A DNA stretch of 64,000 bases from contig CAVQSP010000010.1 in NCBI GenBank assembly GCA_963715985.1, forward strand, positions 64,001 to 128,000. The letters run 5' to 3'. The position numbers were made by a program, and so were the translations under genes. Positions 1 to 64,000 of the stretch are shown here, one piece after another (within the stretch, counting starts at the first letter, position 1; each line of letters opens with the position of its first letter). Source of the DNA: an uncultured Thermoleophilia bacterium. Its GTDB lineage: Bacteria; Actinomycetota; Thermoleophilia; UBA2241. The notes below the pieces were generated by a model. It did no database searches, was not told where the DNA came from, and saw only the letters and a program-made list of their open reading frames with translations.

Positions 1-204
1 GCCGGCGATCTGTGCCAGAGCCTGTTCCGCGTCGGCGCGGATCTGGTTGCGCAGGGGGCAGCCCGCGGTGGTGAGCACGATGGTGGCGCCGATCCGCTCA
101 TCGTCGGCGACGATGTCGCGGACCATGTCGAGTTCCACCACGCTGCGCCGCAACTCTGGGTCCTGTACGGCGGAGAGCGCCCGCCGGACGTCTTCGTGGG
201 TCAC
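1..204 (-). CDS. Mrp/NBP35 (ApbC) Fe-S carrier or DUF59 protein, N-terminal part (runs off the window)
   Basis: Not in the ORF track. Manual translation from GTG 204 gives MTHEDVRRALSAVQDPELRRSVVELDMV...LTTAGCPLRNQI, carrying the DPE and TxxGCP motifs of DUF59. GGAGG RBS upstream. Confidence 0.8.
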   Translation of the reverse strand, partial: MTHEDVRRALSAVQDPELRRSVVELDMVRDIVADDERIGATIVLTTAGCPLRNQIRADAEQALAQIAG

Positions 205-450
205 GGAATCCTCCGCTCGTCGAAAGTTGCCTGAAGGACTCTACCCGGAGGGGCACGCCTGCAGTCGGGGCGTGGTCCGCGCGGGTCGCGCCTCGCCCGC
301 ACTTCCGTCGCTTCACAACTCGCCCAGACCCACTTCAAGAGGTTCTTCACAAGTACGGCGTACCATGACACTCGAAACGTGCGGTACGACCTCTGTGGAC
401 GCACGTTCCGCACACGAGCGCGTATCGCGCCGGGACAAAGGAGAGCCATC

Positions 451-943
451 TTGAGGAAACGCTGGAAGACGATCGTGATCGCCGTCATGGTCGCCGCGAT
501 CGGACTGTCGGTCGTGGCCGCGGCCTACGGCGCTACGAAGACCACCAGGGCCGGCAAGGGTCGCGGCGCTTGCGGCACGCTCATGAAGAACCCGCAGGCC
601 GTCAAGGACATGCAGGCCCTGCGCGCCGAGCATCAGAAGGAGATGCAGGCCTGGTGGGACAAGTACGGCAGCGACCCGAACAGTGCCGAGGCTCAGGCAG
701 CTCTCAAGGCACTTCGTACGGAGCACTGGAACGACATGAAGGCCCTCTTCAAGAAGTACGGCGTCGCGCTTCCCGCTAACGCCGGCCCCGGTAGCCTGCG
801 GTGGCGGCAACGGCATGATGGGTGGCGGCAGCGGTGGCTGTGGCGGCGGCGGGTGCGCCGGCGGCAACGACACCACCGGCACCGGCTACGGCAACGGCAT
901 GATGGGCGGCGGCAGCGGCATGATGGGCGGCTACGCCTACTGA
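451..943 (+). CDS. Secreted Spy/CpxP/ZraP-like protein with Gly/Met/Cys-rich tail (frameshift near 793)
   Basis: TTG start after AAGGAG, signal peptide, helical core. After a 1-nt shift it reads ACGGGNGMMGGGSGGCGGGGCAGG...GMMGGYAY-stop. Confidence 0.6.
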
Positions 944-954
944 GTCCGTCGCCA

Positions 955-970
955 CGTTTCACGTGAAACA
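955..970. promoter_or_regulatory. parS: parS centromere-like site
   Basis: cGTTTCACGTGAAACA matches the consensus TGTTTCACGTGAAACA at 15/16 positions. It is intergenic and parAB lies in the window. Confidence 0.9.
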
Positions 971-1006
971 CCGCCGGCCCCGTCACTGCGCCGGCGCAGG
1001 CAGAAG

Positions 1007-1038
1007 ACGAGAAGGGGCCCCTCGGGGCCCCTTCTCGT
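1007..1038. terminator. Bidirectional intrinsic terminator-like hairpin
   Basis: ACGAGAAGGGGCCCC-TC-GGGGCCCCTTCTCGT, a perfect 15-bp inverted repeat between convergent genes. Confidence 0.8.
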
Positions 1039-1089
1039 TGTCCTGGTGGAGCTGGACGGTCTGCCGGCCGGCCCGCTCCGCGAGCGCAG

Positions 1090-2163
1090 CTACGCCTTGA
1101 TGTTCACCGGCTCCGGGTTGCCGGCGCCGGTAGCGTAGGTCTCCTTGAAGATCTCCATGAGCACCGGGCTCTCCCGCACGACCTCCAGCGAGATCACGGC
1201 GTGGTCCTTGGTGTAGCCGTTGCCGATGATCATCGTGGTGTCGGCGCCGATGCCCTCAGCGCCGAGGGCGGCGGACGTGAAGCTCGTCGCCATGGAGAAG
1301 AAGTACACGAGGCCGTCGTCCTTGGTGGCCAGGATCGACGCCATCTCCGTGTTGGGGATGTCGACGCAGTTGATGGTGAGGTCCGCCATCTCGCCGTCCG
1401 TCGCCTTCTTGACCTCCTCGTACACGAACAGCTGGTCGGTCGCGGAGCCCTGGATGATGACGTCGGCGAAGCCGGCCTTCTCGAGGCGCTTTCTGCCGGC
1501 GTCACCGTGGACGAGGCAGATCACCTTGCCGGTCGGCTTGACGCGCTTGCGCGCCTCGTAGGCGCAGAGCAGTCCGCTCTTGCCCCCGGCGCCGATGATG
1601 AACACGGTCTGGCCGGGCTTGCTGAGCTTGGCGGCCTGCGCCGGCGCGCCGGCGACGTCGAGGATGGCCAGCGCCAGCGCCTCGTCCATGTCCGCCGGGA
1701 TCTTGGCGTAGATGCCGGTCTCGAACAGGATCGCCTGCGCCTTGACCTTCACCTGGCAGGTGTCCTTGTTGATCGAGATGACCTCGTCCACCTTGAGGGG
1801 CGTGAGCGAGAGCGACACGAGCGTGGCGATGCGGTCGCCCACGGCGAGGTCGCGGTCCTTGAGCTTGGGGCCGATCTCCTTGACGGTGCCGAGCAGCATG
1901 CCGCCGGACCCCGTGTCGGGGTTGTGGTGCTTGCCGCGCCTGGCGATGATGTCGAGGCTGTGGCGGGCCATCTTCTGCACGTCCCCGCCCTCGGCCTCTT
2001 CGATCTGTGTGAAGCTGGCGGCGTCGATGTTGAGGGTGTCGACCTCGATGAGGATCTCGTCGTCGTAGATCTCCATCGTGTTGTCGACCTTCCACGCCGG
2101 CTGCGGCAGGACTCCCTTGGGCTCAACGACCCTGTGCGCCCCGAACTTGTTGCCTTCCTTCAT
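1090..2163 (-). CDS. kdd: L-erythro-3,5-diaminohexanoate dehydrogenase
   Basis: Characteristic N-terminus FGAHRVVEPKGVLPQPAWK, LNIDAASFTQ, NPDTGSGGM, GAGGKSG; sits next to kamDE. Confidence 0.93.
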   Translation of the reverse strand: MKEGNKFGAHRVVEPKGVLPQPAWKVDNTMEIYDDEILIEVDTLNIDAASFTQIEEAEGGDVQKMARHSLDIIARRGKHHNPDTGSGGMLLGTVKEIGPKLKDRDLAVGDRIATLVSLSLTPLKVDEVISINKDTCQVKVKAQAILFETGIYAKIPADMDEALALAILDVAGAPAQAAKLSKPGQTVFIIGAGGKSGLLCAYEARKRVKPTGKVICLVHGDAGRKRLEKAGFADVIIQGSATDQLFVYEEVKKATDGEMADLTINCVDIPNTEMASILATKDDGLVYFFSMATSFTSAALGAEGIGADTTMIIGNGYTKDHAVISLEVVRESPVLMEIFKETYATGAGNPEPVNIKA

Positions 2164-2245
2164 GCCCCCTCCTTGTGTCTGCGGCGGCGACGCCTACGCG
2201 AGCCTGCGGAGCGGCTCTTGCGCGGGCGTCGCCGCGGCCTGAGGC

Positions 2246-3442
2246 CTAGGCCTCTACCTTGATCACCGAGCCGGCGCCCTGGCCGCCGCCCACGCAGGCG
2301 CCGGTGAGGCCGATCTCCTGGCCACGCTTCTGGAGCTCGTGGATGAGCGTGACGATCATCCGCGTGCCGGTGTTGCCCAGCGGATGGCCGAGCGCCACCG
2401 CGCCGCCGTTGACGTTGACGATGTCCGCGTCGAGACCGAGCTCGCGAACGGCGAGTGCGGCGACGCAGGCGAACGCCTCGTTGAGCTCGGCGAGCTGGAC
2501 GTCCTTGACTGTGATGCCGGCCTTGTCGAGGGCCATCTGGGCAGCCACGGTCTCGCCGTAGCCCATGATGGCCGGCTCCACACCGGCCGTGGCGTAGCTG
2601 ACCAGCTGGGCGATGGGCTTCAGGCCCAGCTCGGCTGCCTTCTTGCGCGAGGTGACGACCAGCGCGCTGGCGCCGTCGGCGATGGCGGAGGAGTTGCCGG
2701 CCGTCACCACGCCGCCGTCCTTCTTGAAGACCGGCTTGAGGCCCGCGAGCGCCTCAGGGGTGGTCTCGCGCGGGCACTCGTCGGTGTCCACGACCTTGGG
2801 GTCGCCTTTGCGCTGCGGGATCACGACGGGCACGATCTCGTCCTTGAAGCGGCCGGACTTGATGGCCGCCGTCGCGTTGAGCTGGCTCTTGTAGGCGACC
2901 TCGTTCTGGAGCTCCTTGCTGATGCCGAAGCGCTCGCTGAGGTTCTCGGCGGTGAGGCCCATGTGAGTGCCGCCGATGGCGCACCACAGGCCGTCCTGGA
3001 CCATGGTGTCGAACATGGGCGCCGACGGCATGCCCATGCGGTAGCCGCTGCGGCCTTCCTGCAGCACCCACGGCGCGCGGGTCATGTTCTCGGTGCCGCC
3101 GACCAGGTAGATCTCACCGTCGCCGCACTTGATGGCGGCGGCCGCCATGGCGAGCGCCGAGGCGCTCGACACGCAGACACGGTTGACCGTCATGGCCGGC
3201 ACGCTGTCCGGGATGCCGGCCTTCAGCTCGGCCTGGCGGGCGACGTTCTGGCCCAGCCCCGCCTGGATCACGTTGCCGAACAGCACTTCGTCCAGCTGCT
3301 CGCCGCTGACGCCTGCGCGCGCGAGCGCCTCGGTCATGGCGAGGGCGCCGAGCTCCTGCGCCGGAGTGGCGGCGAAGCCGCCCTGGAAGCGGCCCTGGGC
3401 CGTCCGTACCGCGGAGAGAATGACGACGTCGTTGTCAGACAC
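2246..3442 (-). CDS. Acetyl-CoA C-acetyltransferase (thiolase)
   Basis: NRVC, NEAF, GHPLG and CVGGGQG thiolase motifs. Confidence 0.95.
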
Positions 3443-3548
3443 TATGGCCTCCTTGTGCCAGTCCGTGTGTGCCTGCAGCCCCCGTCGCGTTCCTTCCGCT
3501 CTGCATCACGACACATCGTTTTGACTTGCTGCTGTTCATGGTACCGGT

Positions 3549-4283
3549 TCAGTCGCCCGCTTGCCGCCGCACGACCTCCTGGGCCAGGAACGAGGCGACC
3601 TCGAGAGGCGTCGTGCGAGGGCCGAACCCCGCGTCGTACCCCAACTCCTTGGCGAAGGCGTTGTTGATGCGCGGTCCGCCGACGATGAGGACGAAGCGTT
3701 CGCGCACGCCCTCGGCCTCGAGGAGCTCGATGAGCTGCGTGAGGTGCTGCACGTGGATGTTCTTCTGGGTGACGATCTGGCTCACGAGGATGGCGTCGGC
3801 GCCGCGCTCGAGGGCCGTCTTGAGCAGCTGTGCGCAGGGGATCTGCGAGCCCATGTTGAGGGCGTCCATCTCCGGGTAGCGCTCGAGCCCGTAGTTCCCG
3901 GCGAAGCCCTTCATGTTCATGATCGCGTCGATCCCCACCGTGTGCGCGTCGCTCTCGATGGCGGCGCCGACGACGCTGAGCTTGCGGCCGAGCTTCTCCT
4001 TGATGAGCGCGTTGATGGCGTAGTAGTTCATCTCCTCGACCTCGAGGTAGTCGCCCTTCACCTCGTCCGGGTCGATGCCGGCATCGGTGCGCCCGTATGC
4101 GACGTAGAACGTGTAGTCGGGGTCGATCGCCTTGCACTCGGCGATGCCCACCGTGTGGAAGCCGAGCTTCTCGAGGAACTGCTTGCCCACGTCGGCGGCC
4201 TTGACCGAGTAGGTGATCGGAAGGGTGAACGAGAACTGGATGACGCCGTCATCACGAGTATCACCGTACGGCTTGACTAGCAT
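3549..4283 (-). CDS. kamE: Lysine 5,6-aminomutase beta subunit (cobalamin-binding)
   Basis: VKPYGDT..DG, DAHTVGIDAIMNMKG (DxHxxG plus PLP lysine), SQIVTQKN; ATG after GGAGG. Confidence 0.93.
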   Translation of the reverse strand: MLVKPYGDTRDDGVIQFSFTLPITYSVKAADVGKQFLEKLGFHTVGIAECKAIDPDYTFYVAYGRTDAGIDPDEVKGDYLEVEEMNYYAINALIKEKLGRKLSVVGAAIESDAHTVGIDAIMNMKGFAGNYGLERYPEMDALNMGSQIPCAQLLKTALERGADAILVSQIVTQKNIHVQHLTQLIELLEAEGVRERFVLIVGGPRINNAFAKELGYDAGFGPRTTPLEVASFLAQEVVRRQAGD

Positions 4284-5889
4284 CAGTGCCCCCTCCCTCT
4301 GCCGAGAGTGACGCGCCGGGCGCGGGGCCTTCGGGCGCGCCGTCCATGCGGCCCTCACGAAGCGCCGCGAAGAACGGGTTGAAGTAGTCGGCCGCGTGGC
4401 GGAACACGCCCTCGTGGCCGCGCCCGCCCTTGGGGTCGCGCTTCACGTCGGCGAACTCGCCCAGCTCCAGCGCCCTGAAGAGGCCGATGGAGCGCACGTG
4501 CTCCAGCTGATCTACGGCCTTCTGCAGCTGGTCGTTGGCGCGTTGCTCGATCATGCCGCCGGGTTTGAAGGTGATCTCGCCGGCGAGGTCGCGGCACGAC
4601 TCGAACACGTACTTGGCGTTCTTGATGCTCACGTAGCGGTCCTGGAGGAGCGGCGTGTGCAGCGCCTCGGTGAGCATCCCCAGCAACATGATCTCCTGGC
4701 CGGTGAAGATGCCGGTGAAGTTGAACATGCCGTCGATGATGTGGCCCTGGAAGATGTCGCCCGGCATGTACTTGGTGGGCGGCATGTACTTGAGGGGGTA
4801 GCCCGGGAAGAGCTCGCGGACGAGCTGGGCGTCGGCGATCTGGTACACGACCTGGTCCGGCTTGCCCGGATCGATCTCGAACGCATGGCCGAGGCCGATC
4901 TGCCACGGCTCCAGGTTGGCGCGCAGGGCGAAGGCCTCGTTGATGAAGTCCGAGCTGACCACCGTGTAGCCCTTCTCAAAGGCGTCTGCGGTGGTCAGGT
5001 AGTTGTCCTCGCCGGTGTTGATGATGATGCCGGCGCGCGCGTTGATGAGGCGCGAGAGGTACTGGTCGACGAACGTGCGCTCCATGTTGATGTTGCGGAA
5101 GATGATGCCGTACATGGAGTCGTTGAGCATCATGTCGAGGCGCTCGAGCGCCCCCATGGTGGCGATCTCCGGCATGCAGAGGCCGCTGGCGTAGTTGCAC
5201 AGACGCACGTAGCGGCCGAGCTCCTCGCCGACGTCATCCAGGGCGGCACGCATGAGGCGGAAGTTCTCCTGGGTGGCGTAGGTGCCGCCGAAGCCCTCCG
5301 TGGTCTCGCCGTAGGGCACGTAGTCCAGCAGGCTCTGCGCTGTGGTGCGGATGACGGCGATCACGTCGGCGCCGGCGCGCGCCGCCGCCTTGGCCTGCGC
5401 GGCGTCCTCGTAGATGTTGCCGGTGGCGACGATGACGTACACGTAGGGCTTCACGGGCTCGCCGACCTCGGCCACGAGCTCGTTGCGCCGCCGCCGCACG
5501 GCGTCGATACGCGCCACGCCCTCGGCGGCGAGCTCGGCGGCGCGCGCGTCCACGGCCTCGCGCCGTTCGGCCGCCACTGCAGCCAAGGCGAGGTCGCCGC
5601 CGGCGACGCCCTCGGCGACCTCCTGGGCACTGCGTCCCGTCTGCAGCATGACGTCGACGAAGGGCCGCATGATGCCGCCCGGCAACAGCTCGCGCGCGTG
5701 CTCCGCCACGACGTTCACGAGGGGCACATCGATCTCGTTGACGCCGGCCACGCCGAGCAGCCGCAGCGTCGCCCGCTCGGTGCTGTCCGTGGTGTGTGCG
5801 TCGATGTGTTTCTGGATGTCGTCGGCCACGGCCTCGGCCGCCGCGCGGGCGCGGCCGACCAGGCCCTGGTCGAGACGGAGCGCGTCCAT
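4261..5889 (-). CDS. kamD: Lysine 5,6-aminomutase alpha subunit
   Basis: YVIVATGNIYED, TEGFGGTYATQENF, NYASGLCMPEI, NTGEDNYLTT, KYMPPTK. Confidence 0.93.
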   Translation of the reverse strand: MDALRLDQGLVGRARAAAEAVADDIQKHIDAHTTDSTERATLRLLGVAGVNEIDVPLVNVVAEHARELLPGGIMRPFVDVMLQTGRSAQEVAEGVAGGDLALAAVAAERREAVDARAAELAAEGVARIDAVRRRRNELVAEVGEPVKPYVYVIVATGNIYEDAAQAKAAARAGADVIAVIRTTAQSLLDYVPYGETTEGFGGTYATQENFRLMRAALDDVGEELGRYVRLCNYASGLCMPEIATMGALERLDMMLNDSMYGIIFRNINMERTFVDQYLSRLINARAGIIINTGEDNYLTTADAFEKGYTVVSSDFINEAFALRANLEPWQIGLGHAFEIDPGKPDQVVYQIADAQLVRELFPGYPLKYMPPTKYMPGDIFQGHIIDGMFNFTGIFTGQEIMLLGMLTEALHTPLLQDRYVSIKNAKYVFESCRDLAGEITFKPGGMIEQRANDQLQKAVDQLEHVRSIGLFRALELGEFADVKRDPKGGRGHEGVFRHAADYFNPFFAALREGRMDGAPEGPAPGASLSAEGGGTDASQAVR

Positions 5890-5896
5890 CAGTGCA

Positions 5897-7033
5897 TCAC
5901 CTGCTTTCGAGTCGGGAGAGGTCGCGTCGGGAGGGCGCGCCGTCCGGGAGCGAGGCGCGCGCGTTGACGACGTCGAACACGGGCACGCGGTCGCCGATGG
6001 CCCCGGCGACTGCGTTGAAGAAGACCTGGGGCTGGTACGGCTGCGGTACGCGGAACGGGTTGGCGGTGACGGCGAGCACACGCAGTGGCGTAAGGACCTC
6101 TACCGTCACGCCTCGTCGCACCAGCCTGGCCACGTGCGCCGGGGGAAGCACGAGCACGGTGGCGTCGCGCACCACCAGGCGCAGCGTGCGGCGCGGCGGC
6201 AGCACGCGCGTGAAGTCGTCTACGAACTCCTGCGTGAGCGCCCCGCCCACGTAGAGCGTGCGTGTGTCCAGACGCGTGACCGCGCGAGCCACCGTGACGC
6301 CTTCGCCCACCACGGTGTCCACCTGCAAGGGCACGGCGCTACGGCGCCCGTCGAACGAGACGGCGCGGGCCTGCCGCGCGACATACGGCTCGAGCAGCGT
6401 GCGCGTCTCGGCGTCGACGGCGGACAGCATGAGCATGTCCACGGCCGCCGCCGTGGCCTCGAGTACGTCGTCGAGCGTGTCGCCGACCATGCCGCCGGTG
6501 GCCAGCACGACGCCGTCGCTCACGCGTGGTGACGCGCTGCCGATGCGGTTGATGGCGCCGTCCACGAGCACCTGCTCGGCGCCGTGGGCCTGGAGCCGCT
6601 CGATGGTGACGTGCAGCTCGGCGAGGGTGGTGGGCCCGCTGACCTCCACCTCGCCCTTCCCGGCGCGCCCGATGACCACCCGACCGAGCGGCGTGTGGAA
6701 GGGCAGTTCCTCCAGCACCTCCATGGCGTAGTGCGAGCGCTCCAGCGAGCCCTGTGTCGTGGCGATCAGGGTGCCGGGCGGAGGCGAGATGCGCGGCTTC
6801 GCGAGGCCGGTGAGGTGATCGGTCCGCTCACCGTCGAGACCGAGCGACGTGAGCCCGAAGAGGTGAGACGAGTTGGCCATCAGCGCGTTGACCACGGTGG
6901 TCTTGCCGGCGTTCTTCACGAGCCCGATAACGGCCAGCGAACGGCTGCCGGAGGCGGCGATGATGTCGTAGAGGGCGTCGACGGTGGCGGCGTCGGGCGG
7001 TGCGCTGCCGGCGGCGCGGAGCGGGCGGGTCAC
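5897..7033 (-). CDS. kamB: KamB-like lysine 5,6-aminomutase accessory/reactivase subunit
   Basis: IGLVKNAGKTT P-loop, TSLGLDGE, TPLG, DGAINR; directly upstream of kamD. Confidence 0.7.
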   Translation of the reverse strand: MTRPLRAAGSAPPDAATVDALYDIIAASGSRSLAVIGLVKNAGKTTVVNALMANSSHLFGLTSLGLDGERTDHLTGLAKPRISPPPGTLIATTQGSLERSHYAMEVLEELPFHTPLGRVVIGRAGKGEVEVSGPTTLAELHVTIERLQAHGAEQVLVDGAINRIGSASPRVSDGVVLATGGMVGDTLDDVLEATAAAVDMLMLSAVDAETRTLLEPYVARQARAVSFDGRRSAVPLQVDTVVGEGVTVARAVTRLDTRTLYVGGALTQEFVDDFTRVLPPRRTLRLVVRDATVLVLPPAHVARLVRRGVTVEVLTPLRVLAVTANPFRVPQPYQPQVFFNAVAGAIGDRVPVFDVVNARASLPDGAPSRRDLSRLESR

Positions 7034-7779
7034 GTCGTGCCTCCCGCATCGTCGGCCACCGCGTCCGCGCGCGCAGCGCCCGCCGGCGCGCCGGTGGCTG
7101 CACCGTTCGCCGTGCCGTTCGCTCCCGTGCCGCGGCGGATCTCCTTGAGGTAGCTGAAGATCGTGTACCGCGACAGGTCGAGCGCCTCGGCGACCTGCTC
7201 GGCAGAGCGCTTCACGAGGAAGGTGCCGCGCTCCTCCAGCCGCTTGACGACCTCCATCTTCTCTTCGCGCGACATGGCGGCCGGCGTCTTGCCCATCTCC
7301 CCGAGGATGGTGGTGACCATGCCGGCGACCACGTCGCGGATGTCGCCGGCGAAGATCTCGGCCGCCTCGGGCACGGCCTCACCCCCAAGGCGGCCGACCG
7401 CGGTGAGGTTGGCGAGGGCGCGCTGCGCCTGAACGATCTCGGAGATGTCCACGTTCAGGCCCAGCAGCCCCAGCGGCCGGCCGTCCTCGTCGCGCAGCGT
7501 CACCGCCAGCGACTTGAGGAGCTTGCCGTCGTGCGTCGTCAGGTACAGGCGCACGTCGTTGGCCTCGTCGGCGTTGTGGAGGTTGCGGAGCATGCGGTCG
7601 GTGGGCGCGTCCCCCACCGTGCGACCGGTGACGGCACCGTTCTCGATGGCGACGATGGAGTGCGGCAGCTGCGCGACGTCGTGGAGCACCACTTCGCAGT
7701 CCTGGCCGAACAGCTCGGCGAGGCCTCGCACGACGGGCAGAAAGGCACGAAGACGCGGATCGAGGTGCTCTCCGGGCAC
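7030..7779 (-). CDS. YheO/DauR-like PAS + HTH transcriptional regulator
   Basis: CEVVLHD, IENGAVTGRTVG, LEERGTFLVKRSAEQVAEALDLSRYTIFSYL. Confidence 0.9.
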   Translation of the reverse strand: MPGEHLDPRLRAFLPVVRGLAELFGQDCEVVLHDVAQLPHSIVAIENGAVTGRTVGDAPTDRMLRNLHNADEANDVRLYLTTHDGKLLKSLAVTLRDEDGRPLGLLGLNVDISEIVQAQRALANLTAVGRLGGEAVPEAAEIFAGDIRDVVAGMVTTILGEMGKTPAAMSREEKMEVVKRLEERGTFLVKRSAEQVAEALDLSRYTIFSYLKEIRRGTGANGTANGAATGAPAGAARADAVADDAGGTT

Positions 7780-7845
7780 GTCGCCCTCCGGTCGGCCCGG
7801 CGTGGCGCCGGGCGCCCCAAGGCGCCGGTGCGTCCTTGGACGTCA

Positions 7846-7875
7846 GGTATACACCGGCGCGCGGTCGCCTGTCAA
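7846..7875 (-). promoter_or_regulatory. Sigma-70 promoter for the regulator-kam operon
   Basis: TTGACA-N18-TATACC on the minus strand. Confidence 0.6.
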
Positions 7876-7990
7876 AAAGAGTGGAAGTGCTACCCGGAAG
7901 AGTGGGAACCCGGACACGAGGCGGCGGCCGGCGGCGCTTCCGCGCCGCCGGCCGCCGTCAGGCTGCCGACCCTCAGTGCGGCCGGATCCG

Positions 7991-9163
<1,173 letters not shown>

Positions 9164-9302
9164 CGTCGTCCTTTCGTGTGTGCGTCGTCTGCATGCGGGC
9201 GCAGGCATCTGCTCGGCGCAGGCCTGCCGTCCGCAATGATGTCCGCTCCGTGTTAAGTGCTCGGGCGGCGGCATTGAGTAACGCCGGCGCCCGCATTAAC
9301 GC

Positions 9303-11090
9303 TCATGAATCGCCGTTGGGCGGCCTCCGCCGCGGTCGTCTCGGCAGGCGCACGATGAAGCTTGCGCCGCGGCCCCTGCCGGCCTCGGCGCTGATGCTGC
9401 CGCCCATCATCTCCGTGAGCTCCCTGGCGATGGAGAGGCCGAGACCGGCGCCCGCGGTGCTGGCGCGCTCCTCGCTGCCGCGGTGGAAGCGCTCGAAAAC
9501 GTGCGGCAGCTCGGCCGCCGGGATGCCCGGCCCGTCGTCGCTCACGACGATGGTCGCCCAGGCCGGGTCGCCCTCGGCGGCGATGCGGATGCTGCTGCCG
9601 GGCGGCGAGAACTTGACGGCGTTGTCCACGAGCGCGCGCAGCACCTGGGCCAGGCGCTGCTCGTCGCACCATGCCGTGAGCGGCTCGCCGTCCTCCACAC
9701 TCAGCGTGAGCTCGTTGGCCTGCGCCTGTACCTGGAACTCGTCGAGCACGGAGCGCGCCACCGTCTCGAGGTCCACGTCCTCGGGCTGCAGCTCCAGGGA
9801 ACCGGCCTCGACCGTGGAGAGGTCGAGCATGCTCACGGCGAGGTTGCGCAGGCGGTCGACCTGCTGGCGCATGAGCTGCAGGAACTCGCTCTGCTCCTCG
9901 GGGCTGACGTTGCCCTCGTCGATGAGCTCGAGGAAGCCTGCAAGGGAGAACAACGGCGTCTTGAACTCGTGCGAGGCGTTGGCGATGAGGTCGCGGCGGG
10001 CGCGCTCGAGGCGCGCCTGCGCGGTCACGTCGCGGAGCACGAGGATGGACGTGAAGTCTGCGTCGCCGGCCACGGGGTACGTGGTGGCCTCCAGCGTGCG
10101 GTCGCCGTGGACGAACACCACGGCCTGCACGTCGTCCTCGCGGCGCGACTCGCGCCAGGCGTCGGCCACGTCCACCGGGAACTGCTCGTCGATGCTCCCC
10201 CCCACCGGCAGCGGCTCGCCGAGCAGGTCGGCCGAGGCGGGGTTGGCGATGGTCACGGCGCCCTCCGCCGAGAGGCCGATGACGCCCTCGCTGAGGTCGT
10301 TGAGGAGGACCTCCACGCGGTCGCGCTCGTACTCGACTTGCGCGAACGCGCCGGTGAGGCGCTCTGCCATGATGTTGAAGGTGTCGGCGAGCTGACCGAT
10401 CTCGTCTTCCACGGTGGCCGGCACCTTGGCCGAGAGATCGCCGGCGGCGATGGCCTCGGCGCTGCGCTCGATGCGCTTCAGGCGCCGGGCGATGAAGTAC
10501 GAGGCCATGTAGCCGAGCAGAAGGCTGATGCCGAGCGCCAGGACCGTGGCGAACAGCAGCTGGCGCTGGACGGCGGCCACCGCGTTGGACACGTCCTTGA
10601 GGGAGGCCACCACGAGCACGGTGCCGTACACCGTGCCGGTGGTGGTGTCGACCAGCGGCACGGCCGTGGCCGCATACCTGCCGGAGGCCGTGTCCACAAC
10701 GCCCTGCGCCGGGCGCCCCGTGGTCAGCGACTCCGGGATCATCGGGTAGTCGCCCACGTCGAAGGTGCCGACGCCCCCCGAGTCCTGGCGCGGCACCTGG
10801 TTGCGCGTGATGAGGACGATGCGCGCATTGAACTTCATCCCCAGCAGCGAGATGGTGCGCTGCAGAGCGTTGGGGTCGATGATGCCCATGTCGCCGTTGC
10901 CGAGGTCCACCACGCCGCTCGTGGCCACCGTGTTCCCGATCAGGGTGGCGTTGACGAGGTGGTCCCCGAGCTTCTGCTGCTCGAGGCGGCTGGTCAGCGG
11001 CGGGATGACGTAGATGTAGGCGACCAGCATGGCCAGCGCCACGAGGGCGAGGATGAGGACGGTCAGCCAGTTCTTTACGGAGCGGAACAT
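9303..11090 (-). CDS. HAMP/PAS sensor histidine kinase
   Basis: Two TM segments, HAMP (DEIGQLA), H-box SHEFKTPL, N-box DNAVKFS, DDGPG, GAGLGL. Confidence 0.95.
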   Translation of the reverse strand: MFRSVKNWLTVLILALVALAMLVAYIYVIPPLTSRLEQQKLGDHLVNATLIGNTVATSGVVDLGNGDMGIIDPNALQRTISLLGMKFNARIVLITRNQVPRQDSGGVGTFDVGDYPMIPESLTTGRPAQGVVDTASGRYAATAVPLVDTTTGTVYGTVLVVASLKDVSNAVAAVQRQLLFATVLALGISLLLGYMASYFIARRLKRIERSAEAIAAGDLSAKVPATVEDEIGQLADTFNIMAERLTGAFAQVEYERDRVEVLLNDLSEGVIGLSAEGAVTIANPASADLLGEPLPVGGSIDEQFPVDVADAWRESRREDDVQAVVFVHGDRTLEATTYPVAGDADFTSILVLRDVTAQARLERARRDLIANASHEFKTPLFSLAGFLELIDEGNVSPEEQSEFLQLMRQQVDRLRNLAVSMLDLSTVEAGSLELQPEDVDLETVARSVLDEFQVQAQANELTLSVEDGEPLTAWCDEQRLAQVLRALVDNAVKFSPPGSSIRIAAEGDPAWATIVVSDDGPGIPAAELPHVFERFHRGSEERASTAGAGLGLSIARELTEMMGGSISAEAGRGRGASFIVRLPRRPRRRPPNGDS

Positions 11091-11120
11091 ACGGATGGGG
11101 CGCCTGCGCGCCGCCCTCTA

Positions 11121-11828
11121 TTAGAACTCGCGGAACTTGTAGCCGATGTTACGGACGGTGAAGATGAACTCGGGGTCCTTGGGGTCGCTCTCCAGCTTCT
11201 CGCGCAGGTGGCGGATGTGCACATCCACGGTGCGCGCGTCGCGGTAGTCGGAGTCGCCCCACACCAGCTGCAGCAGGAGCTGGCGGCTGTACACGCGGCC
11301 CGGGTGTGAGATGAGGGTCTTGAGGATCTCGAACTCGATGTAGGTGAGGTCGACCTTGGCTCCGCGCAGGATGACGTTGCGCTTGAGCAGGTCGACCTCG
11401 AGCTCGTCGACCTTGATGACCTCTTTCTTGGCCGCCTCGGCACTGCGGCTCATCTCGGCGCGCCGCAGCTGGGCGCGCACGCGGCTGCGGAACTCGCGCA
11501 GGCTGAACTTGTCTTTGGTGATGTAGTCGTCGGCGCCGATCTCCAGGCCGAGGACCTTGTCGAACTCCTCCGACTTGGCGGTGAGCATGATGATCGGCAC
11601 GATGCTCTGGGCGCGGATGCGGCGGCACACCTCCATGCCGTCCACGTGCGGCAGCATGAGGTCGAGGATCACGAGGTCGAAGCTCTCGCGGGCGAACGTC
11701 TCGAGAGCTTCCTCTCCGTCGCGTGCGGTGACGACGTGGTAGCCCTCCTTCTCGAGAGGGAAGCGCAGCAGCTTGAGGATGGCCTCCTCGTCGTCTACCA
11801 GCAGGATGCGGGCTCCGGTGTCCGCCAT
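11121..11828 (-). CDS. OmpR/PhoB-family response regulator
   Basis: LLVDDE, LDLMLP, GADDYIT, RTVDVHIRHLREK, TVRNIGY. Confidence 0.95.
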   Translation of the reverse strand: MADTGARILLVDDEEAILKLLRFPLEKEGYHVVTARDGEEALETFARESFDLVILDLMLPHVDGMEVCRRIRAQSIVPIIMLTAKSEEFDKVLGLEIGADDYITKDKFSLREFRSRVRAQLRRAEMSRSAEAAKKEVIKVDELEVDLLKRNVILRGAKVDLTYIEFEILKTLISHPGRVYSRQLLLQLVWGDSDYRDARTVDVHIRHLREKLESDPKDPEFIFTVRNIGYKFREF

Positions 11829-12484
11829 CAGGTCTCCCCCTTCTCGGCGCGCGCGGGCTCCCGCGGTGCGGCCAGTCCGCGCACGCGAAAACCGGCGCCC
11901 AGTGCGGCGGCGATGGCCTCGCACCCTGCGAGGTCGGCGCCGGCGCAGTCGACGGCCGTCAGCGTGGTCTCGATGTCGTGCCTCACACACTGTTCGGCAA
12001 ACTGGATCACGGCCCTGTGCGTCTTCGCGAACACGGGCCGGCAGATGTCGTCGTAGGACTCCGGGTCGGCGGCGTTGAGGCTCACGGTGACGGCGTCCAG
12101 GCCGGCCGCCGCGAGGGCCGCCGGCACGTCCACGTCCGGGTTGAGCAGGCTGCCGTGCCCGTTGGTGTCGAGGCGCGCGTGGATGCGCCTGAGATGCAGC
12201 CACTCCGTGACCGCCAGCACCAGGTCGAGGCGCATGGTGGGCTCGCCGAAGCCACAGAACACGACCTCGGCCGCCGGTCCGTCCAGGAAGGCGAGCTCGA
12301 CGGCCGTCGTGACCTCGTCGGGCTCGGGCTCCCTCTCGAGTACCAGGCTCTCGCCGTACACGCCGTCCGTCCACTCGCGGAGGCAGAAGCGGCAGGAGCA
12401 GGAGCAGCGATTGGTGAGGTTCAGGTACAGCGCGTCGTGGCCGCGGTAGACGATGGTGCCTGGGGGAGCAAGAGGTGTGGTCAT
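11828..12484 (-). CDS. TatD-associated radical SAM protein
   Basis: LYLNLTNRCSCSCRFC, EVVFCGFGEPT, TNGHG, SLNA. Confidence 0.85.
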   Translation of the reverse strand: MTTPLAPPGTIVYRGHDALYLNLTNRCSCSCRFCLREWTDGVYGESLVLEREPEPDEVTTAVELAFLDGPAAEVVFCGFGEPTMRLDLVLAVTEWLHLRRIHARLDTNGHGSLLNPDVDVPAALAAAGLDAVTVSLNAADPESYDDICRPVFAKTHRAVIQFAEQCVRHDIETTLTAVDCAGADLAGCEAIAAALGAGFRVRGLAAPREPARAEKGET

Positions 12485-12664
12485 GAGGGGGCTGGGTCGG
12501 ACGGCATGTCGATGGCTGGGGTCGCCTGGAGGGCGGGAAGAGCTTCTGGAGTATAGCAGGGTACAATTGGCCCCCATGCTCCGCCGCCCGACATCCGTTG
12601 CCGCCGCTGCGCATGCCCGCGATTCGCAGGTCGCGCATGTCCGCGTCCGCCGTTCGGGGCTCAC

Positions 12665-13705
12665 GTGAGCACGCTCCCCGGCATGGAGGCGATGCTGTAC
12701 GAGAAGCTGGCCGACGGGGAGGTGCAGTGCCACGTCTGCCCGCGGCTCTGTCGCATCGCGCCCGGCAAGAGCGGTGTGTGCCGGGCGCGCCACAACGCCG
12801 ACGGCACCCTCATCGCCATCACCTACGGGCGCGTGTGCAGCGTGGCCGCCGACCCTATCGAGAAGAAGCCCCTGTACCACTTCTTCCCCGGTACCACCGT
12901 GCTCTCGCTGGGCAGTGTGGGCTGCAACTTCACGTGCCGGCACTGTCAGAACTGGCAGATAGCGCACGCCGACCCCGGCGAGGCGGCGCGCGATCTGCGC
13001 GAGCTGCCGGTGCGTAACCTGCCGGTGCTGGCCGACCATAACGACTGCCAGGGCGTTGCCTGGACCTACAACGAGCCCACCATCTGGCTCGAGTACATCC
13101 TGGACGGCGCCCAGCTGGCGCACGAGCACGGCCTCTACACGGTGATGGTGACCAACGGCTACATCACCGAAGAGGCGCTCGACGTGCTGGCGCCTCACAT
13201 CGACGCCTACCGCGTGGACGTCAAAGGCTTCACCGACGACCAGTACCAGGAGTTGTGCCGTATCCGCGACATGTCCCCGGTGCTGGCCGCAGCCGTGCGC
13301 GCTCAGGAGGTCCACGGCTGTCATGTGGAGATCGTCACCAACGTGATCCCCACGTTCAACGACGACGACGAGACCCTTCGCGGCATCGCGGCCTGGATCG
13401 CCGCCGAGCTCGGTCCCGACACGCCGTGGCACGTGACGCGCTTCATGCCGTATCTCGAGTACGCCCATCTCTCGCCGACGCCGGTCAGAACGCTCGAGCG
13501 TGCGGTGCACGTCGGGCGCGACGCCGGCCTGCGTTTCGTGTACCTGGGCAATGTGCCGGGGCACGAGGGCGAGAACACGATGTGCCCCAACTGCAGGCGG
13601 CTTCTGGTCAGGCGCACCGGCCATGCGGTTGAGGATGTCGCGCTGCGGGGAACATTCTGTGCGATGTGTGGGGCCAACGTGCACATTCGCACCTCCATCA
13701 AGTGA
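12665..13705 (+). CDS. amrS: AmmeMemoRadiSam system radical SAM enzyme
   Basis: CHVCPRLC, DPIEKKPLYHF, GCNFTCRHCQNW, YNEPTI, YLGNVPG, CPNC. Confidence 0.92.
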   Translation: MSTLPGMEAMLYEKLADGEVQCHVCPRLCRIAPGKSGVCRARHNADGTLIAITYGRVCSVAADPIEKKPLYHFFPGTTVLSLGSVGCNFTCRHCQNWQIAHADPGEAARDLRELPVRNLPVLADHNDCQGVAWTYNEPTIWLEYILDGAQLAHEHGLYTVMVTNGYITEEALDVLAPHIDAYRVDVKGFTDDQYQELCRIRDMSPVLAAAVRAQEVHGCHVEIVTNVIPTFNDDDETLRGIAAWIAAELGPDTPWHVTRFMPYLEYAHLSPTPVRTLERAVHVGRDAGLRFVYLGNVPGHEGENTMCPNCRRLLVRRTGHAVEDVALRGTFCAMCGANVHIRTSIK

Positions 13706-13751
13706 CGGACGTATTGGCGCGTTGACGTTCGGACGGATAGGATTCGACCCC

Positions 13752-14174
13752 GTGAACGACTACGTGAAGATGGACATTCCCGCCAAGGCCGAGTACGTGG
13801 TGCTCGGCCGCCTCGCGCTCGCGGGCCTGCTGCGCTCCCGCGGCTTCTCCGAGGACGCCGTGGCGGACCTCAAGCTGGCGCTCACGGAGGCGTGCTCCAA
13901 CTCCGTGCGGCACGCCTACGACCACGACCAGGGTCAGGTGCACCTGGGCTTCACCGTGCACCGGGACCGCGTCACCATCGAGATCCGCGATGAGGGCGGC
14001 GGGTTCCACGAGGACGACGTCGACTGCCCGGAGTGTCAGGGCATGCCGGAGATCCACCTGGCCGAGGGCGGCATGGGCATCTCCATCATCCGCGCCGTCG
14101 TGGACGACTTCGATCTGCGTCGCGGGGACGGCGGCGGCACCGTGCTCGTGCTCACCAAGCTGCGCGACCTCTGA
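13752..14174 (+). CDS. RsbW-like anti-sigma factor / Ser kinase (HATPase_c_2)
   Basis: PAKAEY, DLKLALTEACSNSVRHAY, DEGGG, EGGMG. Confidence 0.88.
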   Translation: MNDYVKMDIPAKAEYVVLGRLALAGLLRSRGFSEDAVADLKLALTEACSNSVRHAYDHDQGQVHLGFTVHRDRVTIEIRDEGGGFHEDDVDCPECQGMPEIHLAEGGMGISIIRAVVDDFDLRRGDGGGTVLVLTKLRDL

Positions 14175-14361
14175 CGGCTCGCGCCGTCGCCTCCCGCCGC
14201 ATCCAGCCGCTGGGCGCCTCCGCTCCCGGTGCTGCGTCCCCGGCCGGCTGAGTCTGCTGCGTGCCACCGGGGTTTAGCCCTGCGCCGCCTTCTGGGAACA
14301 ACCTGAGTCAGTGAAGGTGTGGGGCGCGCCGGCGGCGGGCCCCTCGGCGGGAGGTCCCGGC

Positions 14362-16466
14362 GTGGTGAAGACCCTGCAGCAACCGGTCCTGGCGCACGTG
14401 CTCTTCGACGAGGCGCACGGCGAGGCGTGGTCGATCCGCCCCGAGGCGGCGGCCCAGATGCGCCCTGAGCATCCCGCTGCCGCCTCGTACGCGGTCGCGG
14501 CCACCGCGCTCGCGGAGCGGGACTTCGCGGTGGCCGTCCACCCGTCCGGCCCCCTGGAAGGCGAGGCGCTCGCGGCCGCCGACGTGCTCGTCATCGCACA
14601 TCCCTCCGACCCGGCCTGGGAAGGCACGCTCGGAGGCTCGCCGCGCCTCTCCGGGCCGGAGATCGACGCGGTGGAGGAGTTCGTGGGCCGCGGCGGCGGC
14701 CTGCTGGTGCTGGGCGAGACGGAGCAGCGCAAGTACGGCGACAACCTCAACGACCTGCTGGCTCGGTTCGGCGTCCGGCTCGACAACACCACGGTCTTCG
14801 ACTACGCGGGATCCCCGGAGGCGCCCACGTGGGCGCCGGCTGTCGCGGAAGCGACGGCCGCCGCGCCGGCGCTGCTGCATCTGGTGAGGGAGTCACGCTT
14901 CTATCGCGCCGGCTCGCTCACGGCCGACGCGCCCGGAGCTGTGGTGCTGCGCACGGGCGCGCACGCAGCGCCTGCAGGCGCCGCCCTTCTCGCGGCCGTG
15001 ACCCACGGCCACGGCCGCGTGGTGGTCGCGGCCGACTCAGACCTGTTCGGCGACGACTTCCTCACCAGGCACGACCACCTGCAGCTGTGGCTCAACGTCT
15101 TCTACTGGCTGGCGCGCCCCGCCTTCGCCGGCGAGGACGGTGCGCTGGCTTCGGACGCCGCTGCCGACCCGTGGTGGGCGCGGCTGCGCGACGAGACCGA
15201 CGCGCTGCGCCTCCTCCAGGAGCCGCGGGGCGAGGTGGATGGAACGGCCGTCGACGCGCAGGTGGTGCGCGGGCACGTGGACGTCATGGTCGAGGCCGTC
15301 CAGGCGCTTGCACCGCGCTTCGCACACCAGCGCGCCTACCTCGAGCAGGTGACCCGCGACCTGCGTGCCTGGGTGGACGGCGGCTGCGGCCGCCCGGACT
15401 TCGGCGCGTCGCTCGAGCTGCTCAGGCCGGAGCGGGAGCGCCGCGACGGGGTCGAGCACCTCGTGGTGCTCCCGCTCTACACGCCCAACGGGTCGCCGGA
15501 CACGCGCTTCGAGGCGCTCCTGGTGCGGACCCCGTGGCCGCCGTTCGTGGATCAGCTCGAGCGCACCGAGTTCGACAACGGCAAGTTCGTGCCGGTGCAG
15601 CTCGTGGACCACACGGCGGGGTACGCCGGCGAATGCGCCGTGCTCTTCCCCGAGACGGTGAGCCTGTCGGGGCGCCCGAGCAACAACTTCGGCGCCATCT
15701 TCTGCGATCGCGAGTCCCGCCGCTTCCGGCGTACGACGTTGGCAGCCGCGGAGGTGCTTCACCTCGACCTGCCGCCGGACGCCGCCGCCCTGGTCAGCTC
15801 CCCCGAGCTCTCCCTGCAGACGTACATCCTCTGGGACCTCATCCACGACCGCTGGCACAGCCACGGCGATCTGCCCTTCGACCCGTTCATGATCCGCCAG
15901 CGCCTGCCCTACTGGATGTACTCGCTGGAGGAGCTGCGCGTGGACCTCGCGACCTACGGCAGCGCAGGGGAGCTGGCGCGTCGCGGCTTCCACTTCGCGA
16001 GGTACGTGCAGTACGCGATCCTCTTCGACCGCATCCTGCGCTTCCCCATCACGGGCTCGCGGGTGCGCAACTACGACGGGCTGGGCGGCCAGCTGCTCTT
16101 CGCCTTCCTGCACCGCCGTGGCGCCGTGGCGTGGACCGACAACAGGCTCAGCATCAGCCTGGGACCAGGTGGACGACGCGGTCGCCGAGCTGCGCACCCG
16201 CGTCGACGACCTGTACCGGCGCGGCATCGACCTGAGCAAGAGTGGCCTACTGGGCGGCGGCGCACGACCTGGTGGCCGAGTCCGTGGAGCCCAACGTGGC
16301 CTCGCTGTGGCGCCGCGAGGCGCGCGTGGTCTCCGATGAGGCGGAGCCGCGCGAGTGGGTGGACCGCGTGCTCGACGACGAGTTCCCGCTCAGCACGTTC
16401 TACCTCGCGCTGCAGAAGAAGCTGGCGGAGGCGGCCGGGCCGCCGGCCGCACCGGCCGCCGTATGA
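14362..16466 (+). CDS. DUF6421-family protein with extra N-terminal domain (frameshifts near 16156 and 16241)
   Basis: AVLFPETV, IFCDRE, WDLIHDRWHSHGDLPFDPFMI, RNYDGLGGQLLF. The reading continues through ORFs 16118-16339 and 16242-16466. Confidence 0.75.
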
Positions 16467-17182
16467 CGCACGGCACCGTCGCGGGGCTGGCGGGCGTCTT
16501 CGGCCTCGACGACCTCCAGGTCGTGGCTCTGGACCGCTACGTCGACCTGCTGCTGGCCTGGCGCGGCAACGTCACCGGCCTCACCACGCGTGACGAAGTC
16601 GTGGGCACCTTGCTGGGCGACGCGCTGGCGCTCCTGGACGTCGACGCGCTTCGGGAACGGGCCGGCGCCCCGTGGGTGGATCTGGGCGCCGGCGCCGGCA
16701 TCCCCGGCATCCCTCTCGCTGTGGCCGAGCCCGCCGCCAGAGTGACGCTCCTCGAGGCGGCGTCCCGCAAGTGCGCGTTCCTGGAGGCGGCGGTCGAGGC
16801 CGCCGGCCTGGACGACCGCTGCGTGGTGGAGTGCGCGCGCAGCGAGCGATCTGCGGCGGCCGGCGCGGCGGGCCGTGAGGCGTACGCAGTCGTGCTGGCG
16901 CGCGCCGTGGCGCCGCTCCCGGTCCTTGTGGAGCTGGCCGCGCCGCTGCTCGCGTCCGGCGGCGTGCTGCTGGCCAGCAAGACCGGCCGCGCTCTGCGGG
17001 ACGAGGGCCCGGCTGCCGAGGTCGTGGCCGGTCTGTGCGGCATGGCGGCGCGGCCGCCGCAGGCGCTGCCGCGCTCCCCGCTGGACGACGCCGTCTGTGC
17101 GCTGTTCGAGAAGGTGGAGCCGACGCCCGCGCGTCTGCCGCGGCGTGAAGGCCAGGCCGCCAAACGGCCGCTGGCTCGCTGA
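16463..17182 (+). CDS. rsmG: 16S rRNA m7G527 methyltransferase RsmG (GidB)
   Basis: DLGAGAGIPGIPLA, RKCAFL, ARAVA, PRREG; upstream of parA. Confidence 0.9.
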   Translation: MTHGTVAGLAGVFGLDDLQVVALDRYVDLLLAWRGNVTGLTTRDEVVGTLLGDALALLDVDALRERAGAPWVDLGAGAGIPGIPLAVAEPAARVTLLEAASRKCAFLEAAVEAAGLDDRCVVECARSERSAAAGAAGREAYAVVLARAVAPLPVLVELAAPLLASGGVLLASKTGRALRDEGPAAEVVAGLCGMAARPPQALPRSPLDDAVCALFEKVEPTPARLPRREGQAAKRPLAR

Positions 17183-17233
17183 CCGGCCGCCACGCGCCAT
17201 CTGCTAGTATCGGTGCCCCGCGAAAGGAGCCCG

Positions 17234-17998
17234 GTGACTCGCGTCATCGCCGTGACCAACCAGAAGGGCGGGGTCGGCAAGACCACCACCGCCGTCAATC
17301 TGGCCGCGTGCATCGCCCAGGCCGGCTTCGAGGTGCTGCTCATCGACATGGACCCCCAGGCCAACGCCACGGCCGGGCTCGGGTGCAGGGCACCGGACTC
17401 GAGGCGCAGCAGCTACGGCGTGCTCGGCGGTGCCGCCAGCGTCGCGGAGGCCACGCTGCACACGGGCGTGGAGCACCTTGCGCTCCTGCCGGCCTGTCCG
17501 GACCTGGCCGGAGCCGTCGTCGAGCTCGCCAACGCGCACGCGAGCGAGTACGTGCTCGACTACGCCCTCACCGCCCGGCTCGAGGCCTACGACTTCGTCT
17601 TCATCGACTGTCCCCCGTCACTCGGTGTACTGACGCTCAACGCCCTGGTCGCGGCGCGCGAGGTGCTCATCCCGGTGCAGAGCGAGTACTACGCGCTCGA
17701 GGGTCTTGCCCAGCTGCTGGATACCGTGGCGCTGGTGCAGGAGCATCTCAACCGCGAGCTCCGCATCCTCGGTGTGGTGGTGACCATGTACGACGGGCGC
17801 ACCAGGCTGGGCCGGGAGGTGGCCGGCGACGTGCGTGAGCACCTCGGCGACTTCGTGTTCGACACCGTCGTGCCGCGCAACGTGCGGCTCAGCGAGGCCC
17901 CGAGTCACGGGCTGCCCATCTCAAGCTATGATGCCACCTGCGCCGGCAGCGACGCGTACTTCGATCTCGCCAAGGAGGTCGTCTCCCGTGACGGATAA
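17234..17998 (+). CDS. parA: ParA/Soj ATPase
   Basis: NQKGGVGKTTT, DPQANAT, IDCPPSLG, EYYALEG, RNVRLSEAPSHG. Confidence 0.96.
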   Translation: MTRVIAVTNQKGGVGKTTTAVNLAACIAQAGFEVLLIDMDPQANATAGLGCRAPDSRRSSYGVLGGAASVAEATLHTGVEHLALLPACPDLAGAVVELANAHASEYVLDYALTARLEAYDFVFIDCPPSLGVLTLNALVAAREVLIPVQSEYYALEGLAQLLDTVALVQEHLNRELRILGVVVTMYDGRTRLGREVAGDVREHLGDFVFDTVVPRNVRLSEAPSHGLPISSYDATCAGSDAYFDLAKEVVSRDG

Positions 17999-18938
17999 GA
18001 AGGCTCTGGGCCGAGGTCTCGGGGCCCTCATCGGTGACAGCAGGGCGGCCTTGGCGCGCGGTGGGTCCGGGGGCAGCGAGAGTCGCCTGCGCGAGCTGCC
18101 GCTGGCGGAGATCGCCGTGAACCGTCGCCAGCCGCGCCGCACGTTCTCCGCCGACGAGCTCGACGAGCTGGCAGCCTCCATCAAGGCGCTCGGCGTGGTG
18201 CAGCCGGTGGTCGTACGGCCGCTCGCGGCGACCGCGGTGGACGCGCCCGGCGCGGGAGCACCCGCGGCGGCCGGCGCGGCTCCGGCCGGAGCCGCCGCGC
18301 CGCGTTTCGAGCTCATCGCCGGCGAGCGCCGCCTGCGGGCCGCCCGGCTCGCCGGCCTCGAGAGCATCCCGGCCCTGGTGCGGCCCGCCGACGAGGTCGC
18401 CTCTCTGGAGATCGCGCTGGCCGAGAACGTGGCGCGCGAGGATCTCAACAGCATCGAGGAGGCGCAGGCCTACGCCGCGCTCGTGGACGAGTTCGGGGTC
18501 ACGCACGAGCGCGTGGCCGAGCTGGTGGGGCGCAGCCGCGTGGCGGTGACCAACCTCCTGCGCCTGCTGGAGCTCCCCGACGATGTGCAGCGCATGCTCG
18601 AGCAGGGCGAGCTGAGCGAGGGACACGGACGCGCGCTGCTGGCCCTGCCTGACCACGAGCAGCGACGCAAGATCGCGCGGCTGGTGGTCGCCCAGGGCCT
18701 GTCGGTGCGTCAGGTCGAGGCGCTGGTGCGCAAACTCAACGACGAGGCGGCCGGCACGGCGCCTGCGGCGCGCCCGCCCGCCCCCGACTTCTCCGATCTC
18801 GTGGACGAGCTCTACGGCGTGCTCGAGGCGCCGGTGCGCATCACCAGCGGGGCGCGCGGCGGGAGTATCCAGATCGCCTTCAAGAGCAAGGCGGAGCTGG
18901 AGCGCATCGTCGCGCTTCTGCGCTCTCTCGGGGTCTGA
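17988..18938 (+). CDS. parB: ParB/Spo0J
   Basis: ALGRGLGAL, QPRRTF, IAGERRLRA, ENVAREDLN, GRSRVAVTNLLRLL, GHGRALL. Confidence 0.96.
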   Translation: MTDKKALGRGLGALIGDSRAALARGGSGGSESRLRELPLAEIAVNRRQPRRTFSADELDELAASIKALGVVQPVVVRPLAATAVDAPGAGAPAAAGAAPAGAAAPRFELIAGERRLRAARLAGLESIPALVRPADEVASLEIALAENVAREDLNSIEEAQAYAALVDEFGVTHERVAELVGRSRVAVTNLLRLLELPDDVQRMLEQGELSEGHGRALLALPDHEQRRKIARLVVAQGLSVRQVEALVRKLNDEAAGTAPAARPPAPDFSDLVDELYGVLEAPVRITSGARGGSIQIAFKSKAELERIVALLRSLGV

Positions 18939-19000
18939 CGCTCCGTCGCTGGGGGGCGACGCGACACGACTCCGCGCGTCGCGCCCGCGCGCTCCCCGCC

Positions 19001-19585
19001 TCAGGGCGCGGGCGCCTGGTCCGGGGAGACCGTGATGCCGACCGACGGTGTGGTGGGGGCCGGCGTCGGCGTCGTCGCGTAGGGATCCGTGGTCGGATAG
19101 TCGGTCGTGGTCGGATACGGCGTCTCCGTCGCGCCCGGCGTGGTCGTCGTCTCCCCGCTCGGGGTGGAGCCGGGCGGTACGGACCCGGCGGGCACGTAGA
19201 CCACCGTGCCGTCTGCGAGCGTGTAGAACGCGCCCAGCAGCGTGCCCACGCCCGTGATCTGCGCCCCGCTGTTCATGTCGAGCTTCGTGATCTGGTCACC
19301 GTCCTTGACGACCACCTGCATCTCGGGGGTGCCCGGGTTGGTGACGATCGTCATGGTGTCGCTGGTCAGGAGTCCGGTGATGCCCGCCGCGGTCAGCGCC
19401 GCCACGAGGAAGCCCACGGCGAGAACGATGGCCACGTCGAAGAGGTTGACGATGCCGTCCAGAGGATCTCCATTGCGGTCGGCCGTGCCGACGCGCCGCC
19501 GGCGCATGTAGCGCAGCCCGGTCGCCGGCGCCTCGTAGATGCTGCCGACGTCGTGGAGGGTGGGGTGGTCGTCAGAAGCAGGCAC
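19001..19585 (-). CDS. DUF2149 protein (ExbD/HmuV-like) with Pro/Thr-rich tail
   Basis: DPLDGIVNLFDVAIVLAVG, TIVTNPGTPEMQVV, GTLLG.FY.LADG.VVYVP. Confidence 0.85.
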   Translation of the reverse strand: MPASDDHPTLHDVGSIYEAPATGLRYMRRRRVGTADRNGDPLDGIVNLFDVAIVLAVGFLVAALTAAGITGLLTSDTMTIVTNPGTPEMQVVVKDGDQITKLDMNSGAQITGVGTLLGAFYTLADGTVVYVPAGSVPPGSTPSGETTTTPGATETPYPTTTDYPTTDPYATTPTPAPTTPSVGITVSPDQAPAP

Positions 19586-19594
19586 GCGGCCCTC

Positions 19595-20683
19595 TCACCG
19601 GCCCCCGGACGAGCCTCCGGCTCCGGGGGCGGGCCCGGCCGGCGGCTGGGGGTCGACGGGGCCCAGGTCCGCGAACGGGTCGTCGTCGCGGTGCCAGCTC
19701 ATGGAGGGGTCGTCGAAGGTGAGCGGCGACGCCTCCGCGGCTGTCTGCGCGCCCTTGATGGTCGCCGGGGCCGCCGCCGTGTCGGCCGCCGCAGCGGCGC
19801 CGACCACGGGCATGCTCTGTGTGGGGTTCTCGGCCTCGAGGCTCGCCGCCTCCGGCTGCCACGCCGGCTGGGAACCGGCCGCGAGAACGGCTCTGCCGCC
19901 ATTGCCGGAGGCGACCGGCACGAGCGGCTCCACGGGCACCTCGTCCAGCACCGGGATGACCATGCCGCGCTCGACGTCCGCGCCGTCCACGACGTAGTCG
20001 ATCTCCGGGTCGGCGTCCCACACGCCCTTCTTGTTGCGCTTGCGCCCGGAGCGCAGCCTGCCGCTGCCGCCCTCGAGGAGCTCGAGCAGGTACTCCATGT
20101 CGGAGATGTCCTGCGAGTACATACGGTCGCGGACGATGCTGATGACGAAGGCGATACCGCCGATGAGCAGGCCGATCACCGTGACCGAGAAGGCGGTGAC
20201 CAGGTTGTCCGCGAGCGCGGTGGTGTCGCCGGTGGCCAGGCCGACGAGCGCCGGGGAGAGCGGGATCAGCGTGCCCATGAGGCCGAGCATCGGGCCGATG
20301 CGCACGAGGATGCGCGTACGCTCGAGGCGCTTGACCGTGTAGAACTCGTACTCCTGGAGCAGCTTGAGCGGCTTGGCCGCGAGCCGCTGGGTCTGGTAGT
20401 TGCGGATGAGGTCGAACAGGAACCGGGCCACGATGAGCGAGTAGTTGTTCTCCTGCAGGTAGCGGTAGGCCGTCCGCGGCTTGCCGTCCTCGAACGCCCT
20501 GCGGGCCCGGAGCGTGCGCGCCTCGAGCGCGTCGAGGTCGCGGTAGCGGAACCGCAGGTACAGCTCGTAGAGGAAGAAGCCGAACTCGATGAGCACCCAC
20601 ACGAGGCACAGCAGCGCGGCGATGAGCACGGGCCACAGAAGCACCCGCGAGATGTTGTAGATGACCTCTTGGAGGCCGTTCAC
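19595..20683 (-). CDS. MotA/TolQ/ExbB proton channel protein
   Basis: RIGPMLGLMGTLIPL and AFSVTVIGL; three TM segments; long acidic disordered tail. Confidence 0.9.
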   Translation of the reverse strand: MNGLQEVIYNISRVLLWPVLIAALLCLVWVLIEFGFFLYELYLRFRYRDLDALEARTLRARRAFEDGKPRTAYRYLQENNYSLIVARFLFDLIRNYQTQRLAAKPLKLLQEYEFYTVKRLERTRILVRIGPMLGLMGTLIPLSPALVGLATGDTTALADNLVTAFSVTVIGLLIGGIAFVISIVRDRMYSQDISDMEYLLELLEGGSGRLRSGRKRNKKGVWDADPEIDYVVDGADVERGMVIPVLDEVPVEPLVPVASGNGGRAVLAAGSQPAWQPEAASLEAENPTQSMPVVGAAAAADTAAAPATIKGAQTAAEASPLTFDDPSMSWHRDDDPFADLGPVDPQPPAGPAPGAGGSSGGR

Positions 20684-20690
20684 GCTTCTG

Positions 20691-22523
20691 TCATCTCCCC
20701 GCCGGTTTGAAGATGTCCTTGACCTTGGCGAGCGACCCCTTGAGGCGGTCCCAGGCACTGCCGCCGCCGGGCAGGACCTTGCCCTCACTCGCCTCGCCCA
20801 GCGCGTGCTCGCGACGGTTGAGGACGAGGTAGGAGATCAGGGCGCCTATCGGCAGCATCGCGAGCAGGGTACCACCGAGGAAGCCGGCCGCACTACCCGT
20901 GCCTCCGTCCGCGGTACCCGACGCCTCCGCGCTGCCCGACGGCGTCGGCGAGCTGACCGGCGTCCCGCTGATCGGGTACCCGCTCTCGTAGGGTGACGGC
21001 GTGGTCGTCGTCTCCGGCGAGGGCTCCGGCGTCAGCGTGGGGTAGGGATAGGGCGTCGTTGGATACGGCTCGGGCGTGGACGTGGTGGGCGCAGGCGTCG
21101 GAGTGGGGTAGATGGTCGGGGCCGGGATGTAGGTCGGCAGTACGGTCGGGACGGGGATGGGCGTGGGCACCGCGACCACGAAGCTGCGCTCGACTCTCTT
21201 GATGTTGCCCGCGTAGTCCACGATCTCCAGGCGGTAGGTGTGCGCGCCGTTGGGCACGTTCTTGAGCTGCAGGTGCAGCGCGTGCGCACCGATGTCAGCC
21301 GGCTTGGTCCGGTCCGTGCTGTCCACGAAGACGCGGCACTTCTTGGGGTTCACGCCGGTGCCCTTGGTCCCGTCAGTGTAGGTGGCTCGTATGAGCACTG
21401 TGTTAGAGGCGTATTTGACGCCGTTGCGCGGCGATGTGGTGAGCACTCTGGGCTTGAACACGAACGCCTTGAGCGCAGGGGGCCTCGTGGCGGGGTACGT
21501 CGTGAACGGCTTGTCGCGCAGCGCGGTGATGGCCCAGGCCGTGGTGGGCAGCGGGGAGCTGGAGTCGCCCTTCCTCTTGAGATACGCCCCCGTCTTCTGC
21601 TGGAGGGCGGCGAGGGCGGTGCGCGGCGTGCCGGAGCCCATCGCCCAGAGGGCATCGTCGGGCGTCTCGCCGAGGGCGAGGATGGCCTGGATGGCGGCCG
21701 CCGTGGCCTCTGCGTCCGTGCCCTTGTCGGCTACGAGGGGGAAGCCGCCGTCCGCGCTCTGGCTGGTCTTGAGGAACTGGCGCGCCGCGGGCAGGACGGC
21801 CGCGTCCACCGTGCCCTCCGCAGTCAGCGTGAGGGCCTGGATGGCGAGCGCCGTGTCCAGGCAGTCCGACGAGAGGCTCGCCTGCGCCGGGAAACCGCCG
21901 TCCTCCTTCTGCTGGGTCGCAAGCCACCTCCCGGCAGCCCTGAAGCGGTCGTTGTCGGTCACGCCCATGGCCTGCATGGCGAGGAGCGCCCAGTTGGTGG
22001 TGTGGACGGCCTTGAACTGGCGGTCGGAGGAGGCCGGCGAGAAGCTGCCGAACGTCTCCGAGCCCTCGACCATGTCCTGGTAGCTGTAGAGCTCGGCGAG
22101 GAGGTCCACGTGCGGCGTGCCGGCGACGAAGACCCGGTCCGCCTGGTCCGCCGCCACGTATGAGAGGATCGCCTGCGCGTAGTAGACCGGCGCGTTGTCG
22201 GAGTCCGTGCCCGTCGCAGCTTTGGCGTGGTCGTTGGCCTGGAGATAGGAGAAGGGGTTCTTGCCGCCGACGGTCCACATGGATGAACCGATGCGCTCGC
22301 CGCTGGCCACGGCGCCGATGATGACCCATTCGGTGGCGGCCATGGAGCCGAAGCCGCCGTCGGCCTTCTGCTGCGCGTGGAAGTAGTCGAGACCTCTGGT
22401 GACGGTCCTGGGACGGGGGTCTGTCTGTGTGTCGCGCCTGACGGCCGCGGCTGTGGCGACGAGGCACGCCGCCAGTGCGGCGGCAAGCGCGAGCGCCAGC
22501 CAGATCTTCCTGCCCATGCGCAT
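20691..22523 (-). CDS. Cell-surface protein with prenyltransferase/squalene-oxidase (alpha/alpha toroid) repeats, Ig-like domain, P/T linker and C-terminal TM
   Basis: Signal peptide; QxxDGGF repeats (QKADGGF, QKEDGGF, QSADGGF); beta-rich segment; PTPTP linker; TM followed by basic residues. Confidence 0.8.
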   Translation of the reverse strand: MRMGRKIWLALALAAALAACLVATAAAVRRDTQTDPRPRTVTRGLDYFHAQQKADGGFGSMAATEWVIIGAVASGERIGSSMWTVGGKNPFSYLQANDHAKAATGTDSDNAPVYYAQAILSYVAADQADRVFVAGTPHVDLLAELYSYQDMVEGSETFGSFSPASSDRQFKAVHTTNWALLAMQAMGVTDNDRFRAAGRWLATQQKEDGGFPAQASLSSDCLDTALAIQALTLTAEGTVDAAVLPAARQFLKTSQSADGGFPLVADKGTDAEATAAAIQAILALGETPDDALWAMGSGTPRTALAALQQKTGAYLKRKGDSSSPLPTTAWAITALRDKPFTTYPATRPPALKAFVFKPRVLTTSPRNGVKYASNTVLIRATYTDGTKGTGVNPKKCRVFVDSTDRTKPADIGAHALHLQLKNVPNGAHTYRLEIVDYAGNIKRVERSFVVAVPTPIPVPTVLPTYIPAPTIYPTPTPAPTTSTPEPYPTTPYPYPTLTPEPSPETTTTPSPYESGYPISGTPVSSPTPSGSAEASGTADGGTGSAAGFLGGTLLAMLPIGALISYLVLNRREHALGEASEGKVLPGGGSAWDRLKGSLAKVKDIFKPAGR

Positions 22524-22736
22524 CCTTTTTGCGTGGCCCGGGCGAGTGCGCGAGCTGAGCGCCATCGTACCAAGGCCCTTGGGCCGCGGCCACCGCTCGC
22601 GGCAGGCTCGCGGGCTTGTCCCGGGGACGCGCGCCCGCCCGCCGCGGTTCGCCGCGGCCCCTGCGCGCGCCGCCGGCCCCCGGAATATCCGTCTAGGGGG
22701 GTTCACTTTCGGGTGCCTGCGACCGACACGCACCGT

Positions 22737-23006
22737 ATGAGGACCAGTGCCGACAGAGGACGGCTGGACGAACCGGAGGGCGAGGTCGAGTTCTTCGGCT
22801 TCAAGCTCACCGTTCGGAACCCGCGTCTCGCGGAGCTGTTGAACAGCAGCGAAGACGAGGACGTCCGGGTGGTCGACAAGGGCGGCGCGGAGGCGGTCGC
22901 GCCCGAGGCGGCGGAGCCGGCCGTCCCGCGAGCGCCGGTGTGCCGCGGCGAGGAAGTCGGCGACGTATCGGTAGTGCGCCTCAGGCCGGCCCGCGACGAC
23001 GTCTGA
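22737..23006 (+). CDS. Small hypothetical protein (89 aa)
   Basis: ATG start, GC-biased third positions, fills the gap ahead of the GT operon. Confidence 0.55.
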   Translation: MRTSADRGRLDEPEGEVEFFGFKLTVRNPRLAELLNSSEDEDVRVVDKGGAEAVAPEAAEPAVPRAPVCRGEEVGDVSVVRLRPARDDV

Positions 23007-23048
23007 GTCTGAGTCCTCGCCTGCGAGGATGTATCCTTGGGAGCCGAC

Positions 23049-24101
23049 ATGGCTTCCCTTCTCTCACTGGTCATCCCCGTCTACAACGAGGCGGAGAGCC
23101 TCGAACCGCTCGTCGCCGAGATCGACGAGGCGCTCACGGCTGCCGGCCTGGCCTTCGAGATCGTCTTCGTGGACGACGGCTCCAGCGACGGGTCGTTCGC
23201 CGTCATGCAGCGGCTGGCGACGGCGCGCCGCGACGTACGCGTGGTCAAGCTGCGTCGCAACTTCGGCAAGGCGGCGGCCCTCTCCCACGGCTTCGAGGTG
23301 TGCCGTGGTGACGTGGTCGTGACGCTCGACGGCGATCGCCAGGACGACCCCGCCGAGATCCCGCGCCTGGTGGCGCGCCTGGACGAAGGGTACGACCTCG
23401 TCTCGGGCTGGAAGCAGAGCCGCCAGGACCCCATCAACAAGACGCTGCCGTCGAGGTTCTTCAACTGGACGGTGCGGCGTACCACGGGCCTGCCGCTGCA
23501 CGACTTCAACTGCGGCCTCAAGGCGTACCGCCGCGACGTGGTGGACACCATCCACATCTACGGCGAGCAGCACCGCTACATCCCGGTGGTGGCGTCGCAA
23601 GCCGGGTTCACGGTCGCGGAAGAGCGCGTCAACCACCGCCGCCGCACGGCCGGGGTCTCCAAGTACGGGTGGCAGCGCTACCTGCGCGGCTATCTTGACC
23701 TGACCACGGTGTTGTTCCTCGGGCGCTACCAGCACCGTCCCCAGCACCTGTTCGGCGGCATCGGCACGCTGCTCATCCTCATCGGGCTTCTCGTGGAGCT
23801 CTACCTCACCGTCGACAAGATCGTGTTCGGCAACCCCATCGGGCAGCGCCCGCTCCTTCTCCTGGGGGCGCTGCTCATCATCGTCGGCGTGCAGCTGCTC
23901 TCGCTCGGCCTCATCGGGGAGCTCATCGCCAACTCGAGGGCACGTGAGGGCCCGGACACGCTGCAGGTGGCATGCATCGTAGAGGCGGCCGCCCCTGCCG
24001 CGATCCCCGCCGCGGGTCGGCCCGTCGCGATGGACGCGATGGGGGACGCTCATGCGGGGGTCGCCACGCCGGCCGCACCGGGCGCCGCCGACACGCCGTG
24101 A
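23049..24101 (+). CDS. GT2 polyprenyl-phosphate glycosyltransferase (ArnC/DPM-like)
   Basis: IPVYNE, VDDGSSD, RNFGK, LDGDRQD, HDFNCGLKAYR; two C-terminal TMs. Confidence 0.92.
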   Translation: MASLLSLVIPVYNEAESLEPLVAEIDEALTAAGLAFEIVFVDDGSSDGSFAVMQRLATARRDVRVVKLRRNFGKAAALSHGFEVCRGDVVVTLDGDRQDDPAEIPRLVARLDEGYDLVSGWKQSRQDPINKTLPSRFFNWTVRRTTGLPLHDFNCGLKAYRRDVVDTIHIYGEQHRYIPVVASQAGFTVAEERVNHRRRTAGVSKYGWQRYLRGYLDLTTVLFLGRYQHRPQHLFGGIGTLLILIGLLVELYLTVDKIVFGNPIGQRPLLLLGALLIIVGVQLLSLGLIGELIANSRAREGPDTLQVACIVEAAAPAAIPAAGRPVAMDAMGDAHAGVATPAAPGAADTP

Positions 24102-25216
24102 CCCGCGCCGTCGCCTACTTCGGCACGTACGACCCCGACTACCCGCGCAACGCCGTCATCATCACCGGCCTGCGTGAGCGCGGGGTGGCCGTGTACGAGT
24201 TCCGGGCGCCGCTGCCGCCGCTGAGCGCAGCGGAGATGGCCACGCCGGCGGGCGCTGCCCGCCTGGCCGCCGCCGTCGCGGCCGCGCACGTGCGGCTCAT
24301 GGCCCAGCACCGTCGTGGGCTGGACGTGGACGCGGTGGTCGTCGGGTACCCCGGCCACTTCCTGGTGCCGTTCGGGCGCGCCCTGTCGGCGTACAGGCGC
24401 GCCCCGCTCGTCTTCGATCCGCTGGTGTCGCTCTGGGACACCTTCGCAGGTGACCGCGGCCTCGTGCAGGGCGGTGGCTGGAGGGCCTCAGCAGTGCACG
24501 CGGTCGACGAGGTCGCCTTCGCCCTTCCGCGGCTGGTGCTCGCGGACACCTGGGCGCACGCCGCGTACTACCAGGAGGCTCTCGGGGTCAGTCGCGACCG
24601 TCTGGCCGTGGTCCCTGTCGGCGCGCAGCCGGAACCCAAGGCCACGGGTGCGGCGCGGGAGCTCACCGCCGGCGAGGCGCTCATCGTGTTCCAGTACGGC
24701 AAGTGGAGCCCCCTGCACGGCGCCGAGACCGTGCTGGAGGCGGCCGAGCTGCTCCGCGACGAGCCGATCCGCTTCGTGCTGGCGGGTGAGGGGCAGTCCT
24801 CGGAGACGCTGCGCGCTCGCATCGCTCAGCGGCGTTTGGCCAATGTGGAGTGGACCGGCGCGCAGGCACCTGCGGCGCTGCGCGCGCGAACGCTGGCGGC
24901 AGACGTCTGCCTGGGCGTGTTCGGCGGGTCCGCCAAGGCTGCCCGCGTCGTCCCCAACAAGGCGTACGACGCGCTGGCCTGCGGGCGGCCGTTGGTGACG
25001 GGCGACACGCCCGGCGCCCGCGAGCTGCTGCACGACGGCGAGGACGCGCTGCTCGTGCCGACCGGCGACGGTGAGGCGCTGGCAGGGGGTCTGCGCCGGC
25101 TCGCCGACCGCGGGCTGCGTGAGCGGCTGGCGGCGGCCGGCCTGACCCTGTATCGCCGCCGCCTGACTCCCGCCGCCGTGGCCGGCACGCTGCTCGCGGA
25201 GCTGGAGCGCGTGTGA
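24098..25216 (+). CDS. GT4 glycosyltransferase
   Basis: YPRN, PLHG, VPNKAYDALACG.P; GT-B fold. Confidence 0.88.
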   Translation: MTRAVAYFGTYDPDYPRNAVIITGLRERGVAVYEFRAPLPPLSAAEMATPAGAARLAAAVAAAHVRLMAQHRRGLDVDAVVVGYPGHFLVPFGRALSAYRRAPLVFDPLVSLWDTFAGDRGLVQGGGWRASAVHAVDEVAFALPRLVLADTWAHAAYYQEALGVSRDRLAVVPVGAQPEPKATGAARELTAGEALIVFQYGKWSPLHGAETVLEAAELLRDEPIRFVLAGEGQSSETLRARIAQRRLANVEWTGAQAPAALRARTLAADVCLGVFGGSAKAARVVPNKAYDALACGRPLVTGDTPGARELLHDGEDALLVPTGDGEALAGGLRRLADRGLRERLAAAGLTLYRRRLTPAAVAGTLLAELERV

Positions 25217-26214
25217 GCCGCGAGCCTGCGGAACGCGGCTCCTTGGCGGGCCTGCGGCGGCAATCGAGCGACGACGCCCACGCGGTCGGGACGCGGCGCC
25301 GACCGCTGTGGCTGCGCGTCGCCCAGGTCGTTCTCGTGGCGGCGGCCGTGTTCTTCGTCGCCGTCTACCTCGTCCGCTCCTGGTCGAGCATCAAGGACTA
25401 CGACTGGACGCTGCGGCCGGGCTGGCTGGTGCTCTCCGCGGCCGCCTTCCTCCTCTTCTACTTCATGCAGGCCGTGGTGTGGTGGCTGGTGCTGCGTGGG
25501 GTGGCGGTGCGCTGTGACTTCCTCACCGCCGCCGCAACGTGGGCGAAGTCGATCCCTGCCCGGTACATCCCCGGCACGGTGTTCATGTTCGTGGGCCGCG
25601 CCTGGCTCAGCCATGCGCAGGGCATGCCGGTCGACCGCGTGAGCGCGGCGATGGTGTACGAGCAGGCCCTGGGGGTCTGCTCGGCGCTGGTCACGGTCGG
25701 GCTCCTCTTCCCGTTCTGGGAGTATCACCCCGGAGCCACCGCGCTGAGCCTCATCGCCATCCCGGTGATCGTCGTGCTGCTGCACCCCCGGGTGTTCCGC
25801 CCTCTGGCGGGGCGGGCGCTGGGCGTGCTGCACCGCCCGCCGCTCGAGGTGACGCTGGGGTTCGGCACCGTCGTCGCCCTGCTCGCGTACTTCGTCGTGA
25901 GCTGGTTCGTGGCCGGCCTGGGCGCCTGGCTTCTGGGGCGGGCCGTCACGGGGCTCGAGGTCGACGCCCTGCCGCTGGTCATCGCCGCCTACGCTCTCGC
26001 CTACGTGGTGGGCATGGTGGCGTTCTTCATCCCCAGCGGCATCGGCGTGCGCGAGGCGGTGCTCACGGCATCGCTGGCCAAACAGCTGCCGGCCGGGGTG
26101 GCCCTGGCTTGGGCGCTGCTGCTGCGCGTGTGGGTGACGGTGGTGGAGCTCGCTTTCGTGGCCATCGTCGCCGGCGTGGAGGCGCTGGTGCGGCGCCGCC
26201 GAGGTGCGGGATGA
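25213..26214 (+). CDS. Lysylphosphatidylglycerol-synthase-TM (flippase-like) membrane protein
   Basis: Multiple TMs; RYIPG and PSGIGVRE motifs. Confidence 0.85.
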   Translation: MSREPAERGSLAGLRRQSSDDAHAVGTRRRPLWLRVAQVVLVAAAVFFVAVYLVRSWSSIKDYDWTLRPGWLVLSAAAFLLFYFMQAVVWWLVLRGVAVRCDFLTAAATWAKSIPARYIPGTVFMFVGRAWLSHAQGMPVDRVSAAMVYEQALGVCSALVTVGLLFPFWEYHPGATALSLIAIPVIVVLLHPRVFRPLAGRALGVLHRPPLEVTLGFGTVVALLAYFVVSWFVAGLGAWLLGRAVTGLEVDALPLVIAAYALAYVVGMVAFFIPSGIGVREAVLTASLAKQLPAGVALAWALLLRVWVTVVELAFVAIVAGVEALVRRRRGAG

Positions 26215-27893
26215 GCAGCGCCTCCAAGGCCAAACGGGCGCGACGGGAGGCTGCGGCCGTCCAGGGCCGTCAGGCGCGCCTGGGCCCGCTGCGCCTTGCG
26301 CCGATCGCGGAGCTGGAGGCGGAGGACTGCGCCCGCTTGGCGCGCCGCGCCGCCGTGGCCGTCATCGTGGGCGCGGTGCTGTTCGCGGCCGTCTACGGAC
26401 TGCTGTCGTGGCTCAAGTACCGCGCCTACATGGACGCCAGGTTCGACCTCGGCAACATGGTGCAGGCCGTGTACAACACCGCGCACGGTCACTTCCTGGA
26501 GATCACCACCGGCGAGCTGAACGCGCGCCAGATGTCGCGGCTGGGCTCGCACGTCGACCCCATCCTGGCGCTGTTCGCGCTGCCCTGGCTGGTTTGGCCG
26601 AGCCCCGTGATGCTGCTCGTGCTGCAGGCGGTCATCGTCGCCACGGGAGCCTGGCCGGCGTATCGCCTGGGCACGCTGGTCACGCGCGACCCCCGTGCGG
26701 GAGCGTTCCTGGCCGGCGCCTACCTGCTCTACCCTGCTCTGGGCTTCCTCGTGCTCAACGAGTTCCATCCGGTCGCACTGGCGACGCCCCTCCTGCTGTG
26801 GGCGTTCCTGTACGTCGAGGAGGGGCGCTGGTGGTGGGCGGCGCCGTTCCTCGTCCTGGCCGCCGCCTGCAAGGAGACGGTGCCGCTCGTGCTCGCCCTC
26901 ATGGGCGTGTACTTCGCGATCCGCAAGCGCTCGTGGCGGCCGCTGATCCTCACGGTCGCGGCCACCGCCTACTTCGCCGTCGCCGTGTGGGCCGTCATCC
27001 CGCACTTCAACGGCGACCAGAGCGCCTTCATCGCTCGCTACGGCGACTACGGCGAGGGCGCCGGCCAGGTGGTCAAGACTGCGCTCACGCATCCCGTGCG
27101 GACCGCTGCGGACGTGGCATCGGAGTCCAACCTCACGTACTGGGTCCACCTGCTCTGGCCGTTCGGCTTCGTCTCGCTGCTCAGCCCGCTCACGCTGCTG
27201 ATCGCGGCCCCGGAGCTGCTGCTCAACGCGCTCTCCTCTATCGGCTTCCAGCGGCGCATCGAGTTCCACTACACCGCCCTGGAGATCCCGTTCCTGTACG
27301 CGGCTGCCGTGCTCGGCCTGATGAGGTTGTGGCGCTGGCTCGGGGGCGGGTTCCGCCGCGCGGAGGCGGCGATGCGGGGCCAGCTGCTGAGCCGTGAGAC
27401 CTTGGCCTTGCTGGTGCTGGCGGCGGCCCTGGCCGGCAACTACTTCCTCGGGCCGCTGCCCTTCTCGCTGCCCGGCGCCGCCTACGACGGCCGGGACTAC
27501 GCGCGCTCCTCCCACGATGCGACCCTGGACGAGGCGGTGGCGATGATCCCGGAGGGCGCCAGGGTTTCGGTGAACAACAACGCCGGCGCCCAGCTGGCGG
27601 CGCGCCGGATCTCGTATGTCTTCCCCTCCTTCACCGGTGCCGACTGGGTGCTGGTGGACACCCGGCACCCCTTCGTCTACGACAAGGAGGACACGGTCCA
27701 GCACCAGATCGCACTCGGCAAGCTGGTGCTGGACCCGAGCTTCCAGAACGTCTTCGCCCAGGACGGCGTGTACGTCTTCAAGCGCGTCGCGCCGGCAGGC
27801 ACAGGCCCGGGGGGGTCGTCGACGGACGGAGCGTCCACCCCGGCGCCCTCAGTCTCTCCCTCGCCGTTCGCCTCCGCGCCCGCGGGCGGCTGA
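26211..27893 (+). CDS. DUF2079 membrane protein (putative GT-C)
   Basis: FDLGNM.Q, H.DPIL, EFHP, CKE, FHY; multiple TMs. Confidence 0.85.
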   Translation: MSSASKAKRARREAAAVQGRQARLGPLRLAPIAELEAEDCARLARRAAVAVIVGAVLFAAVYGLLSWLKYRAYMDARFDLGNMVQAVYNTAHGHFLEITTGELNARQMSRLGSHVDPILALFALPWLVWPSPVMLLVLQAVIVATGAWPAYRLGTLVTRDPRAGAFLAGAYLLYPALGFLVLNEFHPVALATPLLLWAFLYVEEGRWWWAAPFLVLAAACKETVPLVLALMGVYFAIRKRSWRPLILTVAATAYFAVAVWAVIPHFNGDQSAFIARYGDYGEGAGQVVKTALTHPVRTAADVASESNLTYWVHLLWPFGFVSLLSPLTLLIAAPELLLNALSSIGFQRRIEFHYTALEIPFLYAAAVLGLMRLWRWLGGGFRRAEAAMRGQLLSRETLALLVLAAALAGNYFLGPLPFSLPGAAYDGRDYARSSHDATLDEAVAMIPEGARVSVNNNAGAQLAARRISYVFPSFTGADWVLVDTRHPFVYDKEDTVQHQIALGKLVLDPSFQNVFAQDGVYVFKRVAPAGTGPGGSSTDGASTPAPSVSPSPFASAPAGG

Positions 27894-27978
27894 ACCGCCG
27901 GTAGTGCCCGTCGCGGCAAGGCCCGTGTGCGCCCGGCCGGCCGTGCATCGTCGCACCCCGGGCCCCTCGTCCGCCGGC

Positions 27979-29297
27979 CTACGCCACCCAGCTGAACACC
28001 GCGAACTTCGCCGTGAGCAGGACGAGCACCACCACCCCGCCCACCATCGCCACCTTGTGCAACCGCGGTCTGTCCTGCGTGTAGAGAGCCAGAGCGACGT
28101 ACAGGGGGAACACGGTGAGCGTGAAGCGCGGGTAGGACATCAGCGGGACGTACTTGGAGGGGAAGAACAGCGGGTACGAGAGCAGCGCCAGCGCGTACAG
28201 CGAGTACGCGCCCGGCAGGCGCCGGGCCCCGTACCACAGGAGGAGCGCGGCGCCCAGGAAGAACAACAGGTTGATGGTGTTGGTGAAAGCGGTGCCGTAC
28301 GCGGCCCCCGGCCGTGGCACCGCCCAGAGGACGTTGGAGAACTCCGCCGCCACCATCCTGCGGAAGCCCCAGAACAGCGTGACGAACGCGCGCGTCACGG
28401 TGTAGTTGGGGAAGGCGAAGCCGCGCTCCCACTGTGCCTGCGCCGTCGAGAAGATCATCGGCTTGCCGAAGGCGAGCGCCAGGTACGCCATCCAGACGAG
28501 GATGCCCTCCACCACCATGAGCAGGTTGGCGATGTGGGAGTCGGTGCGCTTGATGCTCCAGCCCCGGCGCTGGTAGTAGTAGTAGGCCATGGGCACGAGC
28601 AGGATGACGCCGGTGCTTCGCGTGAGTGTGGCCAGCAGACCCATCACGCCCGCGAGCCGCCAGCGGCCTTCGCGGGCGAACACGAAGCAGGCCAGAGAGA
28701 GCACGAGGAACAGGGACTCCGTGTAGACGGCCTGGAAGAAGAAGGACAGCGGGCCGATGGAGAGGTAGATCACGGCCCGCCCGGCCGTCTTCTCGCCGAA
28801 GTCGCTGTGCACCAGCCGGTACAGGAGCCATACGCAGCCCGCGAAGCAGGCCAGCGAGATGACGATGCCTGTGATGACGAGGTTGCCGCGGAAGGCCAGG
28901 CCGATGTAGCGCAGGAGCAGCGGGAACAGGGGGAAGAACGCCGTGCTGCCGTCACCGTCGGCGTACCCTCCGGTGGCGATCTTGATGAACCACACGGCGT
29001 CCCAGTGGGCCCACGGGTTGAAGAGGTGGCCCAGGGCGCCGCGGAAGACCTCGGCACGGGCGGGGAAGCGCCAGCCGATGGGCAGGTCCTGGACGCCGAT
29101 ATACGTCGCGGCCAGGAAGCCGACGGCGAAGATGAGGACGCGGCTGCCGGCGGCCCAGGCCACGGCGCGCGTGAAGGGACGGCCCGGGGCACGGACGCCC
29201 GCCGCCGGCTCGTGCGTCGGTGCCGCCTCCGGGACCGCCGCCGCCCCCTCCTGCGTCAGGGCGGCCTCGGGGGGCGTGGCCCCCCGTGCGCTCTCAT
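27979..29297 (-). CDS. PIG-V-like mannosyltransferase (GT-C); start uncertain
   Basis: HWDAVWF, AFFPLFP, YTESLF, TRSTG, SYPRF. The frame is open to about 29301. The ATG overlapping the mscS stop would be in frame with one more base in a 6-nt homopolymer. Confidence 0.85.
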
Positions 29298-30115
29298 CCA
29301 GCGCCGCTCGCCTCCCCGGCGCCGCCGAGGACGCCGTCGGCGCGCAGCCTCACGAGGACGGCGGCGCGCAGATCGCTGGCGAGGGTGCGGCGGGCGAGCG
29401 GGTCCGCTACCCAGGCGTGAAGCCTCAGGCCGACGTCGCCGGCCCCCAGCAGCTCGACGGTGACGAGGTTCGCCTTGCCCTCCGGGGGCTCGGTGAGCTC
29501 ATCGGCCACAGCCAGGGCGGAGGCGCGCACCACGTCCAGATCGCTGTCGAGCGGCACCGAGAAGTCGACGGTCACCATGCTCCCGTGCGACCCCAAGGAG
29601 TAGTTGTTGACCATCTGGCTGGCGAACGCCTCGTTGGGGATCACCACGCGGCGCCCGTCGCCGGTGCGGATGAAGGTGTACGTGAACGTGATCTCCTCCA
29701 CGGTGCCGAACACGTCGCCCACGCTGATGTAGTCGCCAAGACGTACGGGTTGGGAGAACGCGAGCATCACGCCGCTCACGAGGTTGGCCAGCGGCGCTCG
29801 GGCGGCGATGCCGATGACGCCTGAGATGATGGCCGCCGAGGCCAGGATGGCGCCGGCCAGCGTCTGGAAGAACGCGAACTGGAAGAGCGCGATGGTGACG
29901 CCGGCGCCGATGATCAGCACGAAGACCAAGCGCCGGATCATGGTGTAACGCGTTTGGTCGGCGCGACTGGGGGCCTTGCCCAGCAGTCGGGCCATGGCGG
30001 CGTCGCGGCGCGCGAGGAAGAAGTCGACCAGGCGCGCCGCCACGAGCGCGATGATCACGTAGACCGCGGCCTTGAACCACGAGGTCTCGTAGAACGCCAC
30101 GGCGACGATGCTCAC
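29294..30115 (-). CDS. MscS small-conductance mechanosensitive channel
   Basis: ANLVSG, QPVRLGDYI, GTVEEI, VVIPN. Confidence 0.9.
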   Translation of the reverse strand: MSIVAVAFYETSWFKAAVYVIIALVAARLVDFFLARRDAAMARLLGKAPSRADQTRYTMIRRLVFVLIIGAGVTIALFQFAFFQTLAGAILASAAIISGVIGIAARAPLANLVSGVMLAFSQPVRLGDYISVGDVFGTVEEITFTYTFIRTGDGRRVVIPNEAFASQMVNNYSLGSHGSMVTVDFSVPLDSDLDVVRASALAVADELTEPPEGKANLVTVELLGAGDVGLRLHAWVADPLARRTLASDLRAAVLVRLRADGVLGGAGEASGAG

Positions 30116-30127
30116 GGCTGCGTCCGG

Positions 30128-30709
30128 CTAGGGGGTGCTCGTCGCGCCCGGCTCGGGCGTCGCCGAAGGCTCGGGCGTCAACTCAGACGGCAGGAGGTCG
30201 TCGCGGATGTCGTACAGCACACGGCCGGTGCGATAGTCGAGCATGGCGACGATGGTGTCGCCGTGCTCTGTGACCGTATCCACCGCGCCCTCCACCTGCC
30301 AGATGAACCTGTAGGTGGGCGTGACCGAGGACGTCAGTCTGCGGCCGTCGATGGTGTGCGTGAAGGCGTGCGGAGCGCGCGCCGGCACGAAGAGAAGCTG
30401 CACCTCGCGCGGGTCGACGGCCGTGCCCTTGAAGATCCACTGGGCCTTGCGCAGCGCCATTCCCGAGGTCTTGAGGGCGGCGTTGCCCGGCACGCCGATC
30501 GCCGCCAGTGCGAACGACCACCCACGCCAGGGCGCGCGCACAAACTCCATGCGCTGGCTGGGCGCCGTGTAGCGAAAGGCGACGAAGGCCGGGAAGATGA
30601 AGATGACGACGGCCGCAGCCACCAGTGTGACGACGAGCAACTGGCGGCCGCGACCGGGTCGCGCGCCGGTGGCGCGCGGGGCCTTGGGGCGGGTCGCGCC
30701 GTCAGCCAT
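30128..30709 (-). CDS. Hypothetical membrane-anchored protein
   Basis: N-terminal TM, Pro/Thr tail, coupled to neighbouring genes. Confidence 0.7.
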   Translation of the reverse strand: MADGATRPKAPRATGARPGRGRQLLVVTLVAAAVVIFIFPAFVAFRYTAPSQRMEFVRAPWRGWSFALAAIGVPGNAALKTSGMALRKAQWIFKGTAVDPREVQLLFVPARAPHAFTHTIDGRRLTSSVTPTYRFIWQVEGAVDTVTEHGDTIVAMLDYRTGRVLYDIRDDLLPSELTPEPSATPEPGATSTP

Positions 30710-31508
30710 TCGGGGCGGTGTCCACCACGGCGCCGTCGGGCAGTACGTCGGTGTGCGCGAACACGGCGCGCCCGGCCGACTCGAGCGCCTGGAAGTAGTC
30801 CTCGTCGTGGAGCGGGTTGAGGTGCATCGGCACCAGGCGGCTCACCCCTGCCGCCTTCGCGATCCCGGCCACGGCGCTGATCTCGCTGTGGGTGGCGTAC
30901 CCCGGCAGCAGCGCGGCCGGCGCCTGCGCGGTGCGCGGGTCGGCATCGTTGTACCAGGCCTCGTGGAGCAGCACGCCGGCTCCCTCCGCGAAGCGCGCCG
31001 TCTCGGGGTCCGGGCGCGTGTCGGTGGCGAGCACGAAGTCGTCATCGACGCGGTACGCGACGCTCACGTCCGAGTGTTGCTGCGCGCGCAGGGTGATGCG
31101 GTGGCCGGCGACCTCGTTGGCACCCGCGCTGAGCGGCTCGAGGCTGACGCCCTCGAGGTCCGCCCAGTCCTTGGGGTTGTACGGCTTGCGCAGGAGCCCA
31201 GTCACCGCCGCGAACGGGTCCACGCCGTTGACGGCCGCCTCGGGGGCGTGGATCACGAGCCGGCGGCCTGGCAGCACCCCCGGCAGGTAGGCGAGCCCGC
31301 ACACGTGATCGAGGTGGTAGTGCGTGAGGAAGAGGTGCACGGCGCCACCCCCGGCCAGCAGGTCCGCCTGCGCGGGCTCGCGCAGGCGGCGCAGGCCGGT
31401 GCCGGCATCGAAGATGAAGGTGTCGTCGCCCAGCCGGCACGCGAAACACGTGGTCTCCCGCCGGTCGCTCGGCATCCATCCCATCGTCCCGAGCAGGGTC
31501 ACGCGCAT
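30702..31508 (-). CDS. MBL-fold metallo-hydrolase (RNase Z-like)
   Basis: LLGT.G, FDAGTG, THYHLDH, HEA, HS, HL. Confidence 0.9.
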   Translation of the reverse strand: MRVTLLGTMGWMPSDRRETTCFACRLGDDTFIFDAGTGLRRLREPAQADLLAGGGAVHLFLTHYHLDHVCGLAYLPGVLPGRRLVIHAPEAAVNGVDPFAAVTGLLRKPYNPKDWADLEGVSLEPLSAGANEVAGHRITLRAQQHSDVSVAYRVDDDFVLATDTRPDPETARFAEGAGVLLHEAWYNDADPRTAQAPAALLPGYATHSEISAVAGIAKAAGVSRLVPMHLNPLHDEDYFQALESAGRAVFAHTDVLPDGAVVDTAPNG

Positions 31509-31577
31509 GGGGTCCTCGCCTTCTTCTACGCTGTCCGCTCAACGAGTGTGTACCGTCAAGCATAACGGTACAATCGA

Positions 31578-32471
31578 TTGAGGAGACAGATTGTCCCCGG
31601 CGCCCGGCCAGGGAGGCCCGTGGTGGACGAGGTACTGCGCAGCGTGTCCGGCGGTCTCGACCTCGACGACGTGGCCCGGGGGTTGTGGGAGGCTGCCCTC
31701 CCGCATCTCGCGGCGGCGGTCGAGGGCGACGACACGGAGTTCCTCGGGGCGGTGGAAGACGTCGCGCGCGCCGCCGGGCTCGTCCACGTCGTGCCCGTCG
31801 CCGCGCTTCTCGACGGCTACAACGACGGCTGTCGACAGCTGTGCGCCAGGCTCCAGCGCTCCGGCACCCCGGAGACCCAGGCAGCCGCGCGCCGCCTCGC
31901 CGGCCTCGAGAACGTGGCCCTCACGCGCATCGCCAGCGGGTACTGCTCCGGCCTCGAGGAGACCATGGTGATGATGCGTCAGAGCGCGGACGAAGCGTCA
32001 CGGACCGATCTGGTCACGGGCGCCATGAAACCCTCGGAGATCACAGATCTTCTCTCTCTTGAAGTGGAGCGCTGCCAGCGGATGGACCTCTCGCTTGGAC
32101 TCATCGAGATGGCCGTGCAGCCCGCCGCCGCAGAGGCGGGCGAGGCGCAGCGGGCGGCAGGCCGGGAGGCCCTTCATACTGTCGGTGCGTGTCTGCAAGG
32201 CTGCCTGCGCCGCTACGACGGTATCGGGATGACGGCCGCGGGAGACTTTCTGCTCGTGCTCCCGGACGTCAGCCGGCGCGGCCTCGCCGGCGCGGCGGAG
32301 CGCCTGCGCCGCGAGGTGGGCGCGTGTGCACAAGGCCTGGATTGGGTGCAGCCGGTACTCGTCCTCTCGCACTACGACTACGTGGACGCGAGCGCGGCGG
32401 AGATGCTGCAGGCTCTCACGCAAAGCCTCGACGAAGCGAGGTCAGTGGGCCAGTCGCTCGCCTGGTCCTGA
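31578..32471 (+). CDS. Degenerate GGDEF-like domain protein
   Basis: TDLVTG, EVERCQR, LRRYD, DFLLVLP, AERLR; the signature reads AAGDF; start uncertain. Confidence 0.6.
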   Translation: MRRQIVPGARPGRPVVDEVLRSVSGGLDLDDVARGLWEAALPHLAAAVEGDDTEFLGAVEDVARAAGLVHVVPVAALLDGYNDGCRQLCARLQRSGTPETQAAARRLAGLENVALTRIASGYCSGLEETMVMMRQSADEASRTDLVTGAMKPSEITDLLSLEVERCQRMDLSLGLIEMAVQPAAAEAGEAQRAAGREALHTVGACLQGCLRRYDGIGMTAAGDFLLVLPDVSRRGLAGAAERLRREVGACAQGLDWVQPVLVLSHYDYVDASAAEMLQALTQSLDEARSVGQSLAWS

Positions 32472-32475
32472 CGAC

Positions 32476-32913
32476 TCAGGCCTCGCCCTGCTCGCCGAGG
32501 GCGTCGGCGGCGCGCCGCACCATCTCGCGCTCGTTGGGGTAGGTCATCAGGCGAAGGGCTTCCCTGAGCCGCACCCAGCGCGCCTCGCTCACTTCGTGGT
32601 CGTGGTTGGCGGTGTCGCCGCCGGTGGCGTGCATCAGGAAGTAGTGCACCGTCTTGTGGATCCGGCCACCCTCTTCCCGCGAGTAGAAGGAGTAGTCGAT
32701 GGAGCCCAGCTCGGTGTCCACGACGCCGGCGATGCCGGTCTCCTCGGCGACCTCGCGCACGGCGGCCTGCGGCGGCGTCTCGCCGGCCTCGATGCCGCCC
32801 TTGGGCAAGCCCCACACGGAGCGTCCCGTCGGGCGGATGAGGCAGATCTGCGTGCCGTCGTCATTGCGCACGACGACGCCGCCGGCAGAGGTCTTCTCGC
32901 GTGGTCCGGGCAC
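32476..32913 (-). CDS. NUDIX hydrolase
   Basis: SAGGVV and LPKGGIEAGETPPQAAVREVAEETG (Nudix box). Confidence 0.92.
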   Translation of the reverse strand: MPGPREKTSAGGVVVRNDDGTQICLIRPTGRSVWGLPKGGIEAGETPPQAAVREVAEETGIAGVVDTELGSIDYSFYSREEGGRIHKTVHYFLMHATGGDTANHDHEVSEARWVRLREALRLMTYPNEREMVRRAADALGEQGEA

Positions 32914-32995
32914 GGTCCCTCGTGCTTTCTGGGGAGGGTCAAGGCTGCCTCGTAGTATATCGTTCGGCGGCCGGTGCGGCCTGTAGAATCGTCGG

Positions 32996-34339
32996 ATGGG
33001 GCGCACCATGGACAGTCTCGCCGCCCTCGGCGAGCCTGAGTTTCGCAAGCTCTTCATCGGGCAGGCGACCTCAGTGGTCGGCTCGATGTTCCGTGTGGTG
33101 GCGCTGCCGTTCGCCGTGCTCGCGATCGGTGGCACGGCCACCGACATCGGCGTCGTGGAGGCCGCCGGCCTGATCCCCCTGGCCGTGCTCGTCCTCGTCG
33201 GCGGCGTGTGGGCTGACCGCCTGCCGCGCCGTACCGTCATGCTCGTCGCCGACGTCGCGCGCACAGTCCTGCAACTCGTCGCCGCGGGGCTGCTCGTGGC
33301 CGGCGTCGCGGAGGTGTGGCAGCTCGCTCTCCTGCAGGTCGGCATGGGCGTGAGCGAAGCCTTCTTCGGCCCCGCTTACACAGGTCTTGTGCCCGAGGTC
33401 GTGAGCTCTCCCCGCCTGCAGCAGGCCAACGCCCTGCAGGGCCTGGTCTCGAGCGGCGCCATCACCCTCGGCGCCACCCTGGCCGGATTGCTGGTGGCGG
33501 CCTTCGGCCCCGGGTGGGCGATCGGCATCGACGCGCTGAGCTACCTGGTCAGCGCGGCCTTTCTGTGGCGGCTGCGGCCGGCCCGGTTCCTGGGGCAGGC
33601 CCGCGGCGGCGCGCCGGCTGCGGCCGGCCCCGGCCACGCCCTGGCCGGCGAGGCTGGTGCCGGCGGCGACGCCGTGTCGGCCGGCCGCCAGGGCTTCTTC
33701 CACGACCTGGCGGCCGGATGGCGCGAGTTCACGAGCCACACATGGATCTGGGTCACCGTCGCCGGCGCCGCCCTGTTCCTGTTCGCCATCGACGGCCCCA
33801 TTCAGGTCCTCGGCCCCATCGTGGCGCGCGATGTGTACGACGGCGCCCGCACCTGGGGCTTCACCTCGGCCGCCATGGGCATCGGCCAGATCGCCGGCGG
33901 TGTGCTCAGCCTGCGCTGGCGGCCGCGGCGGCCGCTGCTCATCATCGCTGCGGGGATGAGCGTGACCGCCCTCCCGGTCGCCTTTCTCGCGCTCGAGGCG
34001 CCGGTGTGGACGCTCTACGTCTCGCTGGCGATCGTCGGCGTGGAGTGGGGCCTCTACGACCCCTTCTGGCTCACCTGCATGCAGCGCGTCGTGGCCCCCG
34101 ACATGATCTCGCGCGTCTCGGCCTACGACTACCTCGGCGTTCTCGCGTTCTACCCGGCAGGGCTGGCGCTCGCCGGTCCGCTGGCCGACGCGTTCGGGCG
34201 CTCCACGGTGCTCTGGGCGGCGGCCGGCACGGCCATCGTGGTGAGCGCCTTCCAGCTGGCCTGGAAGGATATCCGCGCTCCCCACGACATGGGGCCGCCG
34301 CCGGCTGAGAGGGCCGCAGAGACGGCCACGTCCGCCTGA
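32996..34339 (+). CDS. MFS transporter
   Basis: About 12 TMs; GVWADRLPRR motif A. Confidence 0.92.
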   Translation: MGRTMDSLAALGEPEFRKLFIGQATSVVGSMFRVVALPFAVLAIGGTATDIGVVEAAGLIPLAVLVLVGGVWADRLPRRTVMLVADVARTVLQLVAAGLLVAGVAEVWQLALLQVGMGVSEAFFGPAYTGLVPEVVSSPRLQQANALQGLVSSGAITLGATLAGLLVAAFGPGWAIGIDALSYLVSAAFLWRLRPARFLGQARGGAPAAAGPGHALAGEAGAGGDAVSAGRQGFFHDLAAGWREFTSHTWIWVTVAGAALFLFAIDGPIQVLGPIVARDVYDGARTWGFTSAAMGIGQIAGGVLSLRWRPRRPLLIIAAGMSVTALPVAFLALEAPVWTLYVSLAIVGVEWGLYDPFWLTCMQRVVAPDMISRVSAYDYLGVLAFYPAGLALAGPLADAFGRSTVLWAAAGTAIVVSAFQLAWKDIRAPHDMGPPPAERAAETATSA

Positions 34340-34342
34340 CCG

Positions 34343-34399
34343 CGCCTCGCATGCCTTAGCCCGCCTCGCACGCCTGAGCCCGCCTCGCACGCCCCGGCC
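34343..34399. repeat. Tandem repeat, 3 x 19 bp
   Basis: CGCCTCGCATGCCTTAGCC / CGCCTCGCACGCCTGAGCC / CGCCTCGCACGCCCCGGCC. Confidence 0.85.
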
Positions 34400-34488
34400 G
34401 CAGGCATGCGCGCGGAGGCGATTTCAAGCAAGAACACCGTTGCACGTACTTCCGCTTGAAACAGGCGATTCGAACGTGTCTCGCCGCG

Positions 34489-34566
34489 GGGGCTGGGGTC
34501 GCCGGGCCGGAACCGGGGCTGGGCCCGCCGGGCCGCGACCGGGGCTGGGCCCGCCGGGCCGCGACA
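34489..34566. repeat. Tandem repeat, 3 x 26 bp
   Basis: Unit GGGGCTGGGCCCGCCGGGCCGCGACC; first copy diverged. Confidence 0.85.
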
Positions 34567-34602
34567 GGGGCCGCCTGGCCGCGGTTAGCGCCGCCGGCCG
34601 CA

Positions 34603-36429
34603 TTACAGCGCCTGGCCGGTAGCCTCCCACTCGGCGTAGAGGCCGGCGTAGCGCCCGCCCTCCACGACAAGCTGGTCGTGGGTGCCGCGCTCGACCACGC
34701 GGCCGCCGTCGATGACGAGGATCTCGTCGGCGTACCGCACGGTGCTCAGGCGGTGCGCGACGATGACGCTCGTGCGGCCGCTGAAGAGCACCTCCATGGC
34801 GCGCTCGATGCGGCGCTCGCTCTCGGCGTCCACGCTGGACGTGGCCTCGTCGAGGATCAGGATCCTGGGGTCGGCCAGCAGCGCTCGCGCGAAGCTGATG
34901 AGCTGCCGTTGCCCGGTGCTGAGCGCCGACCCGCCCTCCTGCACCTCGGTGTCGTACCCCTCGGGCAGCGATTCGACGAAGTCGTGCACGCCGACGATGC
35001 GGGCGACCCGCTTGACCTCGTCCTCGTCGGCGGAAGGCCGCGCGAAGCGGATGTTGTCCATGACGGAGCCGCTGAACAGGAAGGCCTCCTGCGGCACCAC
35101 GGCGAGCTGCTCGCGCAGCGAGCTCGCAGTGACCTGCCGCAGGTCGTGCCCGTCGATGAGGACCGCCCCTGCCGTAGGGTCGTAGAACCGTGCCAGGAGC
35201 TTGATGACCGTCGACTTGCCGGCGCCCGTGGCGCCGACGAGCGCAACGGTCCTGCCCGCCGGGATCTTCAGGTCGACGTCGTGGAGCACCGGCTTCTGAG
35301 GGTCGTACCCGAAGGTCACGCCACGCAGCTCGACCTCGCCGTGCACGTCCGGCAGGTCGACGGCGTCGGGCGCGTCGAGCATGTCGGGCTCGGTGTCGAG
35401 CACGGTGTAGATCTTCTGCACCGCGGCCATCGACGCCTGGAAGGTGTTGTAGAGCTGGCTGAGCTGCTGCAGCGGGTCGAAGAAGCTGTTCAGATAGCCG
35501 ATGAACGCCACCAGCACGCCGATCTCCAGGGTGTTGCCGCCGATGAGCGTGCCGCCGTACCAGAGGACGATGACTACAGCGGCGGCCGAGAGGAACTCCA
35601 CGAAGGGGAAGTAGAGGCCACTCTGAACGACGGTGCGCATGTTGGCGTCGCGATAGGCGGCGTTGGCGACGTCGAGCTTGTCGTAGTCGCTCTGCTCGCG
35701 ACGGAAGGCCTTGAGCACGCGGATGCCCGAGATGGACTCCTGGAGGTGCGCGCTCACGTCGCCGATCTTGTTGCGCACCTGGGCGTAGGCGCGCGCCGAG
35801 CGGGAGCGGAAGACGAGCGTCCCGCCGATGAGCAGCGGCATGATGGTGAGGGTGGCCAGGGCCAGACGCCAGTCGAGGATGAAGAGGAAGGCGATCGCGC
35901 CGACGAACGTCAGCGAGTTGGTGACGAGCGTCGTGACCCCGTCGGTGACGAGCTGGTCGAGGGCATCGATGTCGTTGGTGAGGCGGCTGACGATCCAGCC
36001 GGTCTTCTGGCGGCTGAAGAAGTCGAGCGAGAGCTTCTGCAAGTGGGCGAAGAGCTGGCGGCGCAAGTCGTAGATGACGTGCTCGCCGACCCAGCTCGTC
36101 AGGTAGGTCTGCAGGTAGCTGGCGCCGAGGTTGACGAGGCTGACGCCGACGAAGGCGACGATGACCCAGGTGAGGACGGTCATGTCCTTGGCGCCGATGC
36201 CCCCGTCGATGGCGACCTTGAGCAGGTAGGGGACGGCGAGGCCGCTCAGCGTGACGGCGATCATCGCGACAACGCTGAAGACGGCGCGGCGCCGGTAGGG
36301 GTAGGCGAGGCGCGCGAGCCGGGCGAGCTTGAGCTCGCGGGCCAGGTGCACGAACGCCCGCCAGCCACGCAGGTCCTCGAGGGCGGCGCCGCTGCCGTGC
36401 GGGCCGGAATGTCGGGACGCGGCAGCCAT
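34603..36429 (-). CDS. ABC exporter half-transporter (TMD + NBD)
   Basis: GATGAGKST, LSTGQRQ, ILDEATSSVD, AHRLST. Confidence 0.95.
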   Translation of the reverse strand: MAAASRHSGPHGSGAALEDLRGWRAFVHLARELKLARLARLAYPYRRRAVFSVVAMIAVTLSGLAVPYLLKVAIDGGIGAKDMTVLTWVIVAFVGVSLVNLGASYLQTYLTSWVGEHVIYDLRRQLFAHLQKLSLDFFSRQKTGWIVSRLTNDIDALDQLVTDGVTTLVTNSLTFVGAIAFLFILDWRLALATLTIMPLLIGGTLVFRSRSARAYAQVRNKIGDVSAHLQESISGIRVLKAFRREQSDYDKLDVANAAYRDANMRTVVQSGLYFPFVEFLSAAAVVIVLWYGGTLIGGNTLEIGVLVAFIGYLNSFFDPLQQLSQLYNTFQASMAAVQKIYTVLDTEPDMLDAPDAVDLPDVHGEVELRGVTFGYDPQKPVLHDVDLKIPAGRTVALVGATGAGKSTVIKLLARFYDPTAGAVLIDGHDLRQVTASSLREQLAVVPQEAFLFSGSVMDNIRFARPSADEDEVKRVARIVGVHDFVESLPEGYDTEVQEGGSALSTGQRQLISFARALLADPRILILDEATSSVDAESERRIERAMEVLFSGRTSVIVAHRLSTVRYADEILVIDGGRVVERGTHDQLVVEGGRYAGLYAEWEATGQAL

Positions 36430-38246
36430 CAGGCGGCGCCTCCCCAGGCGGCCGGGCCGGCTGCGCCGCCGGCCGCCGCCGGCTCCTCGATCTCGACCGC
36501 GTCCAGGTCGCAGTGCCTGGCCTCGGCGTCACCGAACATGTGCGCGTACAGACCGCCGGCGGCAATCAGCTCCTCGTGCGTGCCGCGCTCCTCGATGCGG
36601 CCGTGGTCGAGCACCACCACCTCGTCGGCGAGGGAGATCGTCGAGGGCCGGTGAGCGATGATGAAGGTCGTGCGGCCGCGCATCACTTCCTGGAGCGCGG
36701 CCCTGATCTTGAACTCCGTCTCCACGTCGACGCTGCTGGTGGCGTCGTCGAGGATGAGGATGCGCGGGTCCATGACGAGCGCCCGCGCGATGGCGATGCG
36801 CTGGCGCTGGCCGCCGCTGAGCGTGAAGCCGCGTTCGCCGACGACGGTGTCGTAGCCCTCGGGGAGGGCGGCGATGAAGTCGTCGGCCTGCGCGGCTCGC
36901 GCCGCCGCGCGGACCTCGTCGTCCGTCGCCTGCGGCCGCCCGAAGCGGATGTTCTCGGCGATCGAGGCGCTGAACAGGAAGGGGTCCTGCGTGACGATGC
37001 CGATGTGGCTGCGCAGATCGGCGGTCTGCAGGTCGCGCACGTCCTGACCGTCGATCAGCACGCGACCGGCGCTGGTGTCGTAGAAGCGCGGCACGAGGTT
37101 GGTGAGCGTGGTCTTGCCGCAGCCGGTGTGCCCGACGAGCGCCAGCGTGCGACCGGCCGGGACCTCGAGGCTCACGGCCTCGAGCACCGGCCGGTCCACG
37201 TAGCTGAACCAGACGTCCTCGAAGGTCACGGCGCCGACGGGCGGCCCGCCGTCCGGGCCGCGCAGCGGCCGCGCGCCGGGCCGCTCCGGCATCTCCAGCG
37301 GCGCGTCGAGCACCTCGTACACGCGCTCGCCGCTGGCGATGGCGCGCTGCGCGAGTCCGGTGAGCCAGCCGATGACCTGCGCCGGATAGACGAGCATCAT
37401 CAGGTAGCTGTAGAAGGCCACCAGCGAGCCGAGACTGAGAGAGCCGTCGATCACCTGCCGTCCGCCGTAGTAGAGGAGGAAGGCCACGGCCATGTTGGGG
37501 ATGAAGGCGATCAGGGGGATGTACACGGCCCGCGTGCGCGCCGCCGCCACGCTGGCCTCGAACACCTTGTAGCTGCGGTCGCTGAACTTCTCCAGCTCGT
37601 CGTCCTCGCGGGCGAAGATGCGCACGATGCGCGAGCCCACCACGTTCTCCTCCGCCGCCGCCGTGACGTCGGCGATCTTCTGCTGCACGTCCTTGAGGAT
37701 CGGCTGCAGGCGCCGGCTGAAGCGCACCGTGACGAGCAGCAAGAAGGGCAGGAAGGCCAGCGAGAGCAGCCCCAGGCGCCAGTCCAGCGCCAGCAGGATG
37801 ATCGCCACCGCGACCATCATCACGATGTTGGTGGCGAAGAACACGAGGCCGTACCCGAGGAACATGCGCACGTTCTGCACGTCGCTCATGGCGCGGCTCA
37901 TGAGCTGCCCAGTGGGCCAGCGGTCGAAGTAGCTGAAGGACTGCTTCAGGAGGTGGGACCACATGCGGTTACGCAGGTCGTACTCGATGCCGAGACTCGA
38001 CTTGCCGTTGGCGAGCCGGCGGCCGATGGCGACGACGAAGCGCAGCACGGCGATGCCCAGCAGGGCCAGTCCGTAGGTGACCAGCAGGCCGGTCTCGCCG
38101 CCGACGAGTGCGTTGTTGATGGTGAGCTGGATGATGCGCGGCACCAGCAGGCCGAGGCCCATCTGCGCGAAGGCGAGCGCGAAGCCCACGAAGGTGAGCC
38201 ACTTGTAGTCGCCGAGCAGCCTGAGGATGCGCCAGAAGGTCTTCAT
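36429..38246 (-). CDS. ABC exporter half-transporter (degenerate-site partner)
   Basis: GHTGCGKTT, LSGGQRQR, ILDDATS (Asp in place of the catalytic Glu), typical of a heterodimer. Confidence 0.95.
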   Translation of the reverse strand: MKTFWRILRLLGDYKWLTFVGFALAFAQMGLGLLVPRIIQLTINNALVGGETGLLVTYGLALLGIAVLRFVVAIGRRLANGKSSLGIEYDLRNRMWSHLLKQSFSYFDRWPTGQLMSRAMSDVQNVRMFLGYGLVFFATNIVMMVAVAIILLALDWRLGLLSLAFLPFLLLVTVRFSRRLQPILKDVQQKIADVTAAAEENVVGSRIVRIFAREDDELEKFSDRSYKVFEASVAAARTRAVYIPLIAFIPNMAVAFLLYYGGRQVIDGSLSLGSLVAFYSYLMMLVYPAQVIGWLTGLAQRAIASGERVYEVLDAPLEMPERPGARPLRGPDGGPPVGAVTFEDVWFSYVDRPVLEAVSLEVPAGRTLALVGHTGCGKTTLTNLVPRFYDTSAGRVLIDGQDVRDLQTADLRSHIGIVTQDPFLFSASIAENIRFGRPQATDDEVRAAARAAQADDFIAALPEGYDTVVGERGFTLSGGQRQRIAIARALVMDPRILILDDATSSVDVETEFKIRAALQEVMRGRTTFIIAHRPSTISLADEVVVLDHGRIEERGTHEELIAAGGLYAHMFGDAEARHCDLDAVEIEEPAAAGGAAGPAAWGGAA

Positions 38247-38367
38247 CTGCGCACAAGCTTACCCGGAGGCTAACAGGGAGTCCTGACGGCGAGAGTCCTC
38301 CGGCCGCCGGCCGCGCGGCAGCTTCCCGGCCACCGGGTACACTCGGCGGCACAGTGGGGAGGCTTGG

Positions 38368-38511
38368 ATGACGGACCCGGGCTTCCACGCCGTCCACTAC
38401 CGCTGGGCGTCCGACGGAACGAAGACGGTGAAGAAGGGGGTACAGGGCAAGGTGTGGCGGTCCGGCGGGGCCGAGGTGCGGGCACACGAGAGCGAGCGGA
38501 ACCAGGCGTGA
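38368..38511 (+). CDS. Candidate 47-aa small ORF
   Basis: GGGAGG RBS, ATG, upstream TACACT -10-like box; MTDPGFHAVHYRWASDGTKTVKKGVQGKVWRSGGAEVRAHESERNQA. Confidence 0.4.
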   Translation: MTDPGFHAVHYRWASDGTKTVKKGVQGKVWRSGGAEVRAHESERNQA

Positions 38512-38530
38512 CCAACGAACGGGAGCCGAC

Positions 38531-39664
38531 ATGACGGGAGGCAGGGAGAGCGTCGTCGTCATCGGCGCTGGTCTGATGGGCGCTTCGGCGACGCTCGCAC
38601 TCGTGCGTCGCGGCCGCGACGTGGTGACGCTCGAGGCACGGGCCCCCGGGCATCGCGAGGGCAGCTCGCACGGGAGCACGCGTATCGTGCGGCGTTCGTA
38701 CCTGCAGCCGCACTACATCGAGATGACCGCGCGCGCTTCCGAGCTGTGGCGCGAGCTCCAGCAGCTTGCCGGCACGCAGCTGTTGACGATGACCGGCGCG
38801 CTCGAGTACGGACCCGGTCGCGAGCCGCGGCGGTACTGCGAGGCGCTCAGGATGGCCGGCGGGCACTGCGAGCTCGTCGCGGCCGAGGCCGCCCGCGAGC
38901 GCTGGCCGCAGGTGCGTCTCACGGGAGACGTCGCCTACTACCCGGAGGCGGGCGTCATCGATCCGGAGCTCGTCATCTCCGAGATGCTGCGCCTCGCGCG
39001 GGCGCTCGGCGCGCGCGTGGAGCATGAGACGCCGGTGCTCGCTCTCGAAGAGAAGGCCAGTGGCGTCCGTCTCCAAACGGCCGTCGGCCCCATCGACGCC
39101 GACACGGTGGTGGTCGCCGCCGGTCCGTGGCTTGGCCCACTGCTGCGCGGCGTCGTCGACCTGCCGCCGTTGACCGTCACGCAGCAGCAGGTCTTCCACT
39201 TCGCGCCCACGGCGGCGGCGCTCGCCGAGCGGTGGCCGGCGCCGTGGCCCGTCGTCGTGTATGGCGGCGGCGGGACCAACATGTACGCTCTTCCGGGCGG
39301 CCGCGACGGCCTCGTCGAGGGCAACGTGAAGGTCGCCGAACACGCCCCCGGGCCGGTGACGACGGCGAACGGGCGTGACGGGTGCATCGACCCTGCGGGT
39401 CGACAGCGCGTGGTCGACCACGTGCGCGACGCCTGGCCCGGACTCGACCCGGAGCCGGTCGCCGAATACACGTGCCTCTACACATGGACCAAGGACGAGG
39501 ACTTCATCCTCGACCGCTCCGGCTCCATCATCGTCTGCTCGCCCTGCTCCGGTCAGGGCGCGAAGTTCACGCCGCTGATCGGGGAATGGGTCGCGGACCT
39601 CGTCGAAGGCCGGCAGCTGCCCTACAGCGCCTTCCGGCTCGGACGAGCCTCCAGCCTGTCGTGA
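38531..39664 (+). CDS. Monomeric sarcosine oxidase / N-methyltryptophan oxidase-like FAD oxidoreductase
   Basis: IGAGLMG, GSSHGSTRIVR, TCLYTWT.DEDFILD, CSGQGAKF. Confidence 0.88.
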   Translation: MTGGRESVVVIGAGLMGASATLALVRRGRDVVTLEARAPGHREGSSHGSTRIVRRSYLQPHYIEMTARASELWRELQQLAGTQLLTMTGALEYGPGREPRRYCEALRMAGGHCELVAAEAARERWPQVRLTGDVAYYPEAGVIDPELVISEMLRLARALGARVEHETPVLALEEKASGVRLQTAVGPIDADTVVVAAGPWLGPLLRGVVDLPPLTVTQQQVFHFAPTAAALAERWPAPWPVVVYGGGGTNMYALPGGRDGLVEGNVKVAEHAPGPVTTANGRDGCIDPAGRQRVVDHVRDAWPGLDPEPVAEYTCLYTWTKDEDFILDRSGSIIVCSPCSGQGAKFTPLIGEWVADLVEGRQLPYSAFRLGRASSLS

Positions 39665-39771
39665 CTCCCGCGTCCGACGCCCCGAAACGAGGATGGTGAC
39701 TGCACGCACGTGAAGGACGGCAGGAAGGCGCGTCGCCGGTGGAGGCCGGGGCTGCGATATAGGATGTCCTC

Positions 39772-40734
39772 ATGAATGAGCGACCGTCCGGCGCCACCTT
39801 CCTCGGCGCCCCGCTGGAGCTTGACCCGCGGGTGGTCCCACGCGGCTTCGGCTATCTCGGCGCGCCGTACGTGACCCCCTACGACCCCGGCGTCGCCGAC
39901 CCGCCGTTCTCGGCCGGCGTTGCGCCCGGGGCCGCAGGCTCTTCGGCCTCGGCCCCCGCCGCCGTGCGCGCCGCCTCGTCCGTGTACGTGACGGAGCTCG
40001 ACCACTACGACTTCGACGTCGGGGCGGCCCTCGTCGAGCCCGGTTCGGCGCTTCCGCTCGTGGACTGCGGCGACGTACCCTTCGACGCTGGGGACGCCGA
40101 GGGCAGCGCCCGGGCCATCACGGAGGCCGCGCGCGCCGTGGCCGGCGCGGGAGCCGTACCGCTGGTGGTGGGCGGCGACCACGCGCTGCCGCCGTTCGTG
40201 GTGCGCGGCCTCGACGATCACGAGCCCGTCCACGTGCTGCAGATCGACGCCCACCTCGACTTCCGCGAGGAGGTGGGCGGCGTGCGCGAGGGCTACTCGA
40301 GCTGCATGCGCCGGCTGCGCGACATGCCGAGCGTGGAGACGATCGTGCAGGTCGGCCTGCGCGACGTGGGCAGCGCCCGCCCCGGAGAGGTGGCCGACGC
40401 CCTCGCCGCCGGCAACGTGCTGGTGCGCGCCGAGGAGGTGCACGAGGTCGGCGTGGACCGCGTGGCGGCGCTCTTCCCGGAGCGCGGCCGTGTGTACATC
40501 ACGATCGACGTCGACGGCCTTGATCCGAGCTGCGCGCCGGGCGTGCTGTGGCCGGCGCCGGGCGGCCTCCTGTTCTGGCAGGCCGCTCGGCTCGTGCGTA
40601 CGCTCGCGCGCCGCTGCCGGCTCGCCGGCATGGACGTGTGCGAGCTGGTCCCGGCGCGCGACCCGCAGGGCCTCACGGCCCTGGCCGTCGCGCGCCTGCT
40701 GATGATCGCCGTCGGAGCGGCCCCGCGGCCGTAA
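39772..40734 (+). CDS. Agmatinase/arginase-family ureohydrolase
   Basis: GGDH, IDAHLD, IDVDGLD, ELVP. Confidence 0.9.
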   Translation: MNERPSGATFLGAPLELDPRVVPRGFGYLGAPYVTPYDPGVADPPFSAGVAPGAAGSSASAPAAVRAASSVYVTELDHYDFDVGAALVEPGSALPLVDCGDVPFDAGDAEGSARAITEAARAVAGAGAVPLVVGGDHALPPFVVRGLDDHEPVHVLQIDAHLDFREEVGGVREGYSSCMRRLRDMPSVETIVQVGLRDVGSARPGEVADALAAGNVLVRAEEVHEVGVDRVAALFPERGRVYITIDVDGLDPSCAPGVLWPAPGGLLFWQAARLVRTLARRCRLAGMDVCELVPARDPQGLTALAVARLLMIAVGAAPRP

Positions 40735-40798
40735 GCCGGCCCGGAGCCGTGCCGCGGCGTCGGAGCCAGAGGCTCTGCCTGCTGCCGGAGGAGGCGCA

Positions 40799-41932
40799 GT
40801 GATGACCGCGTTGCCGACGTTCAGGCTCGAGGAGTTCCTGGGCCTCTGGGAGTTCAAGGCGCGCTACCACCTCACGGCCTCGGACGCCGAGAGCATGACC
40901 ATCGACGAGCTGCTCTCCCTCGGCGACGACGCCGACCGCGAGGCGTTCATGAGCCTGCCGCTGAGCTACGTCGACACATGGGGCGGCAAAGAGCTTCGCG
41001 AGGCCATCGCCGACACCTACGAGCGCGTGGACGCCGAGCACGTCCTCGTGTTCGCCGGCGCCGAGGAAGCGCTGTTCTGGGCGCTCCAGGATTTCGTCGG
41101 CCCGGGCGACCACGCCATCGTCAGCGTGCCGTGCTACCAGTCGATGGAGACGGTCACGGTGGCTACCGGCGCCGAGGTGACGCCCCTCGTCATGCGCCCG
41201 GAGAACGGGTGGGCCCTGGACATCGCCGAGTTGCACACCCTGCTGCGCCCGAACACGAAGCTGATCGCCGTCAACTATCCCCACAACCCGACGGGCTACG
41301 TGGCCGACGAGGTCGACTTCTGCGAGCTGGCGGCACTGTGCGAAGTCCGCGACATCCGCCTCTTCTGCGACGAGGTCTATCGCGGCGTGGAGCTGGACGA
41401 GCACCTCACGCTCTCGCAGGCCGCCGATCTCTCGGACACCGCCGTGTCCCTCAACGTGGTGTCCAAGTCCTACGGCCTGCCGGGCCTTCGGGTCGGCTGG
41501 CTGGCGTGCCGCGACCGCGAGCTGCTCGAGCGCCTCGAGAAGCGCAAGCACTACACGGCCATCTGCAACGCCGGGCCGGCCGAGTTCCTGGCGACCATCG
41601 CTCTTCGTAACCGCGAGCGCATCTGGCGGCGCAACCGCGACATCATCGCCGCCAACCTGCCGTTGTTCGACGACTTCTTCTCGCGCTGGGCAGAGGTGTT
41701 CGACTGGGAGCCGCCGATGGGAGGCTGCGTCTGCTACCCGCGCTACAAGGGCGGGGACGTGGAGGACTTCTGCAAGCGGCTGCTCGACGAAGAGGGCGTT
41801 CTGGTCCTGCCCGCAAGCATCTACCGCTCGGAGCTCGCCGAGACCCCGACCGACCGCTTCCGCGTCGGCGTCGGCCGGATCGGGGTGGACGAGGGCCTGC
41901 ACGCGTTCGACCGTTTCATGCGCCGAGGGTAG
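40799..41932 (+). CDS. PLP-dependent aminotransferase class I/II
   Basis: NYPHNPTG, DEVYR, SKSYGLPGLRVGW. Confidence 0.93.
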   Translation: MMTALPTFRLEEFLGLWEFKARYHLTASDAESMTIDELLSLGDDADREAFMSLPLSYVDTWGGKELREAIADTYERVDAEHVLVFAGAEEALFWALQDFVGPGDHAIVSVPCYQSMETVTVATGAEVTPLVMRPENGWALDIAELHTLLRPNTKLIAVNYPHNPTGYVADEVDFCELAALCEVRDIRLFCDEVYRGVELDEHLTLSQAADLSDTAVSLNVVSKSYGLPGLRVGWLACRDRELLERLEKRKHYTAICNAGPAEFLATIALRNRERIWRRNRDIIAANLPLFDDFFSRWAEVFDWEPPMGGCVCYPRYKGGDVEDFCKRLLDEEGVLVLPASIYRSELAETPTDRFRVGVGRIGVDEGLHAFDRFMRRG

Positions 41933-42069
41933 CCGGCCGGACCGAGCCGGGTCTGGCCCGAGTAGTCCCGAAGACGTCACGGCGCGGCGCGTGTCTCGCC
42001 CGACCGCCTCCTGCGTCGGCTTCTGGCAGCGCGCGTACTTGTCCCGCGCGGGCCAAGCGAGCGCTCTGC

Positions 42070-42099
42070 TTGACGGACTTGCGCGCAGCGCCTTATGTT
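42070..42099 (+). promoter_or_regulatory. Sigma-70 promoter for the mttB-like gene
   Basis: TTGACG-N18-TATGTT about 170 nt upstream of the ATG. Confidence 0.5.
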
Positions 42100-42269
42100 C
42101 GGCATCCCAGCCGGCCGGCTGCGCGAACGCCGCGGGGTCGAGGGCGCCGAACGGCTCGCGCGAGCGTCTCGTCGAGGTCGGTGGCCAAGCCGCCACCGGG
42201 GGCGGAGTAGCGGCGCGACCATACGCGCCGCCGGCGGGTCGGCGACCCGATGGAGAGGGGAGTGCATCG

Positions 42270-43679
42270 ATGTCGCAGCGCGCGACGACGACCGTGTGGG
42301 ACGGAGAAGCGTGCGCTCGGGCGCACGCCGCCAGCCGCAGCGTCCTCGAGCGCGCCGGCGTCGAGATCGGCCATCCGGAGGCTCTGGCCCTGCTGGCGGG
42401 GGCCGGCGCGCGCGTCGAAGGCACGCGCGTCTTCATTCCCGGCGCGCTCGTGGACGACGCTCTCGTCTCCGCGCCGTCGTCCTTCGCGATCCCGGGCCGT
42501 GGCCGAGGCGGGATGCAGCTCGAGCAGGGCTGCTCATGGTTTGGCACGGGCCCCGATTGCCTGTATCTGCATGACCCCATCACGGGGACACGGCGGCGCG
42601 CCCGGCTGGACGATATCGTCGCGAGCGCCGACCTCTGCGACAAGCTCGACCAGGTCGACTTCATCATGTCGATGGGCCTGCCCGAAGACGCACCACTCGC
42701 GTCCGAGGACCTGCTGCAGTTCGCAGCCATGCTCGACGGGACGTCCAAGCCCTTGATCGTCTCGACGAGTCACGGCGGCGACGGACTCGAGGCGATGCGC
42801 GAGATGGCGGGCCTGTGCGGCGAGCCGGCGAGCTTCGGCTGCCTCACGATGTCGTCCCCGCCGCTCAGCTTCGACCACGCCGCCATCGACAAGCTCATCG
42901 CCTGCGCCCGCCTGGGCATCCCGGTGATCCTCGCCCCGGCGCCTTCGGCCGGCGCCACCGCGCCGGCGTCCATCTCCTCGGCCATCGTCGTCGGCGACGC
43001 CGAGGTGCTCGCCGGACTCTGCGTGCAGCAACTCGCTCGCCCAGGAGCACCGTTCGTCTACGGCGTCGGCGCCTGTGCGTTCGACATGCGCATGGCGGTC
43101 GACGCCTACGTGATCCCCGAGGCCTTCCTGGCCAACCAGGCGGGCTGCGACCTGGCACGCTCGTACGGCCTGCCGAGCTGGGCCTACGCCGGGCCGTCAG
43201 ACGCCAAGGCGCTCGACGGGCAGTGGGCGGCGGAGGTGGCGATCACGACCCTGCTGGGCGCGCTCTCGGGGGCGACCCTGCTCCACGACCTCGGCTACAT
43301 GGAGTCGGGCATGGCCGGCGCCCAGGAAGCGATCGTGTTCGGCGCCGAGCTCGTCGGCTTCGCGCGCGCCTTCATGCGCGATCTGCCGCTGGACCCAGAG
43401 GCGCTGCAGATCGAGGAGATCGTCGCCGTGGGACCGCGCGGCAACCACTTGGCCCGGCCGTACACCCGCCGGCACCACCGCGACTTCTGGAAGACCGACA
43501 TCCTCGACCATGCGCCCTACGAACGCTGGCAGGCGGCGGGCGGGACGACGCTGCGGGAGCGCGTTCGGCAGCGCACCCGCGACCTGCTGGCCGCCGAGCG
43601 CGCGACGCGGCTTCCCGACCACACTCGGCGGGACTTCGACCGCATCATCTCCGCGGTGGCGGACAGGCGGCAGTCGTAG
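42270..43679 (+). CDS. Trimethylamine methyltransferase (MttB) superfamily, non-pyrrolysine
   Basis: GATAPAS, AEVLAG, PGAPFVYG, DAKALDGQ, HDLGYMESG, VGPRGNHL; no in-frame TAG. Confidence 0.9.
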   Translation: MSQRATTTVWDGEACARAHAASRSVLERAGVEIGHPEALALLAGAGARVEGTRVFIPGALVDDALVSAPSSFAIPGRGRGGMQLEQGCSWFGTGPDCLYLHDPITGTRRRARLDDIVASADLCDKLDQVDFIMSMGLPEDAPLASEDLLQFAAMLDGTSKPLIVSTSHGGDGLEAMREMAGLCGEPASFGCLTMSSPPLSFDHAAIDKLIACARLGIPVILAPAPSAGATAPASISSAIVVGDAEVLAGLCVQQLARPGAPFVYGVGACAFDMRMAVDAYVIPEAFLANQAGCDLARSYGLPSWAYAGPSDAKALDGQWAAEVAITTLLGALSGATLLHDLGYMESGMAGAQEAIVFGAELVGFARAFMRDLPLDPEALQIEEIVAVGPRGNHLARPYTRRHHRDFWKTDILDHAPYERWQAAGGTTLRERVRQRTRDLLAAERATRLPDHTRRDFDRIISAVADRRQS

Positions 43680-43843
43680 GAGCTCAGGGTCGGCGTGCCG
43701 TGAGCGCCTCGGCCGGCACGCGACCTGCTCGGCGACGAAGCCTGCGAGAAGCCTGCGCGCACACGTCTGGATTCACAGGACGCACGCGTCGCGAAGCACG
43801 CCATCCTACGTTACGGCCCCCTCGAGCTTGCGCGGGAGGTCGT

Positions 43844-44026
43844 TTCGACCACGCCATGCACGACCGCCGGGCGACCGGCGGCGGGACGACGCTCGAGGAG
43901 CGCGTGCGCGCCAAGTCGGCGCTCTTGCGTTCCGGCGCACGTAAGTTCAGTCTCACGGCCATGCAGGAAGAACGCCTCGAGACCATCCTCAGCGAGGATC
44001 TCGCCGGGTGGGACGCACCGCTGTGA
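43844..44026 (+). pseudogene. C-terminal remnant of a second MttB paralog
   Basis: FDHAMHDRRATGGGTTLEERVR aligns with LDHAPYERWQAAGGTTLRERVR of the upstream MttB. Confidence 0.7.
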
Positions 44027-44129
44027 CCTTCGCGGCCTTCGCGGGAGCGTGCCTGCAGCCCGACTCTCGTGCAAGACGGCTCCCTGCGGCGTGCGCGCCG
44101 CCGCCGCCCACGCCGACCCGGTCGGCGGC

Positions 44130-44625
44130 GTGACATCGGGAGCCGTGCCGGGCTTCGTCGCCGCGACGACGTGGCGAGACCTCCCAGCCGACGTGCAGGA
44201 GCGCGCCCGGCTCTGCCTGATCGACGATCTGGGTGCCCTGCTCGCGGGCCTGAGCGCTCCCATAGCGGGCATCACGGCCGGCGTGGCCCGCAGAGTCTGG
44301 GGCGGCGACGAGGCCACCATCTTCTTCGACGGCGCCCGCGCCGGCGCTGCGGGGGCGGCCTTCGCGAACGCGAGCGCCGCCAACGGCACCGACGTCGACG
44401 ACTGCGCTCTGTACACGTGGGGCCACCCCGGAGCGCAGCTCTTCCCCGCCGCCCTGGCGGTGGCCGAGCGCGAGGCCCTGCCCGGGGCAGCGCTGCTCGC
44501 CGGCCTGGTCGTGGGCTACGAGGTGGCGTTCCGCGCCGGTCGCTGCATGCACGACGCGGAAGCCTACTATCGCTCCTGTGGATCCTGGGGGTCGCTGGCC
44601 TGCGCGGCGGCGGTCGCCAACCTCC
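44130..44625 (+). pseudogene. Truncated MmgE/PrpD-family gene (N-terminal third)
   Basis: DLPADVQERAR.CLID, NGTDVDD, GHPG, GYEV; similarity stops at ...AAAVANL, where the SBP sequence begins. Confidence 0.75.
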
Positions 44626-46449
44626 CTGGCACGCCGGCGTGCGGGCGGCCGTGCGATCCTCTTGCTCGTGCTGATGACGCTCGTGGGGCTCGTGGCCGCG
44701 TCCACTGCGTCCGCCTCGAGCCCTTCAGCCTCCCCCGCCACCGCCACGACGTTCCGCGTCGGCTGGCTGCTCGAGCCCGAGAACCTCAACCCGTTCGTCG
44801 GGCTCCTCGGCCAGGACTACGAGATCTGGCACCTCAACTACGACCTCCTCGTCGGATTCGACACGAAGACCCTGTCGCCGCGCCCGGAGATCGCCACCAG
44901 CTGGAGCATCTCACCGGACGGCAAGACCTGGACCTTCAAGATCCGCGAGGGCGTCAAGTGGCAGGACGGCGAGCCGTTGACAGCCAAGGATGTCGCGTTC
45001 ACGTTCAACTACATCGTCGACAACAACCTGCTGAACCTCGCCATCTACACGGGCGGCATCAACGGCGCCAGGGCGTTGGACGACACGACGTGCGAAGTCA
45101 CCACAGACAAGCCCAAGTCGAACATGCTGGCCATGTTCGTGCCCATCATCCCGGAGCACGTCTGGAGCAAGATCTCCGGCGAGGAGGCCAGCACCACGTA
45201 CGAGAACCCGTTGCCCATCGTCGGATCCGGGCCGTTCCAGGTCGTCGAGTGGCAGAAGAACAAGTACATCCGCCTCGCGGCGAACAAGGACTATTGGGGC
45301 GGCGCCCCAAGGGTGGACCAGGTCATCTTCGAGACCTACAGCAACGCGGACACCATGGTCGCCGACCTCAAGGCGGGCACCCTCGACGCCGCCACCGGAC
45401 TGCCCCAGACGCAGGTGCCGATCCTCGAGAAGACCTCCGGCGTCACCAACCTCAAGGGCACCTTCTTCCGTTTCAATGAGCTCGGCTTCAACTGCTACGA
45501 CTCGCCGGACTCGCAGGGCAACCCGGTACTGCTCGACACCGCCTTCCGCCACGCCCTGAACTGGGCCATCGACCGTCAGAAGATCGTCGACGTCGCCTTC
45601 TTCGGCCAGGCCGACGTCGGCCAGACGCTCATGCCGCCCTACTCGCCCTACCATTGGGAGCCGCCCGCGGACCAGGCGTATACCTTCGACCCCGCCAAGG
45701 CCGAGACGGAGCTCGACGCGGCCGGCTACAAAGACGTCGACGGTGACGGCTTCCGCGAGACCAAGGCCGGCAAGCCGCTCAGCCTGGAGATGCTCGCGAC
45801 CACCGACTCGCCCGAGAGCCAGTCGGCCGGCAAGCTGATCGCCGGCTGGTTCAAGGACGTCGGCCTGAAGATCGTCTACAAGGTCGTCGACTCCGGCGTG
45901 CTCCTGGACGAGCAGTACAACTACGAGGGCGACACATACGCTCCCTCCCACGACATGTACATCTGGTTCTGGACCACCGACATCGATCCCGAGGCGCAGC
46001 TGGGTGTACTGACGCCGATGCAGATCGAGGGCTGGAGCGACACCCTCTGGACGGACCCCGAGTACACGCGACTGTTCAAGCAGCAGGAGCAGACCATCGA
46101 CGTCGAGCAGCGCATCCCCATGGTGCAGCGGATGCAGGAGATCGCGTGGCAGTCGTCTCCGTACGTGGTCTTCGCCTATCCCTTCCAGCTCGAGGCGTAT
46201 CGCAGCGACAAGTGGCAGGGCGTGACCCCGTCGCCGACCGACTACTCCGGGTACGACGGCTCCGCGTTCTACGGCTACATGAACATCGACAGCTACCGCT
46301 TCGTCGAGCCGGCCGCCGTCACCACGGCCACTCAGGAGGCCGGCGCCAACACGACGGTGCTCATGATCGTCGGCATCGTCGCGGCTCTGGTCGTGATCGC
46401 GCTCGAGGGGATCGTGATCCGGCGGCGGACCCGGTCAGTCGAGGGCTGA
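44626..46449 (+). CDS. ABC substrate-binding protein family 5 (peptide/nickel) with C-terminal TM; start uncertain
   Basis: NLNPF, SPDGKTWTFKIREGVKWQDGEPLTAKDV, GSGPF, AIDR; hydrophobic tail followed by RRR. Confidence 0.88.
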   Translation: MARRRAGGRAILLLVLMTLVGLVAASTASASSPSASPATATTFRVGWLLEPENLNPFVGLLGQDYEIWHLNYDLLVGFDTKTLSPRPEIATSWSISPDGKTWTFKIREGVKWQDGEPLTAKDVAFTFNYIVDNNLLNLAIYTGGINGARALDDTTCEVTTDKPKSNMLAMFVPIIPEHVWSKISGEEASTTYENPLPIVGSGPFQVVEWQKNKYIRLAANKDYWGGAPRVDQVIFETYSNADTMVADLKAGTLDAATGLPQTQVPILEKTSGVTNLKGTFFRFNELGFNCYDSPDSQGNPVLLDTAFRHALNWAIDRQKIVDVAFFGQADVGQTLMPPYSPYHWEPPADQAYTFDPAKAETELDAAGYKDVDGDGFRETKAGKPLSLEMLATTDSPESQSAGKLIAGWFKDVGLKIVYKVVDSGVLLDEQYNYEGDTYAPSHDMYIWFWTTDIDPEAQLGVLTPMQIEGWSDTLWTDPEYTRLFKQQEQTIDVEQRIPMVQRMQEIAWQSSPYVVFAYPFQLEAYRSDKWQGVTPSPTDYSGYDGSAFYGYMNIDSYRFVEPAAVTTATQEAGANTTVLMIVGIVAALVVIALEGIVIRRRTRSVEG

Positions 46450-46474
46450 CCCGACCGGGTCGGCCGCGAGCTTG

Positions 46475-46510
46475 GGCGGCGGCGGGGCGAAGCGCCTCGC
46501 CGCCGCCTTT
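46475..46510 (+). terminator. Intrinsic terminator
   Basis: GGCGGCGGCGGGGCG-AAG-CGCCTCGCCGCCGCC followed by TTT. Confidence 0.65.
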
Positions 46511-46729
46511 CCATGGTCCTGGAGCCGGCGCGGCGCGTCCGCGGACGCTCCTGACGGCGCCCGCGCGCTCGAGGCGCGCGGGCCGAGTCGTCAACGGCCA
46601 GCGCTCCGCAGGGTGTACACTCTCCTCCTCGTGCGCGCTCCTCTATCCGAAACCGCCCCTCCTCTCGCGATGCCCCCCCACGCATCCGTGGGTCGTCGCC
46701 CGCACGCGGCCGCCTGACCGCGGCCGCGC

Positions 46730-46759
46730 TGTAACTTCCTCGGCCGTGACCGCGTCTAA
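46730..46759 (+). promoter_or_regulatory. ECF-sigma-type promoter (likely autoregulatory)
   Basis: TGTAAC-N17-CGTCTAA fits the ECF AAC...CGT pattern, 16 nt upstream of the ECF gene. Confidence 0.65.
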
Positions 46760-46775
46760 CCTCCACAAGTGGGCT

Positions 46776-47349
46776 TTGCTCCCCGACCCGTCACCCGCCG
46801 ACCTCGCGCGGGCGGCCACCGGCGATGCGGAAGCCTTCACCCTGATCGTGGAGCGCTATCAAGGCATGGTCTACTCGGTGGCGTACAACGTGCTCGGCAA
46901 CCACACGGACGCCGAAGACGCGGCGCAGGAGGCGTTCCTGCGCTGCTACCGCAAGCTGTCGCAGTACCGCAGCGAGGCCACGTTCAGCACCTGGCTGTTC
47001 CGGCTCGCGCTCACGGCGGCTGTGGACTACCGCCGCCGCGAGCGGGCGCGCCCCGAGCCCGTGGAGGTTCCCGGACCTCGCCGGAGAGGTGAGCGAGGTC
47101 CCGGACGGGGTCGACGCCGCCACCATCGTGGCGGCCCTCGCCGACCTGCCCGAGGACTACCGCGTGCCCACCGTGCTCCGCGACGTGTACGGCCTGCCCT
47201 ACCAGGAGATCGCCGAGCTCACCGGGCGGCCGCTCGGCACCGTCAAGGTCATGGTGCACCGCGGCCGCGCCTCTCTGCGGCTCAAGTTGCGCGCCGGCGG
47301 CGTGCGGCAGGGCGCGGATGTCCCGTCTGGTCCCCGAGGAGACGCCTGA
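46776..47349 (+). CDS. ECF RNA polymerase sigma factor (frameshift near 47070)
   Basis: GDAEAF, DAEDAAQEAF, FSTWLFR; region 4 (LPEDYR...YQEIAE...GTVKVMVHRGR) lies in the next frame. Confidence 0.88.
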
Positions 47350-47780
47350 TGGATTGCAGCTACTTCCGCGAGCGCATCAACACCTACGTGGACGGCGAGA
47401 TGGGCTATCTGGAGGTGGCCGAACTGCAGGCGCACCTCAGCTTCTGCCCGGACTGCGCCGCCGAGCTCGCCCAGGTGGGCGAGGCCCGCGGCGCCCTCGC
47501 CGCGTGGGGGCGGCTCGAACTGACCACGCCGCCCGGCTTCGCGGAGCGCGTGATGGCGGCGGTCGAGCTCGAGCCGGTGCCCGGCACGCCCAAGCCACTC
47601 GGCCAGGTCGTCGAGGACGTGCTGCAGAAGCTCGACGACACGCTGGGCAGCATCTCGCTGCCGGGCGGGCGCACCATCCCCGTCAAGAACCTCATCGGCT
47701 GGGGCCTCGCCACGGCCGCCGTCGTCATCGGCATCGAGAGTGGGCGCGGGCGGCGCAACAGGGAGCTGACACCGCTGTGA
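47349..47780 (+). CDS. Zinc-finger (zf-HC2) anti-sigma factor
   Basis: MDC...YVDGE...HLSFCPDC (HxxxCxxC); C-terminal hydrophobic helix. Confidence 0.88.
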   Translation: MDCSYFRERINTYVDGEMGYLEVAELQAHLSFCPDCAAELAQVGEARGALAAWGRLELTTPPGFAERVMAAVELEPVPGTPKPLGQVVEDVLQKLDDTLGSISLPGGRTIPVKNLIGWGLATAAVVIGIESGRGRRNRELTPL

Positions 47781-48253
47781 AGCTGGACCGCGCCCAGATA
47801 GAGGCCCTGCTGCCGCACCGCCCGCCGTTTCTGCTCGTCGACGAGGTCGTCGAGGGCGAACCGGGCGTGCGCTGCGTAGCGCTCCGCACGCTCCGCGACG
47901 AGGACTTCTGGTTCGCCGGGCACTTCCCCGGCAACCCCGTGATGCCCGGCGTGCTCATCGTCGAGGCCCTCGCCCAGGCGGCCACCATCGCGGCGGCCAG
48001 CGGGGCGGCCGAGGGCGGCGAGAGCATGGCCGGCAAAGTCGGTCTGTTCGCCGGCATCGACAAGGTGCGCTTCAAGCGCGTCGTCAAGCCGGGTGACACC
48101 ATGCGGCTCGAGGCCGAGATCACGAGCTTCCGCGGGCCGGTGGGCAAGTGCAGCGTCAAGGCGACGGTGGACGGCCAGCTCGCCTGCCGCGGCGAGCTCA
48201 TGTTCGCCATCGTCGACGCCGGCGCCATCGCCGCCGGGGAGGCGAAGCTGTGA
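47777..48253 (+). CDS. fabZ: 3-hydroxyacyl-ACP dehydratase
   Basis: LPHRPPFLLVD, FAGHFPGNPVMPGVLIVEALAQ. Confidence 0.95.
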   Translation: MKLDRAQIEALLPHRPPFLLVDEVVEGEPGVRCVALRTLRDEDFWFAGHFPGNPVMPGVLIVEALAQAATIAAASGAAEGGESMAGKVGLFAGIDKVRFKRVVKPGDTMRLEAEITSFRGPVGKCSVKATVDGQLACRGELMFAIVDAGAIAAGEAKL

Positions 48254-49257
48254 TCGGGCTCCGCCGCGGCCTGGTCCGCGGGGCCCGCATCTCCGCGCTC
48301 GGCGTGCACGTGCCCGAGCGCGTGCTCACCAACGACGAGATCAGCCAGTTCCTGGACACGTCGGACGAGTGGATCACCACGCGCACCGGCATCCGCGAGC
48401 GCCGCATCGCGCGCGTGGACGAGGCGGCGAGTGACCTCGGCGAAGTCGCCGCCCGGCGCTGTCTGGAGTCGGCCGGCCTGGACGCGGGCGAGCTGGACCT
48501 GGTCATCGTGACCACCATCTCGCCCGACCACATCATGCCGGCCACGGCCTCCATCGTGGCCGACAAGATCGGCGCCGTGAAGGCCGGGGCCTTCGACGTG
48601 CAGGCCGGCTGCACCGGCTTCGTCTACGGCCTCGCCATCGCCACGGCGTTCGTCTCCGCCAACATCTACACCAACGTGCTCGTGCTCGGCGCCGAGGTGC
48701 TCAGCAAGATGGTGGACTGGGAGGACCGCGGCACCTGCGTGCTCTTCGGGGACGGCGCCGGCGCGGTGCTCGTGCAGCCCACCGACAACGGCAGCATCTT
48801 CAGCTTCGACCTCGGTAACGACGGCAGCGGCGCCCCCAACCTGCTGGTGCCGGCCGGCGGCAGCCGCTCGCCGGCCACGTTCGAGACGGTGCGCAATCAC
48901 GAGCACGCCATGCACATGACCGGCAGCGAGGTGTTCAAGTTCGCCACACGGACCGTCGTGGATTCGTGCCAGAAGGTCCTCTCCGACGCCGGCATCGGCG
49001 TGGAGGACGTCGACCTGTTCGTCCCGCACCAGGCCAACATCCGCATCATCGAGTCGGCGTCGCGCCGCCTGGGCATGCGTGAAGGCCAGGTGTTCGCCAA
49101 CCTCGACCGCTACGGCAACACGTCGTGTGCCTCCATCCCCATCTGCCTGCACGAGGCCAGCCAGAACGGCCGTCTGAAGAAGGGCGACACGCTTCTGATG
49201 GCCGGCTTCGGCGCCGGGCTCACGTGGGGCTCGTGCCTGACCAAGTGGGAGCTGTGA
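48250..49257 (+). CDS. fabH: Beta-ketoacyl-ACP synthase III
   Basis: DTSDEWI.TRTGI, AGCTGF, PHQANIRI, GNTS. Confidence 0.95.
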   Translation: MIGLRRGLVRGARISALGVHVPERVLTNDEISQFLDTSDEWITTRTGIRERRIARVDEAASDLGEVAARRCLESAGLDAGELDLVIVTTISPDHIMPATASIVADKIGAVKAGAFDVQAGCTGFVYGLAIATAFVSANIYTNVLVLGAEVLSKMVDWEDRGTCVLFGDGAGAVLVQPTDNGSIFSFDLGNDGSGAPNLLVPAGGSRSPATFETVRNHEHAMHMTGSEVFKFATRTVVDSCQKVLSDAGIGVEDVDLFVPHQANIRIIESASRRLGMREGQVFANLDRYGNTSCASIPICLHEASQNGRLKKGDTLLMAGFGAGLTWGSCLTKWEL

Positions 49258-49344
49258 GCTTCACGCAGCCGCGCGCAGGCCGGCTTCGCCGCGTTTCGGG
49301 GTAAGCATGGTGTCACGGAGATCCGCAACGTCCCGGAGGACGTC

Positions 49345-50277
49345 ATGAAGAAGCTCGCACTCATGTTCCCAGGTCAGGGGTCGCAGGCAGTCGGAATGGG
49401 CTGTGACCTCTGCGCCGCATATCCGCAGATGCGGGACTCGTACCGCGAGGCATCGGAGGTTCTCGACTTCGACCTCGAGAGCATCTGCGCCGCGGGTCCG
49501 GCCGAGCGGCTCGCACGCACCGACATCACGCAGCCGGCGCTGCTCGCCAACTCCCTCGGCATCTTCCGCATCCTCGCGGACGAGGGGCTGCGCTTCGACG
49601 CCGCCTTCGGTCACAGCGTGGGCGAGTACTCGGCCCTGGTCGCCACCGGCGCGCTCTCGTTCGAGGACGGGCTGCACCTCGTGCGGCGGCGCGGCGAGGA
49701 GATGCTGCGCGCCGCCGATGCGGCGGCGGGCGGCATGGCCGCCGTCATCGGCCTGCCCGACGAGAGCGTGGAAGAGCTGTGCGCCGGCCTGGAGGGCGTG
49801 TGGCCGGCCAATTTCAACAGCCCCGGCCAGGTCGTTGTGAGCGGCACCAGGGCCGGTTTGGACGCTCTGGCCGCCAAGGCCACGGAGGCAGGCGCCCGCA
49901 AGGTCATGCCGCTGGCTGTGAGCGGCGCCTTTCACTCGCCCTTGATGGTGCCGGCCCAGGCGCCGCTGCGCGCCGAGCTCGAGCGCACCCCGTGGAGGAC
50001 TCCGGACCCCGGGTTCTTCTCGGTCAGCAGCGTGGCCTTTGAGACGGGTGACTTCGTCGAGCTGCTCGCCCGGCAGCTCGTCTCGCCGGTGCGTTTCACG
50101 CAGTCGGTGAACACGCTCTACGCAGCAGGGTATGATTCGTTCCTTGAAGTGGGGCCGGGGAGCGTGCTCAGCGGCCTGGTGCGGCGCATCACCCCCGAAG
50201 CATCGGTGGCTCGGGCCTCCGATCTGGACAGCATCGGGGCGCTCCGCGAAGACGCAGACTACTGGGAGGTCGCGTGA
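49345..50277 (+). CDS. fabD: Malonyl-CoA:ACP transacylase
   Basis: FPGQGSQ, TQPA, GHSVGEY, VSGAFHS. Confidence 0.95.
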   Translation: MKKLALMFPGQGSQAVGMGCDLCAAYPQMRDSYREASEVLDFDLESICAAGPAERLARTDITQPALLANSLGIFRILADEGLRFDAAFGHSVGEYSALVATGALSFEDGLHLVRRRGEEMLRAADAAAGGMAAVIGLPDESVEELCAGLEGVWPANFNSPGQVVVSGTRAGLDALAAKATEAGARKVMPLAVSGAFHSPLMVPAQAPLRAELERTPWRTPDPGFFSVSSVAFETGDFVELLARQLVSPVRFTQSVNTLYAAGYDSFLEVGPGSVLSGLVRRITPEASVARASDLDSIGALREDADYWEVA

Positions 50278-51029
50278 GCGTCGAGCTTGACCTGACGGGC
50301 AGCGTGGCGCTGGTCACCGGCGCGGGCCGTGGCATCGGCCGCGCCATCGCACTCAGCCTGGCAGCCGCCGGCGCCGACGTGGCCGTCAACGACTTCGCCG
50401 ACGAGGCGGCCTGTGAGGCCGTGGTCGCCGAGGTCGAGGCGCTCGGTCGCAAGGGCCTCGTCGTCATGGCCGATGTGGCCGACGAGGAGCAGGTCGGCGC
50501 CATGGTCGAGCGCGCCGAGAGCGACCTCGGCCCGCTCTCCATCGTGGTCAACAACGCCGGCATCACGCGCGACAACGTGGTCATGCTGATGGACCCCGGC
50601 GACTTCGACAGCGTCGTGGCCACGCACCTGCGCGGCACCTTCCTCGTCAGCAAGGCGGCGGCGCGCAAGATGTTCCGCCGCCGCGCGGGCTGTATCATCA
50701 ACCTCTCCAGCGTGGTCGGGCGCCGCGGCAACGCGGGGCAGGCCAACTACGCGGCGGCCAAGGCGGGCGTCATCGGCCTCACCAAATCGCTGGCCAAAGA
50801 GCTCGGCGCCCGCGGCGTGCGCGTCAACGCCATCGCGCCCGGCTACATCGACACACCCATGACACAGGCCCTGCCCGAGGAGACACGCAGACTCATCGTG
50901 GACGCCACACCGCTCAAGCAGATCGGCAGCGCCGACGACGTGGCCGGCGCGGTGGTCTATCTGGCTTCCCCGCAGGCGCGCTTCATCACCGGCGTCACGC
51001 TGCCGGTGGATGGCGGGCTGGGCATCTGA
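50274..51029 (+). CDS. fabG: 3-oxoacyl-ACP reductase
   Basis: TGAGRGIG, NNAGITRD, GNAGQANYAAAK. Confidence 0.95.
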   Translation: MSVELDLTGSVALVTGAGRGIGRAIALSLAAAGADVAVNDFADEAACEAVVAEVEALGRKGLVVMADVADEEQVGAMVERAESDLGPLSIVVNNAGITRDNVVMLMDPGDFDSVVATHLRGTFLVSKAAARKMFRRRAGCIINLSSVVGRRGNAGQANYAAAKAGVIGLTKSLAKELGARGVRVNAIAPGYIDTPMTQALPEETRRLIVDATPLKQIGSADDVAGAVVYLASPQARFITGVTLPVDGGLGI

Positions 51030-51054
51030 CGGCGGGGACGCGGACGGTACCTGA

Positions 51055-52299
51055 ATGACAGCAACGCGCAGAGTGGTGGTCACCGGCCTGGGGGTCATCT
51101 CCCCGCTGGGCAACGACGTGGACACGTTCTGGCGGCGGTTGGTGGCCGGCGAGTCCGGCGTGGCGGAGATCACCCGCTTCGACACCTCGGACCAGAAGGT
51201 CCACATCGCCGGCGAGGTCAAGGACTTCGACCCGGAGCAGTACATCGAGAAGCGCACCGTGCGGCGCCTGGACCTCTTCTCGCGCTACGCGGTAGCGGCC
51301 GCAAAGACCGCGGCCGCCGACGCCGACTTCGACCCGCGCGCCGAAGAAGAGCGCGTGGGCGCGGTCATCGGTAGCGGGGTGGGCGGCCTGCAGACGCTGC
51401 AGAGCGAGGTCGAGAAGCTCATCGAGAAGGGCCCGGACCGGGTCAACCCGCTGCTGGTGCCGATGATGATCCCCAACATGGGGGCGGCGCACGTCTCGCT
51501 GGAGCTGGGCACCAAGGGTCCTCTCAGCGCCACCTGTACCGCCTGCGCCGCCGGCTCGGACGCCATCGGGTACGCGTCGCGCATCATCCGTGCGGGCAAC
51601 GCCGAGGTGATGTTCGCCGGCGGCAGCGAGGCACCCATCAGCCCCGTGGGCGTGGGCGGCTTCGCCGCCGCGCGCGCCCTGAGCCTGCGCAACGACGACC
51701 CGGCCGGCGCGTCGCGCCCGTTCGACGCCGGCCGCGACGGCTTCGTGATCGGCGAGGGCGCCGGCTGCCTCGTGCTCGAGGAGCTCGAGCACGCACGCGC
51801 CCGCGGCGCCCGCATCTACGCCGAGCTTGCCGGTGCCGGCATGAGCTCCGACGCCTTCCACATGACGCTGCCCGACGAGAGCGGCGAGTCGCAGGCGCGC
51901 GCCATCCTCTCGGCGCTTGAAGAGGCCGAGATCGATCCTTCGGCCGTGGACTACATCAACGCTCACGGCACGGCCACTGCGGCCGGCGACATCGCCGAGA
52001 CCCGGGCCATCAAGCAGGCCCTGGGCGACCACGCCTACGACGTGCCGATCTCGTCCAACAAGTCCATGATCGGCCACTGCCTGGGCGCCGCCGGCGCCAT
52101 CGAAGCGGTGGCCACCGTCCTCACCATCGTCAACAGTCTGATCCCGCCGACGATCAACCTCACCGATCCGGACCCCGAGTGCGATCTCGACTACGTGCCT
52201 CTGGTGTCGCGGTTCGGGCGGGTCGACGTGGCCGCCAGCAACAGCTTCGGCTTCGGCGGCCACAACGTCGCCCTGGTCTTCAGCCGTCTCGACGGCTGA
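51055..52299 (+). CDS. fabF: Beta-ketoacyl-ACP synthase II
   Basis: RVVVTGLG, TACAAG, NAHGTAT, KSMIGH, SNSFGFGGHN. Confidence 0.95.
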   Translation: MTATRRVVVTGLGVISPLGNDVDTFWRRLVAGESGVAEITRFDTSDQKVHIAGEVKDFDPEQYIEKRTVRRLDLFSRYAVAAAKTAAADADFDPRAEEERVGAVIGSGVGGLQTLQSEVEKLIEKGPDRVNPLLVPMMIPNMGAAHVSLELGTKGPLSATCTACAAGSDAIGYASRIIRAGNAEVMFAGGSEAPISPVGVGGFAAARALSLRNDDPAGASRPFDAGRDGFVIGEGAGCLVLEELEHARARGARIYAELAGAGMSSDAFHMTLPDESGESQARAILSALEEAEIDPSAVDYINAHGTATAAGDIAETRAIKQALGDHAYDVPISSNKSMIGHCLGAAGAIEAVATVLTIVNSLIPPTINLTDPDPECDLDYVPLVSRFGRVDVAASNSFGFGGHNVALVFSRLDG

Positions 52300-52344
52300 G
52301 GCGGGGTCGTTGGGCTGGCTCGCGCGCGGGGCGGAGTCGACATC

Positions 52345-53346
52345 GTGAACGTCACCGTCGAGATAGAGCGTCGCGACAACGGTCGCTCCAAGCCCGAGTG
52401 GGTGTGCCCCTCCTGCAAGCGGGAGGCGCCCCTCGCGGACGTGCGCGCCAACCTCATGGTGTGCCCGCTCTGCGGCTTCCACCTGCGCCTGGGCGCGCGC
52501 GAGCGCATCGCGCAGCTGGTGGACGAAGGCACGTTCCGCGAGCTGTGGGGCGGCGTGCTCGCCCGCGACCCGCTCAAGTTCGTCGACCTCGAGACGTACC
52601 CCGAGCGCATGCGCGAGGCGCAAGCCAAGACGGGCCTCAACGAGGCCATCGTGGCCGGTACCGCCGCGCTCGACGGCATCTCCTGTGTGATCGCGGTCAT
52701 GGACTTCGGCTTTCTCGGCGGCAGCATGGGCAGCGTGGTCGGCGAGAAGCTCTGGCGCAGCGCGGAGCTGGCGGCCAGCGACGACCTCCCGCTCGTCGCC
52801 GTCTGCAGTTCGGGCGGCGCGCGTATGCAGGAGGGCATCCTGAGCCTCATGCAGATGGCCAAGACCGCCTGCGCCGTGGACCTCATCAACGAGGCCACGT
52901 CGCCGTTCGTCACGATCCTCGCGGACCCGTGCACGGGCGGCGTGGTGGCCAGCTTCGCCACGTTGGCCGACATCTGCATCGCCGAGCCGGGCGCGCGGCT
53001 GTACTTCACCGGCCCGCGCGTCATCGCCGAGACCACGCACGAGGCGCTGCCCGAGGGCTTCGGCAGCGCCGAGCGCAACCTCGAGCTCGGTCATCTGGAC
53101 GCCGTCGTGGCGCGCAAGGACCTGCGCGTCAGGGTCGGCAACTACCTGCGACTGCTGGGGGGAGGTGAGGAACCTGAACGAGCCACCACAGCCACCGGAC
53201 GAACGCGAGGCAAGGGTGGGCTGGCTGCGAGCACGTTTGAGCGAGTTAAAGCTCTTGCAGCGTATGCCCGGCGTCAACCTGTCGGAGGAGATCGACAAGC
53301 TCCAGACGAGGCTGAAGAGCCTCCAGCACGAGAGCCGTCGCAATGA
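52345..53346 (+). CDS. accD: Acetyl-CoA carboxylase carboxyltransferase beta (true end probably near 53168)
   Basis: CxxC...CxxC zinc ribbon, GGSMGSVVGEK, SGGARMQEG. Confidence 0.92.
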   Translation: MNVTVEIERRDNGRSKPEWVCPSCKREAPLADVRANLMVCPLCGFHLRLGARERIAQLVDEGTFRELWGGVLARDPLKFVDLETYPERMREAQAKTGLNEAIVAGTAALDGISCVIAVMDFGFLGGSMGSVVGEKLWRSAELAASDDLPLVAVCSSGGARMQEGILSLMQMAKTACAVDLINEATSPFVTILADPCTGGVVASFATLADICIAEPGARLYFTGPRVIAETTHEALPEGFGSAERNLELGHLDAVVARKDLRVRVGNYLRLLGGGEEPERATTATGRTRGKGGLAASTFERVKALAAYARRQPVGGDRQAPDEAEEPPAREPSQ

Positions 53347-54187
53347 CGCCTGGGTGACCGTCGAGATCGCACGGCACAAGGACAGGCCGCGCACGCGCGA
53401 CTACATCGGGTACCTCATCGAGGGCTTCGAGGAGCTTCGCGGCGACCGCCTGCGCGCCGACGACCCCGCCATCGTGGGCGGGCTCGGCTGGTTCGAGGGC
53501 CGCGCCGTGCTCGTGGTCGGCCACCAGAAGGGCCGGACGCTGGACGAGCAGGAGCACCACAGCTGGGGCATGGCCAAGCCTGAGGGCTACCGCAAGGCCC
53601 AGCGGCTGTTCGCGCTCGCCGAACGCCACTTCCTGCCGGTGCTCACGTTCGTGGACACGCCGGGCGCGTACCCGGGCGTGGCCGCGGAAGAGGGCGGCCA
53701 GGCGCGCGCCATCGCGGAGACCATGCTCAAGATGGCGCGCCTCACGGTGCCCGTCGTGGCCACTGTGATCGGCGAGGGCGGCTCCGGCGGCGCCCTGGCG
53801 CTGGCCGTCGCCGACCGTGTGCTCATGCAGGAGAACGCCACATACTCGGTCATCACGCCCGAGGGGTGCGCCGCCATCCTGTGGCGGGACGCGGCCTTCG
53901 CGCCACAGGCCGCGGAATCGCTCAAGCCGACGGCCTCGCAACTGCTGGAGCTCGGCGTGGTGGAGAAGGTCATCGCCGAGCCGCGCGGCGGCGCTCACCA
54001 CAATCCCGAGGCCGCTGCGGCCACGGTGGGCGAGGCCATCACGGCGGCGCTCGAGGAGCTCGCGCCGATCCCGCCGGAGCAGCGCCGCCGCATGCGCCGG
54101 CGCCGCTTCCAGGGCCTCGGCGACTGGGCCGACCCCGAGATGTCGCCGGGCGCCTTCTCCCTCTTCGGGGGCTACGCCGCGCCCTGA
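53165..54187 (+). CDS. accA: Acetyl-CoA carboxylase carboxyltransferase alpha
   Basis: ARH.DRP, PEGYRKA.R, DTPGAYPG, GEGGSGGAL, YSVITPEGCAAILW. Confidence 0.93.
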   Translation: MRNLNEPPQPPDEREARVGWLRARLSELKLLQRMPGVNLSEEIDKLQTRLKSLQHESRRNDAWVTVEIARHKDRPRTRDYIGYLIEGFEELRGDRLRADDPAIVGGLGWFEGRAVLVVGHQKGRTLDEQEHHSWGMAKPEGYRKAQRLFALAERHFLPVLTFVDTPGAYPGVAAEEGGQARAIAETMLKMARLTVPVVATVIGEGGSGGALALAVADRVLMQENATYSVITPEGCAAILWRDAAFAPQAAESLKPTASQLLELGVVEKVIAEPRGGAHHNPEAAAATVGEAITAALEELAPIPPEQRRRMRRRRFQGLGDWADPEMSPGAFSLFGGYAAP

Positions 54188-54331
54188 CGGGCGCCGCCCG
54201 CCCCGCCCCTACCGTCCGCGCGGGCCCGGTGCGCGGCGATCCTCTGCGGCGGCCGGTGCGTCACCTCTGTATCCCCGTCCGCCTACGGCACACCGGCGTC
54301 GACCGCCGGACCGCCGGGTACCTGTAGAGAC

Positions 54332-55240
54332 ATGCCGCCCGTAATCGTCGCCGAGCACCTCCAGAAGCGCTACAAGGACTTCGTCGCGGTCGCCGACGCC
54401 AGCCTCGAGGTCGAGGAGGGTGAGATCTTCGGCCTGCTCGGCTCCAACGGCGCCGGCAAGACCACCACCGTCGAATGTCTGCAAGGCCTGCGCAAAGCCG
54501 ACGGAGGGCGGCTGCGCGTTCTCGGACTGGATCCACTCACCGAGGCCCGCGAGCTGCGCCGCCGCATCGGCTCGCAGCTCCAGAGCTCCGCGCTGCCCGA
54601 CCACGTGCGCGTGTGGGAGGCGTTGGACCTCTTCTCTGCGATCCTCCCCGGCGGCCAGGACTGGCGCGAGGTCATGGAGCAGTGGGGCCTGGCCGACAAG
54701 CGCAAGGCGTCCTTTCACGCTCTCTCCGGCGGGCAGCGCCAGCGGCTGTTCATCGCCCTGGCGCTGGTCAACGGTCCGGAGCTCGTCTTTCTCGACGAGA
54801 TGACGACCGGGCTGGACCCGGCGGCGCGCCGCGTGGCCTGGGAGCTGGTGCGCGAGGTGCGCGACAGGGGGACCACCGTGGTCCTCGTGACCCACTTCAT
54901 GGAGGAGGCCGAGCGCCTCTGCGACCGCATCGCCGTGATGGACGCCGGGCGCATCGTGGCTGAGGGCACACCGGCCCAGCTCACGGCGCAGCACGCCCAG
55001 TACTTGACCGTGGTGTTCTCCACGGACGCGGCGGACGTCGGCTGGCTCGCGGACGTGCCGCACGTCGACAGGGTGGTGCGGCACGGGGCGCGGGTAGAGG
55101 TGCGCGGCACGGGCCCGGTGCTGGCGCACGCCGCCGCCGCCCTCGTCGCTCACGGCATCACGCCGCCCGACCTGCACGTGGAGCTGCCCACGCTCGAGGA
55201 CGTCTTCCTCTCGCTCACCGGCCACGCCATGGAGGAGTGA
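54332..55240 (+). CDS. ABC transporter ATP-binding protein (DrrA-like)
   Basis: GSNGAGKTT, LSGGQRQR, FLDEMTTGLD. Confidence 0.95.
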   Translation: MPPVIVAEHLQKRYKDFVAVADASLEVEEGEIFGLLGSNGAGKTTTVECLQGLRKADGGRLRVLGLDPLTEARELRRRIGSQLQSSALPDHVRVWEALDLFSAILPGGQDWREVMEQWGLADKRKASFHALSGGQRQRLFIALALVNGPELVFLDEMTTGLDPAARRVAWELVREVRDRGTTVVLVTHFMEEAERLCDRIAVMDAGRIVAEGTPAQLTAQHAQYLTVVFSTDAADVGWLADVPHVDRVVRHGARVEVRGTGPVLAHAAAALVAHGITPPDLHVELPTLEDVFLSLTGHAMEE

Positions 55241-55986
55241 GCGTGAAGGTCCTGCTCAAACTGGCGTGGCTGGAGATCAAGCTGCTGGCGCGCGAGCCAC
55301 TCACCCTGATGTTCTCGTTCCTCTTCCCCATCCTCGTGCTGGTGCTGCTGGGGGGGATCTTCGGCAACGAGCGCATGGATCACGGCGCCTTTGCCGGCAT
55401 CAAGATGGTGGAATGGTACGTGCCCAGCTACATCGCTCTGGTGGTCGCGTCGATCGGCACGATCTCCCTGCCGGTGCACCTCTCCTCGTACCGGGAGCGC
55501 GGGGTGCTGCGCCGCTTTCGCGCCAGCGGCGTGTCGGAGGCGGCGCTGCTCGGCTCGCAGCTCCTCGTCAGCCTCGGGGTGGCGTTCATCGGCGCCCTCA
55601 TCATCACCGTCCTCGGCATGCTGGCGTACGGCACCGCGGTACCGTCGTCGCCGGGAGCGGTCGGCCTCGCCTACGTGGTCGGCGTGTTCTGCTTCTCGGC
55701 CATCGGCGTGTTGCTCGCCTCGCTGGCGCCGACCGCCCGCGCCGCGCAGTCGATCGGCATGCTCCTGTGGTTCATCATGCTGTTCGTCTCGGGCACGTCG
55801 GCGCCGCTCGACCGGTTGCCCCCGTGGATGCTCACGATCGGCAAGGCGCTGCCCCTCTATCATGTCGTGCTGACGCTGGTGGACCCGTGGATCGGGCGGG
55901 GGTCGAACTGGGCTCAGCTGGGCATCGTGGCGGCCATCGGGGCCGTGGCGGCGCTGGTGAGCCTGCGCCTCTTCCGCTGGGAGTAG
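55237..55986 (+). CDS. ABC-2 permease
   Basis: Six TMs, YRERGVLRRF, LFRWE end. Confidence 0.92.
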   Translation: MSVKVLLKLAWLEIKLLAREPLTLMFSFLFPILVLVLLGGIFGNERMDHGAFAGIKMVEWYVPSYIALVVASIGTISLPVHLSSYRERGVLRRFRASGVSEAALLGSQLLVSLGVAFIGALIITVLGMLAYGTAVPSSPGAVGLAYVVGVFCFSAIGVLLASLAPTARAAQSIGMLLWFIMLFVSGTSAPLDRLPPWMLTIGKALPLYHVVLTLVDPWIGRGSNWAQLGIVAAIGAVAALVSLRLFRWE

Positions 55987-56009
55987 GCCGGCCGAAAGCG
56001 CTTGCGGGC

Positions 56010-56645
56010 TCAGAGCTCCTTGAGCACGGCGCCGAGGCGCTTCTTGACGCCGTGCTGGATGTTGCGCAGCCCGGGCGTGCCGAACAGCCAGATCTGGGCG
56101 ACCGGATCGGCGCCGGCGATCACGCTGCCGCCACCCTCGGCGGGGACCACGGCGATCGGCAGCAGCATGGCCGTGGGCGCCCTTGGGTCCAGCTCGAAGG
56201 CCTTGGCCGCGGCCACCGGCACCGCGACCTGCAGGAGCACGTACTCCTCAGGGAGGCGCTCGTCGATCTCGGGCCCCCTCGTCTGGGCGACGATCGTGAA
56301 GTCGTTGGCCTCGAGGAGCTCGATGAGGCGTGCCAAGGCTGCGCGCGGAGGGACCGAGAGCGTGTGAGAGGTCCGCCAGGCGCCTCTTCTGGCGTGTTCG
56401 GCGGCGTCTTCCGGCACTGGGTACGTCGCGCGGAGGTACTCCATGATCTCCTCCGAGCTCGTGAAGACCTTGTCGCCGTCCTGCAGCATGGGGACGCTGC
56501 TCTGGCCGGAGACGGCGACGACCTCGGGGCGCTTCTCCTTGTCGGCCGAGACGCTCGCGCTGACGTAGGTCAGCTCCAGCTCCGTCATGACCTGCCGCAC
56601 GCGGTGGCAGTCGGGGCACCATTCGAGTTGGTAGAACGTGATCAT
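56010..56645 (-). CDS. Glutaredoxin / DUF302 fusion protein
   Basis: WCPDC, SGQSSVP N-terminal domain; C-terminal LEANDFTI...LLPIAV..DP resembles DUF302. Confidence 0.7.
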   Translation of the reverse strand: MITFYQLEWCPDCHRVRQVMTELELTYVSASVSADKEKRPEVVAVSGQSSVPMLQDGDKVFTSSEEIMEYLRATYPVPEDAAEHARRGAWRTSHTLSVPPRAALARLIELLEANDFTIVAQTRGPEIDERLPEEYVLLQVAVPVAAAKAFELDPRAPTAMLLPIAVVPAEGGGSVIAGADPVAQIWLFGTPGLRNIQHGVKKRLGAVLKEL

Positions 56646-56699
56646 CTGACCTCCGTCAGTGGTGGTTGCGAAGAGCGTGACTGTCGTGCGGGCGCCGGC

Positions 56700-58628
56700 T
56701 CAAGCCAGCGGGCGCCCGAGCGCGGCCGGGTCAGTCACCGGCGCGAGGCACGTGGTGCCGCGGCACACGTAGGCGGCGAGGCCGGGCGGCCCGCCGGCAG
56801 GGCCGGTGATACTGAGAGCCTCGAGGCGGGATGCGTCCGCGGCGTCACCGGGGTCGAGGAGTTGCACAGTGCGCAACGGCCGCGCCGCGGCGAGCGCCGC
56901 GGCGTGCAGGCGCCGGGCGGCAGGGTCGTCGCGGGCGCCGGCTACGACGATGTGGTCGGGCCGGTCGATGTACCGCAGGAGCGCCCTGCCGTAGGCGGCG
57001 GCGGCGACCCCGTACTGCTCGTGGGACGAGACCCAGCCCATCAGGATCTCGAGGGCAGCGTCACGCCACTTGGCTTCGCCGGTGTACGCCTCGAGGCGCA
57101 TGAGGACGTCGGCCATCAGCGCGTTCTCGTCCAGCACCGGTAGCGGTCGGCCCAGCAGGCCGGCGCTGTCGCCGGCCGTCGGGAGGCGGTCGTGCAGGCG
57201 GCCGTCGGGGGCGCGGAGGTGCTCGCCGGCCCAGCCGGCGAGCTCAGCCGCGCCCTCCAGCCACCGCCGCTCGGCGGTGACTTCGTAGGCGTCGAGGAGC
57301 GCGGCCGCGAGCGACGCCTGGTCGGCCAGCAGCGGCGACCCGGGCGCGGGCTGTCCTTCGGCCGTGAGGTAGTGCGCCGCCGCGCCGCCGCGCCGACCGG
57401 TCTCCCAGAGGCGCGCGAGCGCGGCGATCGCAGCATCGCCCAGGTCCTGACGCTGCAGCAGCACGGCGCCGCGCAGCAAGGCCCGCACGGCCAGCGCGTT
57501 CCAGTCGACGATGACTGTGGGATCCACGTACGGCTCCGGCAGTCCGGAGCGTCCCTCGGCGTCCAGAAGATAGTAGCTCTCGTCAGCGTCCTGGCTGCCG
57601 CCGAAGGCCGGCGGGTCGGCCTGCCAGAGGGTGGCGAGGAGGTAGTCGAGCGTGCCGCCGGCCGCGTCTCGGTACAGCACCATCGACCCGAGGCCGGCCG
57701 GCGAGTCGTCGCCGTGTTCGCGCGCCAGGACGGCGGCGTCGAGGTACAGGACTGCGAGCCGCGCGTTGTCCTCCAGCATCTTCTCGTAGTGGGGCACGGA
57801 CCAGTCGCGCCGTGTGGCGTAGCGGAAGAAGCCGCCGGCGACGCCGTCGTAGATGTCGCCGCGGGCCATGCCCTGCAGCGTGGTGCGCACCACTTCGTGC
57901 ACGCGCCCGGCGCTGAGCAGGCCGCTCGTGTGCGGCGCCACGTGCGCGGGTGCGCCGGCGCCGCGCATCTCCGCGTAGGCCAAGGCGAACTCGAACACGT
58001 CCGCCTGCGGGAACTTGGGGTCCGCGCCCAGGCCGCCGTGCACGGGGTCGAAGGAGCGCACCACCTCCAGCGCGATCTCGGCTGGGATGTCGCCGGGCAC
58101 GTCCGGGTCGCCTTCGAAATCGGGCGCCGGCCCGTCGCTGCGGAACGGCGTGGAGCCCAGGTACGCGCGCGCCGCGTCGGCGTCGGCGGCGCGCGCGTGC
58201 TCGGCGGTCTCCAGGGCCAGCAGCGCCACGCGGTTGGCGGCGAAGAAGTCGGTGACTCGCGTCAGGCTCTGCAGCATCTGGTCGGGCGGGATGTACGTGC
58301 CGCCGGTGATCGTGTCGCCGTTGGCGGCCAGGAACGCGGTGGTGGGCCAGCCGCCCATGTTGTACCGGCGGTTCACGTCGGGATGCCGGTCGTTGTCCAC
58401 ACGCACCGGCACGAACCCCTGGTTGATGGCGGTGATGACGCGCTCATCGGAGTAGCTGGTCTCGTCCATGACGTGGCACCAGTGGCACCACACCGCGGAG
58501 AGCGAGAGCAGGATCGGGCGCCCGAGCCGGTGCGCCTCCTTGAAGGCGTCCTCGCTCCAAGGGCGCCAGTGGATCTCGTGGGCCCGGTTGGGGCGCGGCG
58601 AGAAGCGGAAGTCGGTGTCCCCGTCCAT
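56700..58628 (-). CDS. DUF255 thioredoxin-domain protein (YyaL/SPATA20-like)
   Basis: WCHWCHVMD, GGWPTT, PKFP, GGFFRY, PHYEKML.DNA. Confidence 0.92.
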   Translation of the reverse strand: MDGDTDFRFSPRPNRAHEIHWRPWSEDAFKEAHRLGRPILLSLSAVWCHWCHVMDETSYSDERVITAINQGFVPVRVDNDRHPDVNRRYNMGGWPTTAFLAANGDTITGGTYIPPDQMLQSLTRVTDFFAANRVALLALETAEHARAADADAARAYLGSTPFRSDGPAPDFEGDPDVPGDIPAEIALEVVRSFDPVHGGLGADPKFPQADVFEFALAYAEMRGAGAPAHVAPHTSGLLSAGRVHEVVRTTLQGMARGDIYDGVAGGFFRYATRRDWSVPHYEKMLEDNARLAVLYLDAAVLAREHGDDSPAGLGSMVLYRDAAGGTLDYLLATLWQADPPAFGGSQDADESYYLLDAEGRSGLPEPYVDPTVIVDWNALAVRALLRGAVLLQRQDLGDAAIAALARLWETGRRGGAAAHYLTAEGQPAPGSPLLADQASLAAALLDAYEVTAERRWLEGAAELAGWAGEHLRAPDGRLHDRLPTAGDSAGLLGRPLPVLDENALMADVLMRLEAYTGEAKWRDAALEILMGWVSSHEQYGVAAAAYGRALLRYIDRPDHIVVAGARDDPAARRLHAAALAAARPLRTVQLLDPGDAADASRLEALSITGPAGGPPGLAAYVCRGTTCLAPVTDPAALGRPLA

Positions 58629-58763
58629 GGGCCTGACATTCCCACGCGCACGGCAGGTGAATCGTGGAGCTGCGCTGCCGGCCCCACGGCGGGTCGCGTG
58701 TCCGCCTGCGCCGCCGCCTGTAGCGTGCTCGCCCGCGCGGTGGCGCGATACGATGGTCGCGTC

Positions 58764-59828
58764 ATGGACACACCCATCCCTCTCATCGAGCTCGCGGGCA
58801 CGCACCGCGAGATCGGGCGCCAGATCGGCGAGGAGTCGCGAGACGTCATCGCGCGCGCCCTGGCTCGCTACGAGGTCCGGTTCCCGGTGCTCGCCGGCAT
58901 GACCTTCACAGCGGCCGTCGAGGCGGCGCGCCCATACCTGCGGCCGGCCGAGGAGTACCTGCCCGACGCCGTGGACGAGCTGCGCGGTATCGCCGAGGGC
59001 GCCGGCGTGCCGTTCGAGCAGCTCCTCGCCCTGAACTGCAGCGAGGAGACCACGTGCGCGGCCGACTGGGTGTGGCCGCCGGCGGAAGGCCACTGCACCT
59101 CGTTCGCCTTCGTGGCCGGCGGGCGTACCGTGGCCGGCCACAATGAAGACTGGTACCCGGACGACATCGACGCGCTTGTGGTGCGCCGAACGCGGGTGCG
59201 CGGCGGGGCAGAGTACATCTCCGTGGGCCCCGCCTACTACCTGCCGATCACCGGCGTCACGGCCCGCGGCTTCTCGAGCGCGGCCAACACCGTGTACTGC
59301 CGCGACGAGCGCGTGGGCGTGCCCAACAATGTCGTGCTGGCCGGCGTGCTGGAGGCCGGCGGCCTCGACGACGCCGCGGCGCTCATCGCAGGGGCGGAGC
59401 GGGCGCGCGGCTCCAACCACCTCTTCGCCGACGAGACCGGCCGGATCCTGGACGTGGAGACGTCTGCCACCCGCCTGGCGCGCATGGACGGCGGCGCCTG
59501 CTTCGCGCACACCAACCACTACGTGTCGGCCCAGCTTGCGCCGCAGGACGCGAGCCGGTCGGAGGGGTCGCCCAAACGGCTCGCTCGTGCATACGGATTG
59601 CTGGCCGCCGGACTCGACGCCGGCACGGACCCTGTCGACCTGGCGATGTCCGTGCTCAGGGACCACGCCAACGCGCCCGAGTCCATCTGCGGGCACTGGA
59701 ACGACGCCGACCCGGCGCAGGACCAGTCGGTGACCACGGTGAGCATGGTGTGGGAGCCGGCCGAGCGGCGCGTGCGCGTCGCGGCCGGCCAGCCGTGCGA
59801 GCATGAGTACGTGACCTACGAGCTCTGA
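58764..59828 (+). CDS. C45-family Ntn-hydrolase (acyltransferase/peptidase)
   Basis: G.HREIG.QIG, ELRGIAEG, HCTSF (nucleophile Cys), GHNEDW, HTNHY. Confidence 0.88.
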   Translation: MDTPIPLIELAGTHREIGRQIGEESRDVIARALARYEVRFPVLAGMTFTAAVEAARPYLRPAEEYLPDAVDELRGIAEGAGVPFEQLLALNCSEETTCAADWVWPPAEGHCTSFAFVAGGRTVAGHNEDWYPDDIDALVVRRTRVRGGAEYISVGPAYYLPITGVTARGFSSAANTVYCRDERVGVPNNVVLAGVLEAGGLDDAAALIAGAERARGSNHLFADETGRILDVETSATRLARMDGGACFAHTNHYVSAQLAPQDASRSEGSPKRLARAYGLLAAGLDAGTDPVDLAMSVLRDHANAPESICGHWNDADPAQDQSVTTVSMVWEPAERRVRVAAGQPCEHEYVTYEL

Positions 59829-59879
59829 GCGGCGACCCTGCGGCGCGCCGCTCCATGAGCCAGCTGCGTTGCTGTTCGA

Positions 59880-59897
59880 GCGGCGCGACCGCGCCGC
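59880..59897 (-). promoter_or_regulatory. Candidate bacterial SECIS hairpin
   Basis: GCGGCGC-GGUC-GCGCCGC, with the loop starting 21 nt after the UGA at 59913-59911. Confidence 0.55.
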
Positions 59898-59901
59898 AGC
59901 G

Positions 59902-60111
59902 TCAGCGGCCTCAGCCGTAGGACGTGTTGCAGGCCGGCGCCCCGCAGTTGGGGTCCGACAGCGGGCCGTTGCGCAGGTAGCTGCCGAACGACTGCTTGAT
60001 GTCCTTGCTGTTGCACTCGGGGCACTGCTTCTGCTTGGCCTTGATGGCGCCGCGGGTCACCAGCTGGAACTTGTGACCGCAGCTCTTGCAGCTCAGATCG
60101 AAGATGGCCAT
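59902..60111 (-). CDS. FmdB-family zinc-ribbon protein, probable C-terminal selenocysteine (...NTSYG-U-GR-stop)
   Basis: CKSC...CPEC ribbon; UGA at 59911-59913 followed by GGC CGC UGA and a SECIS-like hairpin. Ends at 59911 if the first UGA is a stop. Confidence 0.8.
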
Positions 60112-60308
60112 CAGCGGACCCCCACCTCGTCGCGGACGTATGAGAACACGCGGCACACGTCGGTGCAGGCGCGGCAGTCGGTACACAGCTCGTCGTCGAT
60201 GTGCGGTGCGCTGAAGATGTCGTCCTGGACGATCGCACCGACCGGGCAGAAGCGCACGGCGGGGCACGGGTGGTTCTGGGGGCAGGCGTGGACGTTGACG
60301 TCGATCAT
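60111..60308 (-). CDS. Small 4Fe-4S ferredoxin-like protein
   Basis: CPQNHPCPAVRFCPVGAI...CTDCRACTDVC. Confidence 0.88.
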   Translation of the reverse strand: MIDVNVHACPQNHPCPAVRFCPVGAIVQDDIFSAPHIDDELCTDCRACTDVCRVFSYVRDEVGVR

Positions 60309-60327
60309 GCGCTCTCTCCGGTGACGG

Positions 60328-60534
60328 TCAGTTGGCGGTGCTGAAGTGGAGCGCCCGGTAGAGCGGGCAGCATCCGGTGGCGGCGGTGACGAGCAGGACC
60401 GCGCCGAGGGACGCGGACAGCGCGCCGAAGGGCCGGCGATGGGTGGCGCAGGCCACGGCGCCTACGGCGACGAGGGCTGTGCCGGCTCCCGCGCGCACCA
60501 GCCTGTCGGGGGTGCTTTCGTTCTTCTCAAACAT
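60328..60534 (-). CDS. DUF2892 (YgaP-like) membrane protein
   Basis: NESTPDRLVR, two TMs, TGCCPLY. Confidence 0.88.
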   Translation of the reverse strand: MFEKNESTPDRLVRAGAGTALVAVGAVACATHRRPFGALSASLGAVLLVTAATGCCPLYRALHFSTAN

Positions 60535-60862
60535 GTGACTCCTGACTCTCCAGAATGTGGGCCTTGTCTGCCATCTCGCGGCCGACGATCTCGTCGATGA
60601 GCGCGCAGGCCTGCGAGAGGCGCCTGTCGACGACCTCCCACAGCACGCGACCGTCCTGGCGAGAGCGCTTCACGAGGCCCTCCCGCTGCAGCACCGCCAG
60701 GTGCTGTGAGACGTTGGGCCGGCTGACCTCGAGCGCCTCCGCGAGTTCGGTGGGCGTGAGCGGGTCCTCGCACAGCAGATGCATCATCTCGTGGCGTGTA
60801 GGGTTCGCGAGGGCTGCGAACACCGCGGCGTGGATCTCGTAGCGCTGTCGTTCCATACTCAT
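60527..60862 (-). CDS. ArsR/SmtB transcriptional regulator
   Basis: FAALANPTR, VSQHLAVL...GLV. Confidence 0.9.
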   Translation of the reverse strand: MSMERQRYEIHAAVFAALANPTRHEMMHLLCEDPLTPTELAEALEVSRPNVSQHLAVLQREGLVKRSRQDGRVLWEVVDRRLSQACALIDEIVGREMADKAHILESQESHV

Positions 60863-60868
60863 GCGGCT

Positions 60869-60905
60869 ATTGTATCCAAGTTTCGCAATTTCGCAACATG
60901 GAAAT
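60869..60905 (-). promoter_or_regulatory. Leaderless arsR promoter with probable ArsR operator
   Basis: TTGCGA-N16-TACAAT ending 6 nt before the ATG; overlapping TTTCGCAA direct repeat and ATTTC-N8-GAAAT inverted repeat. Confidence 0.6.
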
Positions 60906-60976
60906 CTAGTGAGCAGTGAAGTGGCTCCCCCAGAGGGATCCGGAAGACTCCAGAGCACTTCGGAAAGGCGAGAGAC

Positions 60977-61372
60977 ATGGACATGCAGGTCTACTTCCCC
61001 GGCGGCAAGCGCGTGTACGCGGACTACGGCGGGTTCACCATCGAGACCGACCAGCCTGTGCGCGGTGGAGGCGACGGCTCCGCGCCGGCCCCCTTCGATC
61101 TCTTCCTTGCGTCCATCGGGACCTGCGCCGGCATCTACGCGCTCGGCTTCATGCAGCAGCGCGGCATCGACGCGGAGAACGCGAAGCTGACGATGAGCAT
61201 GGCGCGCGACCCCCAGACGGGGATGATCGGCGAGATAGGCATCGAGCTGACGCTCCCCCCCGAGTTCCCTGAGAAGTACCGGGATGCCATCGTGAACGCC
61301 ATGAACCTGTGCGCGGTGAAGAAGCACATCCACAATCCGCCGGAGTTCTCCATCACCACGGTGATGAGCTGA
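60977..61372 (+). CDS. OsmC-family protein
   Basis: TDQP..GGGDGSAPAPFDLFLASIGTC...CAVKKH. Confidence 0.92.
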   Translation: MDMQVYFPGGKRVYADYGGFTIETDQPVRGGGDGSAPAPFDLFLASIGTCAGIYALGFMQQRGIDAENAKLTMSMARDPQTGMIGEIGIELTLPPEFPEKYRDAIVNAMNLCAVKKHIHNPPEFSITTVMS

Positions 61373-61968
61373 TGGCCGACGCGTTCGACCCGACTCACGC
61401 CGGCCGACTGGAGGAACCGGCGCGGCTCGAGGCGCTGCCGCAGGCGGCCGTCGTCTCGCTGCTCCGCCTGAGCGGCGACGAGGTCGTCGTGGACTACGGC
61501 GCCGGCACCGGCGTCTACACGATGGCCGTCGTGGAGGCTGTGCCGCGCGGCCGCGTCATCGCCGTGGAGGCGCTGCCGACGCTTGCGGACAAGCTCCGCG
61601 AGCGGGCAGCGGCCGTGCCGGGAGCGCTCGAGCGCCTGGAGATCGTGACCACCGACGCGAACGCTGTCGCGGCAGCCGACGGCGTCGCCGACCGCATCGT
61701 CATGGTCGACGTGCTCCATCACCTGTTCGACCAGCCGGCGGCGCTCGCCGAAGTGGTGCGGCTGCTGCGCCCGGGCGGGCTGCTCGTTATGGCGGACTGG
61801 GGCGACAAGCCCGCGCCCTGCTCGGCCCGCCCACTCGACCACGTGCTCGGCCTGGCCGCTGTGCGCGACATCGTGCGCGACATGGGCCTCGACGAGCTTG
61901 AGGCGCATGAGCAGGGCGACGGCCTGCCCTACCACCTCACGGTGGTGGCGCGGAAGCCGGCGGACTGA
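61372..61968 (+). CDS. Class I SAM-dependent methyltransferase
   Basis: VVDYGAGTG, VLHH, LRPGG, ADW. Confidence 0.9.
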   Translation: MADAFDPTHAGRLEEPARLEALPQAAVVSLLRLSGDEVVVDYGAGTGVYTMAVVEAVPRGRVIAVEALPTLADKLRERAAAVPGALERLEIVTTDANAVAAADGVADRIVMVDVLHHLFDQPAALAEVVRLLRPGGLLVMADWGDKPAPCSARPLDHVLGLAAVRDIVRDMGLDELEAHEQGDGLPYHLTVVARKPAD

Positions 61969-62026
61969 TGCGACGCCGCGGCGGCGGGTCTCCCCCTCGC
62001 CCGCCGCTGCGGCGCTGCTTCACCAG

Positions 62027-62278
62027 CTACACCGTCCTGCGTACGAACAGCCGCAGGTAGCCTGGCCCCTCGAGCGTGCCGAGGAACTCGTTGCCGGTCC
62101 GCTTGGCCCAGGCCGGGATGTCGCTGCCAGCGCCCGCGTCGGTGGCCTGGACCTCCATCACTCCGCCGGCGGAGACGCCGGCGATGGCTTTGCTGGCGGC
62201 CAGGACGGGCACCGGACACAGGGTGCCGCGGCTGTCGACGATCTTCTCGACCGGGATGGTTGTGAGGTCTTCAGTCAT
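62027..62278 (-). CDS. TusA/SirA sulfur carrier
   Basis: DSRGTLCPVP, ATD, DIPAW. Confidence 0.9.
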   Translation of the reverse strand: MTEDLTTIPVEKIVDSRGTLCPVPVLAASKAIAGVSAGGVMEVQATDAGAGSDIPAWAKRTGNEFLGTLEGPGYLRLFVRRTV

Positions 62279-62326
62279 GACCCTGCTGTGCGCCATGGCC
62301 GGCATCCTCAAACCAGCGGGCGGACG

Positions 62327-62737
62327 TCAGAACACCTGGACGACGTCCGCCTCCTCACACTTCACGATGTACTCGGCGATGCCGACGATGTCGTCGCAGA
62401 TGTCGACGAAGTCGTCGAGGCCGCCGGCGCCCAGCTCTTTCGGGCCGTGCCGCACACGTCGACTCTGCACCTTGCCGTCCGCGCGCAGCTTGCGCAGGTT
62501 CTCGAGGGGGTCCGGTACCGCGTGCTCGGCCATGCCGGCCCGCATCTCGTCGTGGAGCTCGGGCCGGTCCACGTGTGTGCCGTTCTCGGCGACGTCCTTG
62601 CGGAACGCGTAGGCGCCGCCGAGCAGCAGGTATATATCCACGTCCATGTCCAGGGCCACGGCGCCGCCGGTGACGGTGCTCGTGACGAGGAGCTTCTCCA
62701 GGCTGCCGCTGGCCAGCCCGATCGCCATCTTGCTCAT
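62327..62737 (-). CDS. DsrE/DsrF/DrsH-like protein
   Basis: SGSLEK, GAVALDMDVDIY, DIVGIAEY; the Cys motif (VCGTA) sits in an alternate frame. Confidence 0.8.
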   Translation of the reverse strand: MSKMAIGLASGSLEKLLVTSTVTGGAVALDMDVDIYLLLGGAYAFRKDVAENGTHVDRPELHDEMRAGMAEHAVPDPLENLRKLRADGKVQSRRVRHGPKELGAGGLDDFVDICDDIVGIAEYIVKCEEADVVQVF

Positions 62738-62849
62738 AGTGCCCCCTTTCGGTCCGCCTCCCGGCGGGACGTCGTCAAGCAGCCGACGCCGGCGGCGCCC
62801 CTCGCGGGGCGCCGCCGGCAGACGGTCGAACAGCGCGGTGCGGCGTCCG

Positions 62850-63989
62850 TCACGCGGCCTCGGCTGCCGCCCGGTTCTTGGCCCTCGCCGCGGCTGTCTC
62901 CTCCGCGTGCACCTTCACCGTCGAGAAGTAGATGGCCAGCGGCCGGTAGGCCAGGTGTGCCCACTTGCCGAACGGCACCTCGAGCACCAGCATCGGCACT
63001 ACGCCCATAAGGTGGATGATGTACATCACGTTGGCCGCCTCATCGAGGCCGGAGCGGTGCAGCAGGTTCTGCAGGACGCCCGTGACCGCCACCCAGAGCA
63101 GCAGGTAGAGGAACATCCAGTCGCTCTCGTGCGAGTGCTGGTGCTGGGGGCTGTCCTTCTTGATACGGCCGCGCAGGTTGATGATCACCGCGGCGATCAG
63201 CCCGATCGAGGCCAGGTACCCGAACGCGTGCACCCGCCAGTCGATCGCCGGCCCGGACTGCATCCTGTACAGGAAGAACATGATCAGCACGAGCATGGTC
63301 ACGTAGCTGAGCATCAGCGCCAGATGGATGGCCCACGGACGTTTGCGCTCACACTGGCGCATCTTCATCTGCGTGAAGAAGTGGTACGGCAGCTGGGGCA
63401 GGGCCGCGAGGTACGAGCCGATGCCGGCGCCCGAGCCGCGCATCACGAAGCGCCACATGCGCAGGACGTTGATGCCCAGCAGGATGACCAGGACGATGGC
63501 CATGGTCCAGTCGAAGCGGTGCACGTAGTGGGCGGGCAGGAAGGCGTTCTCGCCGTCGTACACGCTGAAGCTGCCGCCGTTCAGGATGCCGAACAGGATG
63601 AAGCCGACCGCCGTGAGCACCGCCGCGATCACGATGGCGATGATCTCCCAGGCGGGCGAACGGTAGAACAGCCCGCTGAGGCCGCTGAAGTCGTACTTGG
63701 ACGTGAGCCAGCGGCGCATGCTCATCATGGTCTCGCCGGGCTCGGCCTCCTTGGGGCACTGCTCCGAGCACTCGCCGCAGTAGTAGCACATCCACGGCTC
63801 GGTCTGGCTCTTGAGCTTGTCCTCAAGGCCCAGCTGCAGGGCGTGCATCGAGCGCCGCGGGATGATGGTGGACCCTTCCGAGTGCACGCACACCGCGGAG
63901 CAGTTGCCGCAGTTGAAGCACTTGTTGACGCTCTCGCCGCCGTAGGCCTGGAGCTCGTCGGCGAGCCCCGGTTTGATCTGTGTCGCCAT
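62850..63989 (-). CDS. QmoC-like protein (2x4Fe-4S plus cytochrome b-type membrane domain)
   Basis: CFNCGNCSAVC, CYYCGECSEQCP, about six TMs with His residues, PFGKWAHLAYRP. Confidence 0.85.
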   Translation of the reverse strand: MATQIKPGLADELQAYGGESVNKCFNCGNCSAVCVHSEGSTIIPRRSMHALQLGLEDKLKSQTEPWMCYYCGECSEQCPKEAEPGETMMSMRRWLTSKYDFSGLSGLFYRSPAWEIIAIVIAAVLTAVGFILFGILNGGSFSVYDGENAFLPAHYVHRFDWTMAIVLVILLGINVLRMWRFVMRGSGAGIGSYLAALPQLPYHFFTQMKMRQCERKRPWAIHLALMLSYVTMLVLIMFFLYRMQSGPAIDWRVHAFGYLASIGLIAAVIINLRGRIKKDSPQHQHSHESDWMFLYLLLWVAVTGVLQNLLHRSGLDEAANVMYIIHLMGVVPMLVLEVPFGKWAHLAYRPLAIYFSTVKVHAEETAAARAKNRAAAEAA

Positions 63990-64000
63990 TGTCTCCCCGC

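Follow-up and report, generated by a model that had tools for sequence, protein, structure and literature searches.

What could an ion-driven membrane motor of the ExbB type be doing beside a surface protein in a bacterium that apparently has a single membrane? The question arises from a window of 64,000 nt (the whole stretch of DNA analysed here) belonging to an uncultured Thermoleophilia bacterium (GCA_963715985.1 CAVQSP010000010.1:64001-128000), an apparently monoderm actinobacterium, whose genome is 88.8% complete. At 19001-22523, ORF calls give three co-directional genes on the minus strand, for a toroid protein, an ExbB-like protein and a DUF2149 protein, flanked by parB and a glycosyltransferase cluster. 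A sequence-only reading had seen here a tight three-gene operon with gaps of 7-9 nt; the gaps are indeed 7 nt and 9 nt, and a GGAG/GAGGG-like stretch precedes each GTG. The same reading had proposed corrinoid or tetrapyrrole capture as the task of this triad and, as a whole, it is partly supported. The features are the following:

20691..22523, minus strand: gene for the toroid surface protein, secreted and C-terminally anchored (610 aa, stop included in the coordinates; ORF and Pfam)
21495..22403, minus strand: toroid domain, residues ~41-343, with three QxxDGGF-type repeats (Pfam stretches, repeats, PDB profile search)
21168..21494, minus strand: Ig-like domain, residues ~344-452 (Big_13 and Big_7 matches in the family)
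20886..21167, minus strand: Pro/Thr-rich stalk, residues ~453-546, poorly conserved (sequence, alignments A1 and A7)
20694..20885, minus strand: C-terminal TM helix GFLGGTLLAMLPIGA... with a cytoplasmic tail of ~43 aa (GGGS.W.R.K), conserved (alignments)
19595..20683, minus strand: gene for the ExbB-like protein of the MotA/TolQ/ExbB family (362 aa; Pfam, BLASTP)
20069..20683, minus strand: three-TM core of the ExbB-like protein, residues 1-205, highly conserved (alignment)
19001..19585, minus strand: DUF2149 gene (194 aa; Pfam 77.5 bits, alignments)
19190..19462, minus strand: small extracytoplasmic domain of the DUF2149 protein, residues 42-132 (alignments)
19436..19438, minus strand: GAC codon for D50, the TM Asp of DUF2149, within NLFDV (sequence; hhalign against ExbD D25)

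The assignment of the middle gene to the MotA/TolQ/ExbB family, made in the sequence-only reading, is borne out by a MotA_ExbB score of 32.1 bits (cut-off 22.9), and its GTG start is backed by a homologue alignment (A5). BLASTP with E. coli ExbB (E 1e-4) pairs the Thr motifs of TM2 and TM3, GLMGT with GLFGT and SVTVIGL with LATAIGL; these motifs of the last two TM helices, whose threonines we take to be T148 and T181 of E. coli ExbB, are invariant in 15 loci. Residues 206-362 form a low-complexity cytoplasmic extension. Profile searches of the window's own genome found a single MotA_ExbB and a single DUF2149 protein and no match to TonB_C, Omp85 or CobN-Mg_chel, which extends to this 88.8%-complete genome the absence of TonB and CobN noted earlier.

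The third gene product scores 77.5 bits with DUF2149 (PF09919; cut-off 27.1) and consists of a short cytoplasmic N-terminus, a TM helix with D50, the small extracytoplasmic domain and a P/T-rich tail. Pfam gives no ExbD match even at E<=10, and hhalign aligns the TM helix with ExbD 23-40, D50 on D25, at E 0.0025 and a probability of only 11.7%. Among 15 diverse DUF2149 proteins, N47 and D50 never vary, and 73 of 84 distinct sequences have D at the TM position; the other 11, all from the window's genus, have T, N, Y, L or V. ExbD/TolR proteins have an essential Asp close to the cytoplasmic end of their one TM helix, and the window's copy retains the candidate equivalent that the earlier reading had pointed out. 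Its replacement elsewhere in the genus does not fit easily with an obligatory proton motor there.

The toroid protein has the architecture first proposed for it, a secreted QxxDGGF-repeat protein on a P/T stalk with a C-terminal TM helix. The repeats can be read directly (QQKADGGF from residue 51, QQKEDGGF from 204, SQSADGGF at ~255), Big_13 matches 30/37 and Big_7 13/37 family members in the Ig-like region (E<=1), and the TM helix begins at residue 547. Conservation of the anchor extends far beyond that of the neighbouring stalk: G550, G551, L553, L554, L557, G560, Y565, R571, G588, S589 and W591 are invariant in 37 sequences, and P558, G560, S564 and R570 across 15 more divergent loci. Pfam scores in the window are 33.3 bits for SQHop_cyclase_N, 32.8 for Prenyltrans and 22.8 for TED_complement, and a PDB profile search retrieves class II terpene cyclases (E 1e-18) and SHC over the repeats only. 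The 352 homologues found in metagenomes are all unnamed or generically named, and source databases call some homologues "terpene cyclase/mutase family protein" or [quoted passage not shown]. An intact cyclase or prenyltransferase site, which the sequence-only reading had said would speak against it, was not found. The DxDD motif of class II terpene cyclases and squalene-hopene cyclase occurs in 0/37 family members, its equivalent position being SSDCLDTA in the window's protein and, in most of the family, SNCEDTA; the CxEQ thioester motif of TED (alpha-2-macroglobulin/complement) likewise occurs in 0/37. The zinc site of protein prenyltransferase beta subunits includes a conserved Cys, and no column of the 37 toroid sequences holds Cys in at least 90%.

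Do the three genes belong together? DUF2149 was found in 32 of 36 same-genus genomes, and the four without it are likewise without a toroid or MotA_ExbB match; in a control genome (G015), all three were matched. The triad stands in the same order in 14 of the 15 in-genus loci fetched (gene calls at the compared loci come from a crude GC3-based caller), although one of the 14 is fragmented (L048) and in another (L049) the toroid match is limited to residues 2-452; the remaining locus (L046/L067) is an additional copy of the ExbB-DUF2149 pair that has no toroid gene. These observations support the gain or loss of the triad as one unit within the genus, and the lack of conservation that would have told against the earlier reading is not seen.

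The strongest indication of function comes from outside the genus. In all five relatives tested (G060, G049, G440, G441 and G442), the toroid-ExbB-DUF2149 unit is headed by a cobalamin riboswitch (RF00174, 60-85 bits), immediately upstream and in the same orientation; in four of the five genomes, no other cobalamin riboswitch was found. In four, the triad follows DUF4430 proteins and a complete ECF transporter; the order in G049 is riboswitch, DUF4430(+SLH) proteins, CbiQ/EcfT, double ABC ATPase, S-component-like protein, toroid, ExbB, DUF2149, and three further loci (L082, L083 and L091) are arranged like this one (L032/G049). The S-component-like protein was found in L032 and L082, and the DUF4430 partner matches at E 1e-9 to 1e-14 in L032, L082, L083 and L091. 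The fifth cluster (L035) comprises riboswitch, DUF4430-like protein (weak, E 0.07), toroid, ExbB and DUF2149, and the surrounding ~8 kb contain no ECF genes; around another triad locus (L079), neither ECF genes nor a riboswitch occur within 8 kb. DUF4430 is the transcobalamin beta-domain family, and TCN proteins carry it C-terminally (PMC4350170). CbiC, a marker of corrin-ring synthesis, was found in 0/5 riboswitch-triad relatives and is present in the window's own genome and in G031. Together, the riboswitch, the DUF4430 and ECF genes and the absence of CbiC lend strong though indirect support to the earlier corrinoid proposal for these relatives. In an ExbB tree, the toroid clade has loci of the riboswitch/ECF type at its base and also further in, and the window's own clade (10 rows, support 100/99) is nested within it.

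The same motor pair is found in other monoderm Actinomycetota, where it follows C-terminally anchored PKD-domain proteins in uptake operons. The cargo genes are two HtaA plus PKD in L103, L104 and L114 (the last with FecCD and ABC_tran) or PBP_like_2 plus PKD in L092, L108, L133 and L140. BPD_transp_1 lies downstream in L133, L140 and L036, and L140 also has ABC_tran; these are heme (HtaA) or solute-binding-protein ABC importer operons. A low-GC actinomycete locus (L061) has a four-gene set of CobN-like, DUF2162, ExbB and DUF2149 proteins, and CobN-like genes were also scanned for and found in L062 and L064.

The explanation that we favour, at roughly even chances, is that the triad supplies the surface binder and the motor of a Thermoleophilia system for nutrient capture, which serves B12 (corrinoid) uptake in related genomes. 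The toroid protein would correspond to the alpha domain in binders of the transcobalamin type, to judge from a presumed likeness of fold, held off the membrane by the Pro/Thr stalk and anchored by its conserved C-terminal TM helix. The ExbB-like and DUF2149 proteins would form a putative ion-conducting complex of the ExbB/ExbD type, with the TM Asp of DUF2149 and the TM2/TM3 Thr of ExbB as its ion path; in 5:2 motors of this kind (ExbBD, TolQR, MotAB), five ExbB-like subunits surround two copies of the Asp-bearing partner. Ion flow through this complex may do work on the TM helix and stalk of the binder, which may thereby open or move and release a very tightly held ligand to the importer; this would be the task that TonB-ExbBD performs for BtuB in diderms. 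Judging from the relatives' cluster, ion-driven motors may serve the uptake of scarce nutrients in bacteria that have no outer membrane as well.

The motor may thus be a Ton-like variant in monoderm uptake systems. Like the Ton system (ExbB-ExbD-TonB and receptors such as BtuB), it includes a subunit of the MotA/TolQ/ExbB family that has the Thr motifs of TM2 and TM3, and a partner with one TM helix whose Asp aligns with D25 of ExbD (at the low hhalign probability given above). In both, the protein on which the force would act has a Pro-rich spacer, and the window's relatives share the tie to the uptake of scarce nutrients (B12, heme). However, the Ton system has TonB and an outer membrane, its partner subunit is ExbD rather than DUF2149, and the candidate transducer here has a C-terminal TM anchor, the reverse of TonB topology, with the binding domain on the same protein; moreover, the importers in the triad relatives and PKD loci are of the ECF or ABC type.

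Other known systems share parts of this arrangement. In the HmuSTUV system of Bacteroidota, HmuU belongs to the MotA/ExbB family and HmuV is a DUF2149 protein (PMC11681262). The pair and a tetrapyrrole context are thus common to both, HmuS being a CobN-like heme dechelatase, whereas the partner in the triad is the toroid surface protein; HmuSTUV has CobN-like and DUF2162 proteins, and neither was found among the 29 window ORFs scanned. [quoted passage not shown] As described there, its content is matched by L032/G049, L082, L083 and L091, in which toroid, DUF4430, EcfT and EcfAA' share one operon, but it has no ExbB or DUF2149, while the Thermoleophilia clusters add the cobalamin riboswitch and the motor pair and their toroid bears a stalk and a C-terminal TM helix; the window itself is without ECF and DUF4430 genes. 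With vertebrate transcobalamin, intrinsic factor and haptocorrin, the shared elements are an alpha/alpha-toroid module of presumed fold likeness, a DUF4430 module and, in relatives, the riboswitch link to B12; in binders of this type, the corrinoid is sandwiched between an alpha6/alpha6 barrel and the DUF4430 beta module. However, the modules are on separate polypeptides in the relatives and no sequence match appears: the Pfam family of eukaryotic cobalamin binders (presumably PF01122) matches 0/37 toroid family members, and there is no transcobalamin chain among the 46 PDB matches (both at E<=1).

An important question is whether this reading carries over to the window. No Rfam family reached threshold there, none matched 22400-23150 even at E<=5, and none matched in nine loci with the parB/glycosyltransferase synteny; the absence of a cobalamin riboswitch upstream of the triad, noted earlier, is thus confirmed, and in-genus riboswitches lie >90 kb from the triad wherever both share one contig. 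The own genome has no DUF4430 match and none for DUF6580 (a weak blank, as that model matched no control genome either), and no ECF genes adjoin the triad, the genome's CbiQ genes being on other contigs. Its two cobalamin riboswitches head CobU-CobT, CobS, CobD/CobQ, CbiX, CysG/HemD and CbiMNQO. The window's lineage makes its own B12 and has lost the riboswitch, ECF genes and DUF4430 around the triad. The KamDE pair reported earlier is present in the window (Lys-AminoMut_A at 4264-6099, OAM_dimer/B12-binding at 3552-4442). The proposal of corrinoid capture is supported for the relatives (riboswitch 5/5, ECF with DUF4430 in four) and is not supported for the window itself, given the genome's cob genes and the lack of riboswitch and DUF4430. 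Here, the triad is uncoupled from these partners, and it is uncertain what it does, which ligand it now binds and whether it must be energised.

One alternative, with a minor but real chance, is an envelope or glycan role, in which the toroid of the window's lineage is a binder of some polyprenyl-linked or wall-associated molecule and acts together with the neighbouring glycosyltransferase cluster, ExbB/DUF2149 serving Tol-like envelope maintenance. The order parA-parB, triad, small ORF, GT2, GT1, LPG_synthase_TM, DUF2079 is kept in 14/15 in-genus loci and in the more distant L086, L087, L089 and L090, the toroid's best sequence matches are isoprenoid-binding enzymes, P/T stalks are plausible targets of O-glycosylation, and the uptake context is missing at the window triad. 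However, the glycosyltransferase genes are transcribed divergently from the triad, synteny of close relatives beside the origin-proximal parAB may simply be inherited, no catalytic or lipid-binding motif was identified in the toroid, and relatives carry the triad in B12-riboswitch/ECF clusters without glycosyltransferase genes.

Another possibility, an unlikely one, is that ExbB-like/DUF2149 itself lets the ligand or its metal through, as a membrane channel or translocator of the kind hypothesised for HmuTUV, and that the toroid only delivers the ligand. The cluster without nearby ECF genes (L035) and the tolerance of Asp loss in some species would fit this. On the other hand, a complete ECF importer shares the operon in four genomes and the PKD-type loci carry complete ABC importers, which leaves no need for a second translocator; the Thr residues of TM2/TM3 and the Asp in the TM helix of DUF2149 agree with ion-conducting features of ExbB/ExbD, and no member of the MotA/ExbB family is known as a substrate translocator.

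It is quite unlikely that the triad is a relic of an uptake cluster in a B12-producing lineage, drifting to loss and with no important present function. The loss of the riboswitch, ECF and DUF4430 context, the de novo cob genes, the 11 replacements of the TM Asp, the lack of a detectable triad in 4/36 genus genomes, the fragmented genes of L048 and an apparently frameshifted toroid (L078) are what a relic would give. Against this, all three ORFs are intact in the window and follow one another at short coupling distances, the ExbB core shares 91% identity with that of its nearest relative and has very many columns that do not vary within the clade, the toroid anchor and cytoplasmic tail are strongly conserved, and Asp-less copies still sit within intact triads (e.g., L044 and L045).

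That the toroid is a terpene cyclase or prenyltransferase, as in automatic annotation, is very improbable despite the names of its homologues and the cyclase matches, since these cover the repeat region only, DxDD and a conserved Cys are missing, and a secreted, stalked protein would be away from isoprenoid diphosphate substrates. The toroid is also matched by the NCBIfam model SCO2321_fam, that of a Streptomyces membrane protein family, at 68 bits for the window and 95 bits for the G049 orthologue, far under the cut-off of 300. The one Streptomyces locus examined (L157, its genes annotated only in part) showed neither ExbB nor DUF2149 nearby; in Streptomyces, the SCO2321-type gene is followed by that of the C-terminally anchored (GPS-CTERM) SCO2322 protein.

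The triad lies on the minus strand, in sequence with a G+C content of about 70%, and consists of the following genes:

19001..19585, minus strand: DUF2149 gene, 194 aa (DUF2149, 77.5 bits), with NLFDV within the transmembrane (TM) segment
19595..20683, minus strand: ExbB-like gene, 362 aa (MotA_ExbB, 32.1 bits; cut-off, 22.9)
20691..22523, minus strand: toroid gene, a 610 aa ORF with a hydrophobic, signal-like start

The intergenic gaps are 7 and 9 nt, and the ORFs and Pfam scores bear out the three-gene unit, the families, and the short gaps described in the sequence-only reading. After its signal-like start, the toroid protein has QxxDGGF-type repeats and then, in order, an Ig-like domain (30 of 37 homologues match Big_13), a Pro/Thr stretch, a TM beginning at residue 547, and a tail of ~43 residues. 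Its Pfam matches (Prenyltrans, SQHop_cyclase_N/C, and TED_complement) are weak, yet above or near the cut-offs, and its match to NCBIfam SCO2321_fam (68 bits) is below the threshold of 300. The ExbB-like protein carries a low-complexity, cytoplasmic C-terminal extension (19598..20068, minus strand) ending in LTFDDPSM.W.RDDDPFA.LGP, a motif conserved in the genus; the extension is absent from the orthologue in G049, a genome from outside the genus. In the window's own genome, which is 88.8% complete and in 22 contigs, DUF2149, MotA_ExbB, and the toroid gene each occur once. This genome has no match to CobN, Omp85, or TonB_C, in agreement with the lack of TonB and CobN-like genes reported for the window and in contrast to the Ton system, where TonB acts on BtuB. 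A scan of 18800..23150 found no promoter-like site and one terminator-like site, where 1.1 were expected.

On one side, the triad is flanked by gidB-parA-parB and, on the other, by a small conserved ORF and then a divergent cluster of GT2, GT1, LPG_synthase_TM, DUF2079, and PIG-V-like genes. The small ORF (22737..23006, plus strand, ~89 aa, core EVEFFGFKLTVRNPRLAELL), between the toroid gene and the GT2 gene, is present, by tblastn, at the same position in 17 of the 42 related loci searched, among them two from further afield, L086 and L087; no family was assigned to it. Just upstream of gidB-parA-parB, a gene at 14278..16590 (plus strand) encodes a large protein with DUF4350/ABC_transp_aux-like and DUF6421 domains.

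The recurrence of the triad across genomes, which the sequence-only reading had put at issue, was found within the genus. Among the genomes compared, which are MAGs of varying completeness, DUF2149 is present in 32 of 36 from the same genus, 4 of 24 from other families of the class, and 17 of 401 sampled Actinomycetota genomes (own genome counted). The order toroid-ExbB-DUF2149, between parAB and the GT cluster, is unchanged in 14 of 15 in-genus loci, the exception (L046/L067) being an extra copy of the ExbB-DUF2149 pair without a toroid gene; of the 14, one (L048) is fragmented, its ExbB and toroid matches being divided over frames, and in another (L049), the toroid match is limited to residues 2-452. 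The four in-genus genomes without DUF2149 also lack a toroid and a MotA_ExbB match, both of which were obtained in the control genome G015; since the three genes are absent together, they behave as one unit. One alternative is that this unit has an envelope or glycan role alongside the neighbouring GT cluster, as the constant in-genus position would allow; toroid-type loci outside this synteny group have other neighbours (see below). Toroid homologues number 352 at E ≤ 0.001 in a collection of 5.8 billion proteins, all of them unnamed or generically named. In the ExbB tree, the triad of L070, from a record labelled as a Deltaproteobacteria bacterium MAG, is nested in the Thermoleophilia genus clade on a near-zero branch; this contig is probably mis-binned or mislabelled.

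The core of the ExbB-like protein (residues 1-205) is highly conserved and aligns with E. coli ExbB across TM2-TM3 (E 1e-4), with GLMGT on GLFGT and SVTVIGL on LATAIGL. In a profile of 15 diverse DUF2149 proteins, from whose alignment a miscalled ABC permease (L036:7876-8901) was left out, N47 and D50 are invariant, and hhalign aligns LFDVAIVLAVGFLVAAL with residues 23-40 of ExbD, Asp matching Asp, with an E of 0.0025 and a probability of just 11.7%; Pfam ExbD gives no match to DUF2149 at E ≤ 10. On the basis of the TM2-TM3 and Asp alignments, the pair is, as judged from sequence, ExbB/ExbD-like in its membrane part, while DUF2149 is not demonstrably a member of the ExbD family. The same pair occurs in the hmu operon of P. 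gingivalis, where excerpts of one paper give HmuU as MotA/TolQ/ExbB and HmuV as DUF2149 (PMC11681262); in excerpts of two others, the role of HmuU/HmuV is assumed (PMC12583661) or termed unclear (PMC12094164). A second alternative is that the pair is a translocator and not a motor, against which stand the alignments with ExbB and ExbD.

In the TM motif of 84 distinct DUF2149 sequences from all loci, Asp is present in 73 and replaced by T, N, Y, L, or V in 11, all of which belong to the window's genus. Such replacements are what a decaying relic might show, a third alternative for the triad; the window copy has kept the Asp in NLFDV noticed in the sequence-only reading, and gene order is unchanged in nearly all of the in-genus loci. 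In one locus, L078, Thr replaces the TM Asp, and the alignment of the toroid gene (5124-6974) is lost over ~150 residues and then regained, as with a double frameshift.

With the toroid protein, a PDB profile search gave matches confined to the repeat region: class II terpene cyclases (8zg0 and 7xr7, E 1e-18), SHC (7e-12), RabGGTase beta (8e-5), and complement C4 TED (1e-3). The remaining alternative, that the toroid protein is an enzyme, draws on these matches and was rejected: the cyclase, prenyltransferase, and thioester motifs are missing, with DxDD and CxEQ in 0 of 37 homologues and no conserved Cys, so that the toroid is, by its motifs, non-catalytic. H49, H99, and several Trp are conserved in these homologues. 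No cobalamin binder was among the 46 PDB matches at E ≤ 1, and the Pfam eukaryotic cobalamin-binder family, which we take to be PF01122, matched 0 of 37 homologues at E ≤ 1. A search of the ESM Atlas with the homologue P0025 returned its own clusters and, at 0.75, Shr-like heme-binding proteins, a match too low to count as a lead. Outside the toroid domain, the best-conserved part is the C-terminal TM and tail (GG.LLAMLPIGA..SYL..RR...GGGS.W.R.K); this conservation would fit a specific membrane contact with the motor or with some sorting factor.

A link to B12 comes from the relatives. In toroid-type loci outside the window's synteny group, genes for DUF4430 proteins lie directly upstream on the same strand; two of these proteins, in G049, have SLH domains, and others have lipoprotein-like leaders. 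Further same-strand genes directly upstream encode CbiQ/EcfT and a double ABC ATPase (in L032, the G049 locus, and in L082, L083, and L091) and an S-component-like protein (DUF6580/ECF-ribofla_trS, in L032 and L082). A PDB search with a single DUF4430 lipoprotein-like sequence, from L082, gave nothing meaningful. According to an excerpt of PMC4350170, vertebrate transcobalamins have DUF4430 as their C-terminal domain. In the parts of 10.1101/864751 consulted, the secreted proteins of an L. sakei ECF operon were modelled on transcobalamin's beta and alpha domains, the alpha-like protein was also similar to geranylgeranyltransferase, and import of heme or cobalamin was proposed; in gene content, the four ECF-bearing loci correspond to this operon. 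By analogy, from this context and the published modelling, the toroid may resemble the alpha domain of transcobalamin.

In L035, the G060 locus, a cobalamin riboswitch (Rfam, 77.4 bits) is immediately upstream of DUF4430-like, toroid, ExbB, and DUF2149 genes; the toroid here is divergent, missed by tblastn with the window toroid and recovered by Pfam. A genome-wide search showed that a cobalamin riboswitch, the sole one found in each genome, heads the cluster in G049, G440, G441, and G442: the riboswitch stretches of the last three were joined to the cluster loci by sequence overlap, in G441 and G442 the aptamer is followed at ~50-100 nt by the first secreted-protein ORF, and, by contig coordinates, the aptamer of G049 immediately precedes the cluster's first gene. 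The corrin ring synthesis marker CbiC was found in none of these five genomes; among the others, the own genome and the in-genus G031 gave a match and G015 did not. Most simply read, the cluster in the riboswitch-type relatives is a corrinoid uptake system of B12 auxotrophs. A second cobalamin riboswitch in G060 (L035 12835-12966, plus strand), divergent from the toroid cluster, is followed (13054-17156) by an unusual B12-regulated pair of genes, whose products are a 705-aa protein assigned to no family and one with RCC1 and collagen repeats.

The corrinoid capture proposed in the sequence-only reading is thus supported, indirectly, for the relatives, with their riboswitch, DUF4430, and ECF genes and no CbiC match, but not for the window, in which no riboswitch was found and whose genome gave no DUF4430 match and has cob genes. 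The absence of a riboswitch upstream of the triad was confirmed, as Rfam gave no match in the window, nor, at E ≤ 5, in a 750-nt stretch upstream of the toroid gene, nor in nine loci sharing the parB/GT synteny; in-genus riboswitches are on other contigs or, on shared contigs (G007, G015, G022, G024, G027, and G031), >90 kb from the triad. The own genome has no match to DUF4430 or DUF6580, the latter blank being weak because no control genome was matched by that model either. The two riboswitches of the own genome stand at the head of cob genes (CobU-CobT, CobS, CobD/CobQ, CbiX, CysG/HemD, and CbiMNQO); within this biosynthesis cluster, CbiC is in two adjacent pieces (G000:C8:30590-31175, profile positions 1-115 and 112-195), which points to a frameshift or an assembly error. 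In the ExbB tree, which was midpoint-rooted on the branch to the CobN-type rows and whose root is not established, riboswitch/ECF-type rows branch basally in the toroid clade and also occur among its other rows, with the window's clade (100/99) nested within; backbone supports are 82-92, and L035 is on a long branch. This suggests, without proving it, that the window's arrangement was derived by loss of the riboswitch/ECF context. The triad and the final three genes of the B12-controlled clusters are very probably homologous. Elsewhere in the window, a lysine-fermentation-like block (2249..7842, minus strand) encodes a thiolase, a B12-binding/OAM_dimer subunit and D-lysine 5,6-aminomutase alpha (KamDE), an ORF of 493 aa assigned to no family, and a PAS/HTH regulator similar to YheO.

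To place the pair in Actinomycetota, 18 loci from the G-handle genomes and 80 from named genome records were compared, with genes called by a crude GC3-based caller; the 80 were found with two DUF2149 peptide patterns from a narrower alignment, and the set is therefore biased to Thermoleophilia-like DUF2149. In 74 of the 80, the caller placed an ExbB-like ORF upstream of DUF2149, and in 57 it placed a further upstream ORF, of which 41 end in a TM helix; Pfam assigned toroid families to 18 of the 57, PKD to 22, other families to 3, and none to 14. Four contexts can be told apart. The first, in low-GC small genomes, is Hmu-like, with CobN-like, DUF2162, ExbB, and DUF2149 genes (by scans, L061 has both DUF2162 and the CobN-like protein, and L062 and L064 have the latter); the pair is common to Hmu and to the window, whose genome differs in lacking a CobN match. 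The second is toroid, ExbB, and DUF2149. In the third, within importer operons, the pair follows a PKD-domain secreted protein with a C-terminal TM, whose C-terminus has a different, likewise conserved pattern (LG.GA..E.R). Directly upstream is the heme-binding HtaA in L103, L104, and L114 (the last also with FecCD and ABC_tran), PBP_like_2 is upstream in L092, L108, L133, and L140, and BPD_transp_1 is downstream in L133, L140, and L036, with ABC_tran in L140. The fourth comprises a few other loci without recognisable cargo.

Energy-dependent capture by ExbB/ExbD-type motors is regarded as an answer to the unenergised outer membrane of diderms, and a survey, in the portion consulted, considers Ton components in monoderms to be probably non-functional leftovers (PMC12204202). 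Here, an ExbB-like/DUF2149 pair occurs in B12-riboswitch ECF, heme, and solute-binding-protein ABC operons of single-membrane Actinomycetota, where its neighbour is a surface protein with a stalk and a C-terminal anchor. B12 is bound extremely tightly by transcobalamin-type binders, from which mammals release it through proteolysis. The pair could be an ion-driven complex working on an anchored binder: the motor would pull the alpha-like module off a wall- or lipid-anchored DUF4430 module and so release the ligand, in analogy with TonB acting on BtuB. For the window triad, we give about an even chance to explanations of this family, also counting a version in which B12 has ceased to be the ligand. 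A broader proposal is more tentative, and we consider it rather unlikely as a whole: that monoderm Actinomycetota have Ton-analogous force transducers, in which the ExbB/DUF2149 motor pulls or turns the conserved C-terminal anchor helix of stalked receptors (the transcobalamin-alpha-like toroid for B12, and PKD-type proteins in HtaA heme and solute-binding-protein ABC operons), thereby stripping ultra-tightly bound nutrients from wall-anchored DUF4430-SLH partners and passing them across the thick wall to importers of the ECF or ABC type, the window copy being a riboswitch-free derivative.

If the motor does act on anchored proteins, this would explain how a transcobalamin-like binder releases its ligand without proteolysis, would give a function to DUF2149/HmuV, whose function is called unknown in the Hmu literature, and would assign a new task to the 5:2 motor family. 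Already in print, though separately, are HmuU/HmuV as a pair and the ECF system in which transcobalamin-like proteins are split; for the combined arrangement, the C-anchored cargo, the riboswitch control, and the spread to monoderm heme and solute-binding-protein ABC operons, no description was found in full-text literature searches whose coverage stops short of subscription journals. The PKD-type version occurs in cultivated strains of Conexibacter and Aeromicrobium (A. stalagmiti), which offer a concrete test system.

G324, a genome of the class Thermoleophilia, has five DUF2149 copies (L052-L056) in differing contexts, one of which adjoins two ~840-aa proteins without a family and an SLT/M23 peptidoglycan hydrolase.

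Follow-up and report, generated by a model that had tools for sequence, protein, structure and literature searches.

The original FmdB selenoprotein (Zhang and Gladyshev 2008, PMC2398784) is described, in the accessible part of that paper, from two marine reads with a CxxU motif and 807 Cys homologs. An FmdB-family putative regulatory selenoprotein with CxxU or U/CxxU is also tabulated in PMC9312934, as far as its text is available, and in an inventory from 2026, which covers 119 selenoprotein families of prokaryotes (PMC13188914), UxxU is the only motif given for FmdB. The gene analysed here belongs to the same domain family and, like its published counterpart, has a UGA accompanied by a predicted bacterial SECIS element. 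The position of Sec differs: it lies in CxxU, U/CxxU or UxxU in the accessible text of these sources, whereas here it would occupy position 67 of a protein with a [YF]GUG tail. In the copy from the window, i.e. the whole 64-kb stretch of DNA that was analysed, the putative Sec codon is outside any CxxC-type motif. The preliminary description had counted FmdB among the listed selenoprotein families. This is true, but the Sec listed in the available texts is that of CxxU or U/CxxU and lends no direct support to a Sec in the tail. Since the published Sec is part of a CxxC-type motif and not of a tail, the conserved C-terminal [YF]GUG form looks, from its sequence, like a different, unlisted FmdB subfamily. 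In the inventory, proteins with Sec at another position count as a subfamily of their own (PMC13188914).

A Sec at or near the C-terminus, which gives the appearance of a double stop, is known from SaoC (Cys-Sec-COOH), KCU-star and the selenobacteriocin TIGR04081 (SGUG), according to the accessible descriptions. SaoC moreover has a short 7-bp SECIS with a G loop that lies mostly in the 3' UTR, like the hairpin in the window (bioRxiv 10.1101/2022.07.06.499078, available text). All three are, however, sequence families unrelated to the FmdB tail protein (PMC13188914, Table 1 as accessible). No selenoprotein model of NCBIfam 20.0 matches the 66- or 70-aa form of the latter at E 0.01. Mammalian thioredoxin reductase ends with Gly-Cys-Sec-Gly-COOH, a flexible tail in which a near-terminal, penultimate Sec is followed by Gly, as proposed here. 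The two proteins are not homologous, FmdB has no flavin domain, and its nearest Cys is located 4–12 residues upstream and not adjacent to the Sec position; the likeness is an analogy of working, not of membership.

Haft and Gwadz (bioRxiv 2022.07.06.499078), in the accessible text, ask for ten or more examples, all of which (100%) have TGA at the site, for similarity through U, and for alignment to Cys in members that are not selenoproteins. Here, the site is TGA in 33 of 33 copies. Similarity beyond U comprises only one or two residues (Gly in 30/33), and among 252 proteins a Cys counterpart is seen in P0110, in P0073 and possibly in P0123. A description of the tail was not found in the published literature on FmdB, zinc ribbons, Thermoleophilia and C-terminal or penultimate Sec, where an earlier annotation is possible. 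It is not mentioned in the accessible parts of deep-Sep, BSepDB, PMC11227280, PMC13449736 and PMC7438021.

The FmdB-family gene and the hairpin that follows it

The window has a GC content of 70%. The relevant features are listed below.

59828..59853, plus strand: hairpin (8-bp stem, z −0.99) following the convergent gene for a C45 peptidase
59871..59910, minus strand: candidate bacterial SECIS (7-bp upper stem 59897-59880, loop 59890-59887, variable lower pairing)
59902..59910, minus strand: GGC CGC (Gly-Arg) and second in-frame UGA (59904-59902), the presumed true stop
59911..59913, minus strand: in-frame UGA, putative Sec67 (TGA in 33/33 copies)
59914..60111, minus strand: FmdB-family zinc-ribbon ORF, 66 aa as conventionally called
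60111..60308, minus strand: gene for a small 4Fe-4S ferredoxin-like protein, coupled with the start of FmdB (PF00037, E 6e-6)
60328..60534, minus strand: YgaP-like transmembrane (DUF2892) gene (PF11127, E 3e-16)
60527..60856, minus strand: ArsR/SmtB-family repressor with two Cys (HLLC, ACxLI; NF033788 above cut-off, PF01022)
60869..60896, minus strand: sigma-70-like promoter match TTGCGA-16-TACAAT upstream of arsR (consensus match only)

An operon of ArsR, DUF2892, ferredoxin and FmdB genes had been proposed in the preliminary description, and all four families were matched (PF01022/NF033788; PF11127, which we take to be synonymous with DUF2892; PF00037; PF09723/TIGR02605). The promoter match upstream of arsR is one site, compared to 0.2 expected in shuffles. 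The FmdB ORF, whose start codon shares the overlap TGATG with the ferredoxin stop codon, scores 36.8 bits against TIGR02605 (E 3e-9, cut-off 31.3 bits) and 39.7 bits against PF09723 (E 5e-10, cut-off 34.4 bits). It contains CxxC at residues 8-11 and 30-33, and these four residues (C8, C11, C30, C33) are encoded by Cys codons and invariant in the family alignment. The tail carries Cys56 and Cys61, and the last residues are YG.

The end of this ORF had been given as CGAPACNTSYG-UGA-GGC-CGC-UGA, which is what is read on the minus strand from 60111 to 59914 and then at TGA 59913-59911. The 7-bp GC stem described there (GCGGCGC/GCGCCGC) with a GGUC loop at nucleotide +21 after the first UGA is likewise present, as are the additional GCUG/CAGC pairs below it. 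The stem is not followed by a U-tract, in agreement with the earlier claim, and a terminator scan of positions 58500-62500 returned zero sites.

In bacteria, the UGA is followed directly on its 3' side by a stem-loop to which SelB binds together with Sec-tRNA (PMC9312934). The bacterial SECIS model, as given in the accessible part of PMC13188914, has an apical loop of 3–9 nt and an upper stem of 4–16 bp, a G at loop position 1 or 2 (mostly G[G/U]), a distance of 16–37 nt from UGA to loop, and an MFE at or below −7.5 kcal/mol. Counted from the first UGA, the hairpin lies within all four constraints of this model as available; counted from the second stop, the loop begins at only +11 to +15, which is too close. 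The resemblance to E. coli fdhF noticed earlier is borne out, as the fdhF element has its GGUC at +19, compared to +21 here and +18 to +22 in the relatives. The apical loop is the same in both, but the upper stem of fdhF is bulged and located inside a long coding region, whereas a perfect 7-bp GC helix follows the presumed true stop in the window. An Rfam search of the window matched no family. As an alternative Sec codon, the second UGA was rejected: it is too near the loop, two copies have TAG or TAA in its place, and the spacer beyond it varies by single bases, so that no frame is kept downstream.

The upper stem of this copy has a stability of −14.2 kcal/mol. For the 43-nt fold, z is −0.56, and 59 of 200 shuffles are as good. 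Among the 48 TGA genes of the window, a loose hairpin test is passed by 13, and a stem of at least 7 bp occurs in two. In the window alone, the feature is therefore within chance, and it becomes significant only across the relatives. The probability of the SECIS stem in this copy is 1.0 with 45–60 nt of context and 0–0.04 in five of six folds with 75–120 nt. This loss results from a competing fold with the antisense of the neighbouring hairpin at 59828-59853. In the relatives, the median stem probability at 75–120 nt is 0.95 or more (about 0.97), with 6–14 of 31 below 0.5.

The neighbouring hairpin had been considered a possible terminator of the convergent gene; it does fold, but it lacks a U-tract. 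It contains CTGCGGCGCG, which is identical to the SECIS 5' arm, and its antisense can for this reason sequester the SECIS in long transcripts. Such sequestration is possibly due to chance or regulatory.

Conservation of the UGA, the tail and the hairpin

A scan of GTDB with one pattern matched 81 stretches, 32 of which were confirmed; 31 loci were returned. These loci are related and comprise 14 titled Thermoleophilia, 16 other Actinomycetota and one Acidobacteria, two of them being from one isolate. The window itself is therefore probably of Thermoleophilia origin as well. With a paralog in locus L017 and the window, 33 gene copies are available. Thirty loci run straight to TGA at the family end, and L021 does so after a frameshift. 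UGA occupies the site in 33/33 copies, compared to TGA in 351 of 550 stops of called genes. Homologs ending with TAA or TAG and without a hairpin had been named beforehand as evidence against recoding; instead, all 33 copies combine TGA with a hairpin at SECIS spacing. In parsimony trees meant to allow for relatedness, which took in called genes within length limits, the stop codon changed zero times in 23 family genes (tree length 7.1). It changed seven times in 24 ArsR-like genes (tree length 6.4), and 4, 3, 2 and 3 times in four smaller neighbour families.

A second in-frame stop is found one or two codons after the first in 33/33 copies, compared to 22 of 524 other genes. This second stop is TGA in 31 copies, TAG in one and TAA in one, so that TGA conservation by itself is not decisive. 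The residues between the two stops are G in 25 copies, GR in three, GC in two, R in two and RS in one. The codon after the UGA is GGC (26), GGT (2), GGG (1), GGA (1) or CGC (3), that is, Gly in 30/33 with synonymous variation. The C-terminus G-U-G-R of the preliminary description fits the window copy, but belongs to a minority of 3/33; the form of the family is [YF]-G-U-G-stop (25/33).

Two loci deviate in other respects. L021 (10001-10250) has a single-base frameshift early in the FmdB gene, an assembly error or a sign of a pseudogene, with tail and hairpin intact. L017 (10323-10560) contains a second, divergent tandem FmdB copy ending with SPFG-UGA-G-UGA, whose hairpin has a perfect 18-bp stem; this hairpin is oriented towards a gene in convergent direction and may also act as a terminator.

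The loop starts at +18 to +22 in 33/33 copies and is GGUC in 25 of them. All loops have 3–5 nt, and the number of contiguous pairs is 5–8 in 32 copies and 18 in one; the stems of L014 and L015 have only 5 bp. G is found at loop position 1 or 2 in every copy, with two loops beginning with AG instead of GG. The standard deviation of the loop spacing is 0.95 from the first stop and 1.0 from the second, which means that the two distances are about equally constant. A uniform hairpin test was passed by 25 of 26 called family genes, compared to 13 of 325 other TGA genes, and some of these 13 are antisense views of the family hairpin. In the stem alignment, 95.7% of cells are paired, and two-sided (compensatory) changes occur in four of seven pairs. 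For four of five covariation measures, 0–1 of 500 shuffles reached an equally high value, while the pair-types measure failed; relatedness inflates such tests. No U-tract was found on either strand in 32 of 32 cases. The next called gene has the same direction in 22/31 loci and is in some of them 63–125 nt away.

The same tail is seen at the protein level. A single-sequence search yielded 15 homologs, all with 65–66 aa and all ending with YG or FG. Of the 102 homologs from a profile search, 97 terminate with G (66 YG, 27 FG, 3 GG, 1 HG). The other five comprise three frameshift-type products, a distant protein and one that ends with FSC. The frameshift-type products, of which a further search added two, carry RLRL[RT]. 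In L021, the other frame across the GGC-TGA-GGC junction gives this RLRL string, and translation across the hairpin gives RGAVA, which is also present in P0097 and P0108. In the pooled searches, 173 of 252 proteins shorter than 125 aa end with [FYH]G, and 162 of these 173 have a Cys within their last 14 residues. The preliminary description had proposed to look for Cys or a conserved UGA at the site. The UGA is conserved in 33/33 copies, but Cys, assessed in proteins only, occupies its position in just two of 252, P0110 (FGCGGPPLS) and P0073 (FSC), or three if P0123 (PGCG) is added by eye. Addition of read-through rows to the search gave no further Cys counterpart, and none of the source names of the homologs mentions selenium.

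Possible readings of the UGA

Taken together, the comparison supports read-through, and the first UGA is very probably recoded as Sec. The FmdB-tail protein and its relatives are then probably selenoproteins that are listed too short in databases. SelB would bind the hairpin with the GGUC loop, some 20 nt further downstream, and Sec67 would be inserted; the ribosome would then add Gly-Arg and stop at the second UGA, so that the SECIS would lie largely in the 3' UTR. The product would have 69 aa: a CxxC-CxxC zinc ribbon, followed by a flexible tail in which a Cys is conserved and [YF]-G-U-G stands close to the end.

A bearing on this reading comes from other UGAs. Among 12,168 TGA triplets of the window and the loci, 47 matched the hairpin shape. 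These are 29 family copies, whose detection is circular because the pattern was derived from them, and 18 others. Only one of the 18 lies in a long coding-like frame, namely position 4719 on the minus strand of L023 (Actinobacteria bacterium RBG_16_64_13), where VGG-UGA-PGC is followed by GCGGC-GGUC-GCCGC at +18. This ORF matches a single NCBIfam model, that of the UGSC (seleno)protein family, with E 2e-9 (37 bits compared to a cut-off of 125 bits, for a partial sequence). It is a probable selenoprotein, which suggests that at least one related genome uses a UGA with a GGUC-type hairpin for a known selenoprotein. The comparison with other in-frame UGAs that had been recommended at the outset has in this way yielded the same GGUC hairpin at the UGSC-like UGA. 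The UGSC-like ORF is divergent from the arsR operon, upstream of which it lies at a distance of about 1.2 kb.

Genes for the Sec machinery were searched in the same material. No match to selA or selB and no tRNA-Sec was detected in the 64-kb window or the 31 loci; ARAGORN found nothing in the window and five ordinary tRNAs in the loci. A SelD-type protein was not matched among the 62 called window genes. A read-through screen of the window showed no coding-like continuation across any TGA, and noisy Cys/TGA tblastn screens gave no other selenoprotein among the matches listed. DUF5714 proteins encoded in five loci (L003, L005, L016, L017, L018) are similar, with E 1e-47 but below the cut-off, to a portion of MbdU, a double selenoprotein; no in-frame UGA was found in these neighbours.

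It is improbable that the first UGA is an ordinary stop, with the second as a backup and the hairpin as a U-less terminator or mRNA-stabilising stem. U-less terminators do occur in high-GC Actinomycetota, and TGA is the commonest stop both in the window, where it ends 48 of 61 complete genes, and overall (351/550). The predominance of TGA at the second stop (31/33), a loop spacing that suits either stop equally, and the perfect 18-bp stem facing a convergent gene in the second L017 copy would all be in keeping with termination. This reading has to contend, however, with the GGUC loop conserved in 25/33 copies, with the missing U-tract in 32/32, and with a next gene of the same direction in 22/31; a terminator role of the family hairpin is disfavoured. 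It also leaves unexplained the invariant Gly before the stop, the synonymous variation of the Gly codon after it, the Cys counterparts, and the fact that, in L023, an internal UGA is followed by the same hairpin.

SECIS-aided read-through could also insert cysteine by means of a SelC*-like tRNA-Cys with a UCA anticodon. The DNA signature would be identical, and the Sec machinery was not found in the window or the loci. The same holds, however, for a SelC*-like tRNA in the loci, and such systems are rare and have been described in other phyla. A plain Cys codon is moreover almost never present at the UGA site, so that selection for Sec fits better, and insertion of Cys is very improbable. A genome-wide reassignment of UGA, e.g. 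to Trp as reported for Eggerthellaceae of the same phylum (accessible part of PMC13462651), can practically be dismissed, since TGA terminates most window genes with no coding-like continuation across any of its TGAs.

Putative function and wider occurrence of the tail

The AlphaFold model consists of a beta-ribbon, a short helix and a low-confidence tail comprising residues 56-69 (pLDDT 66, tail below 50). Foldseek gave no match at E 0.001, a profile search of the PDB generic zinc ribbons only, and an Atlas search FmdB clusters only. Within 1.2 kb of the FmdB gene, ArsR is encoded in 25/31 loci, ferredoxin in 23/31, OsmC in 12/31, a cysteine-dioxygenase-like protein in 8/31 and a YgaP-like protein in 7/31. 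The flanks of the loci contain DsrE/HdrB-type (9/31), HdrA (8/31), TauE (5/31) and TusA (4/31) genes; in the window, OsmC, TusA and QmoC/HdrC-like genes are near the operon. In the main ArsR group, the two Cys are kept in 21/21 rows. A thiol-sensing role of this ArsR is conceivable, its match to BigR being below the cut-off.

Given Sec at position 67, the tail might serve as a mobile Cys...Sec arm carrying redox equivalents or sulfur (sulfane-sulfur); this is our tentative first choice, based on motif and gene context. The Cys/Sec arm would be re-reduced via the coupled ferredoxin, and the operon would be repressed by the two-cysteine ArsR. In second place comes the binding or handing-on of a soft metal by the Cys/Sec tail, a rather unlikely function, and other roles account for the remainder.

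A cluster of TusA, MvhD-like, HdrA, HdrC-QmoC and DsrE genes recurs in the window (62027-63989) and in L005, L012, L015-L019 and L021, which suggests a sulfur-transfer heterodisulfide-reductase-like system in these Actinomycetota. Elsewhere, the window encodes lysine 5,6-aminomutase subunits with a thiolase (2246-5889) and an MttB-family methyltransferase (42270-43679), the called ORF of which has no in-frame stop. These genes point to an anaerobic lifestyle with use of amino acids or amines. At 14311-16593, a DUF6421 match stops in the middle of the ORF; the remainder is of low complexity and off-frame, with a better-coding ORF at 16242-16466, and a frameshift is possible.

A related ending is found in another phylum. 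The FmdB protein encoded on a Thermomicrobium roseum plasmid (L032 2992-3245, WP_169302318.1) is a distant copy ending with SCSTGGG-UGA-AIRW-UGA; its hairpin has 8 bp and a GUG loop located at +24 (z −2.07). Its gene is preceded by ArsR and followed by DUF302, MBL-hydrolase and rhodanese genes. Similar endings occur, at the protein level only, in proteins named from Desulfosporosinus, Acidaminobacter and Aquicultorales; the Chlorohelix copy ends with FGG-TAA. The plasmid searches gave no close match, only distant FmdB copies, two of 24 records having been inspected. A large part of the FmdB zinc ribbons from different phyla that break off with FG, FT, FS or GG could be truncated selenoproteins. 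They would then form a widespread bacterial selenoprotein family, so far unannotated, whose Cys...Sec arm passes sulfur or electrons to TusA/DsrE/Hdr-type and rhodanese systems, an extension that we regard as doubtful.

If Sec is inserted as proposed, the tail would define an unlisted selenoprotein subfamily with Sec one or two residues from the end, and more than 170 database proteins ending with [FYH]G would be wrongly cut off at the residue that is probably the active one. Searches for Cys/TGA pairs miss such tails, since there is hardly any sequence beyond the UGA and few Cys counterparts exist. The compact, conserved candidate SECIS would be suited to reporter tests. Sec would be in use in the poorly studied, probably anaerobic Thermoleophilia, and the FmdB family, which is functionally unassigned, would gain a testable role as a redox or sulfur carrier.
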